From positions 1 to 45,308 of the IMG/VR virus record IMGVR_UViG_3300027533_000010: a stretch of DNA of 45,308 nt; one strand, 5' to 3'. Position numbers and translations under genes: made by a program. Positions 1-45,308 of the stretch are shown one piece after another. Each line of letters begins with the position of its first letter. Positions within the stretch are counted from its first letter, which is position 1. This DNA is from a virus (taxonomy: Duplodnaviria; Caudoviricetes). The notes under the pieces were generated by a model. That model had not been told where the DNA came from, made no database searches, and saw nothing but the letters and a program-made list of their open reading frames with translations.

Positions 1-127
1 CGCTACATCCTCGATCTCGATCACCTCTGGATTAGGGGTGGCTGGGTAGTACTTCGATCCAGAGAACAGCTGCTGCCAGTTGCCGTTCGATTTTGTTATC
101 ATTTCTTCTTCATCCTATAGTATGGAA
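1..127. repeat. Terminal direct repeat, copy 1 (circular assembly overlap)
   Basis: 1-127 is identical to 45182-45308. The stop of ORF 99..344 overlaps (ATGA) the start codon of the HD gene, which continues at the other end of the contig. Confidence 0.97.
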
Positions 128-344
128 CACGAGAGGCCGATCCGTTACTCCTTCTAACGCTCACAGTCCCAACCTGCTCAATCTTTCCAGCCTTCTCACC
201 ACTCCTAATCTTGAGTCTTGCCGTAGAGGTTGACACATTAAGTTGCTCTGCGAGATCGCTCACTGCAAAGCAGTCCTTCGGAATAGCCTCAGAGGTCTGA
301 CCTCCGAAGAATGCAAGCTCGTCCTCGGAAAACTTTATTGTCAT
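99..344 (-). CDS. Small winged-helix/HTH DNA-binding protein
   Basis: 81 aa; FAVSDLAEQLNVSTSTARLKI helix-turn-helix followed by a beta-wing (VGTVSVRR...VPYYR). ATGA-coupled to both neighbours. Confidence 0.7.
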   Translation of the reverse strand: MTIKFSEDELAFFGGQTSEAIPKDCFAVSDLAEQLNVSTSTARLKIRSGEKAGKIEQVGTVSVRRSNGSASRVPYYRMKKK

Positions 345-1177
345 GGTCGCACCACCGGACTTCTCTGCGGAACTCGAACCATCGCTCTGGTGAAAAGCTC
401 ACCGTGAGCAACACGGACGACAAGACCGCCAAACTGGGGAACAGAAACCCGTGCCCCTGGGATCTTCCACACGAACGGTGTTTTCCCCTGCCAGCACGGA
501 GTCACGACAGCAGACCCCATTCCCCCTTCGGTGGCGATCTCAGTCTTAATGTACCTGTGCCTATGGCTTCTGACGATCATGTCTGGAATGCCCTGACCCC
601 ATCTCGCACACTCAGTGTAGGTCTCAACCAATTCCTTGTGGACTGCTGTTGCCTCGTAAGCCTGAGATCCGGTCGAACCAACATGATGGAGGAAGTGAAT
701 CAACTTCGTTGTCCCCCCGTCACCGATCTCCACCCAGAGGTCGTAGCGTGAAGCAAGGCCCCCAGAGCCGATAGCTCCGAGTTCTTTGGCAATCTTCTCT
801 TCATTCTGAGCAGACTTTCCAACGTGCGCCTCTGTTCCACGGATCTGGTAGTAGCCCTTCATCTTGGGATCTTTGAGGAGCGGGGTCATTACATCCATTG
901 CGATCCTGTGCTGGTCGGCAAGATTGATAGAGATCAGCGTGCTCGCCTGATGATGAAACCCATCAACAATATCTCCATTGTGAACCAGTATATAGTCCTC
1001 TCCCTTTGTTGCCTCCGGTACGAACTCATCCCAGAAATGTCTCCACAAAAGCCAGAGCTTTTTCTGGAGTGGTGAGGGCCTATACTCTCCCTCTCCATCG
1101 AGAGTAACCCTCGGAGGACATAGAGCGTACTGACACCCGAAGTGGGTATCAGACACAACGACAATGTTTGAAATCAT
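341..1177 (-). CDS. Calcineurin-like metallophosphoesterase
   Basis: Motifs VVVSDTHFG, HNGDIVDG, IRGTEAH (GNH-equivalent), HH and SHRH in canonical order. Confidence 0.88.
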   Translation of the reverse strand: MISNIVVVSDTHFGCQYALCPPRVTLDGEGEYRPSPLQKKLWLLWRHFWDEFVPEATKGEDYILVHNGDIVDGFHHQASTLISINLADQHRIAMDVMTPLLKDPKMKGYYQIRGTEAHVGKSAQNEEKIAKELGAIGSGGLASRYDLWVEIGDGGTTKLIHFLHHVGSTGSQAYEATAVHKELVETYTECARWGQGIPDMIVRSHRHRYIKTEIATEGGMGSAVVTPCWQGKTPFVWKIPGARVSVPQFGGLVVRVAHGELFTRAMVRVPQRSPVVRP

Positions 1178-1752
1178 AGTTCGATCACCACGAGTACGCC
1201 AGTGAGTGCTCCGGCTGCGCCAGCGGCCAGCCAGTTTTCACCCTGAACAGAGAGCACGGTCACAACACTCCCAGCAGCGATAAGACCCTTCGCCCACCAC
1301 GGAGTTTTCTGAACGGTAGTTACCATCATGATCGGTGGTCTCTGGATGGGGGAGGTGTAGATGATTGGATCGTAGAACTTTTCTTGCATTGGATCGTAGG
1401 TAACGCTACCAACGAGACTGACGAGAATCTTACTCTCACCATTCTCTCTGTAGGTAATATCGCCCTCAAAAACACCAGTGTGGGGAGCAAGCTTTCTGGT
1501 GAGTGTCTCCTGGAGATGTTCACGGTCTGCGATCATCTCGGCAACCTGAGCCTTCAGCTTTGAAGTCTCGGCTGTGTCGAGCTTGGTGATCTCGGTCTTG
1601 ATTGGAAGGTAGATTGTGTCGGGGGGGAGTGGCGATTGCTCGACATACTCGATGACTTTTTCAACGGGCTGAGACCCATGAAAGAAGTATCCAACGACGA
1701 ACGCAAGCAGAAGAGAAACAACGAACGTAATGGTGGAACGTATCGAGTTCAC
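1174..1752 (-). CDS. Membrane-anchored coiled-coil protein, possible spanin-like lysis accessory
   Basis: N-terminal TM helix, central coiled coil (KLKAQVAEMIADREHLQETL), hydrophobic C-terminus; lies directly after the holin. Confidence 0.5.
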   Translation of the reverse strand: MNSIRSTITFVVSLLLAFVVGYFFHGSQPVEKVIEYVEQSPLPPDTIYLPIKTEITKLDTAETSKLKAQVAEMIADREHLQETLTRKLAPHTGVFEGDITYRENGESKILVSLVGSVTYDPMQEKFYDPIIYTSPIQRPPIMMVTTVQKTPWWAKGLIAAGSVVTVLSVQGENWLAAGAAGALTGVLVVIEL

Positions 1753-1778
1753 AGGCTCTCCGTTTCTATGATGTGGAC

Positions 1779-1807
1779 AAGATACTAAGTTTATAGTGAC
1801 TTGTCAA
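1779..1807 (-). promoter_or_regulatory. Sigma70-type promoter TTGACA-17-TATCTT
   Basis: -35 at 1802-1807, -10 at 1779-1784, 17-bp spacer. Same -10 hexamer as the promoters at 31139 and 43651. Confidence 0.75.
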
Positions 1808-2267
1808 GTGGTTCTGGCTCTCCCCCTGACACCTTCTTCAACTTAGACATGATCCACTCAGGGAGGACTTTTCCGGTCATCTGCTGGATTGACTTCAGGA
1901 TAGACAGGGCCTCGGTCACGGCAAAGTATGAGATCGCAAGCTCATCAAGGCTGATCGTTGCCAGCACCGGAGAGATGTCGTTCAGTCGATGGAAGAGAGC
2001 CACGATTACCGTATAATAGAGAAGTTTAAGGAGTGCGCCCCGAAATTTGGCAATACTAAACTGCTCGCCCAGCTTCCACATCTTTATGAGACCGATCACC
2101 GTGTCCGCAAGACAAATAGCCACCAACCACAGATAAGACTCCGGTCTCCCAAAAACCTCGGCTGCGAACGCAATCATGAGTGCCCACATCCCCTTCAGGA
2201 ACCCATCCTCAAAGGTTCCGTTAAGGGCCTTTATCACTGGATAAGAGAACGACCTTGTTACATTCAT
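1791..2267 (-). CDS. Phage holin (holin family 4-like)
   Basis: Several TM segments; LADTVIGLIK...KFRGALLKLLYY...TEALSILKSI...GKVLPEWI pattern typical of this family. Confidence 0.8.
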   Translation of the reverse strand: MNVTRSFSYPVIKALNGTFEDGFLKGMWALMIAFAAEVFGRPESYLWLVAICLADTVIGLIKMWKLGEQFSIAKFRGALLKLLYYTVIVALFHRLNDISPVLATISLDELAISYFAVTEALSILKSIQQMTGKVLPEWIMSKLKKVSGGEPEPLDKSL

Positions 2268-5200
2268 TGGAGCACCCCCTCAATCTGCAACATCCCCCTC
2301 GCAGCCTGCTTCTGCTGGTCTGCTGTCCTGTCGAGCAGAATCATTTTTTCATCGACAGGCATTTGTTTCCACGATGGATCGTTGATGATCTCAGAGAAGA
2401 TTTCTTTGAGTAGGCCCCCATAAATAACCTTGAGCCTCTCGTGATCCTCTGGGCTGATCTTCTCTCCATTGATGGTGTCGCCAATCTGGGATGGCTGATA
2501 GTCCAGCATCGCCAGTTCTTTCTTGATGGGATCGTTCACCGTCTGATCGCTCTTGACTCTGAACGGATTGAACGAGTTCATCAGGGGGAAATCTCTCTTT
2601 GACTCTTGACCAAACACATCACGGTACGGCAGGAGTGATTGTGAAGCACCAGGAATCCCCGCCTGAATCCCAGCCTTAACACCCTTCGTCTGTCTGAAAA
2701 CGGGATCAATCATCCGAGACACCCACCTCTGGAGAGAGACGAGCGGAATGAGTTGTGATGGAGCAGACTCTACGATCCCCTTGAACGCCCGTTCATTCCC
2801 ACGGACTGCATCCATCATCTCAGCAGCACCCTTAACGTACGATTGATTTGAGAAAAACTCAAGCGAAGAGAGCATTGTGTCTCCGAGCAGATCAATCGTC
2901 TCCTTGTCAAGCTGTCGGCCCTGTTCGACGGTATAGTGCTTCAGTGCTGCCGCCATCGCAATCGGGAACGAGATCGGCCCCAACTTTTCAAAGCTCACCC
3001 ACTGTCCATTGATCTTAATCGAGAACGGCTGCTTTCCCTGATCGTACCATTTCTGACGCTCTTTCTCATCCTTCGGGAGACTCCATGTTGCGTCACCCTC
3101 GAACACAGCCCATGCCGCACCGAGAAACACGGTCGATCCAACGATCTGTTTTGCAACCTGTTCAGGCTTGTGCTTTGACTTAAAGAGAGTCGTTAGTCCA
3201 ATGCCTGGTGTGAACTCAACACCCTGCTTCAGAATATTCATCGGGGTCTGAACGAACGGAATGAACCACGACACACCAGGAACCTTTCTCAGCCCATAGA
3301 TCCCCTGAGTCATCTGATCCATCGCAGACAGTACAGCACCCTGGCCAGTCTCGTTCCCAGCATCGAGGGCCTTACGGAACACCCAGTATTTTGCCCGTGC
3401 CTCAGCCTGAGCCTTCGCAACATCGGGAGCGATAGCCTTTCCAGATCTTCGAGCATTGTGAGAGATCGCTTCCAGTTCCCCGCCCGTTGCAATAGATCTA
3501 AACAGAACATCACCAGCCTCCAGGGCACGGAGGATTGGATGGAATGCTTGATTGAATTTCGCCAGCGGGACGCCGAACGGCGAGGAACTTTTCCCTGTAG
3601 GGGGGAGCATTCCAATGTCCGGCCTCTCGACAAACCTTCTTCCGAGGAGAGTTTCCCATGCGTCATTCAGTGCAGCAGGCACAGCATTGAGCGCACCCTT
3701 GTAGTATGGGCCAACGCTCGTAGAATAGTTCTCTCTTTCTCTGCCTGTAAGTTTGTGAGCGAACCAGTCAGTCCCACCCCACGCCAACCTTGTGGCCGGA
3801 GAAAGCCCAGCCACCTGAGCAAAGTTCGAGGTCGCATTCACGATGTGCGTGAGTGGCGACGACAAGAGGTTGATGTACCTGAAGATCGTCAGATCATCCA
3901 GGAACTTCGGCTTCTCATATTTCCGGTAGAACTGGGCAACAGCCTTCGGGTTTGTCCAGTCAAGATCCTTCCCAGCCTGGGCCAGTTCGTCCGCAGAAAC
4001 TCCAGCCTCCCTCAACCGAGTAATGATCTGTCCCTTGATTCCCTCGTGCGGGAGGAGACCGTCTGGGCCTGCCCCAATCCTCAAGGATGAAAAGAGTTGT
4101 GCGATCAGCCTGACGTTCGTTGAAACAAGCTCGGCCTCTTTGATAAGCTCCGCACTCACACCAGGTCGAGTGGAGGCATCGGAAAGAATCTTCCTGCTTC
4201 TCAAAAGCGAGGCAAGATAGTTCTTTGCCTGCTCACGACTCACGACCTTCGAGAGTGGGTCGGCAGTCTCGGCAGCCTCAGTAATCTCTTCAAAGGTGAT
4301 CGGCTTTCGCTCGTCCTTCAGTCCAGCAGCCATCAACTGATCCATCGCCTGAGTCACCTGAGTCTTTGCCTCTGGCGGAACATCGAGCCGATTGAGATTG
4401 ATGTTGACTGCGTACTTCGCAGCATCAGGAACCTTCTTCAGAAGCTCCACAAGCTCAGGATGTTTCTTCATCTCCTCAGTGATTCTCTTGTTGACCTCCA
4501 TTGCGTAGTCAGAAGCCTTGACCGTCCCATCCTTCACGAGAAGAGCAACATCTTTTCCCACCTGCTCTGCAAGAGGAGCGAGGATGTGGGCAACCTCACC
4601 GGGGATGTTGGTGATGTCCTGTATTTTTTTGGTTCCCTCAATCAGCCTTCCACGGGTTTCATCCAGTGCACGCTTCCACATATACCTTCTCCCGTGAACA
4701 GGGGGAGTGTAATCAACCATCTCAAGATGAGAGACCGAAGGAACGGTGGCTGATACGGACCCCACATCCTCTCCCATGTTTTCATAGAAAATTCCCTTTT
4801 CCTTGTTCCCAACCTTCAACCTTTTGAACATTGTCTTGTTGGCGTAATCATCTCCTGCCGAGGATTTTCTTGTCATTTTACCCTTCACCCTAACAGGCAT
4901 AATGACTGGCTTCGCAGTCATAGGAACACGAGAGTTGTCACTAAAGGATGCTCGACCCATCGGCAAATAATCATGCTCAGGAATATCCCCAGCGTTCGCC
5001 CCAGACTCAAGGTATTCACCCTTCCTCTGCAACGTCCGCTTTCCGGCAAGAAGAGTTTCTCCATACACTCTCGTCCCATCCCACTCACCAACGGCGGGAA
5101 CACCAATCCTCGCTTCAAGAGCTTGTCGTGCAGCCTCATAGGTTCCAACATGAAGCCCAGTTTTTCCGCCACGAAGATCTCCCGCCGTTCCATGCCAGAA

Positions 5201-8200
5201 TACGGTTGGATCGGCAGTCAACTCCATCACTGTCGGCGGAGCCTTCTCACCTTCAATCTTCGAGAACTCTTCTGGCAAGAGACCAACCTTCTGCTCTGCA
5301 AACGGTCGATCCTTCAATGGGATCTGCTTGAAAGATCCGTCCGGGTTTCGCATCTGCGGCCCGAAGTTCACCCAACTGTTCTGCCCACGGGTCTCGGTTG
5401 TCATCGCCCTGCGAGCGAGGGGTGAGAACATTCGTGCGTGAACATCCCATGCGTTCTCTTCACCCAAAGGCCCGAATGAATTACCTCTCTCTGAGTGACC
5501 AAAGAAGTCGTGAACAAACCGGAACACATCATTAACGAGGAGCGGTTTCCCATTCACATCATTCACACCAGAGAACTCAAGGAGCGGATGCTCGTCACGC
5601 ATCGCCTGCGTGATCTCTTTTCCAAACCCAGACTCGGTAGAGAAAATATACAGGTGTTTGTTCCGCTGAAGATCTTGAATCATCTCCGCACTATTCTTGT
5701 ACGGCTCACCCTCACCAGTGAAGATCTCAACCTTGTAGCCAGCCCCCTGGATCTCATCAAACTGATCGAGAGTCTCGTCGGCCATCGCACGATAGGCCCG
5801 ATTGGTCTCAAGGTCTTTCGGGTCTGACTTCAATTCATCGAACGCATCGGCAATCTTTTTGGATCTCTCAACGTCAAGAGTCTCGATTGGTTTCCCTTCG
5901 GGCGTTCTGATCCCTGCCTTCTTTCGATAGGAGGAAGAGATCTTTTTCGTCTCTGGGTTGGGCGGGTTGAAAAGCTTTTTCCCTGGAGGCGGAGCTTTCT
6001 GGAGAGCCTCGTACCTTCCCTGAATCTCCGGAGCACCCTCAACCTCACCGATTACCCCAGTACCACCAACGCCGATCTCTTTCTTGTTTGCAGTATCCCA
6101 GACTGCGATCTGATCCATCGCTCGTGCAGCCTCGATAGCCTTCGCCCTATCCATCATTGTAACGGACACATCGAGGTAGGACATCCCGTTGCTCACCCAC
6201 GTACCAATATAATGGTTCGGTTTCGAGAGAAGGTCTGCATTCTCGGAGGCAAACTTCTTAAACTGCGCCTCAGTGATCTTCTCGCCCTCAATAATCTTTC
6301 CTCTCTCTGGATAGATCGAGAGACCGAAACCACGATCTTGCGGGGGAGCTTCACCATTCAAGTTTCGAGTGCTGCCCTTGTGTTCGGAGTGTTCGACAGC
6401 CTGCCTAACGGGATCGTAAGCTTTTGCTTTCGCCTGGCCTGCGAACACTGCGTCAACAAAAGCGAAAGCTTCCTCTGCGCTCGCCGCAAACTTGTGTTTA
6501 CTGATACCGCGGGCACTAATAGAGACCGAAATCTCTTTGTGTGGATTATTTCGGTCAATGATGTGATCCTCGATCCAATTCTTCAGCACCCTCTTCTGCT
6601 GGCCACTCAGTGGTTTTCCAACCGAGAAACCAGGGCCTTCTGGAATCAATCGGACAGCACCACGATCCATTAGAAACCGAACATCACCCGCCCCAGCAAG
6701 AACGAGATCCTCGTGATCGTACACCCTCATATCATAGTCCGGCCTTTTCTTTTCTCCGAGGTCGATCATCGTCCCATCAGGCAGGAGAACCCCGCCACGC
6801 TTCACACTCTCGGTCTCACCGAACTTATCCACAAGCCTTTGACGGGTTTCGGCATCACTGAGAGATCCAACAGGCTTCCCTTCCTCCCCCTCTTTCATTC
6901 TGGCCGCTCGCTCGGCTGCGCCCTTAGCCACAGACTCGCCTGCGTCCGCCTTTGCAGAGGCCAGCTTCAATTCCTCCAGGTAGTCAGAATCCTTCTCTGC
7001 ATACTTGGCAACAGTGTCCCTGTACTTGTTTGCACGGTCAGCCTGCACCCTTGAATCGGTCGCATAATTGTCTGCTGCGGCCTGCCCACCTACTGGCTCT
7101 TTCTTACCTTCGCCAGCGTTCTCTTCAACACCTCGTTCGACGGAAGGCGGTTCTCCTGGCGGAGTTTTTCCGCCTGCTGACTGAGTTCGTCCTTCCAGTT
7201 CTCCGAACTCGGTTGATTCTCTTGCGATACGTTCTGCTGTCTCAACATAGGTCTCCTCCTTGAGTGTGACACCCTGTTCTTTGTAGATCTGTCGCTCGTT
7301 CTCCCAGAGCGCAGCCTGAACCTCCGGCAGAGTGAGATTATACTTCTCGCCCGTCAGAGGGTTGATCTGATTGTTGATCTCGGCCTGAAGTTTCCTGTAA
7401 CCCTCGATCACTTCCTGTCGTGCCTTTGGCGTAAGATCCCACCTCTTATCACTGATCCGCCCCATTGATCTCTGCCAGTTCTTGATCGCCCAGGTATCGA
7501 GCGTGACAGGCTCAGTCTCACCCAGAAGGTTCGCCATGAATGCACCGATCTTCGGGCCAAAGATGTAAGAGCCGTGAACGGGCTGGCCTGCGCCAAGCTC
7601 GTCTGCAACACCCCTCGTTGTGCCAGAGACCTCAGAGAGAATCTCGGACGGATGTCTCCCCGTAAGGAACTCGGCGGCTCCTTCAGGGCCATGCTTATCA
7701 ATCAGTCGGTTAATTCTTTCGAGTGAGAGCCGGACGTTCGCATCCCTTGTGCTCCAGCCTTCCCCGTTAATTCTTTCAAGATCAATCCTTCCTGTGCGTG
7801 CGAACGACTCGAACGCTTCGAGTGCAAACTTCAGGTTCTGAGAGAGTCCAGTCCCATTGCTCGTGACTGCGACCATCGCAGCAAAGAGCTTTTGAGCTAC
7901 AGGATTCTGAAGCTCAGGATAGATCGGAAGAAGTTTTTCAACAGCCCCAGAGAACTGTGTGTTGTAGAACTGGGAGCTTTCATAGTTACTCCTCAGTTCG
8001 TGCATCACATCGTTGTACTGAACATCCACAAACCTTTGAGCCTTGTCCGCAACGGGAGCGTCCTTACCAATGGGTCGCCCGTAATTCTTATCCATGAAGT
8101 CATTCATCGCATGATGAACTGCATCGGTCGTGCGCTCACCAGAGTCCGTGAAGCGTGTTCCTCGAACGGCCACCCTCTTCCCGTGCTCGACCTTCACATC

Positions 8201-9955
8201 GAGTGGACGGAAGATCTTGAGTGCGCCCTCACTCTTGCTTCCAATCCCATCATAGCCAAGCTTAACGATCTGTCTCTCAAGGAGTTTGTCGGCAGCCTCA
8301 CCATTGATAACGCCCCTCTTCTTCTGAGCGTTATAGATGTCATCAACCATCTTCCGGTACTGGGGAGATTCCGCATCAAGGACTGCAAACTCACCCTCGA
8401 CCACGTACTTGTGCGGGGCTGAGGTGTTTGGGCCGAACCTGTGCTCTTTGTACTTTGAGCGATCACCCTTTCCGGTAAAAAAGAATGTGGCAGGCATCCT
8501 GTCTGGACGACTACCCTCTTCTCCAACCTTGCCAGTCCCCTGCTTTTTCGGATCGAGCTTCCCGATGTCATCGAGGTGAGAATAGTGAGTGAGGGTCATC
8601 CTCTTTTTCTCAGGCTCGAACTTCTGAGGATAGTTGTCTATCGCATCAAGAAACTCTTTCTGTTTCTGTGGAGGAATATCGAGGAAGCCTGGGAATCGTG
8701 AGACAGCCTTCCTCGTGAACTCCTGCATCCTTTGTGAGTATTCGTTCGCAGAGATCTTCCCGCTCCGAACCATATTGATAAGTCGAGGCTTGTAGGCTGC
8801 AATGATCGGGTCAACCACATCCTTCACCTTTGCAGGATCGAAGGATGGAATACCCAGTGACATCGAAAGCCCACCCTCAATGTCTGGGTGCTGGAGTGTG
8901 CCGTGCTTTCTATACCTGGCGATAGACTCTTTGACTGCCGCAGCAATCTCAGGAGAGTCAACCCTCTCAGCGAGAGGAGTTTTTTGTACATCATCCCAGG
9001 ATTTATTCATCAACATCCGAAGCTCATCAACCTCTCGATTGTTCAGACGAGCCTTCGTATCGCCACTGAAGATCTTGTTCTTCAGTTTGTGAGATCCAAC
9101 GAGAGCAACCAGATTTATTACCGCATCACCAAGCTCGATCAAATTCTGCTCGGCAACGGTCTCATCTCCGGTCGCAACGAACGACTGGAGTGGGGCCATA
9201 CCTTTATGGAGAAGCTCTCCAAGCTCAGGATCAAGGCCCTCAATGAGTGGAGGGCCAACGAGCCACGGAAGTCCAGCTGGGGTGAGCATCCCCCCTGCAA
9301 AAAGAAGCTGCGCTGTTCGATTGAGTGCAACGAGCGGGGCAGAAACATAGTCACGGCCCGTGACACCACGCTCTGCCTGCGCCCTCTTGATCTCTTCGGG
9401 GATCTGAACGAACCCACGGACTGCCTGCGGGAATCCAGCCCAGATTGAGTTTGACTGGTCTGCACCACGGAACCCAGCACCAGAAATTCCAACAGGCTGA
9501 GGTTGTCCGCCGTAAAGAACTGGCTGTCCATTCGCATCGGTCTTTGGGGTCATCTGTCCAGAATGGATTGCCTCCAGCGCAAGATCGAGCGGCTGTCTTG
9601 GCTGTGTGGCCCCCTTGAGAATATTAATCCCCTGCTCGGTCGAAATGCCTGCGCCGACCGGAGCACCCTGGGGTGGAGTGACCGTAACCTCTGGAGCTAC
9701 GAAAGCTCTGGGCTGCTGTGCTACCTGAGAGAGAATTTGTTTTGGATCAACCCCTTCGGGGTGGGCTGTAGCGGGGCCAGCCAAACTCAGTCCGGCAAAC
9801 GGACGGAAAGGCTGCTGTTGTTCTGGAGGATTTTGGGGAGAAGCCTGTGTACGGGCCGCACGCTGTTTTTCAATCTCCTCGTCAGTAGGTCGAGATAGTG
9901 AATCAACCTCGAACACCTCACCAGTACGATTGTCACGAACCTTGAAGATCGGCAT
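2264..9955 (-). CDS. Giant (2563 aa) virion ejection / polyvalent protein
   Basis: Last of three ejection-type genes. C-terminal internal-virion core motifs (NLLSSPLTHIVN, FIPFVQTPMNI, GKQPFSIKINGQWVSFEKLGP, RDVFGQ); central region is a string of distinct enzyme-like domains. Confidence 0.85.
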   Translation of the reverse strand: MPIFKVRDNRTGEVFEVDSLSRPTDEEIEKQRAARTQASPQNPPEQQQPFRPFAGLSLAGPATAHPEGVDPKQILSQVAQQPRAFVAPEVTVTPPQGAPVGAGISTEQGINILKGATQPRQPLDLALEAIHSGQMTPKTDANGQPVLYGGQPQPVGISGAGFRGADQSNSIWAGFPQAVRGFVQIPEEIKRAQAERGVTGRDYVSAPLVALNRTAQLLFAGGMLTPAGLPWLVGPPLIEGLDPELGELLHKGMAPLQSFVATGDETVAEQNLIELGDAVINLVALVGSHKLKNKIFSGDTKARLNNREVDELRMLMNKSWDDVQKTPLAERVDSPEIAAAVKESIARYRKHGTLQHPDIEGGLSMSLGIPSFDPAKVKDVVDPIIAAYKPRLINMVRSGKISANEYSQRMQEFTRKAVSRFPGFLDIPPQKQKEFLDAIDNYPQKFEPEKKRMTLTHYSHLDDIGKLDPKKQGTGKVGEEGSRPDRMPATFFFTGKGDRSKYKEHRFGPNTSAPHKYVVEGEFAVLDAESPQYRKMVDDIYNAQKKRGVINGEAADKLLERQIVKLGYDGIGSKSEGALKIFRPLDVKVEHGKRVAVRGTRFTDSGERTTDAVHHAMNDFMDKNYGRPIGKDAPVADKAQRFVDVQYNDVMHELRSNYESSQFYNTQFSGAVEKLLPIYPELQNPVAQKLFAAMVAVTSNGTGLSQNLKFALEAFESFARTGRIDLERINGEGWSTRDANVRLSLERINRLIDKHGPEGAAEFLTGRHPSEILSEVSGTTRGVADELGAGQPVHGSYIFGPKIGAFMANLLGETEPVTLDTWAIKNWQRSMGRISDKRWDLTPKARQEVIEGYRKLQAEINNQINPLTGEKYNLTLPEVQAALWENERQIYKEQGVTLKEETYVETAERIARESTEFGELEGRTQSAGGKTPPGEPPSVERGVEENAGEGKKEPVGGQAAADNYATDSRVQADRANKYRDTVAKYAEKDSDYLEELKLASAKADAGESVAKGAAERAARMKEGEEGKPVGSLSDAETRQRLVDKFGETESVKRGGVLLPDGTMIDLGEKKRPDYDMRVYDHEDLVLAGAGDVRFLMDRGAVRLIPEGPGFSVGKPLSGQQKRVLKNWIEDHIIDRNNPHKEISVSISARGISKHKFAASAEEAFAFVDAVFAGQAKAKAYDPVRQAVEHSEHKGSTRNLNGEAPPQDRGFGLSIYPERGKIIEGEKITEAQFKKFASENADLLSKPNHYIGTWVSNGMSYLDVSVTMMDRAKAIEAARAMDQIAVWDTANKKEIGVGGTGVIGEVEGAPEIQGRYEALQKAPPPGKKLFNPPNPETKKISSSYRKKAGIRTPEGKPIETLDVERSKKIADAFDELKSDPKDLETNRAYRAMADETLDQFDEIQGAGYKVEIFTGEGEPYKNSAEMIQDLQRNKHLYIFSTESGFGKEITQAMRDEHPLLEFSGVNDVNGKPLLVNDVFRFVHDFFGHSERGNSFGPLGEENAWDVHARMFSPLARRAMTTETRGQNSWVNFGPQMRNPDGSFKQIPLKDRPFAEQKVGLLPEEFSKIEGEKAPPTVMELTADPTVFWHGTAGDLRGGKTGLHVGTYEAARQALEARIGVPAVGEWDGTRVYGETLLAGKRTLQRKGEYLESGANAGDIPEHDYLPMGRASFSDNSRVPMTAKPVIMPVRVKGKMTRKSSAGDDYANKTMFKRLKVGNKEKGIFYENMGEDVGSVSATVPSVSHLEMVDYTPPVHGRRYMWKRALDETRGRLIEGTKKIQDITNIPGEVAHILAPLAEQVGKDVALLVKDGTVKASDYAMEVNKRITEEMKKHPELVELLKKVPDAAKYAVNINLNRLDVPPEAKTQVTQAMDQLMAAGLKDERKPITFEEITEAAETADPLSKVVSREQAKNYLASLLRSRKILSDASTRPGVSAELIKEAELVSTNVRLIAQLFSSLRIGAGPDGLLPHEGIKGQIITRLREAGVSADELAQAGKDLDWTNPKAVAQFYRKYEKPKFLDDLTIFRYINLLSSPLTHIVNATSNFAQVAGLSPATRLAWGGTDWFAHKLTGRERENYSTSVGPYYKGALNAVPAALNDAWETLLGRRFVERPDIGMLPPTGKSSSPFGVPLAKFNQAFHPILRALEAGDVLFRSIATGGELEAISHNARRSGKAIAPDVAKAQAEARAKYWVFRKALDAGNETGQGAVLSAMDQMTQGIYGLRKVPGVSWFIPFVQTPMNILKQGVEFTPGIGLTTLFKSKHKPEQVAKQIVGSTVFLGAAWAVFEGDATWSLPKDEKERQKWYDQGKQPFSIKINGQWVSFEKLGPISFPIAMAAALKHYTVEQGRQLDKETIDLLGDTMLSSLEFFSNQSYVKGAAEMMDAVRGNERAFKGIVESAPSQLIPLVSLQRWVSRMIDPVFRQTKGVKAGIQAGIPGASQSLLPYRDVFGQESKRDFPLMNSFNPFRVKSDQTVNDPIKKELAMLDYQPSQIGDTINGEKISPEDHERLKVIYGGLLKEIFSEIINDPSWKQMPVDEKMILLDRTADQQKQAARGMLQIEGVLQ

Positions 9956-10732
9956 TTATTGTTCATCATCAATGATTGTGTAGTTGCTGTTCTGTTGCTG
10001 CCCGCCAAAGGTGGCCTGGATTGTTTCGAGTGCTGCGATCTGAGCACGATTCTGCTCAAGCTCTTTCATCTTCTGCTCTTTAAGACTCCTCGTCCCTTGA
10101 CGGGAGGTCTCTTTGTTTGTCCCTGAAAATCCCGACTCATAGGAAGCCTCACCCTTGTCCTGAGAAAGCTGAAGGCGGATGATCTCCTGACCAATCTGAA
10201 GATTCCTCGCATGGAGTGAGTTAATCTTATTCGCAACACCCATCATGGAGGACTGTGTTGGGCCGTTTCTCGAAGAGGTTGCCTTCTTCTTCAGTTCGTA
10301 ATCACTCCACTCTTGCCAGATCTCTGCGTCAGTCTTACCCTCAGCCTTTCGTCCACGATAGAGAACATCGAACGCATCCTTCGGTGCAGTGTCCGGCATA
10401 TCAATAGCATTCAGGTTCTGACTGCCTGGAAGAATCTCCCCATACTGACCAGTCTGAACCGTGCCAATATCTCCAGTGCCAGGGACGGAGAACTGTGCAG
10501 TCCTCGGCTGCCTTGCATCCTGTCTGCCCGACAAGAACTCGAACGCCCGTGAGGGATCAACACTATCAGGAAGTCCGCTAATGTTTGGATCATCCTTGAA
10601 CATAGAACGGAGTTGCGCTATCTCGGCCATCCTTTTTTCTTCGTCACGCTTCTTCTGGAGGATCATCGAGATTGCATCAATCCCTTGACCAACCCCACGA
10701 CCGAGATTCAGGAGTGTGCTGAGTTTCGCCAT
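9956..10732 (-). CDS. Putative DNA ejection (internal virion) protein
   Basis: Helical/coiled-coil, Gln/Lys/Glu-rich; lies between the pilot-like gene and the giant protein. Confidence 0.6.
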   Translation of the reverse strand: MAKLSTLLNLGRGVGQGIDAISMILQKKRDEEKRMAEIAQLRSMFKDDPNISGLPDSVDPSRAFEFLSGRQDARQPRTAQFSVPGTGDIGTVQTGQYGEILPGSQNLNAIDMPDTAPKDAFDVLYRGRKAEGKTDAEIWQEWSDYELKKKATSSRNGPTQSSMMGVANKINSLHARNLQIGQEIIRLQLSQDKGEASYESGFSGTNKETSRQGTRSLKEQKMKELEQNRAQIAALETIQATFGGQQQNSNYTIIDDEQ

Positions 10733-11400
10733 TACGGTCTCCCGCTACCCGCAGCACCAGCCGCAGCCATTGCGATACCAGCCGGAGGGAAAAGGAGTCC
10801 GCCAGCAATACCCAGCGCAGGCCCAACAAGACCCCCCAGGAAATCAAGGAATCCACCCTTAGCCTGATCGTGCTGCCAGTTGGCCTCATCCTGTCGGAAA
10901 CGATTATCAATGTCACCCTGGATTGCGCCAGCCTGTCCTGCGAGCGCACCACCCTGAGCACCGATCTTATTGAAAGCGAACTGATCCTGAGAACCGAGCA
11001 CTCCCTGAAGAAGCTGGGCAATGAAGTTCGACTGTTCGACGTTCGCAGTGCCCTCCTGACCGAGAAGTTGACTGTAAGCATTGGCGTAGTGCTGTTCGAC
11101 CGGAGCAAAGAGAGATCGCTCGGCTGTTGCGCTATTCCCTGCACGCTGCGAGGTTCTTGCCAGGGATCTATTCTTTTCTGCACCCAGAGCCTGCTTCAGT
11201 GGATCGAACTGTGCCGACACATCCTGGATACCAAACCGCGACCGAACGTCATCAGAGTTGTTGATCCCAGCGAACGCAGACTGGAGACCGGAGGCCGAGT
11301 TACCGAGAGCACCGTACCCAGCACGGGTTTGGTTGAGATCCATCGCTCCACCGCCTGCAAAAAAATCCTGAATACTCCCCACTGGTTTATTAACCGGCAT
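10732..11400 (-). CDS. Putative DNA ejection/pilot protein
   Basis: Gly/Ala/Gln-rich with hydrophobic Gly-rich tail (GGFLDFLGGLVGPALGIAGGLL), typical of podovirus ejection proteins. Confidence 0.65.
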   Translation of the reverse strand: MPVNKPVGSIQDFFAGGGAMDLNQTRAGYGALGNSASGLQSAFAGINNSDDVRSRFGIQDVSAQFDPLKQALGAEKNRSLARTSQRAGNSATAERSLFAPVEQHYANAYSQLLGQEGTANVEQSNFIAQLLQGVLGSQDQFAFNKIGAQGGALAGQAGAIQGDIDNRFRQDEANWQHDQAKGGFLDFLGGLVGPALGIAGGLLFPPAGIAMAAAGAAGSGRP

Positions 11401-12103
11401 GACTCACCTCTAAGCTCGCGTACGTCTTTCTGAATCTAAGGTCGGCATGAGAAGTACCGAGTGTGATACTCGCTGTCAAGAGAATATCCATCGTTGAGTC
11501 CTCACTGCCCTGCCCCCCAATCGGAGTCGTTGCCGCTGTCTCGTCCGTTGAGAGATCTCCCCACCCCGATGTTGCTGGCTCATCCCCAATAAGGATTACC
11601 CCGCCCAGGATTTGAGAGTTACTGGCCTGTTTTGCTGCCAGAATAATGTACGAAAAGAACGGGTATCTATCAACGTCCGCTGTGCCTGCCGCACCAGCAA
11701 CCGTGGCCGTGCTATCATAAACGACATTCCGGTTCAAGTAAATTCTAACCCTGACTGTTCCGGCCCCAACCATGTTATTGATGATTGAACCGATCAGTGT
11801 GATCCGTGCGAAGTCATCGTCCCCAAGCATCCCCTTTGGGATGACGAGGGCCACAATCTCTGTCTCTGCTGCCGAGGTAGCAATGTCGGTCTGCTCTGCG
11901 TCCGTAGCCACGACCCTCACCAGTCTTTCCGGCTCACCCTTCAGCACGTAGGTCTTTTCCCTCGTGTTCAGTTCAGCAATATCGACAGCATCACGCTCAA
12001 CATAATCAAACTCTTTCTGCACTGCATCCTTCAAGATCAGCAGATCCTTGTTCGCATCGCCAGTGAATTTGATCTTGCTTATGCACTGGAGTCGCTGCTT
12101 CAC
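11390..12103 (-). CDS. Virion structural protein (beta-rich, tail-associated)
   Basis: Probable GTG start at 12103 overlapping the upstream stop (GTGA); beta-strand-rich C-terminal domain; tail-module position. Confidence 0.5.
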   Translation of the reverse strand: MKQRLQCISKIKFTGDANKDLLILKDAVQKEFDYVERDAVDIAELNTREKTYVLKGEPERLVRVVATDAEQTDIATSAAETEIVALVIPKGMLGDDDFARITLIGSIINNMVGAGTVRVRIYLNRNVVYDSTATVAGAAGTADVDRYPFFSYIILAAKQASNSQILGGVILIGDEPATSGWGDLSTDETAATTPIGGQGSEDSTMDILLTASITLGTSHADLRFRKTYASLEVSHAG

Positions 12104-14991
12104 TCTGTCACCTTCACGCCATGCAAGGGAACGATATGGTATCCGAGAGCAATCTCTCTCAAAGCCACGTTGCTCGTGCCGGAGGTTGTTCCTGAGATTT
12201 TGATACGAACTCCATTGCACCTGAGTCCGAGCGGCATCCTGAATTTGAAACGCTTCGCATTAGCCGGATAAGTGCCAGTGAACGAAGCGGCAACATCCTC
12301 ATTCAACCAGACCTCGACCGTGAGGGCGACGGTTGATGTCGCTTCAATGTACACCGTCCTCGGAAGAAGATCGTAGTTTCCACGCAGAGCGTTCGGCATC
12401 GGATTGTCGTGCTCCTGTGAGAGAGTGAATTTGTTTGTCTCCCAGTGGAACAAAAAGTCCAATCCCTTAAAGAGAGCCGTATCGGAAGCTTTGTAGATCT
12501 CAGAACTTCCGGCATCAAGGAACAGGTACTTATCCAGCACACCCTGAACCATGATGGTCGGCTGGTCTGTTTTAGTGTCTATCGTCCAGTCGTCCAGGTC
12601 AAGAGAGTACACATACTCTTTTGAGTTGACAGCGAAATGAATCCTCCGGTAGAAGGGATCTATCGCTGCGACCGCCGCCTCTTTCACTGTGGCAGAAAGA
12701 ATCCTGTACTCTTCAATGAACTTCAAGGAGAGCATCTTGAGACCGGAGGTCGGACTGTAGGAATAAATTCCAGTGTAGTCAGCCCAGAACGCAGTGTCAT
12801 CGAACACAACGAGCGAGTCCGCAGCAGCAATCCCAACGAGCCTCGTGAGAACGTCCCTGTTGTATCCACCATTCCCATCGGGAATGAGGAGCACAAGAGC
12901 GTGAGACTTCAGAACAAGTATTCGATCACCGAGCGGAGCGATGGCCCTTACAATATCGCCATCATTGAACTCCACATCGACCGGAAGATCGGCAGGATAT
13001 GCGTCGTACTGTGGAACACCGAACCCGTGCTGTGCTGACTCGTACAGAAGGTTTGGTTTGTAGTCCCACGGAAGATTCAGGTCTGACATATTGGGTCTGC
13101 GGGAAGCAACGATGAACCGAGTGTTCCCGACCGTTGCTGCCCTCGAATAAACAATGTCGAGGTGTGCATCATGCTGGTGGCCCGTGAGCGAGAGGTAGGA
13201 GTCGATTGCATTCCTCCACTTTTCACCGCCAATCTTGTACTCGACGGTCTTGATCCAGAGGTTTGTATCGACCGCATGGTACGGATCTGAAGGGAGTTGA
13301 ATGTCGAACTGCTCGATACTCGTTCCAGCCCCAACCCACAGAGAGATGTCCTCGACCCACAACCACTCCAGTCCATCCTTACGAGCGTACACCCTGATAA
13401 GCTGTGCTCGTTTCGGGAGTGCCCCGTAGTTGATGTGGAGTGAGTATTTGATCTGTTGGCCTGCGGTGTTCGTCGCTGGGAAGTTGTCGGTAGTGTTCTG
13501 CATAAGTTGACTCTCTTGCCCATCATCGGTAACGATAGACACACCCATCTCCCACTCGCCCTCTGGGAGACCGTCTCCAGCCTCGAACGCAGAGCCAGCA
13601 GCACCGAAGTCCTCGAAATAGACCGTCCTCTCGTACTGCTGGAGAGTGGCAGCCTCACAATAAAGGCCCGTAGTGAGGCTCAGTACCTTCGGCTGTTCAT
13701 TGCTCGCTGTAGCAAACGCCCATCTCCACTTTTTGTCAGTAAATCCAATAGCCAGAGCGAAGTCTGACTCCCCATTCCCTGACGTTACTCTAACCTCACC
13801 ACGAACTCCATCAAAGTAGATACTCGTTGGGGTTGTTGGAAGGACTGCTGGGGTTGTGTCCGTCAGTTCACGAGTGACGAGATTCCTCATGACGAATATC
13901 TTATCCCCTGCCGTGATTCCTTGCCAGTCTCCACCGGATGAAATCAGAAATAGATCACTTCCATTCCTTCTCACACCAGAGACCATCTGACCGTAACCGT
14001 TCGCATAGTTCGCATCCAGGGATGGAATGACTGCGAACCCTTTCAAGTACATTGTATTAAAAATATCTTGGCCTGTGTCAACGGCCATAATGTCGTCATC
14101 CCCGCCTCCACCCTGAGCGATCTGAATCTCGTCGGTCGTGACAGCGATAGCACTAAGAATGTACATCTCCGTCAGTTCTCTCCATGTGTCCTGCCAGGAT
14201 TCAATCGAGACATCATCAACAAAGAAGATTGTATTGTAACTGTCCGCCGAGAACCAGATCCTGATCGGATCGGTCGTTGTTGCAATCACATCAAACTGAA
14301 AGGGCGGAGAGAGACCCGTGTCCGCACCAGGAGTGCCGACCATATCGAGGGCTGTAGTGTAGGTCTTTCCACCGAAGGAAACATTCAGGATTTGACCATT
14401 GAGCACTCCATCCCTTCTAACGTACAGGACGATACGGTAGTGCTGTCCGATTGTGGGAGTGGTTCCGGCGAGAGTGATGTAGTTCGCTGTCCCATCTCCG
14501 GCCCCAGTAGCGGTCACACGGAGCGAGGCTGCGCCACTACGAAAGTCTGTCGTGCTACCAGTGAACGAATGATTACCTGCCGATGTCCACCCTTGAGTCG
14601 AGGCCCCAGCACCAGCCGCCTCGAACGTCGAACTCCTGAAGTCAGCGATGATATTCTGGAAGTGTGGCTTCGCAAAGATCCCCCACCTATCAACGAACGA
14701 ATCCCCGTCAACGTAATCGAGCTTTCGGTAGGTCGCAGCCTGGAGAGTGACATTCCTTCCGCCGAAGTTTGGAACATAGAACTGGTGTGGCCTACCCCAA
14801 ACGAGAGAGGAGACTTTGTGCCGAGCGGCTGGGACTGCTGAGACTTCGTGAACGGCGTAGCCTGCCGTCAACTGTGCAGCCTGAAGCTCACGATGAAGGC
14901 CCATGTTGAGGATAGAGCGAGCGGTATTGAATGGCGGGTTGTTACTTCCTGTAAGCAGCCCACCAAACTTTGTTATTTTTGCGGTGTTCAT
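12100..14991 (-). CDS. Tail nozzle / head-stabilisation protein (P22 gp10 / T7 gp12-like) with inserted carbohydrate-binding-like module
   Basis: Start at 14991 by ATGA coupling. C-terminal propeller-type motifs (GDIVRAIAPLGDRILVLK, VGIAAADSLVVFDDTAFWADYTGIYSY); jelly-roll insert near 14195-14630. Confidence 0.72.
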   Translation of the reverse strand: MNTAKITKFGGLLTGSNNPPFNTARSILNMGLHRELQAAQLTAGYAVHEVSAVPAARHKVSSLVWGRPHQFYVPNFGGRNVTLQAATYRKLDYVDGDSFVDRWGIFAKPHFQNIIADFRSSTFEAAGAGASTQGWTSAGNHSFTGSTTDFRSGAASLRVTATGAGDGTANYITLAGTTPTIGQHYRIVLYVRRDGVLNGQILNVSFGGKTYTTALDMVGTPGADTGLSPPFQFDVIATTTDPIRIWFSADSYNTIFFVDDVSIESWQDTWRELTEMYILSAIAVTTDEIQIAQGGGGDDDIMAVDTGQDIFNTMYLKGFAVIPSLDANYANGYGQMVSGVRRNGSDLFLISSGGDWQGITAGDKIFVMRNLVTRELTDTTPAVLPTTPTSIYFDGVRGEVRVTSGNGESDFALAIGFTDKKWRWAFATASNEQPKVLSLTTGLYCEAATLQQYERTVYFEDFGAAGSAFEAGDGLPEGEWEMGVSIVTDDGQESQLMQNTTDNFPATNTAGQQIKYSLHINYGALPKRAQLIRVYARKDGLEWLWVEDISLWVGAGTSIEQFDIQLPSDPYHAVDTNLWIKTVEYKIGGEKWRNAIDSYLSLTGHQHDAHLDIVYSRAATVGNTRFIVASRRPNMSDLNLPWDYKPNLLYESAQHGFGVPQYDAYPADLPVDVEFNDGDIVRAIAPLGDRILVLKSHALVLLIPDGNGGYNRDVLTRLVGIAAADSLVVFDDTAFWADYTGIYSYSPTSGLKMLSLKFIEEYRILSATVKEAAVAAIDPFYRRIHFAVNSKEYVYSLDLDDWTIDTKTDQPTIMVQGVLDKYLFLDAGSSEIYKASDTALFKGLDFLFHWETNKFTLSQEHDNPMPNALRGNYDLLPRTVYIEATSTVALTVEVWLNEDVAASFTGTYPANAKRFKFRMPLGLRCNGVRIKISGTTSGTSNVALREIALGYHIVPLHGVKVTE

Positions 14992-15944
14992 CCACGACCG
15001 CCTTTTCTCTCTATCGCTTTCGCTGTCTCCATCTGAGAAGCGGAATATCGTTTCTCGAAAGCATCGTGCCTTTCCTGGAGGAGTGTTGCGATAGTTCCCT
15101 CCATCTTTCCCTGCTGAAGATAGCCGTACACGCACTCATCGAGGAGCGTCTGGTTCTCTTCCGGTGGAATGTCAATCGTGTTGTTCTCGCCTGCGTCTGT
15201 GTACACCCCAGGCTTTCCCTTGTAGTGCATCTGTACAACACCCATCGGGTCGGCGTTCGCTCCAACCCTGAAGCGGATCGAATCACCACGGTAGAAGTTC
15301 CATGCAACCACACCATTCCAAAAGCTGTTCCTGTGCGACTTGTCGAAGTTGATCGGATCGGCGATCTCGTAGAACTCTCTGTCGTTTCCAGAACCACCGC
15401 CCTGATCGTCAAAGATCCCAATGATCCTCTTGATATAGAGAGTTGAGATGTCCACAGCGTTCGCACTCATCTTGTTCAGGATGATAACCCCTGCCGCCAG
15501 ATCTACGTTCGTATCAAGGTCTGTCCCGTCCAACAGTTGATAGGTTGCCATCGCACCACCAGTGGTAATGCGTGCAACAAACCAGTCTGAGTTCGAGAGA
15601 AAGAGTGCATTGAAGTTCGTGTACTGGACAAAGATGATCTGCCCTGCAACGAACGCACCCGTACTTCGTTTGATTGTATTGGCTGCGGCAATAATCCCGT
15701 CAATGGGAATTATCCCAGGCACGCCATTCGAGTTCCAATACTCATGCTGGAGGTCTGTGGCAACAGTCAGTGTTGTGATCCTGTCGTACCACGGATCATC
15801 GTGAGCGTGCAGGATCGAGTACAGACGGAACACCCGATCATTGATAATCATCTGCCTGACACCGAGGTTGATCTGGCTATCACTCACACCAGAGAGGTCG
15901 AGGCACTGTTGATCCAACTGTTTGTAGGTTTTATAGTTCAGCAT
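14988..15944 (-). CDS. Head-tail adaptor/ring-like protein 3 (with insertion)
   Basis: N-terminal helices and C-terminal IDIPPEENQTLLDECVYG adaptor-type motif flank a beta-rich insert. Confidence 0.55.
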   Translation of the reverse strand: MLNYKTYKQLDQQCLDLSGVSDSQINLGVRQMIINDRVFRLYSILHAHDDPWYDRITTLTVATDLQHEYWNSNGVPGIIPIDGIIAAANTIKRSTGAFVAGQIIFVQYTNFNALFLSNSDWFVARITTGGAMATYQLLDGTDLDTNVDLAAGVIILNKMSANAVDISTLYIKRIIGIFDDQGGGSGNDREFYEIADPINFDKSHRNSFWNGVVAWNFYRGDSIRFRVGANADPMGVVQMHYKGKPGVYTDAGENNTIDIPPEENQTLLDECVYGYLQQGKMEGTIATLLQERHDAFEKRYSASQMETAKAIERKGGRG

Positions 15945-15947
15945 GGC

Positions 15948-16820
15948 TTATCCAATATCGAGTGTGGCTGTTGCATCAGCAAGGGCCTTCTTCACCATCG
16001 CATCAATGATGAGTGTGTCCCAGTTCTGAGTGAGAAGGAGATCACCGGAGGCAAGCTGTGACTCCGGCATGAATACTCTATTGATCTCTGCGGCAGAGTC
16101 AGCGGTCGGTAGGTTCCATCCGGTCAAGGTCACCGTATTGTTCGCTGGGACTGTTGCAATGATCCCGTCATACACACTCCCCGATACGCTATTCCAGAAG
16201 AGGAGGGCCTTACCGATGTCGCCCGTAACAAAGCCTGCTGGGAGCGGGACTGCACCAGTGACAAGGGTTTTTGTTGCAGCAGTCCACCCAGAGAAGCCCG
16301 TCTGGTCTCGCTTTCCCCCGCCAGGGGTGGCCGGAGTGTTGTCCGGTACAATATCAGTATGCTTCATGATATAGTGACCGTTCACAACAATCGAAGCACC
16401 AGTCCCCGCTGTGATGACCGTCGTTCCAAGCTCATAGAAAGATCCACCGGAAACGAGCGGGAGATCTCCCTGCCTCATTCTCTCAAAGTCCTTCGACTTC
16501 CTATGGAGCGTGTTCGTGTTCGTGACATCGAACAGATCGTACATGAACCAGCAGTCGGACGGTTTCTGGAACGTGTTCGATGAGAGCACCGTGTTCCCCA
16601 TCCTCTTCACATACTCAGGGAAGGTCTGCATAAATCTGACATCACCCGTACTAACCAGTGACTCACGCAGGAGATCACGAACTGCATCGTTCGCATACTT
16701 TGAAAGGATCGCAGAAGTGTAGGTCTTTCCTGAATCGCCGCCGCTCGTAGCATCCGTGCGAGTCTCACCCAGTCTGCGTGCAGCCTCGATCAGAATATTA
16801 TTGAATCTCAGGGTTGCCAT
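15948..16820 (-). CDS. Head-tail adaptor/ring-like protein 2 (with insertion)
   Basis: NILIEAARRLGE...LSKYANDAVRDL N-terminus, KPSDC turn and LTQNWDTLIIDAMV C-terminus. Confidence 0.6.
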   Translation of the reverse strand: MATLRFNNILIEAARRLGETRTDATSGGDSGKTYTSAILSKYANDAVRDLLRESLVSTGDVRFMQTFPEYVKRMGNTVLSSNTFQKPSDCWFMYDLFDVTNTNTLHRKSKDFERMRQGDLPLVSGGSFYELGTTVITAGTGASIVVNGHYIMKHTDIVPDNTPATPGGGKRDQTGFSGWTAATKTLVTGAVPLPAGFVTGDIGKALLFWNSVSGSVYDGIIATVPANNTVTLTGWNLPTADSAAEINRVFMPESQLASGDLLLTQNWDTLIIDAMVKKALADATATLDIG

Positions 16821-17500
16821 TAGAAGCCCAGCCTCTCTTCAGAGGAATCAATGATGTCCGGCTCAATAAGCTGTCTCTTCAGTTCTGTCTGCATGATGCT
16901 CGCCAGTTCATCCTCAAAGAGTTGCTTGAAGTCACCAATACTGTGCTTGTTCTTATCGTAAGGAATCGAAGCGAGAATGCGGCCCATCGTTCCGTAGTAG
17001 AGAGCGGTGTCGTAGCTTCGAGGGATCTCAGGATTCACTGTCGATATGCCAGCCACTGGATTGGCAACGATCAACTCAAGGCTCGGAAGTCTTGATGTTA
17101 GGAACTCGACAGTGACAATGGATGTTGGGGCCGGATGAAACCGAACCTGGTTGTCCCAGAGGAATGCGTAGAGTGGCTGAATGGCCCCCGTGGTGAGTGA
17201 GGTATCACGGAGAACCCTCTTCCACTGCTTGATGTTTGTAATGAGTCCGACATCGTAACGCCAGTCGGTAGGTTCAATCACCTCGACCAGTCGGAAGATG
17301 TCAACCTCAAGATCGTACTTGGCAGTGTCGGCGACAGTGCTGACGACCGCATCACCCTGAAGGACTACGCCACGCTGAGCGATCTCAGCCTGACACAGTT
17401 CAAGATGAAAGATAACTGAGTCCTCCTTCATGTCGTCACCAACATGGAGGAGGTTCAGATTATCACGGACAAGATTGACGAGATTTGAAACGCGAGCCAC
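16820..17500 (-). CDS. Head-tail adaptor protein 1 (podovirus adaptor-like)
   Basis: KYDLEVDIFRL, PLYAFLWDNQVRFHPAP and PEIPRSYDTALYYG motifs characteristic of phage adaptors. Confidence 0.72.
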   Translation of the reverse strand: MARVSNLVNLVRDNLNLLHVGDDMKEDSVIFHLELCQAEIAQRGVVLQGDAVVSTVADTAKYDLEVDIFRLVEVIEPTDWRYDVGLITNIKQWKRVLRDTSLTTGAIQPLYAFLWDNQVRFHPAPTSIVTVEFLTSRLPSLELIVANPVAGISTVNPEIPRSYDTALYYGTMGRILASIPYDKNKHSIGDFKQLFEDELASIMQTELKRQLIEPDIIDSSEERLGF

Positions 17501-17515
17501 TGGAGCACCCCTCGA

Positions 17516-19096
17516 TTACGACTGTGTGGAGATTCCTTCTCCTGCGACCCTCTTATGGAGTCTGTGGTAGTGATTCTCGAACCGAGTATATCCACCGATC
17601 CCCGCATCCCACGGCCTTGAAGGAATGAACGGCATCTGCTCCCTCTCAACAAGGACTGGATAGCCGCCGACCTGATCGGGGTAGTCCACGTAGGCATTAC
17701 CCCCAACAGCATCTCTTGGATCAAGCCTTGCGGTGGTCTGAGAAACAATTCTCGCATCAACTGCATCACGCTCTCCAGCCCTTGCACCGCAGTGCCTCAA
17801 GATATAAGCCTCAAGTCCCTGAGTGGGTTTCACTGTCACATCGGACGGGAAGTCCTGTGGAGAACTGGCGGACGGATAGTCGTTGTCAGCCAGACGCATT
17901 CCGAAGTCACCACCCAAGAGTGCTGTGCCATCAATCCGAAGCTCGGCATTTCCACCATAGTGAACGTAACTTCCAGGAGGCCATCCGCTCGCATCCCCAC
18001 CAGGCCCGTCGATCTCAACGATCTGCCTGTTTGGATTGATGAGCGTGCTCGGCCCAGCCTGGAATATATTTCCAACGATGTTCGTGCCGACTGGATCTGG
18101 CCCATCCTCATAGCGAAGCAGGATCAGCTTACCGCCCCAGTTGTATATCAGGTTGTTGACAATATGGAGTCTGCCAGCCTGCGATGTTGGGTTTCTCGCA
18201 TTGTTCTGTGCGAACAGATTGTTGATGAAAAGAATGTCGAGCTGGCTTGTTCCGCTCGTTGATCCAATCAAGATTCCATCACCACTGTGGCCTGCTGGGT
18301 TTGAATGTCCCAACGTCAGGGCCTCAGAGATGTTGCAGTTCGAGACAATGATGTTGTACGTTCGGAAGTCTGTGTCTGGAGCGTAGATCGAGAACACTTC
18401 GTCCGTCGCCCACGAGAATGAGCACCTGTCAACCACAACATTGTACACATCCCGCTCGTTGGCGATGATCTCGATACAGTCCGAGCTTCCTGCTGGGCCG
18501 TTCGATGTACCGTACTCTCCCTCACCGAAGTATCTCGGCGCGCCCAGAGTTCCCGTTGCATTAACTGGCTGGCCCGTGATCGAGCTTACCATGATAAGAT
18601 GGTCTGCGTCAAACACACCACCAACAATCACATTGTCTGGAACAACCCCAGGCTCGTTCTCATCCTTGATCGGTTTCCCAACAAGGTTCTGCCTGAAGAG
18701 GTTCGCACTGTTCGAGGTGAGGATCGGACTGCCATTGGTTGCAACGGTGTCGTACCGATAGAATGCAACCTTGTCACCAGTGCGACCACGAAGGTGCTGC
18801 AAGAACACATCGTGCGTTCTGACCCTGATCCCGTAGTCCTTGAAGCAGATACCAGGCCACGGGCCTGTCGCACCCAGGACTGAGACAAACGGATCTTCAA
18901 TCGAGATCCAGTCCTCCAGTTCGATGTAGCCTGAGACCGCAAAGAGAACAGTGCGAGGGCCCGTCGCAACCTCAAGAGCTTCACGCAGTGTCCCAGGGCC
19001 AGAGTCCTCCAGTGAGTTCACAATCAAAAAATCTCCCCCTCGCCCACCAATGCTGGCGGAACCAGGGCCGTAGATACCAGGGAATATTTGTGGCAT
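17516..19096 (-). CDS. Polysaccharide lyase family 1 (pectate lyase-like) beta-helix protein, probable virion depolymerase
   Basis: FPGIYGPGSASIGGRGG...VNSLEDSGPGTLREAL...GPRTVLFAVSGYI, DRCSFSWATDE, ARNP, VNNLIYNW and GARAGERDAVDARIV match the PL1 signature series. Confidence 0.85.
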   Translation of the reverse strand: MPQIFPGIYGPGSASIGGRGGDFLIVNSLEDSGPGTLREALEVATGPRTVLFAVSGYIELEDWISIEDPFVSVLGATGPWPGICFKDYGIRVRTHDVFLQHLRGRTGDKVAFYRYDTVATNGSPILTSNSANLFRQNLVGKPIKDENEPGVVPDNVIVGGVFDADHLIMVSSITGQPVNATGTLGAPRYFGEGEYGTSNGPAGSSDCIEIIANERDVYNVVVDRCSFSWATDEVFSIYAPDTDFRTYNIIVSNCNISEALTLGHSNPAGHSGDGILIGSTSGTSQLDILFINNLFAQNNARNPTSQAGRLHIVNNLIYNWGGKLILLRYEDGPDPVGTNIVGNIFQAGPSTLINPNRQIVEIDGPGGDASGWPPGSYVHYGGNAELRIDGTALLGGDFGMRLADNDYPSASSPQDFPSDVTVKPTQGLEAYILRHCGARAGERDAVDARIVSQTTARLDPRDAVGGNAYVDYPDQVGGYPVLVEREQMPFIPSRPWDAGIGGYTRFENHYHRLHKRVAGEGISTQS

Positions 19097-19816
19097 TTAA
19101 GAGTTCTCCTCGAAATGAAGCTTGAGAGAAAAGTCATCGACCGCCGCAGGCGTGAAGGCTGCCTGAGCGACCAATAGACCAAAGTTTGCACCCTGATCGA
19201 GTGGAATCCTGGGTGGATTGACCAGAGTAAGGACTGCTGGGTTTCCCGCTCCGTGCGTGAGCAGTGCAACGAACGCTGTGGTGTTCACGAGCGGTACGAC
19301 ACACAGAAGTCTCGTTCTGAGATCTTCCGCTGTCGGAGCAAAGGCTGCATTGTCTGCCGCCTCCGTGAAGTTCTGATCTCTGAAGATCCAGAGCGTCATT
19401 GCGTACGAGATCGCTGTCTCTGAGATTCCCTGGATGAAGATGATCTTCTTTCCACCATCGTACACACCGTCCGCCCCCGCAGGGGTGAGGATCGGAAATT
19501 GAAACCCTACAACATCGCCAGCAGAGTAAGCGGCAGGAGTTCCGTACCCGAACGCAAGGGTTGGTGATCCCGTTGCCGTGCAGGGCATCGCTGCTCCAGT
19601 CACACTATCAACCAGCGTGATTGAGGATGTGGAATTGACAACGCCAACGACAGAGCCATTTCTGACTCCGGTTCCTTTCACTGGCTGCCCAGCGACAACA
19701 GACCCAAAGGCGGCTGCCGAAGTGACTACGTTACTGCCAGAGACTGTTGCACAGGCAAGGCCCGTAGAGGCCATCGGCGGCTGTGGTGTGCGAACTCCAG
19801 TGAATACCTTTGACAT
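19097..19816 (-). CDS. Virion structural protein
   Basis: Thr/Ala/Gly/Val-rich beta protein; N-terminal module resembles the insert in the neighbouring lyase. Confidence 0.55.
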   Translation of the reverse strand: MSKVFTGVRTPQPPMASTGLACATVSGSNVVTSAAAFGSVVAGQPVKGTGVRNGSVVGVVNSTSSITLVDSVTGAAMPCTATGSPTLAFGYGTPAAYSAGDVVGFQFPILTPAGADGVYDGGKKIIFIQGISETAISYAMTLWIFRDQNFTEAADNAAFAPTAEDLRTRLLCVVPLVNTTAFVALLTHGAGNPAVLTLVNPPRIPLDQGANFGLLVAQAAFTPAAVDDFSLKLHFEENS

Positions 19817-19828
19817 TGCGACCCCCTC

Positions 19829-20356
19829 TTAACCCATTACGTGACCAGAATCGACCTGAGCTTGAGCGGAACCCCGCTTGCCCCGACCTTTCTGTGTTCG
19901 CATACCGCCAGTACCACTCACGGCTGCATCAATGTGTGCGGTGACTGCCGGATCGGACTCATCGTCCCCACCGGAGCGACCCTCACCCAGCTTCTCCACT
20001 TCACTGTCCGACTGCCTGCGAAGCTCCTCGGCCTCAAGCTCTGCAAGCTCTCTGCGTTTGATCGAGAGTTTGTCAGTCTGCACTGCGATATACCTGACAC
20101 CATCCTGCGCTGGCTGCTTCTCATACACAGGGATGACCTCGCACGGCCCATTCCATTCGAGCTTGTCCGTGACCTCAAGGATCTGCGGGTAGTTTGCCAG
20201 ATACCCTTTCGCCCGTATCTCTGGAATCTCACACCCAGGGTTGAGCGTGTACCGCCCCAGTTGAAATGGTAGCGTAGCCTTCCCCGAATTGATTGCCGAC
20301 TCTCTTACTTTGAGGAAGAGTGTGCGGCCCGTTTCGTTCCCTGACTTGAATGACAT
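19829..20356 (-). CDS. Hypothetical protein (morphogenesis region)
   Basis: 175-aa ORF with AAGGAG RBS and a low-complexity C-terminus. Confidence 0.6.
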   Translation of the reverse strand: MSFKSGNETGRTLFLKVRESAINSGKATLPFQLGRYTLNPGCEIPEIRAKGYLANYPQILEVTDKLEWNGPCEVIPVYEKQPAQDGVRYIAVQTDKLSIKRRELAELEAEELRRQSDSEVEKLGEGRSGGDDESDPAVTAHIDAAVSGTGGMRTQKGRGKRGSAQAQVDSGHVMG

Positions 20357-20396
20357 TGTTCACTTCTCCTTGATGTTCACAGACATTGAATTTTCA

Positions 20397-20425
20397 TTTA
20401 TATTGAACTTTCACCATTTAGTGAA
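20397..20425 (-). promoter_or_regulatory. Putative promoter TTCACT-17-TATAAA
   Basis: Lies in an AT-rich gap upstream of the tail/neck operon; 17-bp spacer; overlaps a short inverted repeat (TTTCAC...GTGAAA). Confidence 0.45.
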
Positions 20426-20465
20426 AATCCTTAAACCACCTGAATGCTCTCTACGTAGTTTGGCA

Positions 20466-20594
20466 TTAGTCGGCCACCTTTGTTGAAACGTCCTCGGCAA
20501 TCTCTTCACCATCGACATCATCTCTCAGGTAGTTCGGACAAAACCAGAACCCCAGCAGGAACAGAACCGCAATGACTACGAGAAGCGTTACCAT
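20466..20594 (-). CDS. Small single-pass membrane protein (42 aa)
   Basis: MVTLLVVIAVLFLLGFWF plus acidic tail; AAGGAG RBS; translated by hand (not in the ORF track). Confidence 0.55.
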   Translation of the reverse strand: MVTLLVVIAVLFLLGFWFCPNYLRDDVDGEEIAEDVSTKVAD

Positions 20595-20624
20595 GACAAC
20601 TCCTTTTGGTTTGTGTGACTCTTG

Positions 20625-20697
20625 TAGCGGGAGAAGGACTCGAACCCCCGACCTCCTGATTATGAGTCAGGCGAGCTACCATCTGCTCCACCCCGCC
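20625..20697 (-). tRNA. tRNA with CAU anticodon (Met-type; initiator-like D arm, non-initiator anticodon stem)
   Basis: GGCGGGG acceptor, TGGAGCAGATGGTAGCTCG D arm, CCTGA-CTCATAA-TCAGG anticodon arm, GGTTCGAGTCC T arm, discriminator A; CCA not encoded. Confidence 0.92.
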
Positions 20698-20698
20698 G

Positions 20699-20905
20699 CT
20701 AAACTGTCTCAACAGTCCAATTCTTTGACTGCTTGCCCGATGTAGCCTCAATTGCCTTGATGATGTTCGTCGGTGTCCGCCTACACTTACGCTGAGTGGT
20801 GTAAGCCTCACTCACACAAAGAATTTCACCGTTTCGGTGTCTGATTCTCCAGTAGTGCGATGCGCCCGAAGCGAAAATCTCGAATGTGTACAAAGGTTTC
20901 TTCAT
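20699..20905 (-). CDS. DUF1508/YegP-like domain protein
   Basis: FEIF...YWRIRHRNGEILCVSEAYTT matches the YegP-type pattern (WRL.A.NG.II..SE.Y). Confidence 0.75.
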   Translation of the reverse strand: MKKPLYTFEIFASGASHYWRIRHRNGEILCVSEAYTTQRKCRRTPTNIIKAIEATSGKQSKNWTVETV

Positions 20906-20913
20906 GGTATTTC

Positions 20914-21051
20914 CTATCGTGACATCCCAACCATTGAATCAATCCATCCCTTTAGCCTGTCGAACAGGTGAAATATACACACTGCTACCGCAGAAAGCAA
21001 TACCACCACAACCACACAGGCCAGCACACCAAAGTAGAACTCGACCATCAT
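20914..21051 (-). CDS. Small membrane protein (45 aa)
   Basis: MMVEFYFGVLACVVVVVLLSAVAVCIF hydrophobic helix; translated by hand. Confidence 0.45.
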   Translation of the reverse strand: MMVEFYFGVLACVVVVVLLSAVAVCIFHLFDRLKGWIDSMVGMSR

Positions 21052-21065
21052 TTCGTTACCCCTTC

Positions 21066-21103
21066 AAAAATAAATGGGGGTGAGATCGAAACCCCACCCC
21101 CAT
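21066..21103 (-). terminator. Rho-independent terminator after the capsid genes
   Basis: Minus strand ATGGGGGTGGGGT-TTCG-ATCTCACCCCCAT hairpin followed by TTATTTTT. Confidence 0.8.
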
Positions 21104-21123
21104 GATTTTCAATTCATCAGATG

Positions 21124-21720
21124 TTAGTAGAACACATCAATGAGGAGATCGAAGTTGCCCGAATCAGCGACCGCAGGTGTCGCCTGAAGGTCAGCGATAT
21201 GGAATGTGATAACGTCTGCCGATGTATAGACAGGGTTACACACCCTCATATTCGCAACCGCAGCCGCACCGCAAGACATTCTTGCGAACGTCTTTGCTGC
21301 TGTGAAAGCTCCCGTCAGCGTGAAGGTGTAGAGACCAATCGAAGTCCTTGCAGGAGTGATTGTTCCACCCAACTGATTGACGAGTGCCGTAGTGAGCACA
21401 GGAGCATCGGTTGAGGACTGTGTGCCCTTACCAACGTACTGCTTCGACCCAGCACCACCAGGAGACCACGTACCGTCCGATGTGCCGAACGTACCAGACT
21501 TCACCCACGTTCGCCCAACCCCAACCGATGTAACCTGTGGAGTGTAGAACGATCCGTTGGGTGCATTGGCGTAGTTCGCCACGGGACTTGCGTCCGTGCC
21601 CCAGATTTGATGAATCTCACCCTGTTCGCACAACAGCTTGCTGACGAAAGCATTCGTCGGATAGCTGTACAGAGCAACCAGCGTGTTTGAATCCTTGACG
21701 GAAGTCAGAAATCCACCCAT
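21124..21720 (-). CDS. Putative capsid decoration/cement protein
   Basis: Directly after the MCP with a strong GGGAGG RBS and before the terminator; APNGSFY and RTSIGLYTFT motifs. Confidence 0.6.
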   Translation of the reverse strand: MGGFLTSVKDSNTLVALYSYPTNAFVSKLLCEQGEIHQIWGTDASPVANYANAPNGSFYTPQVTSVGVGRTWVKSGTFGTSDGTWSPGGAGSKQYVGKGTQSSTDAPVLTTALVNQLGGTITPARTSIGLYTFTLTGAFTAAKTFARMSCGAAAVANMRVCNPVYTSADVITFHIADLQATPAVADSGNFDLLIDVFY

Positions 21721-21732
21721 GATGACCTCCCC

Positions 21733-23091
21733 TTAGAAACTGAGGCTGTCAGGACTGTAGGTGGCAAACACCAACGAAGATGTATTCTCGTAGAAGTCTC
21801 CCGCCGACAGGCCAGTAACAACCCCATCGTGATCGAAAATGTCAGCCCGAACCACCGACTGAACTGTCTGAACTCCGATACCTGACACTGCACCATAGTC
21901 AGCAGACTCCTCGACGAACATCATCGAACGGCCTCGGACACCACCAGCCACCGGAATACCAACACCGACGCTGAGAGCACCCTCACCGATAAGGAATCCG
22001 CACTTGCGGTCTGAGGTGTCACGATCTTCGATCCAGTTTGCAACAGTGTAGCCTGCTGAACGCTGGGCTGCGCTCGGAGCAGGGCCATACTCAACCACGT
22101 TCGCAGCCGGAGCAGAAGCACCGACAGGATTGGTGGCCGTGCGAGCACCCCACATATTCTGATCGACATAGATCAGAGCACCGAACAGATCGGCCCGTGC
22201 GCCAGTAGCGAGCGGGTGATCGTCCAGTTCATTCGGCAACCCACGATAGAACTCCAGGAAATCGGAATCCTTCTGAAGTTGCGCCCATTGTGCATCCGAG
22301 ATGAAGATGAGGAACCTGCGGAAACCAGCCTTCATCATGATCGGTTTGACCTTGTGACGGTTGGCTGCCAGAACCAGTGAGTTCACCATGTCTGCGGAGA
22401 AATAATCCCCAGCGACATTGGTGAGACCATCAATGGCTTCCTGAACCAGATCTTCATATCCGGCAGTCCCTGGCCTTCCACCTGAGTAGGCGACCTGTCC
22501 GGCCCCTGCTGTGTAGAAGTTCGGGTGTGATACCCTTGCTACCGCCCGACCACCCAAGAGAGTGGGAGCGAGAAGGTCGAAGCTGACTCCATTCAACATT
22601 GCGTGGATGAAGTTCCCAGGATGGTAGTCGTTCCACCAGTCCGTGATGTACTCGTTCGCCTCTTCCATGAGGTTGCCCAAGTACGGGGCAGCGATCTGAG
22701 CCGACATCAGGCTCGGATTGGAATAAGCTTTGCGTGTAAGGTTGATTCTGACCGTGCGGAATGTGATCCGTGCGGCCTCCTCAGTTCCTTCGAGTGCCTT
22801 GTCTCCCAGAGTTGCACGGCCTGTCAGACGCAGCCGGACAGGAATGTCCAGGTTGGTCTTACCACGCTTGATGAACTCTTTGAACACTTCGATAGGCGAG
22901 CCAGTCAACTTTGCACCAGCATCCGCTTCAGGCCCAGGAAGAACCGTATCCGAGGTTTCACGACTTGCTTTGATAAAGTTGGGGGCCACAAACATACCGA
23001 AGATGTTCTTCTTCCACTGCTGGCGAAACATCCGCTCAGAGAGAAGGTTGGGATTCAGACGACCCGTAAGAGAAAAGATTGTCTGTGCCAT
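21733..23091 (-). CDS. Major capsid protein (N4-gp56/DUF4043-like)
   Basis: 452 aa; LRLTGRATLGDKALEGTEE...VRINLTRKA, QWAQLQKDSDF...HPLATG and EESADYG motifs; follows the scaffold-like gene. Confidence 0.82.
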   Translation of the reverse strand: MAQTIFSLTGRLNPNLLSERMFRQQWKKNIFGMFVAPNFIKASRETSDTVLPGPEADAGAKLTGSPIEVFKEFIKRGKTNLDIPVRLRLTGRATLGDKALEGTEEAARITFRTVRINLTRKAYSNPSLMSAQIAAPYLGNLMEEANEYITDWWNDYHPGNFIHAMLNGVSFDLLAPTLLGGRAVARVSHPNFYTAGAGQVAYSGGRPGTAGYEDLVQEAIDGLTNVAGDYFSADMVNSLVLAANRHKVKPIMMKAGFRRFLIFISDAQWAQLQKDSDFLEFYRGLPNELDDHPLATGARADLFGALIYVDQNMWGARTATNPVGASAPAANVVEYGPAPSAAQRSAGYTVANWIEDRDTSDRKCGFLIGEGALSVGVGIPVAGGVRGRSMMFVEESADYGAVSGIGVQTVQSVVRADIFDHDGVVTGLSAGDFYENTSSLVFATYSPDSLSF

Positions 23092-23153
23092 AACATCCCC
23101 CGAAATTTAGGGGTGAGTCTTATTGCGAAACAAGTTGAGTCGAAACCCGAAGG

Positions 23154-24347
23154 TTAGGACTTCTTGTTGTAGATCCTATCCAGTTGCTCATCCGAGAGAT
23201 TCTCAACGGCCTTTGGATCGTTGAGGTCAACAGTAACAGGCTGCTTGGCAGAACCAGTGGCGGGGATCTTACTCCTCGATATGGTTTGGTGTGGCTTCGG
23301 GCGCATGGTTGCGGCCTCTGCCCTACCCTTTGTCCGAGCTTCCATCACTACCTTGTCCAGCATACCGCCCTCAACGAGCTTCGTCCGAACAAAGTGATTC
23401 AGGATTGCACCCTTCTTCAAGAAGGAAACTCCGGCACGGCTCTCGTACACGCCCTGATCTTTCAGAGCTTCTCCGATAACTGTATTGAGTTCCTCTTCCT
23501 TGAGGGTGACACCGTACTTCTTCGCAAGCGTTTCGATCTCCTTGCGCCCCTCACTCTTGAGGGAGGTGTTATGATCGACAACATCCTTTGAAGCGGTGCG
23601 GAAGTCCTCCACGATCTTCAGATTCTTGGCGTAGCGTGCTTCGTACTCTGCCTCGAACTTGAAAGCGTAGTAGGGTTGATCCCTTCTCAGAACCTCCATT
23701 TCCTCGTTCGACTTCGGGATCTCGATACCATTCCTTCTCATGTCTGCAACCACCTGGGACTGCATGACATCGCTGTAGGTTGATACCGCCACCCGTGATC
23801 GAATTTCTGACTCCGGTAGATTGAGGTTTGGTTTATCCCCTACCTCCTGAGTCGCCTGTCGCTTCGAGACCTCTGCACCCAGACGCTTGTAGAGATTCTC
23901 GACCTGCCCATAATCTTCAGCAGCCGAGGCCGCATCAATCTGAGCTTTGAACAACTCTGGGTCTAACCCCAGCGTCTTGATCTCGCTCTCAACACCCTTG
24001 ATGAGATCTTCAGGTGTCTCGAACTTTCCGGCGAATTTCACTGGCTCGTCGGTAGTGCCAGCATCGGACTCGGCCCCCGTAGAGGGGTTGGCTTTATCGC
24101 TGCCCTCCGGCTTTGTCTCAACATCCGTTACAACAATTTTGTCTGTGGTGATCGGCTGTCCATTCGCATCGAGCGACGGAGCATCGTCGTCATCTCCCGC
24201 AACCTTCACAGGCACTTCGGGTTTCGCTGCCCCGCTACCAGCGTCCGCAGACGCAACACTCTCAAGGTGTACCTGATACTGATTCAACTGCTCGTCAGTC
24301 AGTGAAGGAACCTGCTCTGGTGTTACCTTTGATGGATCGAATGTCAT
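23154..24347 (-). CDS. Capsid scaffolding protein
   Basis: Acidic disordered N-half, KFAGKFETPEDLIKG motif, helical core; immediately upstream of the MCP. Confidence 0.72.
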   Translation of the reverse strand: MTFDPSKVTPEQVPSLTDEQLNQYQVHLESVASADAGSGAAKPEVPVKVAGDDDDAPSLDANGQPITTDKIVVTDVETKPEGSDKANPSTGAESDAGTTDEPVKFAGKFETPEDLIKGVESEIKTLGLDPELFKAQIDAASAAEDYGQVENLYKRLGAEVSKRQATQEVGDKPNLNLPESEIRSRVAVSTYSDVMQSQVVADMRRNGIEIPKSNEEMEVLRRDQPYYAFKFEAEYEARYAKNLKIVEDFRTASKDVVDHNTSLKSEGRKEIETLAKKYGVTLKEEELNTVIGEALKDQGVYESRAGVSFLKKGAILNHFVRTKLVEGGMLDKVVMEARTKGRAEAATMRPKPHQTISRSKIPATGSAKQPVTVDLNDPKAVENLSDEQLDRIYNKKS

Positions 24348-24486
24348 TCTGCTTCCTTTTTCAAAAAGTTACAAATAAGAGATATGTGGTCACAAAACGA
24401 GGGCCGACCGTTCAAGTTTCCATCTCTACGTTCCGTCCCTACTCTTGAATCAATCAACCCTCAGTGTATCACCTCGGCACAACCCC

Positions 24487-24515
24487 AATGTACTACTTTA
24501 CCGATGCAGAGTCAA
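24487..24515 (-). promoter_or_regulatory. Putative late promoter TTGACT-17-TACATT
   Basis: -35 at 24510-24515, -10 at 24487-24492; upstream of scaffold/capsid genes. Confidence 0.65.
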
Positions 24516-24525
24516 TACCCCAGCC

Positions 24526-24888
24526 CTACTTCACCGCTCCCTCAAGACCCTCACGGTGCGCCCTGATCGAATTTTCTCGATCAAGGAGATGGTCGAGGGT
24601 AGGCTGGATTTCTCCCTTGCTGAGAGCAAAGAAATAGCCACCCCGAACAGAGGCAATGGGGATTCCGTTGCGACAGCAGTGATTTACTACCGCCCTAACC
24701 TGGCTGGTTCTCTTCAGTGGCCCCTTCCACCTCTTCTTCAAAATATCCTTCCCCATAATTGGAGTTTCTGGAGTCACCCGTCCATTCTCACGCAGCCCTT
24801 GAAGGGCCACTACGAAAGTTGGAGCGTAGGCCTGGAGCTTCTTGGAAAGTCTGCTCCCCGATTCGATGTCTGGAAATCCTCTTGGCAT
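24526..24888 (-). CDS. Winged-helix-like DNA-binding protein
   Basis: PIMGKDI...QVRAVVNHCCRNGIPIASVRGGYFFA pattern (HTH plus GY wing); GGAGG RBS. Confidence 0.6.
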   Translation of the reverse strand: MPRGFPDIESGSRLSKKLQAYAPTFVVALQGLRENGRVTPETPIMGKDILKKRWKGPLKRTSQVRAVVNHCCRNGIPIASVRGGYFFALSKGEIQPTLDHLLDRENSIRAHREGLEGAVK

Positions 24889-24984
24889 AACGATTTACCT
24901 CCTTTATGAGTGTGTGCTTGTTGAATAGTCCCCTCTCCCCCTTTGTCTGAGTCACGGGGAGGAGGAGGAAAAGCATTAGCAGGG

Positions 24985-25236
24985 TCATGGGGATTCTTTC
25001 TTTTGTGGATTGAAAAACGATCCTGCGATTTCATAATCAAGTGTGCCGTCTGAGTTAATTATGGTCACAAGGTCTGCTGGCAACGGCTGGACGACGGCAA
25101 CCCGCTTCCCTTGATGCGTGAGGATGAAAGTCTTTCCCATTTTCACCTGCAATATCACTTCTCCAATTCGCAAACGTAACTCCATCATCGTTATTGTCTC
25201 AAGCTGTCCAGCAAGTGGGTGGTTTTTCATTTTCAC
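24985..25236 (-). CDS. Phd/YefM-family antitoxin-like protein (orphan)
   Basis: TITMMELRLRIGEVILQVKMGKTFILTHQGKRVAVVQP matches the Phd/YefM N-terminal domain pattern. Confidence 0.78.
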   Translation of the reverse strand: MKMKNHPLAGQLETITMMELRLRIGEVILQVKMGKTFILTHQGKRVAVVQPLPADLVTIINSDGTLDYEIAGSFFNPQKKESP

Positions 25237-25460
25237 GGTCGGCTCATTTTCTTCATGTAGTTAATCACATCATTCAGACATGAGAGGTTGAACACGCAAC
25301 TTTCGTGCGAACTGAACACGTAGGTTTTCCACGGCTTGTACCAAGACAGGATTGCGAGCTGCCCCTTGCTCTTGTTGTTGAACACCCGATAGACTGGATG
25401 CTGTTCAAACACTTCACCGTTCACCTGCCGAATTGTAACGTACCTGAACCGTGTTTTCAT
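25233..25460 (-). CDS. Hypothetical protein
   Basis: 75 aa in a translationally coupled chain. Confidence 0.6.
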   Translation of the reverse strand: MKTRFRYVTIRQVNGEVFEQHPVYRVFNNKSKGQLAILSWYKPWKTYVFSSHESCVFNLSCLNDVINYMKKMSRP

Positions 25461-25768
25461 ACCATTCCTTTCAGTCTATCGCACATATACCGTATGCCGT
25501 TTCTGATGTCGGTCTTCATCCATTCCGGCATGTCCTTGTCTGGGGCGGTACTTCGCTTGCCAATGATATTCACAGCCTCCTCAATCTCTGCGTCGGTGGG
25601 GATCGCAGCCTTCAGGATGGCCTCTCTGTCGGTGGTGAGTAGTTCCACGATGGCATCATGAAGTTTTACCATCTTCACAACATCCAAAGAGCGGCTACCG
25701 ATCTGTTTGTGCGCTTCAATGATTATTTCCTCCGCTGTTTCATCCACTGTCCGTACCTTCGTGGTCAT
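25457..25768 (-). CDS. Hypothetical protein
   Basis: 103 aa, ATGA-coupled. Confidence 0.6.
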   Translation of the reverse strand: MTTKVRTVDETAEEIIIEAHKQIGSRSLDVVKMVKLHDAIVELLTTDREAILKAAIPTDAEIEEAVNIIGKRSTAPDKDMPEWMKTDIRNGIRYMCDRLKGMV

Positions 25769-26118
25769 GGCTGGCCTTTCAGTTTAGGACAGAGAATATG
25801 TTCCACTGCGTGCATTCGACTTGTCCATTGGTTGACCCCATTCTCGATGAGACAGCACTTCTGAGATTTATCCATTGTCATTACCCTTTCAAAAGTTGAA
25901 CGGTTGCGTAAGCGACACCAACAATGACGAGCCACCAGATAGTCCAGTTAGCTCTCCACAGCCACAACGGAAATCCTTCTGGACGCTTCATGTGTTTTCC
26001 TCCCAGTCGGCGTATGAGCAGCATTCCTTGCACGCGCATGGTCTGTCTCCCCACCATTCAGGGTGATGTTCCCACAGATGAAACGTCAACCACATTATCA
26101 GATTGTCAAATAGTCGTT

Positions 26119-26304
26119 TCATTTCTCTCCTTTCAGTTCTTTGAGGATGGGGGGCAGGGTAGTTTCGCCTTGAAATTTCTTGCAATGGCACAGGTCGCAA
26201 CTCCCACCACCATAGCCAACAGCCCTATGTCGATAGTCCCTATGCCCACAAACGCAGACATGCTGGTCTTTGAATTGAGCCTTTTCCCTCTCCAGTTCAG
26301 TCAT
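26119..26304 (-). CDS. Small Cys/His-rich (Zn-binding) protein
   Basis: CVCGH...H...CDLCHCKKF motif. Confidence 0.55.
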   Translation of the reverse strand: MTELEREKAQFKDQHVCVCGHRDYRHRAVGYGGGSCDLCHCKKFQGETTLPPILKELKGEK

Positions 26305-26605
26305 TTCTCTCCACCTCGCAGTTTAGGATTTCATTTAGCCCATCACGAAGTCGGGTCAATGCTTCCTTGTTCGTGATGATTTCGTTGTGGACGTAGTTCC
26401 CTTTTCTGAGTGCGAGCCACGCCATTTTGATCCTCTCTTTGAGGATGCGGATAACGCTTTGACCGGAATAGAAGGCGCATACGTAAAAGCAAATTGAAAA
26501 ATCTTTCCTGCCGCCCCAGTCGAGTTCATGAACAACAATGGACTGACACCCGCAGTCACATTCGATTTCGACCTTGACTTTCTTCTTTTTGGCTTCATTA
26601 TTCAT
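26297..26605 (-). CDS. Hypothetical protein
   Basis: Probable start MNNEAKK after an AG-rich RBS; ECDCGC motif and RIKMAWLAL helix. Confidence 0.55.
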   Translation of the reverse strand: MNNEAKKKKVKVEIECDCGCQSIVVHELDWGGRKDFSICFYVCAFYSGQSVIRILKERIKMAWLALRKGNYVHNEIITNKEALTRLRDGLNEILNCEVERND

Positions 26606-26930
26606 CCTTTCCTTCCTTCTCTCCTGCTTTGAGTTCGTGGATGATACGGTCGCGGGCTGATTGCCACGAATAACATTGGTGCGGTATTCCTCGAATAAAT
26701 CCGTCCGTGTCCTGTTCTGCCTCCGGCCACCTCGCCCGTACCACTTCCTCTGCGGGCAACATCTCCAATGCACGCAGCCAAGCATGTTCCGGCGTTGCTC
26801 TCACCGTGCCAATGAATCTGCTTTGTTGGTCTTGGATTATGAAAACATCCGGACTCTTTGGCGCACCAACCCGCACACACTCAGCCCCCTGCCTTATCTT
26901 CTTCACCAGTTCCTTTGCTGTGGGGGTCAT
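26598..26930 (-). CDS. Cassette-array gene, MTPTAKELVK class (unit 3)
   Basis: Begins with the conserved 41-nt module shared with 28252-28292. Confidence 0.7.
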   Translation of the reverse strand: MTPTAKELVKKIRQGAECVRVGAPKSPDVFIIQDQQSRFIGTVRATPEHAWLRALEMLPAEEVVRARWPEAEQDTDGFIRGIPHQCYSWQSARDRIIHELKAGEKEGKDE

Positions 26931-26942
26931 GGGCGCTTCCTG

Positions 26943-27479
26943 TCAGGCTGTTCCAGATATTCCTCGGAGCCTCACCAGTTCCGTTGTGATGGCTTCGTAT
27001 GGAATACCAACGCCATCTTCTTTCTGCTCATCGGCAGGCATGCGGGCATACAGCATGTTGATAAATGTGTTCGCTTGGTCACACACTCGCACAACCCTGA
27101 AATCTCTCCGCTCCCATCTATTCAATCTTTCCTTCGCCCTCTCCAACTCTGCCTTCAAAACATCGTGTAACCGCTTCCAAACCTGTTCTTGTTCTTGTGC
27201 GGCGAGCCTTGACATGAGTTTTGACACATGGGAGCGCAGTTCAAGAATTTCACTCCGGCATCGACCACAAATACCGTGACCTTGCTCCTTCTCGGCCTTT
27301 AGTCTCTCCACCTCTGCCTTGAGGGAGGTGTTCTCAGCTAACAGCGTCCTTACGATTGCAGCATAGTCAAGACTTGGTGGGCAATCCTTATTCTGACAAG
27401 GTCCACCGGCTGCTACTGGCCCTCCGCAATCCTGGCAGATGTGCATGCCGACGATAATGGGTAGTCCTTTCTCGCTCAT
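26943..27479 (-). CDS. Cassette-array gene, MSEK/SLKAE class (unit 3)
   Basis: MSEK start after GGTGAGG RBS; CxxC motifs and coiled coil SLKAEVERLK. Confidence 0.7.
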   Translation of the reverse strand: MSEKGLPIIVGMHICQDCGGPVAAGGPCQNKDCPPSLDYAAIVRTLLAENTSLKAEVERLKAEKEQGHGICGRCRSEILELRSHVSKLMSRLAAQEQEQVWKRLHDVLKAELERAKERLNRWERRDFRVVRVCDQANTFINMLYARMPADEQKEDGVGIPYEAITTELVRLRGISGTA

Positions 27480-27506
27480 TGCCTCACCTTTCGATTGCTC
27501 CATACT

Positions 27507-27578
27507 TCAATGCCTCCATTCTTTATAATCAGCCTTCGGGTAAATTCTCTTCACCAGTTCCTTTGCTGTTGGGGTCAT
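27507..27578 (-). CDS. 23-aa cassette-array mini-gene MTPTAKELVKRIYPKADYKEWRH (unit 2)
   Basis: ATGA-coupled to the upstream gene and carries motif B; translated by hand. Confidence 0.5.
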   Translation of the reverse strand: MTPTAKELVKRIYPKADYKEWRH

Positions 27579-27916
27579 GGGGTTTTCCTTTGCCATTCTC
27601 TTATTTTTTCTACAGTCGTGAAATTCATTTGTTTCATCCCATCCCTCTCTTCCTTCACCCTCTCCACCTCTGCCTTGAGGGAGGCGAGTTCACCGGCCAA
27701 TTCCCGTCCCGTATTGTGCGCCGCCTCAAGGTCGGAGCGGAGGGAGGCGAGTTCCTTTCTTGCGTCAAGTATTCTACAGATGAACATCGCCTCAAACATC
27801 TCGTCTGTCAGAGTTTCCTCTGTGTGTTCGTCCATTTGGATGTCTCTGAAAACCTCATCCCGCACGGCCTGAATGTCAACTTCCGAATATGATCTCACTT
27901 CCTCTTTCTCGCTCAT
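27575..27916 (-). CDS. Cassette-array gene, MSEK/ELASLKAE class (unit 2)
   Basis: MSEK start; two ELASL heptad modules. Confidence 0.7.
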   Translation of the reverse strand: MSEKEEVRSYSEVDIQAVRDEVFRDIQMDEHTEETLTDEMFEAMFICRILDARKELASLRSDLEAAHNTGRELAGELASLKAEVERVKEERDGMKQMNFTTVEKIREWQRKTP

Positions 27917-28074
27917 GGCCTCACCTCCACCGTGTACCCATATCGGTCAGCGAAAAACTGCAAGGTCGCAAGCCGCATTCGTTTAGACATAATGGTAAAA
28001 GCATACCCGATGATAAACATGGCCCGAATGTCTTTGTCCTTCACTCTTCCATTTGTGTTGATGTCGATTCTCAT
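27913..28074 (-). CDS. Hypothetical 53-aa protein
   Basis: MRIDINTNGRVKDKD...YTVEVRP; ATGA-coupled at both ends; translated by hand. Confidence 0.6.
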   Translation of the reverse strand: MRIDINTNGRVKDKDIRAMFIIGYAFTIMSKRMRLATLQFFADRYGYTVEVRP

Positions 28075-28289
28075 CGCTTCACCTCGGTTGAGAATATCTG
28101 TTTCTTGAGTTCCTTGATTCGCTTCTCCACGTCCTTAATCTCCGACAGGACAAGAAAGCGGTTGGTTGTATGCGTCTCGTCGTCGGGGTGGTAGTTATCC
28201 CATCCAAAGATTTCGGCCTTGCAGAGAATATGTATCAACTCAGCACACTCTCTTATCTTCTTCACCAGTTCCTTTGCTGTGGGGGTCAT
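28071..28289 (-). CDS. MazG-like protein fused to MTPTAKELVK leader (unit 1)
   Basis: ECAELIHILCKAEIFG...NRFLVLSEIKDV, EExxE/ExxD-type MazG pattern with the first Glu replaced. Confidence 0.6.
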   Translation of the reverse strand: MTPTAKELVKKIRECAELIHILCKAEIFGWDNYHPDDETHTTNRFLVLSEIKDVEKRIKELKKQIFSTEVKR

Positions 28290-28873
28290 GGGAGAGGGTC
28301 TCCTGGCCATTCAGTGTATGGCTTGACAGTCGGCACAATGCATCCCTCTTTGTGTCCATCACGAAAATCGTACTCACAGTACATGCAGCGGTACGATTCG
28401 TTTGTCCCATGAGCAACAATTATTCGAGCCATCTGTTTTCGTAACGCCTCCCACTTCTCCCTCTCCCCTGCCTTGAGGGAGGCGAGTTCAGCTTGCGCTG
28501 CGGAAAGGGAGGAAGACAACAGGTGATCGATACGCCAAATCGTATGCGACAATCCAGCCGTTTGAGTATCAAGGTAGTATGCGAGCCTCTCTGGACTATC
28601 CTCGTATTTTCTCCTGCACATGTGACCATAGGGCAGTAACTCTCCTGCCTCAACCAAATATCGCGCCACCTTGAAGTATTTTTCATCCACGCCAGACCGA
28701 AACGATGAACAGCGTTCACACCCTTGCCAAAAAGTAGGCGCACCGGAATTGTCCACCGTTTCAATCGGGGTGAGCTTTCCACCGCAACCCTCGCAAACGC
28801 CCCTTATGTTGGCCTCGCACTCTTCCTTTGTTGTCTTGTATTCATTCTCAGCCATTGTCTCTTTCTCGCTCAT
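28286..28873 (-). CDS. Cassette-array gene, MSEK/ELASLKA class (unit 1), Zn-ribbon payload
   Basis: MSEK start, CEGC...CERC and CMYC motifs, ELASLKA module. Confidence 0.7.
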   Translation of the reverse strand: MSEKETMAENEYKTTKEECEANIRGVCEGCGGKLTPIETVDNSGAPTFWQGCERCSSFRSGVDEKYFKVARYLVEAGELLPYGHMCRRKYEDSPERLAYYLDTQTAGLSHTIWRIDHLLSSSLSAAQAELASLKAGEREKWEALRKQMARIIVAHGTNESYRCMYCEYDFRDGHKEGCIVPTVKPYTEWPGDPLP

Positions 28874-29136
28874 CGCTTCACCTCGGTTGAGAATATCTGT
28901 TTCTTGAGTTCCTTGATTCGCTTCTCCACGTCCTTAATCTCCGACAGGACAAGAAAGCGGTTGGTTGTATGCGTCTCGTCGTCAGGATGATAATTGTCCC
29001 ACCCAAATCTTTCGGCTTTGCAGAGGATGTGAATCAGTTCAGAACATTCCTCAATCAGTTTGGTCGTTGGGCTACCAATGGCTTCGTATTTTGGATTGCT
29101 CATCGCTTCCTTCCTTTCTTGGGGATGATTGGTCAT
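28870..29136 (-). CDS. MazG-like nucleotide pyrophosphohydrolase (small)
   Basis: KLIEECSELIHILCKAERFG...LSEIKDV: EExxE...ExxD all-alpha NTP-PPase motif. Confidence 0.65.
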   Translation of the reverse strand: MTNHPQERKEAMSNPKYEAIGSPTTKLIEECSELIHILCKAERFGWDNYHPDDETHTTNRFLVLSEIKDVEKRIKELKKQIFSTEVKR

Positions 29137-29318
29137 GGAACCACCTTAACAACTTCATCACAGCCACACTTTGGGCATTCAACATTCTCATTGTCCACTC
29201 TCACCCTGCGATGTAACCAAACGCTATCATCAATGGCGCGAACTCCCTTCTTAATTGTCTGCTTGAAAATGTGGTAGCAGTTCACACACTTGCATCCCAG
29301 TTGATATGTCTCACTCAT
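29133..29318 (-). CDS. Small Zn-ribbon protein
   Basis: CVNC...CPKC; start after AAGGAG/AAGGTG RBS. Confidence 0.55.
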   Translation of the reverse strand: MSETYQLGCKCVNCYHIFKQTIKKGVRAIDDSVWLHRRVRVDNENVECPKCGCDEVVKVVP

Positions 29319-29350
29319 CTCACCTTCTCCTTTTCTTCGATGAAGCGGGC

Positions 29351-29596
29351 TTATCCGCAATGCTCGCACTGCGCACTCCCAGGTCGGACAATCTGCATAC
29401 TTCTGCGCCCACACATTGGGCAGTCAATAGACCACTGTGAACCGAACCCATCACTAATCGTTGGCGGGTCTATCATCTCTCGTCTGAGCTTGGCTGCCAG
29501 TCGCTCGGATTGTTTATGGGAGACGGTCATTCCACTTCGTTCCTCTTTCCTTTCTGACTCTCCGCACTGTACCTCCCGCTGAGTGGGTGATTTCAC
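29351..29596 (-). CDS. Small Zn-ribbon protein
   Basis: CPMC...CEHC; coupled chain. Confidence 0.55.
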   Translation of the reverse strand: MKSPTQREVQCGESERKEERSGMTVSHKQSERLAAKLRREMIDPPTISDGFGSQWSIDCPMCGRRSMQIVRPGSAQCEHCG

Positions 29597-29838
29597 TGCA
29601 TCTCCGAAAGAATTTTGTTTTGAAACTCAAGCCACTGGTTTATCTGGGTGGACTGAAGATCTTCGAGCCTCTCATCGTTCAGAGCATGACCCTTGTGCCA
29701 ACCATCGAGCCATGCCTGCTTTATCAGGCCCCACATTCTTTCTGTCTGCCTGCGCTCAAGCTCACCCTCGATCACTTCCTGTGGAATATCAACAAGAGAA
29801 CGTGACAACTGATTCAGGTCTGTGCGTTCTGCGCTCAT
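29593..29838 (-). CDS. Hypothetical protein
   Basis: 81 aa, coupled to both neighbours. Confidence 0.6.
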   Translation of the reverse strand: MSAERTDLNQLSRSLVDIPQEVIEGELERRQTERMWGLIKQAWLDGWHKGHALNDERLEDLQSTQINQWLEFQNKILSEMQ

Positions 29839-30188
29839 ACGAGCATCTCCTTTCCGGCTTCAAATGTTATTTCACGCACCAGATCCGTCGCCTGATAAAA
29901 GGCTGCCCTGCGACGGTAGGGGTCGGCATCCCAAAGCTCGTCCGGCTCTCGGTCAAACAACGACGAGCACCCATACTCAAGAATCTGGTCGGTTGGAGTG
30001 AGGCACTTCGCACAACCACAGCATTCGCAGAACTCCGTCCGGCTGCGAACAGCCTCATCGACCTTCCACTGGGTAAAACCTCGCCCAAAAATATCCTCCA
30101 TTACCTCAACCGGAGAGCGGAGTCCATGCACCGCCTTCGCCATATCGTGATCGAGTAATTCTCTGTATGTATTGAGTGCCATCATCAT
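29835..30188 (-). CDS. Hypothetical Cys-containing protein
   Basis: 117 aa, coupled; CECCGCAKC motif. Confidence 0.6.
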   Translation of the reverse strand: MMMALNTYRELLDHDMAKAVHGLRSPVEVMEDIFGRGFTQWKVDEAVRSRTEFCECCGCAKCLTPTDQILEYGCSSLFDREPDELWDADPYRRRAAFYQATDLVREITFEAGKEMLV

Positions 30189-30436
30189 GCCCTTTCAAAG
30201 ACAGTGCTTAGATCCAATGGGAGCTTCTCGTCAACGCCGACCCTAAGTATCTGAACCACGTACCGATTTCGCCCAGACTTCATCTCTGGGAATGGAAACC
30301 CAGCCACACTGTCTGCATCATCGGGCCTCACAATGAAATCACCCAAGTGTCTGTGTCGCCCATCCTGGAAAGATAGGACGGTATCTTCGCTGTATCGTCC
30401 CACCCATACCACTACGGTTTTTGGCTTTGACATCAT
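30185..30436 (-). CDS. Hypothetical protein
   Basis: Start reassigned by ATGA coupling. Confidence 0.55.
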   Translation of the reverse strand: MMSKPKTVVVWVGRYSEDTVLSFQDGRHRHLGDFIVRPDDADSVAGFPFPEMKSGRNRYVVQILRVGVDEKLPLDLSTVFERA

Positions 30437-30639
30437 CGCACCCATGTGGTGTACTGTTCGGAACCGACCGCCCTGTATCGACGGATGGAGTGGAACCTGA
30501 AGGGGCCGATCAGCAAATTCTTCGCTGTCTCTGCGGCGATAATCGGCAACGCTCTTAGGTCGGCAGGGGATTCGACAATGAGCGTCCGGTACTTCGATTC
30601 GTCAGAAAAGCAATCAACCTCGATCATTTGTGAGTTCAT
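30433..30639 (-). CDS. Hypothetical protein (68 aa, MNSQMIEVDC...)
   Basis: 3' part of ORF 30433..31062; TAATG coupling and GGAGG RBS. Confidence 0.55.
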   Translation of the reverse strand: MNSQMIEVDCFSDESKYRTLIVESPADLRALPIIAAETAKNLLIGPFRFHSIRRYRAVGSEQYTTWVR

Positions 30640-30878
30640 TAGAAGATCCTCCGTAGTGTTCTGTAGATCTTGCAGCTGAGACACTGGCAGGTGGCACGCT
30701 CTGGGGTCATGTAAATGTAGCGGGTTCCAATCAGGTTCGCCTGGACTGGGATGGAGATTGGATTCTTGGGAGAGCCGAGATGCATCCGCCCTCCCCGGAT
30801 AAAGCCGACAGTAGCACCTGGAAGGCCTCTGTCTGTAGAGATCATCACGCAACCATCTCGAACTGGGGTGAGTTTCAC
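30639..30878 (-). CDS. Hypothetical protein
   Basis: GTGA-coupled start; C-terminal CxCxxC. Confidence 0.5.
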   Translation of the reverse strand: MKLTPVRDGCVMISTDRGLPGATVGFIRGGRMHLGSPKNPISIPVQANLIGTRYIYMTPERATCQCLSCKIYRTLRRIF

Positions 30879-31102
30879 AGGGCCACCTCGTAGGTAAGAT
30901 CGGGGTTGACAACCCACACACCATCGGCGGCACGATAGACCACCTGCTGCTGGGCGAGGGAGTGGAAGGTACGACCGAAGAAACCTTGAAGCTGGGAGAG
31001 GAGACCGTTGTTGGCGAGGAAGCACCACGCCTCCAAAACCTGATCGTTATCCTCGGCCTCAATCACTCCCTCGCAGATCATTGTTGCTGTGTAGTTGTCC
31101 AT
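30875..31102 (-). CDS. Conserved small phage early protein
   Basis: EAWCFLANNGLLSQLQGFFGRT resembles a recurring phage family motif (LQG.YGR); first gene after a strong promoter, with ACGGAGG RBS. Confidence 0.7.
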   Translation of the reverse strand: MDNYTATMICEGVIEAEDNDQVLEAWCFLANNGLLSQLQGFFGRTFHSLAQQQVVYRAADGVWVVNPDLTYEVAL

Positions 31103-31138
31103 TTGATCCTCCGTTGATTAGTGTTATTGTCTGGGATC

Positions 31139-31167
31139 AAGATAAGTACGAAGTGGTCAAAAGTCAA
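31139..31167 (-). promoter_or_regulatory. Sigma70-type promoter TTGACT-17-TATCTT with operator-like 14-mer in the spacer
   Basis: -35 at 31162-31167, -10 at 31139-31144; TTGACCACTTCGTA at 31147-31160; A/T-rich UP-like tract upstream. Confidence 0.8.
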
Positions 31168-31403
31168 GAGGTTTGTAAAATATTTTTTTGGCCTTTATTT
31201 GTTGACTGGAATGTCACTGCGATCATAAGGAGCATTACGATAAGCTCGTCCTCGCCATCCCCAAACCATCCGACCGCCAGAGGGAACGCCATAGTCCACT
31301 GGCCCTTCTGGATCATCCATTTAATCTTTGTGATCCTGAATGGACTACAGAAATAGATCGGGACGAGACCGAGAACAACGGCAAGAAGAATGATCGCTAC
31401 CAT
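31164..31403 (-). CDS. Small multi-pass membrane protein (possible second holin/antiholin)
   Basis: Two to three hydrophobic segments; overlaps the end of the endolysin gene. Confidence 0.45.
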   Translation of the reverse strand: MVAIILLAVVLGLVPIYFCSPFRITKIKWMIQKGQWTMAFPLAVGWFGDGEDELIVMLLMIAVTFQSTNKGQKNILQTS

Positions 31404-31897
31404 GTAAGACCCTCCATAGTGTATGCGGTGATGACGTTGAGTGGGAGTTTCGATAGAGTCTCCGAGGGAAGATTCCATGCACAGTCAAAATGAACGAACG
31501 AGCTTGATCCCTGATCGTTGCGATACTGAAGATACCCAATCCTCGGAACCCGATAGCCGAGTGCGGCGGCGGAGTCACGAAACAGTTTTGCGAGATCTAC
31601 GTCCGTCATGTCGTCCGGCACATCAACATCAAGGGCTGCGCCAAGAACGTGCGGACTGTACTTCGCTGTTCGATATCCCTTTTTCGTTAAGAGATCCTGA
31701 TACCTCTGAGATCTCCGTCCAGAGTTGATCTTGATGGACCGACCGTAGAACTCACGGGCCTGGTCAAAGATCTCCAGGGTGCAGGTGAGGATCACCTTCT
31801 CTTCAGGAAGAAGCCAGATGTCTCTGTCTGGATAGAGTTCTCCGTGAGAGGAATATCTCCCAGACTGAGACCACAGGTTGTTCGTAATGCTACGCAC
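31397..31897 (-). CDS. Peptidase M15-family (Zn D-Ala-D-Ala-type) endolysin
   Basis: INSGRRS...SPHVLGAALDV...IGY...FVHFD: SxH, D and HxD zinc ligands. Confidence 0.85.
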   Translation of the reverse strand: MRSITNNLWSQSGRYSSHGELYPDRDIWLLPEEKVILTCTLEIFDQAREFYGRSIKINSGRRSQRYQDLLTKKGYRTAKYSPHVLGAALDVDVPDDMTDVDLAKLFRDSAAALGYRVPRIGYLQYRNDQGSSSFVHFDCAWNLPSETLSKLPLNVITAYTMEGLTW

Positions 31898-32138
31898 CCA
31901 TGTACTCTTCGGGAGAGAGCTTTCTTCCTTCTGGGGTCGGAATCTTTCCTGCGATGGCCTGATCCAACTGTCCGTCAGTCAGTTCATCTGGAAACTTTGT
32001 ACTCATCCCAGTCTCATCAGCCTCTTGCTGGATAAGACCCGTGACCTCATCCAAGAGTGTTGCCGCCTCTGGGATGCTCTCAACCAAACCTCGAAGCTGT
32101 TCGAGCTTGGTAAGAATTTCTGGACTATACTTTGGCAT
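31890..32138 (-). CDS. Hypothetical acidic protein
   Basis: 82 aa, AGGAGG RBS; LTDGQLDQ motif resembles the scaffold termini. Confidence 0.65.
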   Translation of the reverse strand: MPKYSPEILTKLEQLRGLVESIPEAATLLDEVTGLIQQEADETGMSTKFPDELTDGQLDQAIAGKIPTPEGRKLSPEEYMGA

Positions 32139-32149
32139 TTGAAGCCTCC

Positions 32150-32434
32150 TTACGGTGTTACGATTGATCTCCTCTTCGGCTCAAGCGAGCTTCTGTGAAT
32201 CTCGCCAAGACTCAGAATCTTTGCTGCTGTGAGATTGACGAGCGACTGACGCATCCAGTGGCCTGTCTTTTTGTTTCGAACCAGTCCGGTACATATCCCC
32301 CGAACACGACCATACATTCCGTCAACCTTCACACGGGGGCGGTGCGTGTTACGCTCCCGCTCCACCTTATCTTTTCTGTCAGAGATGAAGGTATGTCCAC
32401 AGTTTGAACAGTGGTATGAATACTTTCCAATCAT
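32150..32434 (-). CDS. Hypothetical Zn-finger-like protein
   Basis: YHCSNCGHTF...H; ATGA-coupled. Confidence 0.55.
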   Translation of the reverse strand: MIGKYSYHCSNCGHTFISDRKDKVERERNTHRPRVKVDGMYGRVRGICTGLVRNKKTGHWMRQSLVNLTAAKILSLGEIHRSSLEPKRRSIVTP

Positions 32435-32913
32435 AGGATCTCCAGGATACTGTTATTGAGTCCGGCAAAATAATGAAGCCCAACCACCACTCCGACGATC
32501 AGTTGATCGGGCCAGTATAGTGGAAAGCGATACCACTCCACTCCGAAAAAATCTCCGATAAGATTTGGATGAATCAATCTCGCTGGAGACCCCTCGTGAA
32601 AGAATAGATCGAGTACATTGTGCGTCAGCATTCCAAAGGCGATCATCACAAGCCACGCCACAGAAATAAAGAACGATAGGGCGAACGCCAGCACAAAGAG
32701 TGCGCCAACGACCGTCAGTGTGTGCATCCACCCGAACGTCATTTGTGCCCAGGGCGGCATCTGGATGAACCACGACCACAAAGAAGCCTTTCGCCTCCAG
32801 ACATTCCACCATCCGACCAGACCAATCAAGTCTGGAAGGATTGCACCCAGCACGCACCACCATCCAAAGATCCCACCGACGATCATGTGGGTCAGACCAA
32901 AGCTTGCAAGCAT
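32431..32913 (-). CDS. Membrane-bound metal-dependent hydrolase (YdjM/DUF457-like)
   Basis: THMIVG, GAILPDL, HT and THNVLDL motifs embedded in TM helices. Confidence 0.75.
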   Translation of the reverse strand: MLASFGLTHMIVGGIFGWWCVLGAILPDLIGLVGWWNVWRRKASLWSWFIQMPPWAQMTFGWMHTLTVVGALFVLAFALSFFISVAWLVMIAFGMLTHNVLDLFFHEGSPARLIHPNLIGDFFGVEWYRFPLYWPDQLIVGVVVGLHYFAGLNNSILEIL

Positions 32914-32928
32914 AACTCCTCCGTTTGT

Positions 32929-34980
32929 TTATCCTAAGACTGCTGCGTCAGCACTCGGCCCAGCCTGAGAACCGCTCGGTGAGGCCAAGCCTGGTGTCAG
33001 CTGCGTAGCCAGCCCAGCCATTCCCTGTGTCGTTGAAATTCCCGCCTGAGCGGTATCAAGACTCTGCTGCGTCCTCGCCGCCTCCATCTGGTCAACAGCC
33101 ATACCGAGCTTCGCCGCCATGATCTGTTTCAGGTATTCACCCATTGGGGCCGCCACTGGCGAATCCCAGAGCTTAAAGAGTTCGTCCCACTTAATTCCCT
33201 CTGGAACGTACTGAGCAATCAACGACACGAACTCAATCGCCTCCCTGAACTTGATCTGCTTGGATGTCTCACCAAGCTGGGATGTGTCAACCTCAAAATC
33301 AAACTCACCCTGGGTGATGTCGTTCTGAACTCCATCAATGGTCTGCCAGTTGAGAGCCAGCCAGTTTGGTTGGTTATCCTTGTTGAGTAGTCGGATCTTT
33401 CTCGGCAACGTCATGAACGTCTGGAGCGAAGCGTCACAATAGTTGAATGTTCCCTTCATTGCGAGCGTCATATTTCCAAACAGAAACGAGAGGGCCTGCA
33501 TAGATCTCTGAACCCTCTGAGCGAACAAAACCCCAGACTCCCCAGAGTTCTCTGAGAGACCAAGAAGATTTGGAGTAATGAGCGTTAGAGACTCCATCAA
33601 TTCCTTGTCCTCTTCCTGCATAGTCCTGATAGCCTCGAACGACTGCGGAGATGGCTGCTGGGATTCCGGCTTCAGTCCACCACGAGGAGAGTAGAACAGG
33701 ATCTTTTTGCGCTTTCTTGACTTCCAGTCATTGAGATGTAGGGGGTTGATTGAGTTTTCTGGAGCATGAACATCGGGACTGACCGACTGCATCAGCCACT
33801 CAAGGGCTGTCATTCTCCTCTGGTTGTATGAATCCTGCGGGTGAATCAGGATGTCAACAATCGAGGCAGTCTTGGTGATGTCTGGATGGAACGGATAGCA
33901 GAACACTGGCTTGTGCTGAAAACCTTTCCCCTGAACTTCGTAGGGAGCCTCAAAGAGTGGCTTCTCAGGAAGGAGTGTCGGACAGACCGCCGTGATCCAA
34001 AGTTCATCAAGACTCACATCCTCGATCCTGTGGACGGGGCCATCCATCAGATTTTTATTTCTCAGTTCTTCAACCAGCCTGTTGTGATAGTCACGAGTCT
34101 CCTCCTTCTCTCCACGCTCAGGAACATCCTGTGCGTTCTTGAAAGGATCTTCCTCTCTGAGATTAATAAACTGCTTCTTATTGACAGTCCTTCTATCGTG
34201 AAACTCGATCACGGTATATCTTCCGGTCGCACTGTTTGCGAAGTGAGACATGAGACCATTCTCGTAGGAGCTTGAGAATCTTTGCGTTCCGTCCTTCTCG
34301 CCGTAGGCATCACGGAACCCTTGCACGATCCTGTCAAGCCAACCCATCGGCTTCTTGCTGCCAGAGCGGTGTGTCTGCTGGAGCAGGGCATCACGCTCTT
34401 TCATCGTTTCAACGTCCGCATCAGCGAGCGAATTGAGATACACACCGATCATCTCCTCGGCCCCGAACATCCCAGACACACCAAGATACTTCCAGTCAGT
34501 CTGATCCATCTTCTTGCCATCGACATCGAAGCGAATCATGAATGGATCGAATGCTTCAGTAACCCACATCCCACCAGGATGTCGCTGCGTGCTCCAGTAG
34601 TTATTAAGCCAGCCAATCCCAGCGATGGCCGCATCAATCGTCGCATGGATGACCTCCTTGTAGGCGGAGCAATTCTTCATTGCCCAGTCAGACACGAGCA
34701 TCGTTCTCAGGTCTGCCTTCTGTTCGTCACCCTCGTTGATTGGAACGGCCCTCATGAACACCTTGTTGGCCTCCAGGATACCAGCGAGCGTTACGATCTT
34801 CGGCTGCGTCATATTGAAGATCAACTCCGGCCTCTGCTCATCACGAAGCTGCTTACTGACAGCCGGAGAGATCTGTTCTCCAATCACGTACTCATAGTTT
34901 TTAATGGCGGACTCAAAATACTCAGCCCAACCATCTCTCATAACTTGATAAGCAGTCAAAACTTGCTGTACTACATCCAT
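32929..34980 (-). CDS. Portal protein (P22-like)
   Basis: 683 aa; follows terL; YVIGEQ...RPELIFNMTQPKI, PQDSYNQRR, ESGVLFAQR and NDITQGEFD motifs. Confidence 0.88.
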   Translation of the reverse strand: MDVVQQVLTAYQVMRDGWAEYFESAIKNYEYVIGEQISPAVSKQLRDEQRPELIFNMTQPKIVTLAGILEANKVFMRAVPINEGDEQKADLRTMLVSDWAMKNCSAYKEVIHATIDAAIAGIGWLNNYWSTQRHPGGMWVTEAFDPFMIRFDVDGKKMDQTDWKYLGVSGMFGAEEMIGVYLNSLADADVETMKERDALLQQTHRSGSKKPMGWLDRIVQGFRDAYGEKDGTQRFSSSYENGLMSHFANSATGRYTVIEFHDRRTVNKKQFINLREEDPFKNAQDVPERGEKEETRDYHNRLVEELRNKNLMDGPVHRIEDVSLDELWITAVCPTLLPEKPLFEAPYEVQGKGFQHKPVFCYPFHPDITKTASIVDILIHPQDSYNQRRMTALEWLMQSVSPDVHAPENSINPLHLNDWKSRKRKKILFYSPRGGLKPESQQPSPQSFEAIRTMQEEDKELMESLTLITPNLLGLSENSGESGVLFAQRVQRSMQALSFLFGNMTLAMKGTFNYCDASLQTFMTLPRKIRLLNKDNQPNWLALNWQTIDGVQNDITQGEFDFEVDTSQLGETSKQIKFREAIEFVSLIAQYVPEGIKWDELFKLWDSPVAAPMGEYLKQIMAAKLGMAVDQMEAARTQQSLDTAQAGISTTQGMAGLATQLTPGLASPSGSQAGPSADAAVLG

Positions 34981-34988
34981 TTATAACC

Positions 34989-36461
34989 TCACCCCATACC
35001 AGGCTGCCAGCCTGACGAATCTTCTTGTGTAGCGAGCGGTGAGAACATTCTCTCTTCCCAGCCCCTGTCTCCCTTGTCGATAGACAATTTTGGAGGAGCG
35101 AGAGCGAGTATGCCATACCGCTGCTCATCGAGTGCGTGATCGTACACCTCTGGGTCGTTACCCTTCCCCTGAATATCCTCTGAGTCCTTTTCGTCCGCTA
35201 TCGCTGAGATCATCTCATTGATGAGCGGGTTGTTCGATCCCTTGAAAACAAAATACCTGTGAGGCATAAGCTGTTTCCACGCCCACCAGCCAGACTTCCG
35301 GTCAGTGTGCGCCGGAGTAAGAATCAGTCCGTGCTTTTCAAACACATCAGCGAAAGTCACGGTATGCTCGATGATCGCCAGCCGATCCTTCTGCGCCCAA
35401 GCATCCTTGCCTGAGGCAATCTGGTCTGGCATCCGCCCTTGAGTCCACGGACAGGCTCTGATCGTATTCAAAATCCCGATGGCGTTCGCCTCTGGGTTCC
35501 GCATCTTTTCGTAGTAGGTCAAGATCCGATAGACCTTGCCCTTGAAGTCCATCGCATTCAGACCAAAGGAACAGTAGCTTGAATACCCAGGATCAAGACT
35601 CCCGATCAGCGTCCACTCCTTCGGGATTCGGAACGGGGAGATGATCTCGTTGCCCTGATCGAACTCTGCAAAAAAGTCTCCGGCGAAAGCATCCCAGTCC
35701 CCCTTAAGGAGTGCTCTCTCCATCCGAGAACCCATCTGCATAATTCGATTCTTGTACTGAACATCTCTTGCGAGGTACGCATTCTCGTACAGATAGCCTG
35801 GTATAAAACATCTCGATACTGCGTTCGGATTCGACGGTGAGACTTCTTTGCCTGCTGGATTCATCTCAACATCCTCTGCGGCGATATAGTGCTTCGTCAC
35901 GAACGGATCATACACTGGAAATCTTTTCTTGACCCACCAAAGTCCAACGCCGATGGGATTAGCAGTACCACGAACTCTCAGCGGGATCTCCATCGTTGTG
36001 CTTCTGACACGAGACAGAATGTGCAGGTACTGTGTCAGAGTGAATTGACAGATCTCATCCCATCCAACATACTGATACTCCTGGCCATCATGGTTGTACT
36101 TATCGTCCTCCTGCTCCATGTGGCAAATAAAAATCTTTGCCCCACTCGGAAATTCCCAACACGGGCCAGGATCTCCTGTCCTCGACAGAGTGAGCTTCCC
36201 ACCAAAGTGCGGATAATACTTCCTCGACTCATCCAGAAGTTTCTGAAACATCTTTGTCTCTCTCCTGAAGAGGATCGCCCTATAAGACGGAATCATGTAC
36301 GCTTCACGCCCTGCACTCAGAAGCAAAAACTGTGGGCCGAGAGCGTCAATGATGAGTGCCCATGTCTTACCAGGGCCAGCCGAGCCACCATACAGAACCT
36401 CGAACTCTCCACGAGACAGGAACTCCATCTGTCCGCCTGGCTGCGGCTGTATCTCCATCAT
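34989..36461 (-). CDS. terL: Terminase large subunit
   Basis: QPQPGGQ, Walker A YGGSAGPGKT, Walker B YVGWDE, TANP motif III, nuclease DPG and DHALDEQRY. Confidence 0.95.
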   Translation of the reverse strand: MMEIQPQPGGQMEFLSRGEFEVLYGGSAGPGKTWALIIDALGPQFLLLSAGREAYMIPSYRAILFRRETKMFQKLLDESRKYYPHFGGKLTLSRTGDPGPCWEFPSGAKIFICHMEQEDDKYNHDGQEYQYVGWDEICQFTLTQYLHILSRVRSTTMEIPLRVRGTANPIGVGLWWVKKRFPVYDPFVTKHYIAAEDVEMNPAGKEVSPSNPNAVSRCFIPGYLYENAYLARDVQYKNRIMQMGSRMERALLKGDWDAFAGDFFAEFDQGNEIISPFRIPKEWTLIGSLDPGYSSYCSFGLNAMDFKGKVYRILTYYEKMRNPEANAIGILNTIRACPWTQGRMPDQIASGKDAWAQKDRLAIIEHTVTFADVFEKHGLILTPAHTDRKSGWWAWKQLMPHRYFVFKGSNNPLINEMISAIADEKDSEDIQGKGNDPEVYDHALDEQRYGILALAPPKLSIDKGDRGWEERMFSPLATQEDSSGWQPGMG

Positions 36462-36907
36462 TTCTTTCCGCTCCTTTTCGCCATCCCATCAAACCCACTC
36501 ATCACAACAGCAGACTGAGTAACAACCTGGTCTGACTCCGGTGGGAGCTTGTTGAGGATAACAACAACCTGCGGACGCTGGACATCCTCGCCCTCCAATG
36601 ACTCTCGCTGTGCCGGACGACCAAACCACTGCTCGATCAAAAGTTTTGCTGAGGTAGCATCCGGTGACTGCCTATAAATTCTAATAGGCTGACCATTAGC
36701 GTCAAAGATTTCATTCCCGTCAGAGTCAACAACCCTCACAGGGAGTCCAAGCGGGTCAACCAACATCAAGCCCTTCGCTGAGTCCGAGTGAGCACGGATA
36801 ATTCCTTCGAGATCTACGTGCTTCCCCAGCAACCGTTCGAGCTTGTTTTTCTTTGACCGCCTTGCGAACTTTAATTTCTGACTTTTTTCTATCGCTGTCG
36901 CCATCAC
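36458..36907 (-). CDS. Probable terminase small subunit
   Basis: Directly upstream of and coupled to terL; PDATSAKLLIEQWFGRPAQ oligomerisation-type motif. Confidence 0.65.
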   Translation of the reverse strand: MMATAIEKSQKLKFARRSKKNKLERLLGKHVDLEGIIRAHSDSAKGLMLVDPLGLPVRVVDSDGNEIFDANGQPIRIYRQSPDATSAKLLIEQWFGRPAQRESLEGEDVQRPQVVVILNKLPPESDQVVTQSAVVMSGFDGMAKRSGKK

Positions 36908-36919
36908 ATCACCAGGTCA

Positions 36920-36948
36920 AATGTACACACTTTCACCCTCGCTATCAA
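36920..36948 (-). promoter_or_regulatory. Putative late promoter TTGATA-17-TACATT
   Basis: -35 at 36943-36948, -10 at 36920-36925; same -10 hexamer as the scaffold promoter. Confidence 0.55.
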
Positions 36949-37136
36949 TGGGTGGCATGACGCTTACGCTCCGCATAGGTGTTCCTCGCAGCCCTACAGC
37001 TTGCCGCAAGACCGCAGGGTCTCGATGTATCACGCCCAAACTCGTGGGTCGGATGGAGTCTTTTGTGCCCAGTACACCACTTCTTTCCACGATCATCAAC
37101 AGCGGGAAGCCGATAGCCCCGTTTCTTTTTTGCCAT
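36945..37136 (-). CDS. Small basic Zn-finger-like protein
   Basis: AGGAGGAG RBS; KWCTGH...HEFGRD...GLAASC resembles the K.C..C...EF..D...GL...C motif. Confidence 0.55.
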   Translation of the reverse strand: MAKKKRGYRLPAVDDRGKKWCTGHKRLHPTHEFGRDTSRPCGLAASCRAARNTYAERKRHATH

Positions 37137-37147
37137 ACTACTCCTCC

Positions 37148-37372
37148 TTAGAATGGTACAACCTTTTTGCACTCGGCACACTCGCACGATGGGAGCGACC
37201 GCCGCACAACGTCCGGTGAGAAACTCACGACCGCATCACACTTCTGACAACCGAAGATCACCCTCTGTTTGTCAACACTAACAAAAGATCCGAGTGGAAT
37301 GTGGTGTCTCATTACAGACCCACACCTACAAGCGTGCTTCTTCTCTGACTTGGTTTTTGATAATTTTGCCAT
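37148..37372 (-). CDS. Cys-rich hypothetical protein
   Basis: CRC, CQKC and CECAEC motifs. Confidence 0.5.
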   Translation of the reverse strand: MAKLSKTKSEKKHACRCGSVMRHHIPLGSFVSVDKQRVIFGCQKCDAVVSFSPDVVRRSLPSCECAECKKVVPF

Positions 37373-37589
37373 GAAGATTCGCTAACGCCTCCGTCGCTGT
37401 TTTTCCTTCCGCCTGAATAAATCCACTACTCACGAGAACAAAGTTCGGCCCCCTGAGTGTGGTAAGGACTGGATAACCCAGGTCTGATATTTCCGAGAGC
37501 AACTCCACAATCTCGATTGGTGTTTCGATTGGCGTTAGCTCCAGGGATTCAATAATCTTTCCGAGTGTTGTGTGCTGGGTCATTATCAT
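37326..37589 (-). CDS. Hypothetical protein
   Basis: 87 aa; AEGKTATEAL motif; ATGA-coupled. Confidence 0.55.
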   Translation of the reverse strand: MIMTQHTTLGKIIESLELTPIETPIEIVELLSEISDLGYPVLTTLRGPNFVLVSSGFIQAEGKTATEALANLHGKIIKNQVREEARL

Positions 37590-37807
37590 ACCCCCACCAT
37601 CTTCATGAGTCGAGCCACCCTGTATCCATAACCGCTGGGCTGGTTCGGTGTCTGGTTGTCAAGAATCATCTTCGCATAACTCCTACTGCTGGAGGTTCGA
37701 TCCCGCAGGTACTGATGTCGATAGTTCTTGTGCTGGTGAAGATTTCCGCAGGTTGTGCAACGCTTCCCATGCACGATTGGTTTTTTGCAATCAACGCAGT
37801 TCTTCAT
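37586..37807 (-). CDS. Zn-finger protein
   Basis: CVDC...CTTC; SYAKMIL motif shared with the upstream gene. Confidence 0.6.
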   Translation of the reverse strand: MKNCVDCKKPIVHGKRCTTCGNLHQHKNYRHQYLRDRTSSSRSYAKMILDNQTPNQPSGYGYRVARLMKMVGV

Positions 37808-37820
37808 TGGCCATCCCCCT

Positions 37821-38510
37821 TCATCGACTTATTGTGTAATGCATATCAACACTCCTGTCTCTCGAATTTCGCGCTGTCAGGTATTCTAAAACCATTCTTG
37901 CATAGTTCGACGGACTCCCCGCCCTTCCAACTCGATTACTGTGTCGGGGGCCGTGAGTGAATGTTTTGTGGTACGCCATCTCCCGACTCTTTTTTTTGAT
38001 CCCAGTGCAGACCCTGCACCACATTCGCCCAGACCTGTCAATGTATGTGTTTGAATTATTTTTCCCAAGCGGGTGTCCCTCAACACACTTTGACGGTGCT
38101 CGGTTCGGTCGCCTTCCACCAAGATACCCATTCCGCTCTCTCCACCGCAACCTGTGACAGATCCTACAATTCCTCTCAATCCCACCGCTCTTTTTGTTGC
38201 GATGCACCCAAACATTCCCAGACTCCGGCCTTATATCGTGACCACGGCTACATTCTGTCTTATCCCTCATGCTCTGGACATTCCTCTCGATATTCTTCAT
38301 CCTGACCGCTCGGAGTTCTTTTTTCGAGAGTCCACAGTATCCCTCCCTGGTGCGCCTGCACTGTTTGCAGGAACGCTTGAGCTTGTATTTTAAGCCACCG
38401 TGGATCTCAACACTCTTCGGGTTCGATAGGTCGTGTCCCTTAGAGCACCTGTCTCCGAAACGCCGACAGAAGTCAGCGATAATCTCTTCTTTGGAGGGTT
38501 CGGTTGTCAA
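37821..38510 (-). CDS. Protein with three CxxGH...CxxC zinc-finger repeats
   Basis: CSKGHDL...CKQC, CSRGHDI...CRIC and CVEGHPL...CRVC. Confidence 0.7.
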   Translation of the reverse strand: MTTEPSKEEIIADFCRRFGDRCSKGHDLSNPKSVEIHGGLKYKLKRSCKQCRRTREGYCGLSKKELRAVRMKNIERNVQSMRDKTECSRGHDIRPESGNVWVHRNKKSGGIERNCRICHRLRWRERNGYLGGRRPNRAPSKCVEGHPLGKNNSNTYIDRSGRMWCRVCTGIKKKSREMAYHKTFTHGPRHSNRVGRAGSPSNYARMVLEYLTARNSRDRSVDMHYTISR

Positions 38511-39424
38511 TTCCCACCTCCACGGAGATCCTCAAGTACCTTCGTAGCCATACTCCCAATAGGTTTTGCGGTCAACGGAGGGCACGGGCCTTGCCTGTCG
38601 TGCATCTCACCACACAGCGAGCACGCCCCCCAACCCCTGCCCACCGAAATCTTTTTCCTCTCCGCACCAGAGTCCCTTTCCCTCTTCTCCATCATGTGTG
38701 GGGTTGGATTGATCCAGTCAGGCCAGTTGTTGAACCAGGTTTTTCCGTTCTGAATGTATCCACGGGCAACCTTATCGGACTTCAGGTAGTTATCCAGGGC
38801 CTTCTGAATATTCTCCCAGTCAGCAAGAGTCTGGACTGAGGTATTAAAGTGACGCTCTGCATCACGCTTTCCAGACTTCTCTGGGTATTTGGCCCAGATC
38901 TCCTCAAACCGATCCTTCTTTTCCTGGGCAGAAAGCTTGAATGGTTCCTCAATGTTTATATTATCTTTCTTCTTACTACTTACTACTGCTGAACCCAGCG
39001 AACTCGTGTTACGTAAGAATACGCTGGAAAGACTGGAGGACTCAGGAATTTCCTGGAAGTTCTTGGAAAGTACAGAATTTAACTCATCTACCCGTAAGTT
39101 CGTGTACTCACTCTTGGTTCTTTTGTTGAGGGTGAAGCCCTGTATTTTGTCGAACGTCCTTGCGGGGAAGATAAAGAAGGTTTTCTCTTCATACTCAAAC
39201 AGGAATCCAGCCTCAGCCTTCACGATCTCCTTGAGGAGCTTATCAACCTCCTCATCACTCCCTCGGTGGGCAACCTGCTTACACAGCCTGTACGGATCAC
39301 CAGGGGCAACCCCAAAATCATCAGCCAGTGAAAGCATCTTGAGCCAAAGAAGTTGTGCCTGATCTGACAGGCCACCGAACGTCTTGCTGTACAACATCTC
39401 TTCTGAGATCATTCTTTTTTTCAT
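38507..39424 (-). CDS. Phage replication initiator (lambda O / DnaD-like architecture)
   Basis: N-terminal wHTH (KRMI...LSDQAQLLWLKMLSLADDFG), Ser-rich linker, C-terminal FEEIWAKYPEKSGK...YIQNGKTWFNNW. Confidence 0.85.
   Translation of the reverse strand: MKKRMISEEMLYSKTFGGLSDQAQLLWLKMLSLADDFGVAPGDPYRLCKQVAHRGSDEEVDKLLKEIVKAEAGFLFEYEEKTFFIFPARTFDKIQGFTLNKRTKSEYTNLRVDELNSVLSKNFQEIPESSSLSSVFLRNTSSLGSAVVSSKKKDNINIEEPFKLSAQEKKDRFEEIWAKYPEKSGKRDAERHFNTSVQTLADWENIQKALDNYLKSDKVARGYIQNGKTWFNNWPDWINPTPHMMEKRERDSGAERKKISVGRGWGACSLCGEMHDRQGPCPPLTAKPIGSMATKVLEDLRGGGN
38950..39075. other. Putative replication origin (iteron-like repeats plus AT-rich tract) within the initiator gene
   Basis: Five YWGGAR units at 39024, 39033, 39043, 39053 and 39063; palindrome CAGGAA-T-TTCCTG; AT-rich tract at 38950-38990. 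Confidence 0.5.
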
Positions 39425-39429
39425 TTTGG

Positions 39430-39699
39430 TTATTGATTCACCAGAAAGCAGGTGAGTGGATGGATGATTGCGTTCCTTGCTTCGTTCTCTGGAAAGAAAC
39501 GTACGGGGGTTTCCCCCTTGACCGGATCACGGACAACGGCGTAGGTAAGCAGGGTGAACTCACCGTCTGGGATGGCGGCAATCTTAAACCGAGGCCCAAG
39601 ATTCCGAGCGAACTCAATCGCCTCTATTGGTGTACCAAGCTCTTTTGAGACGACTACAACCTGTTTCTCTGTTGGGAACACTTGCCTTTCACGGATCAC
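39430..39699 (-). CDS. Hypothetical protein
   Basis: 89 aa, GTGA-coupled. Confidence 0.55.
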   Translation of the reverse strand: MIRERQVFPTEKQVVVVSKELGTPIEAIEFARNLGPRFKIAAIPDGEFTLLTYAVVRDPVKGETPVRFFPENEARNAIIHPLTCFLVNQ

Positions 39700-40325
39700 G
39701 GTGTTTTGCCTCCGAAAAATAGTTCTGGGTTAGAGTAAATTAGATACACAATCCTATCGCTCACCTTGTTTGTGCAGCCGCCCACAAACAGGTCGTACTG
39801 GTCTGGCTCAAGCTCTTTCAGTTCTCTTCTGAAGTACACGATCAGTAGTGCCAACTCCTCCTCTGTGAATTTCCGTGTGCGATTAGTTTTCTGATACAGC
39901 AGATCGAACTCGGTCTCGCCGTACCGCTTCTTGAACCATCTGTGGTAAGGGATCTGGTCTGCCTCATGATAGTGATTACACTTAGCACACTGGCAGTGGA
40001 CATTCAGCGGGTGAAAAAAGATCTCCCTGAACACTCTGGAGAACACATGGCCAGCCTGAAGATGATCTCTCTTGTGACACAGCACGCAAGCCCTATCTCT
40101 CGCCCTGACGTAGAGGCTCTGAAGTCTTTCAGCCTCTTTGAATAATTCCCGCGCTCCGGCTGGAGACCTGCGCCTCTTCAATGTCCGGTCTTTCTTGAGT
40201 TCCTGCTTACGGTTCCACTTGTTCCAGCAGTCCTCACACTGAACCCTCGGCTCAAAGTGAGCCATGTACTGTGGATGAACTTTACAACGTCCTCTCTTTG
40301 GAGGTTTCGGTGCGGTCGTCATCAA
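39696..40325 (-). CDS. ninG: NinG/Rap-like HNH-type endonuclease (resolvase)
   Basis: YVRARDRACVLC...AGHVFSR...NVHCQCAKCN...Y...YG. Confidence 0.82.
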   Translation of the reverse strand: MMTTAPKPPKRGRCKVHPQYMAHFEPRVQCEDCWNKWNRKQELKKDRTLKRRRSPAGARELFKEAERLQSLYVRARDRACVLCHKRDHLQAGHVFSRVFREIFFHPLNVHCQCAKCNHYHEADQIPYHRWFKKRYGETEFDLLYQKTNRTRKFTEEELALLIVYFRRELKELEPDQYDLFVGGCTNKVSDRIVYLIYSNPELFFGGKTP

Positions 40326-40672
40326 TTATCCAGTGAGATTGGAAGGTCGATCATTTCTTTTTTGAGATCCTCCAGGATCTCTTGGTCTGAGATCTCCCGC
40401 AGGAGCATCATGTCAGCACAGGCCCTCAGAGCAGCAGAGGCCGAGAGGGGACACTCGATACCGTGAGTCTCACCCAGCAACAGAAGGATGTCCCTCATCA
40501 TCGTGTGTGGCTCACTGACCGCAGGAATATCTGAATGGTCGTTGAGTACGTGAACGCAGCATCGTGCAAGGGCGGTATCACGGATCTGTTTGTACTTTGG
40601 GTTATTCATCATGTTGTACGTGCCCCAGCGTGCCAACATTTCCCATCCCGCTGCATTCATGTCCCTTGTCAT
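40322..40672 (-). CDS. Hypothetical protein
   Basis: Start reassigned to MTRDMN by ATGA coupling. Confidence 0.55.
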   Translation of the reverse strand: MTRDMNAAGWEMLARWGTYNMMNNPKYKQIRDTALARCCVHVLNDHSDIPAVSEPHTMMRDILLLLGETHGIECPLSASAALRACADMMLLREISDQEILEDLKKEMIDLPISLDN

Positions 40673-41097
40673 AGAAAATCCTGCTGGTCTGGATCTGGAA
40701 GAATGATCCCGAATTTTTGTGAGGCCCAACGAGCTACGGAATCAAACAGTTCAGACATCCGCTTCTTTGATAGTGTGGCCGTGGACTCTGGGATCGTCGC
40801 CTCACCGATGATCTCTCCGGTCTTTGGATCGCACAGGAACTCTCTGACCCCCAAGAACTCCTGCTTCAAATACTCGTGCATAGCACCCTCCTCCCACCCG
40901 AAGTAGTCCGCAAGCGGCTTAACTCGGAGAGCGTGCCATGCACGATTTTGAGCGACCGACCGAACATCCTCCACCCTCTTGAGGGATAGAACATAGTGAC
41001 CTTCAGGGAGAGATTCAATCTCTTTCCGAAAATCCTTTCTACCGTCCGGCAGGTGGAGCTTCTTCCCGTCAATCCTTACAACGGTCTGGAGGCTCAC
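40669..41097 (-). CDS. ninB: NinB/Orf-like recombination accessory protein
   Basis: RSVAQNRAWH...HEYLKQEFL...STATLSKKRMSELFD...LPDP. Confidence 0.75.
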   Translation of the reverse strand: MSLQTVVRIDGKKLHLPDGRKDFRKEIESLPEGHYVLSLKRVEDVRSVAQNRAWHALRVKPLADYFGWEEGAMHEYLKQEFLGVREFLCDPKTGEIIGEATIPESTATLSKKRMSELFDSVARWASQKFGIILPDPDQQDFL

Positions 41098-42257
41098 GCT
41101 ACAAACTCCTTCAGTCGAGTGTTGATGGCAGCCTGGAGTGTCTCTGCGTCAGGGGCACGAAGGTCGCCCTCATTCAAGCACTTCCTGACAACAAGGCTGA
41201 ACGACTTTAAGCCTGTCGCCGTTGAAGCCTTCTTAATCAGTTGAGTGAAGTGATCTCGCTGACGATCCAGCTTGCGCTCCACGGCATCCTGTGGGTTGAC
41301 TGGTGCTGGTGCGGGAGCAGGCTCTTTGACTGCACCAGTGAGTGGCACATCCCCCTCGGCGACTGGCCCCATTGTCGCCTTTTCCCTACGCTGGGCCTTG
41401 ACTGGAGCAAGTCCCTCGGTTTTCTTGGTCTCTCCAAGCAGCAGGTGGCTCTTGCGTTTCTCCTCCACCTCAGCCTGAAGTATGGTGGCGTTCTCCGGCC
41501 TGAGATGTCCATTCTTCACCGAGAGGGCGATTGCATCGAGAATCACATCCAGGGCTGTGACCTTTACGATATTCTTGATTCTCTCACGAAAATTCCCCAG
41601 AGAAACACTGTCATCCAGAATGGCCTGGGTTTCGTCTGCGTGACCGATGTCCTCGACCTCTCTACGCTGATCCATCTCCTCATTCACGTACACATCACCA
41701 AGCTCTGCACTGAAAGCCTTCCTGAGAGCCAGGGCCTCAGCACACTTGGCAAGCTGGTTCCGAGGCATCTTTCTCCACATGAATCCATTATCACCCTCCT
41801 CATCACCACCCTTCCTGGGGCAGTATTCATCCCAGTAGGCAGTGGCCGTGTACGCACACCGCTGACCCTCGATCATCCGATAGACCGTCACCCGTGCGAA
41901 CTCAGGATGACCCTCGGACATCTCACCAAACACAGCCTCGTCCATTCCGGCAAGCTGTTTGGTTCGATGGGCCATTGTCCTGTAGCCATCAATCCCAGTT
42001 TGAACGGTGTAGCGCACTCCCTTCTTGGTTTTCCTCGGCACAAGATGAAGCTCCTTGCGAAGAGGTGAGAGTCCCGTGTGACGAGCCACGGTTGAAAAAT
42101 ACCTCGCCACTGGCGGGGGAGTTTTCTCTGGGAGGATTCCGACCGTGACCATTGTTTCAATGTCCGCCACGGTGAATCCATACTTTACGATCTCTGCTCT
42201 CTGTTCATCGCTGAAACCTTCGAGATCCTGATCTCGAACAACAACCGATTCTGTCAT
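41094..42257 (-). CDS. bet: Single-strand annealing recombinase (Bet/RecT)
   Basis: GLSPLRKELHLVP, QTGIDGYR, WDEY and MWRKMPRNQLAKCAEALALRKAF. Confidence 0.92.
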   Translation of the reverse strand: MTESVVVRDQDLEGFSDEQRAEIVKYGFTVADIETMVTVGILPEKTPPPVARYFSTVARHTGLSPLRKELHLVPRKTKKGVRYTVQTGIDGYRTMAHRTKQLAGMDEAVFGEMSEGHPEFARVTVYRMIEGQRCAYTATAYWDEYCPRKGGDEEGDNGFMWRKMPRNQLAKCAEALALRKAFSAELGDVYVNEEMDQRREVEDIGHADETQAILDDSVSLGNFRERIKNIVKVTALDVILDAIALSVKNGHLRPENATILQAEVEEKRKSHLLLGETKKTEGLAPVKAQRREKATMGPVAEGDVPLTGAVKEPAPAPAPVNPQDAVERKLDRQRDHFTQLIKKASTATGLKSFSLVVRKCLNEGDLRAPDAETLQAAINTRLKEFVA

Positions 42258-42451
42258 ACCTCTCCTTCAATTTTTGATAACGCACTGAACATCTTGATCG
42301 CAAAACCACGGTGCTTCGCTATAACTTCTGGCAACTCAGAACACTCGCCGTTAGTGCAGACCACAAGCCACCAGTCATCCGCTATACCAGCCTTCTTCAC
42401 ATCAACCTTATTTTGCTTGCAGGCTGGGCATTGAATCTTGGAAGGATTCAC
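42254..42451 (-). CDS. Lar-like Zn-ribbon protein
   Basis: CPAC...WLVVC...C...AIKMF resembles Lar restriction-alleviation proteins; sits between exo and bet. Confidence 0.5.
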   Translation of the reverse strand: MNPSKIQCPACKQNKVDVKKAGIADDWWLVVCTNGECSELPEVIAKHRGFAIKMFSALSKIEGEV

Positions 42452-43338
42452 TTGATTCTCAATTCCCTGTACGACTTTGCTGGTGAAACAAACTCTTTCT
42501 TACTGATCCGCTTGTAGGTAGCCACGACCTCTCCGTCCCGTGTGAGGGTGTCGTACTCTCCCATAAAAAACTTCAGGGCCTCCTTCAGCTTTTTCTCTTC
42601 AGACTCAGCCTGAGACTTAATAACCTGCTGGGCCTTCAACTCTCTCACCTGAGAGAGAATGTCTGTCGTCACCTCGATTGGAGCGACGACCGTCTCCATC
42701 GCCTCAATATCCATAAGCTGTGGAGCGGGTGGGATTTCGACCTGAGCGTGCTCAGTCCAGAACTGAAAACCAACCTTCCTGGCGTTCTCAATGAACTCTT
42801 CATTCCTGAAGAACGGGCCAAACTCTTCGTAGTACCGACCGTCCACGAGCAGAGCCAGCATCTCCCACTCCAGCCCAGTAACGAAAAGCTCCCACTGAAT
42901 CTGAGCGTAATAGGATGGGGGGATTGACTCCCCCCAGTTTTTCCTTGAATACTGCGAGGCTGTCTTGATGGATAGTATCCCTTGACCCTTCCCGACCGGA
43001 AGGTCAACAGAATCCTTTGTGGGCCGAACCATGCGGTCAATGTTGCAGAGAAAAAAGTCTGTCTCTGGGTGAAACCGGATCTTGAAGTCCTCCAAGACCT
43101 TGCACTTATGTACCTCAGAGAACTTCTTTGCGACGACCCCCTCCAACCTCAGACCGAACTCGGTCGCTGGATTTTCAGAGTCATCGTGCAGACCCATTGT
43201 CTTTTCATTGAAAAGCTGGAGCGGGGTCTTGTACTTGTTGACATCAAGAAGAACTCCAATGTCTGATCCTCCAATCCCAGACCTGCGATTGGTGAGCCAG
43301 TCGGTTCGGCTCATCCCCTTTGTCGAGATACTTTTCAT
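42448..43338 (-). CDS. YqaJ-like (lambda-exonuclease family) 5'-3' exonuclease
   Basis: WLTNRRSGIGGSD, YKTPLQL, GLRLE, NID, SIKT (E-to-S variant of EIKT) and YYAQIQW. Confidence 0.92.
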   Translation of the reverse strand: MKSISTKGMSRTDWLTNRRSGIGGSDIGVLLDVNKYKTPLQLFNEKTMGLHDDSENPATEFGLRLEGVVAKKFSEVHKCKVLEDFKIRFHPETDFFLCNIDRMVRPTKDSVDLPVGKGQGILSIKTASQYSRKNWGESIPPSYYAQIQWELFVTGLEWEMLALLVDGRYYEEFGPFFRNEEFIENARKVGFQFWTEHAQVEIPPAPQLMDIEAMETVVAPIEVTTDILSQVRELKAQQVIKSQAESEEKKLKEALKFFMGEYDTLTRDGEVVATYKRISKKEFVSPAKSYRELRIK

Positions 43339-43356
43339 GATCTTTCCTCCGTTTGT

Positions 43357-43401
43357 TGGGGGCCTGCTGGGGAGTCGAACCCCAGTGAACCACTCAGGCC
43401 C
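43357..43401 (-). ncRNA. tRNA-like mini-element (acceptor stem + T arm + CCA, no anticodon arm)
   Basis: GGGCCTG-AGTGGTTCA-CTGGGG-TTCGACT-CCCCAG-CAGGCCC-CCA. Confidence 0.65.
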
Positions 43402-43407
43402 AGCGAA

Positions 43408-43596
43408 TCAGTTGACGAACGTGTCGGCAAACGCCCAGAGCTTCATATTGGAAGCAATGCTCCTCTGGAGAGAACCGATCTTGCGGGTCTTGCGAAGATC
43501 ACGGGAGAGGTAGGGCTGGCCCTCAGAGTGATCGGCAAAGACAGACGGTGCGAGCGAGCGCACTGCATCGAGTGAGTAGATCTGTGGCTGGTTCAT
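43408..43596 (-). CDS. 62-aa mini-protein joining N- and C-terminal segments of a DUF932/DUF945-like protein
   Basis: SLDAVRSLAPSVFA (family N-terminal motif) joined to RKTRKIGSLQRSIASNMKLWAFA (family C-terminal motif); ACGGAGG RBS. Confidence 0.65.
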   Translation of the reverse strand: MNQPQIYSLDAVRSLAPSVFADHSEGQPYLSRDLRKTRKIGSLQRSIASNMKLWAFADTFVN

Positions 43597-43650
43597 TGAG
43601 TCCTCCGTTTGGTTAGTTGAATAATTAAGATCGTTCATCATTACACCCCC

Positions 43651-43699
43651 AAGATACGAAATGGTCAAGGGTTTGTCAAGACCGTTTGACCATTTCGTA
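43651..43699 (-). promoter_or_regulatory. Promoter TTGACA-17-TATCTT embedded in a perfect 14-bp inverted repeat (operator)
   Basis: -35 at 43674-43679, -10 at 43651-43656; arms TACGAAATGGTCAA (43655-43668) and TTGACCATTTCGTA (43686-43699). Confidence 0.85.
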
Positions 43700-43719
43700 A
43701 AAATTATTTTGACCACTAC

Positions 43720-44124
43720 CTAAAAGGGCAGACCCTCATCGGGATCGCTCGCAGGCTGTGAGGTCGTTCCGGCAACAGGGTCTCCGTTCCTTCGGCCACC
43801 CAAGAGAGTAACCTGAGAAGCCACAACGAACACAGACCTCCTTTTCTGACCAGTCTCCCGATCTTCCCACTCGTTCGTCCGCAGGCGGCCCTGAATGAGC
43901 AGCGGATCTCCCTTCTTCACATACTTCTCAACGATGTCCGCCGACCCCTTCCAGAGTTGAATCTTGATGTACTCCGTCCATTCCTGACTATCGCCATTGC
44001 TGTCCTTGAACTTTTCATTCATTGCAATGGTGATATTGCAGACCTTAATCCCAGAGTTTGTGAAATTTACCTCTGGGTCTCCGGTAACATTCCCGCCCAC
44101 GAAAACAGAATTAACCCCTCTCAT
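43720..44124 (-). CDS. ssb: Single-stranded DNA-binding protein
   Basis: VNSVFVGGNVTGDPE...KKGDPLLIQGRLRTNEWED; acidic tail ending DEGLPF. Confidence 0.95.
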   Translation of the reverse strand: MRGVNSVFVGGNVTGDPEVNFTNSGIKVCNITIAMNEKFKDSNGDSQEWTEYIKIQLWKGSADIVEKYVKKGDPLLIQGRLRTNEWEDRETGQKRRSVFVVASQVTLLGGRRNGDPVAGTTSQPASDPDEGLPF

Positions 44125-44678
44125 TGTGCGTCCTCTCCATGTATGATTGATGTTCGACCAGGATATAGATACTCGATTGCTCTCACCACCTCCATCTTGA
44201 ACTCACTCTCAGACCTGTCGTTACGAACAATAAGGTCGTGCCTTAGAGAGTCCGTCTGCATCTCACTCGGATGGGTAAGATCTCTTCCGAGAGCGATAGT
44301 ATCAAGCTGTTCGTCAGTGAAAGTGTGGTAGCCCCTATCAATCCTGATAATCTTGAACCCCATAAGCTCTCTCAGAATGTACTCCTCGTTCGGGAATCTT
44401 AGGTCATCGCAGAACAGGTGCTCTGTTGAAGAGAGCCACTTCACTCGAAATTTATCCACCCAGAAATCCTCGTGAATGTTCCGGCCCCACTCTGTTCCGA
44501 GAAGCTGAAGCAGTCGTCCGTCCTTCTCCCAGTTCATCCCCAGGATAGCGTACACGGCGATGGCTGCATTATAGAGTGGCTCTGCGATCTTCACAACCTT
44601 ACCATCGTAGAGCTTGGCGGCCTCGGTAGCCGCAGTGGTTTTCCCAGACCCCATCCTTCCAACGAATGCTATTCTCAT
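44121..44678 (-). CDS. Deoxynucleoside monophosphate kinase
   Basis: P-loop GRMGSGKT, LLQLLGTEWGR, FWV, DDLRFPNE and HPSE. Confidence 0.9.
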   Translation of the reverse strand: MRIAFVGRMGSGKTTAATEAAKLYDGKVVKIAEPLYNAAIAVYAILGMNWEKDGRLLQLLGTEWGRNIHEDFWVDKFRVKWLSSTEHLFCDDLRFPNEEYILRELMGFKIIRIDRGYHTFTDEQLDTIALGRDLTHPSEMQTDSLRHDLIVRNDRSESEFKMEVVRAIEYLYPGRTSIIHGEDAQ

Positions 44679-45283
44679 TCGAGTCCAAGCTCCTTTGCTC
44701 GCTTCAGAAATGTTTGCTCAACAATGAACGGGTGACAGAATCTTTTCATTGTAATCTCGACCAGGGACACCACCGTTGAGCTAACCTCGTAGCGTTCATC
44801 CTCAAACCGAGAGACCGGAAGGCCCCAGTCATGCTCCCGACTCATGAATGCCGAGTGCTCCCACTTCAGCAGAATGATGTCCAGATCCTCCATGATGGCC
44901 TCGTCGAAGAATGGAACCCCAAACCTCTCAAAGATTGCAATAAGGTTTGAGTGCTCGACCACCTCTTTAATGTTACTAAGTCTCTTTGATGGCCTGGGAA
45001 CATCACCGATAATCATCTCGGCTGCATCGTGCAGCAGAGCCTGGACAGGAAGCTCTCTCGGTAGGGAAGAGTCCTGAGCGATAGCATCCGAGGCATAGTG
45101 GCTCATAATGAGTGAGTGCGCCCCGACAGAATAAAGATGGGAACAGGCCCCAGCATACCGACAGATCAAAGAGAGGTGGTGCGCTACATCCTCGATCTCG
45201 ATCACCTCTGGATTAGGGGTGGCTGGGTAGTACTTCGATCCAGAGAACAGCTGCTGCCAGTTGCCGTTCGATTTTGTTATCAT
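44675..45283 (-). CDS. HD-domain phosphohydrolase (YfbR/YfdR-like 5'-deoxynucleotidase)
   Basis: IEDVAHHLSLICRYAG...YSVGAHS...ALLHDAAEMIIGDVPRP. Confidence 0.88.
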   Translation of the reverse strand: MITKSNGNWQQLFSGSKYYPATPNPEVIEIEDVAHHLSLICRYAGACSHLYSVGAHSLIMSHYASDAIAQDSSLPRELPVQALLHDAAEMIIGDVPRPSKRLSNIKEVVEHSNLIAIFERFGVPFFDEAIMEDLDIILLKWEHSAFMSREHDWGLPVSRFEDERYEVSSTVVSLVEITMKRFCHPFIVEQTFLKRAKELGLE

Positions 45284-45308
45284 TTCTTCTTCATCCTATA
45301 GTATGGAA
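45182..45308. repeat. Terminal direct repeat, copy 2
   Basis: Identical to 1-127. Confidence 0.97.

Follow-up and report, generated by a model that had tools for sequence, protein, structure and literature searches.

The window analysed here, the whole 45,308-nt stretch of viral DNA, contains a block of small accessory genes in which genes and gene halves are probably exchanged at about a dozen ordered anchors, with general Red-type recombination, and not a site-specific enzyme, as the likely cause. Two phage-like metagenome contigs, L003 (3.4 kb) and L008 (1.2 kb), both found through an anchor that we refer to as module B, share 10 and 6 short islands with the window, respectively, and almost nothing else. 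We conclude that the block represents boundary/linker-sequence mosaicism together with chimeric genes of the Ea22-like kind, and that it does so at the sub-gene level and with unusual purity.

Short anchors in a block of accessory genes

The source of the window is an uncultured groundwater phage of the P22-portal type. As described in the initial annotation, there are three copies each of modules A, B, and C; all copies lie on the minus strand and the order A-C-B is found three times. As repeats, the copies were located at 27465-27490, 27902-27927, and 28859-28884 (module A), at 26879-26933, 27527-27581, and 28238-28292 (module B), and at 27311-27336, 27667-27692, and 28465-28490 (module C). 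Both self-blastn (E = 3e-16 for module B, 5e-7 for module C, and only 0.003-0.14 for module A) and the direct repeat count exceeded chance: the 45-kb genome has 16 exact direct repeats of ≥14 nt whose two copies are ≤5 kb apart, and 10 of them fall in 26893-28983. The extent first assigned to the array (26598..29136) was too small, as the block spans ~25616 to 29531 and includes at least 12 anchors of 15-60 nt (Table 1). The anchors comprise about a dozen different sequences that are mostly coding and mostly placed over gene starts, while several are intragenic and thus create chimeric proteins. Among the 66 pairs formed by 12 anchors, the median longest common word was 6 nt, and the same 12 anchors were without a common motif, hairpin, or palindrome. 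None folded below z -1.9, and their longest self-complementary words were 2-5 nt. Between 24300 and 33000, there were 8 promoter-like and 10 terminator-like sites compared to 7.4 and 8.5 in shuffles, while Rfam returned one tRNA and no other match. Anchors D, E, and M are conserved even though they are not translated in the same frame.

Table 1. Features of the accessory block and recombination genes of the window
Feature	Position	Strand	Remarks
Anchor K, start of Zn-finger gene (MTVSHKQSER)	29498..29531	-	lone match in one X8 contig, both ends loose
Anchor D, gene end RFIEEKEKVR* + RBS + ATG	29315..29347	-	30 nt exact L003, 33 nt L008; in the window, past the upstream gene's own stop
D-to-E payload, 61-aa Zn-ribbon gene	29133..29318	-	96-aa gene in L003, 51-aa gene in L008
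Anchor E, RBS/start junction	29098..29130	-	27 and 25 nt exact (L003, L008); coding gene end in L003, non-coding/other frame in window and L008
MazG-like NTP pyrophosphohydrolase gene (putative), resident copy	28870..29103	-	phrog_4856 E 3e-11
115-nt identical direct repeat, copy 1	28869..28983	.	MazG gene 3' part + RBS + ATGAG of module A
Module A3 (RBS + MSEK), one end of 799-nt unit	28858..28887	-	26 nt exact L003, 25 L008
799-nt unit: A3 gene + C3 + B3-MazG chimera	28070..28868	.	absent from L004
Gene A3, 195 aa: MSEK, Zn-ribbon-like segments, ELASLKA	28286..28873	-	
Module C3 (ELASLKA)	28465..28490	-	
Module B3 (MTPTAKELVKKIR)	28238..28294	-	41 nt exact B1 and L003; 37 L008
Chimeric gene, B start in frame with diverged MazG allele, then identical 3' block	28071..28289	-	phrog_4856 E 3e-10
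115-nt identical direct repeat, copy 2	28070..28184	.	
53-aa gene	27913..28074	-	no family match
Module A2	27901..27927	-	
Gene A2, 113 aa, acidic, likely coiled-coil	27575..27916	-	
Weaker partial extra copy of module C	27740-27754	-	
Module C2 (ELASLKAEVERVKE)	27642..27692	-	32 nt exact L003, 37 L008
Module B2 + 23-aa stub	27507..27584	-	module B peptide MTPTAKELVK
Anchor M, out-of-frame relic of last DUF4031 codons	27484..27519	-	36 nt exact L008, there the end of a whole DUF4031 gene (PF13223 E 5e-15)
Module A1 (RBS + ATGAGCGAGAAAG, module A sequence)	27465..27490	-	
Gene A1, 178 aa: Zn-finger-like segment + likely coiled coil	26943..27479	-	
Module C1 (SLKA)	27286..27336	-	
Weaker extra copy of module C	27129-27155	-	
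Module B1	26879..26933	-	42 nt exact L003
Gene B1, 110 aa, anchors B, F, G; two-repeat small phage family interiors	26598..26930	-	P0002, P0004, P0005, P0009; interior 26745-26826 73% identical to L012
Anchor F (LPAEEVVRA), inside gene B1	26729..26763	-	35 nt, 86% with L003; peptide also in P0004
Anchor G (RIIHELKAGEKE), gene B1 end	26610..26650	-	29 nt exact L003; isolated X8-contig match
Gene between start anchor MTELE and end anchor H	26119..26305	-	other middle in L003
Start anchor MTELE	26291-26305	-	
Anchor H (ILKELKG)	26129-26153	-	lone match in X8 contig
Anchor I (LKGQP*/MTTKVRT)	25728..25784	-	38 nt exact L003, there followed by a 16-codon stub
Anchor J (DREAI), intragenic	25616..25638	-	17 nt exact L003
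NinG/Rap junction endonuclease	39696..40325	-	PF05766 E 4e-12
NinB/Orf recombination mediator	40669..41097	-	phrog_72 E 1e-15
RecT/Bet-like single-strand annealing protein	41094..42257	-	PF03837 E 4e-22; phrog_2449 E 3e-42
YqaJ/RecE-like exonuclease	42448..43338	-	PF09588 E 7e-28; phrog_434 E 2e-61
SSB	43720..44124	-	PF00436 E 3e-31

The sequences between the modules had been regarded as unrelated payloads. Similarity between the A-gene interiors was not detectable; these genes share MSEK and ELASLKAEVER and have dissimilar domains, with coiled coils hinted at by sub-threshold Pfam matches and no match of A1, A2, or A3 to PF13935 at E 0.01. In an anchor-masked comparison of 25 genes, the single strong pair was formed by the two MazG copies, and 6 other rows had E values of 0.03-0.55. 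The payload after B3 is not unrelated, as it is the second MazG copy, and the interiors of the B genes other than B3 look like distant homologues from one two-repeat family. For this family, neither Pfam nor solved sequences gave a match of note, atlas matches were all <0.9, and there was no Foldseek match at E 0.001. The 23-aa stub exists as described, but is followed by the out-of-frame tail of DUF4031, a gene that is whole in L008. Both this stub with its tail and the L003 stub after anchor I would be emptied slots. The gene frames B-F-G, MTELE-H, and I-J all behave like the A genes. In the window, a 102-aa gene located between anchor G and MTELE has only a short purine-rich RBS word repeated on both flanks. 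The proposed chimeric proteins were likewise found, namely the B start fused to MazG, P0004, and MTELE...ILKELKG with different middles.

Different payloads and a unit present or absent

As anticipated from the window alone, L003 and L008 carry other payloads between the same modules, and neither of the refuting cases named beforehand (fixed content, simple decayed triplication) was borne out. Every island lies within the accessory block and is collinear with the window, with different genes in between. Exact matches of ≥16 nt to the window numbered 16 (L003) and 13 (L008) within 24400-32900 and 0 outside, while 147 and 117 15-mers were shared; none of the 200 Markov shuffles made for either contig gave more than 3. 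The longest exact match per island was 15-42 nt, with medians of 28 (L003) and 34.5 (L008), and the islands are spaced 81-331 nt apart, save one 2-nt gap. Segments of ≤60 nt at ≥85% made up 15/16, 10/12, and 7/7 of those in the present comparisons. A start codon was touched by 7/10 and 5/6 islands (expected 1.6 and 1.3; p = 0.0003 and 0.002), with one island per contig (B) being the search pattern and gene starts being called by eye. In gene B1 and its L003 counterpart, the islands are 91% identical in nucleotides and use the same codon in 29 of 34 shared residues, versus 38% and 4 of 15 between the islands, a contrast that is partly circular because islands are defined by identity. The data on anchor length and order come from three genomes, since the partners are just two short non-identical contigs, in which no recombinase gene is visible. 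In addition, 8 single islands with unlike flanks were matched by contigs in runs X7, X8, and X20 (16 of 20 loose ends shown).

Of the six metagenome matches, three (L005-L007) were excluded because they represent the contig of the window itself. No viral contig matched the B, C, D, or G pattern, genome contigs searched with B or E yielded nothing and hence no host or prophage, and the 9 matches among GenBank phages were at chance level (E 0.4-5). A capsid protein search returned L001 only, which is the same phage, and the sole relative of gene A2 is a 99% copy. Two viral contigs matching module A (L009 and L010) were rejected, as they have no other anchor in common; their RBS plus MSEK is likely a convergence, and thus module A can arise in this way. 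L012, from an unrelated phage, has an equal layout with a different anchor set, and a search with one of its anchors returned only two records, both known already. None of the four records of L009-L012 had a RecT match, including the complete record holding L009; as the other three are 11-27% complete, this says nothing for L012.

The MazG-like gene is present twice as a 181-nt direct repeat, the last 115 nt of which are identical, while the alleles are 76% identical beside this block. Codons differ in 13 of 19 shared residues of the 5' part versus 0 of 38 in the 3' block (p = 1e-8), and the repeat has a sharp breakpoint. Neither copy has a Pfam match, and both are predicted to be MazG-like NTP pyrophosphohydrolases from their profile match to phrog_4856. 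A near-identical strain, L004, corresponds to the window minus exactly the 799-nt unit (1 mismatch in 2456 nt), and one end of the unit in this comparison lies in module A (15-21 nt shared). The same joint occurs in a single contig of X5 and another of X7, both of which may be low-depth joins because these runs also contain pieces of the unit. In X4, the unit accounts for 3 of the 4 bins without coverage, and the sequence beyond a loose end at 28184 is that of the other repeat copy; this pattern fits the short form, with missing cover being no proof. As to variants with breakpoints in the modules, which the initial annotation suggested looking for, the L004 end is in module A, but the 8 runs covered out of 24 (contigs, depth mostly <6) contained no joint formed by short modules alone. 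The sole variant in the population data runs through the 115-nt repeat, a possible substrate for host RecA as well, and the MazG repeat could alternatively reflect an old duplication plus a recent gene conversion. There is one natural breakpoint in module A, and it is shared with the 115-nt repeat; no crossover as such was observed.

Proposed recombination at the anchors and rival explanations

The genome does encode Bet and Exo as first noted, in the form of the RecT and YqaJ matches, and RecT would perform the swapping. Efficient pairing by Red-beta is reported to need a segment of at least 23-27 bp (PMC3945230), and the longest exact match was ≥23 nt in 7 of 10 L003 islands and 5 of 6 L008 islands. 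Both module A and the crossover site of 15 nt fall short of this length. A payload would first enter rarely, through microhomology or a homeologous crossover with a distant homologue; the B start joined to MazG at a chance resemblance and the B1 interior shared with P0005 may be examples. Once flanked by anchors, the payload could move between co-infecting phages via crossovers in the anchors, which would leave the anchors near-identical as the interiors diverge, and a stop/RBS/start or coiled-coil heptad in the anchor would keep the product expressed and in frame. The triplication would stem from out-of-register exchanges, the latest unit presumably ending in module A and a homeologous MazG allele to give the 115-nt duplication. 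A bolder and rather doubtful extension is that a mutually reinforcing, ordered anchor set has been cut down to roughly the minimum length usable by a Red-beta-type annealing protein, such that the block might serve as a combinatorial library of half-gene parts for reassembling accessory proteins, shared across a community of otherwise unrelated phages, with each gene pool having its own anchor vocabulary. The comparison behind this extension is that of a median exact match of 28-35 nt with 23-27 bp.

Most mosaic boundaries are commonly attributed to random illegitimate recombination followed by selection (PMC3029335; PMC2327257). In that case, numerous random replacements would have worn down the shared DNA, and the anchors would be survivors, i.e. 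coupling junctions and functional peptides, and not preferred crossover sites. Most anchors do contain a stop/RBS/start, and the 102-aa gene has only the RBS word on both of its sides. However, random survivors would be expected to differ by pair and to drift at third positions, whereas the same islands recur in all three pairwise comparisons as well as in three copies within one genome, and synonymous sites are unchanged even out of frame. We therefore consider this account unlikely as a whole; illegitimate recombination likely explains the first capture of a payload, but not the lasting identity of the anchors.

Ordered slots, empty-slot stubs, a unit bounded by direct repeats, several small genes without a family match, and an X1 unitig graph that permits a 799-nt circle would all suit a dedicated cassette system, in which an unrecognised phage protein acts on the modules to excise or integrate circular units like the 799-nt segment. 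We judge this to be very unlikely, as the genome gave 0 matches to the tyrosine recombinase (PF00589), resolvase/invertase (PF00239), and reverse transcriptase (PF00078) profiles (controls 14/14, 12/14, and 3/14, respectively), and the anchors have no common motif, dyad, or fold. No integrase was thus found, in agreement with the initial reading, but the notion of a separate shuffling system built on three fixed modules was not sustained, because the anchors are many and unrelated, similar islands exist in P22, ES18, and HK620, and L012 uses other anchors.

If a single A-C-B unit had been triplicated in tandem and had then decayed except for its functional peptides, this would account for the identical order of the three units, the single family of B interiors, and the true duplication of MazG, but such a history is highly improbable: the A interiors show no detectable similarity, B3 contains MazG and B2 the DUF4031 tail, the anchors match their counterparts in other genomes (26-42 nt exact) more closely than the interiors match any sequence, synonymous-site conservation is confined to the anchors, and L003 and L008 largely refute it. 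There is equally little chance that unrelated phages were joined by assembly at shared short words, in the array or in the partner contigs, since even though X1 unitigs end at two repeats, the 41-nt one of module B and the 115-nt one (the order across both resting on the window's own assembly), and the X5/X7 799-nt skips are single low-depth contigs over a repeat longer than the word size, one X1 unitig (26904-28099) covers A1, B2, C1, C2, and A2, others cover A3-C3, all at ≥99% and a similar depth of 13-17, L004, which was assembled independently, has the same sequence, and such joins need shared words in nature, which leaves the anchors real.

Comparison with known mosaic systems

Exchange at anchors by general recombination bears upon an old question, which is whether mosaics arise via conserved linkers or via random illegitimate joins and selection. 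Linker sequences were reported not to be findable at most mosaic boundaries. The window provides a natural test case, with three genomes having ordered anchors and little else in common, anchor lengths near the Red-beta pairing limit, and one insertion seen both with and without. It also shows how phages can build new small proteins out of half-gene parts, at sizes below the cut-offs of earlier surveys of relaxed recombination, which counted matches of ≥100-200 bp (PMC3945230, PMC2327257) and for which islands of the present size would be too short.

The closest likeness is to boundary/linker mosaicism in lambdoid phages, where short shared sequences flank dissimilar modules, an idea associated with Botstein and Campbell and with Clark et al. 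2001 in those passages of PMC2327257, PMC3029335, and PMC2839356 that mention it. Several of its hallmarks are present here, namely short shared sequences around dissimilar modules, gene boundaries, a kept order (three genomes), and general recombination genes. As a control, the ea regions of P22, HK620, HK97, and ES18 gave 13 of 30 blastn segments ≤60 nt, with several short islands at the starts of eaA, eaD, and eaF (P22/ES18/HK620) and a 26-nt start module of P22 repeated at eaD and eaF. These regions mix short islands with segments of 100-1000 nt (median 114.5), whereas those of the window are nearly all ≤60 nt and several lie inside genes. Ea22/Ead proteins (PMC10834534) combine a shared N-terminus and coiled coil with dissimilar domains in a Red-type accessory run, as the A genes may do too; unlike these, the genes here gave no PF13935 match and also have a variable domain between the start and coiled-coil modules. 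The PeSLs of T4-type phages (PMC2839356) are hyperplastic-region repeats that act as homologous recombination sites for the gain, loss, and replacement of small genes, possibly with circles, but they form a single intergenic family of promoter plus stem-loop, whereas the present anchors are unrelated, mostly coding, and without promoter or hairpin. Relaxed recombination of the Red/Rad52-like type (PMC3945230, PMC2327257) shares with the window RecT plus an exonuclease, a putative homeologous crossover (at the MazG alleles), and the likely exchange of small gene fragments, yet here it is the short flanks that are conserved and the exchanged parts that are dissimilar. Integrons likewise have an array of small genes, junction sites, and slot-like replacement, but neither an integrase nor attC-like palindromes were found in the window, and its junctions are coding and heterogeneous. 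A literature search for the exact pattern found no description, and we regard the block as an instance, on a finer scale, of what has long been proposed for lambda-like phages.

Genomic setting and internal repeats of the accessory block

The window represents the complete, circular genome of a phage with a 127-nt terminal repeat (its virus record is 100% complete), and all of its called genes lie on the minus strand. In addition to the virion genes, it encodes a replication initiator, NinG, NinB, RecT, a YqaJ exonuclease and SSB. A small-gene block of ~8.5 kb lies between the portal gene and the gene preceding the capsid, with the anchor array located mid-block. Such accessory blocks usually reside near replication and recombination genes; this one splits the head module, away from those genes. 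The phage is present in groundwater and sediment metagenomes, and 7 of 24 listed runs contain at least half its words. The nucleotide-pool genes of this genome may serve base modification or counter-defence, while the two large virion-associated proteins are likely an ejection protein and a tailspike.

Features of the window discussed in the text
Feature	Position	Strand	Remark
P22-like portal	32929-34980	minus	
Terminase	34989-36461	minus	
Capsid	21733-23091	minus	
Accessory block	24400-32913		
MazG-like gene repeat, 181 nt	28070-28250 and 28869-29049		
tRNA gene	20625-20697	minus	amid virion genes (Rfam)
Nucleotide-pool genes	44121-45283, 341-1177 and 28071-29103	minus	dNMP kinase, HD 5'-deoxynucleotidase (also a weak dATP triphosphohydrolase match), metallophosphoesterase, 2 MazG-like genes
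83-aa gene	24985-25236	minus	Phd/YefM antitoxin-like match, sub-threshold (E 4e-4)
Imperfect inverted repeat, 45 nt	43655-43699		by start of 102-aa gene after SSB
Internal-virion-like protein of 2563 aa and pectate-lyase-like protein	2264-9955 and 17516-19096	minus	

The initial annotation described three short modules, each present three times: A (RBS plus MSEK), B (the MTPTAKELVK start) and C (an SLKA coiled-coil peptide). All were found where it had placed them, in the order A-C-B, although it overlooked the strongest repeat, a 181-nt duplication of a MazG-like gene. Of the genome's 16 closely spaced exact direct repeats (≥14 nt), 10 fall within 26893-28983. The repetition of modules B and C is far above chance, while module A alone is a weak repeat (self-blastn E 0.003-0.14) and also occurs in two viral contigs devoid of any other anchor. 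L009 (a viral contig of 61 kb that lacks a RecT match) has four exact repeats of 14-18 nt among small genes at 657-5676, beside a module-A-like start.

Ordered anchors and exchanged payloads

Metagenome contigs were scanned with a degenerate B pattern, which identified six stretches: three from the window's own contig and one each from L004 (the same phage as the window), L003 and L008. The latter two contigs (3401 and 1229 nt) carry phage-type genes (Dam methylase, DUF4326, DUF4031), and their alignment to the window is almost confined to short islands. Exact matches of ≥16 nt numbered 16 for L003 and 13 for L008 within 24400-32900, and zero in the remaining genome. These merged into 10 and 6 islands, respectively, with a longest exact match per island of 15-42 nt (median 28) and 21-37 nt (median 34.5), and they cover 15% and 20% of the DNA over which they extend. 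The contigs have 147 and 117 15-mers in common with the window, compared to ≤3 in 200 shuffles. Anchors D, E, A, C and B, also common to L003 and L008, occur in this identical order in all three sequences, and the window and L003 continue in the same order through F, G, MTELE, H, I and J. Start codons were touched by 7/10 and 5/6 islands (expected 1.6 and 1.3), for which the p-values are somewhat generous because the scan itself was seeded with B and start codons were assigned by visual inspection. The L003 block lies 3' of the methylase and a DnaC-type-looking C-terminus (by eye; no Pfam match), not between portal and capsid, and there are hints that its genome layout differs from that of the window. 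Among the matches listed for contigs of runs X7, X8 and X20, at least eight were to one island alone, flanked on either side by dissimilar sequence, including B twice, G and H (likeness threshold 80); by hand, an X8 contig at anchor G reads on into the MTEL start, like L003. Isolated matches with unlike flanks at 28718-28768, 31076-31112 and 31360-31397 in X20 and X7 contigs could be additional anchors or chance matches at a likeness of 80.

Between anchors D and E, the window encodes a 61-aa Zn ribbon, L003 a 96-aa basic protein and L008 a 51-aa hydrophobic protein; the interval from E to A holds a MazG-like gene in the window, a Zn ribbon in L003 and two genes, one of them DUF4031, in L008. 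The motif search suggested by the initial annotation thus recovered the same modules around different payloads, rather than fixed content. As judged from these sequence comparisons, the block is real and payloads have been exchanged between genomes. Chimeric proteins were also predicted, and in B3 the module B start is indeed joined in frame to MazG; the middle of the MTELE...ILKELKG gene likewise differs between the window and L003. Anchor-masked blastp of 25 genes yielded a single strong pair, the two MazG copies, and similarity was not detectable among the five A-gene interiors compared. The payloads had been regarded as all unrelated, which does not hold for the B genes: the B-family protein P0004 keeps anchors B, F and G around different interiors, while P0005 has the first interior of B1 in common (73% over 82 nt in L012, an unrelated phage) but lacks the anchors. 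Therefore, the B-gene interiors appear to be distant members of one family. Its predicted fold consists of two alpha-beta-beta-beta-alpha repeats (P0005 model, pLDDT 88.7), with anchors B and F as the beginnings of repeats 1 and 2. The model is predicted to resemble dsRNA-binding domains (best Z 7.0, rmsd 2.6, 55 aligned), although Z < 8 may reflect a common arrangement.

The anchors are conserved as DNA. Within islands, B1 and the L003 B gene exhibit 91% identity and the same codon for 29/34 shared residues, whereas between islands these values are 38% and 4/15. In the window, anchor D follows the stop codon of the upstream gene, but in L003 and L008 it forms a gene end; anchor E is a gene end in L003 only. 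Anchor M, an exact match of 36 nt, closes an intact DUF4031 gene in L008; in the window it persists out of frame, as a relic behind a 23-aa stub. Protein-level selection alone does not account for these patterns. The 12 anchors compared had no motif in common (over 66 pairs, the longest common word had a median of 6 nt), and no dyad or fold. Promoter- and terminator-like sites in the block did not exceed chance, and the Rfam search returned only one tRNA, elsewhere in the genome.

The 799-nt unit and the MazG duplication

The two MazG copies differ at 13/19 codons for shared residues across 22 codons (76% nt) and are then identical (0/38 codons differing) up to the RBS + ATGAG of module A. L004 equals the window minus 28070-28868 with 1 mismatch in 2456 nt, which provides a rearrangement variant of the kind anticipated by the initial annotation, with one breakpoint at module A. 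The same joint occurs in one X5 and one X7 contig, albeit weakly, at low depth and across a repeat. In the simplest reading, the whole A-C-B unit would have inserted out of register through two crossovers, the first in module A, the second in a diverged MazG allele. Alternatively, the repeat could reflect an old duplication and gene conversion, with a later deletion. X1 unitigs confirmed most junctions, breaking at the 41-nt and 115-nt repeats. Joints between short modules alone were not seen among contigs of 8/24 runs, although contigs cannot show absence.

Relationship to known mosaic systems

The block is probably the product of general recombination of the Red type, acting on conserved boundary sequences down to the half-gene level. 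An integrase-free process had been proposed, and neither tyrosine recombinase, resolvase nor reverse transcriptase was found in the window, while the controls worked. Published studies describe module exchange via short conserved flanking sequences, known as the linker or boundary model (PMC2327257, PMC3029335, PMC2839356), minimal efficient pairing segments (23-27 bp with Red-beta, 31-34 with RecA; PMC3945230), and 5-13-bp homologies joined by RecET at about 1e-8 (PMC2327257). They also describe Ea22 variants having an N-terminus and coiled coil in common with a varying C-terminal domain (PMC10834534), and small accessory proteins are expected to undergo fragment shuffling commonly (PMC10684548). 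Our literature search, whose coverage excludes most subscription papers, found no paper describing such an anchor pattern. The block is not a member of the integrons, PeSLs, DGRs or Ea22 family.

L012, a phage with no match to the window in terminase or portal, has nine exact repeats of 14-26 nt at 2049-4184, within and between small accessory genes and with other anchors; the layout is therefore not bound to the window's modules. This run holds two adjacent B-family genes and is sited between a replication-initiator-like gene and the terminase. The model phage P22 shows a small version of the window layout, in which one 26-nt start module occurs at both eaD and eaF (25481 and 25837).

As a control, identical blastn was applied to P22, HK620, HK97 and ES18, in whose ea regions 13/30 segments were ≤60 nt. 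For P22-HK620 and P22-ES18, 5/7 such segments cover annotated starts (eaA, eaD twice, eaF, orf45), and thus this kind of mosaic is already known. The lambdoid ea regions have a median segment of 114.5 nt, whereas 15/16, 10/12 and 7/7 segments of the window block are short and near-identical, a contrast possibly overstated, given the small size of the partner contigs and their selection through a single anchor. Overall, the block is a known kind of mosaicism that differs in degree, and it uses many different, partly intragenic anchors.
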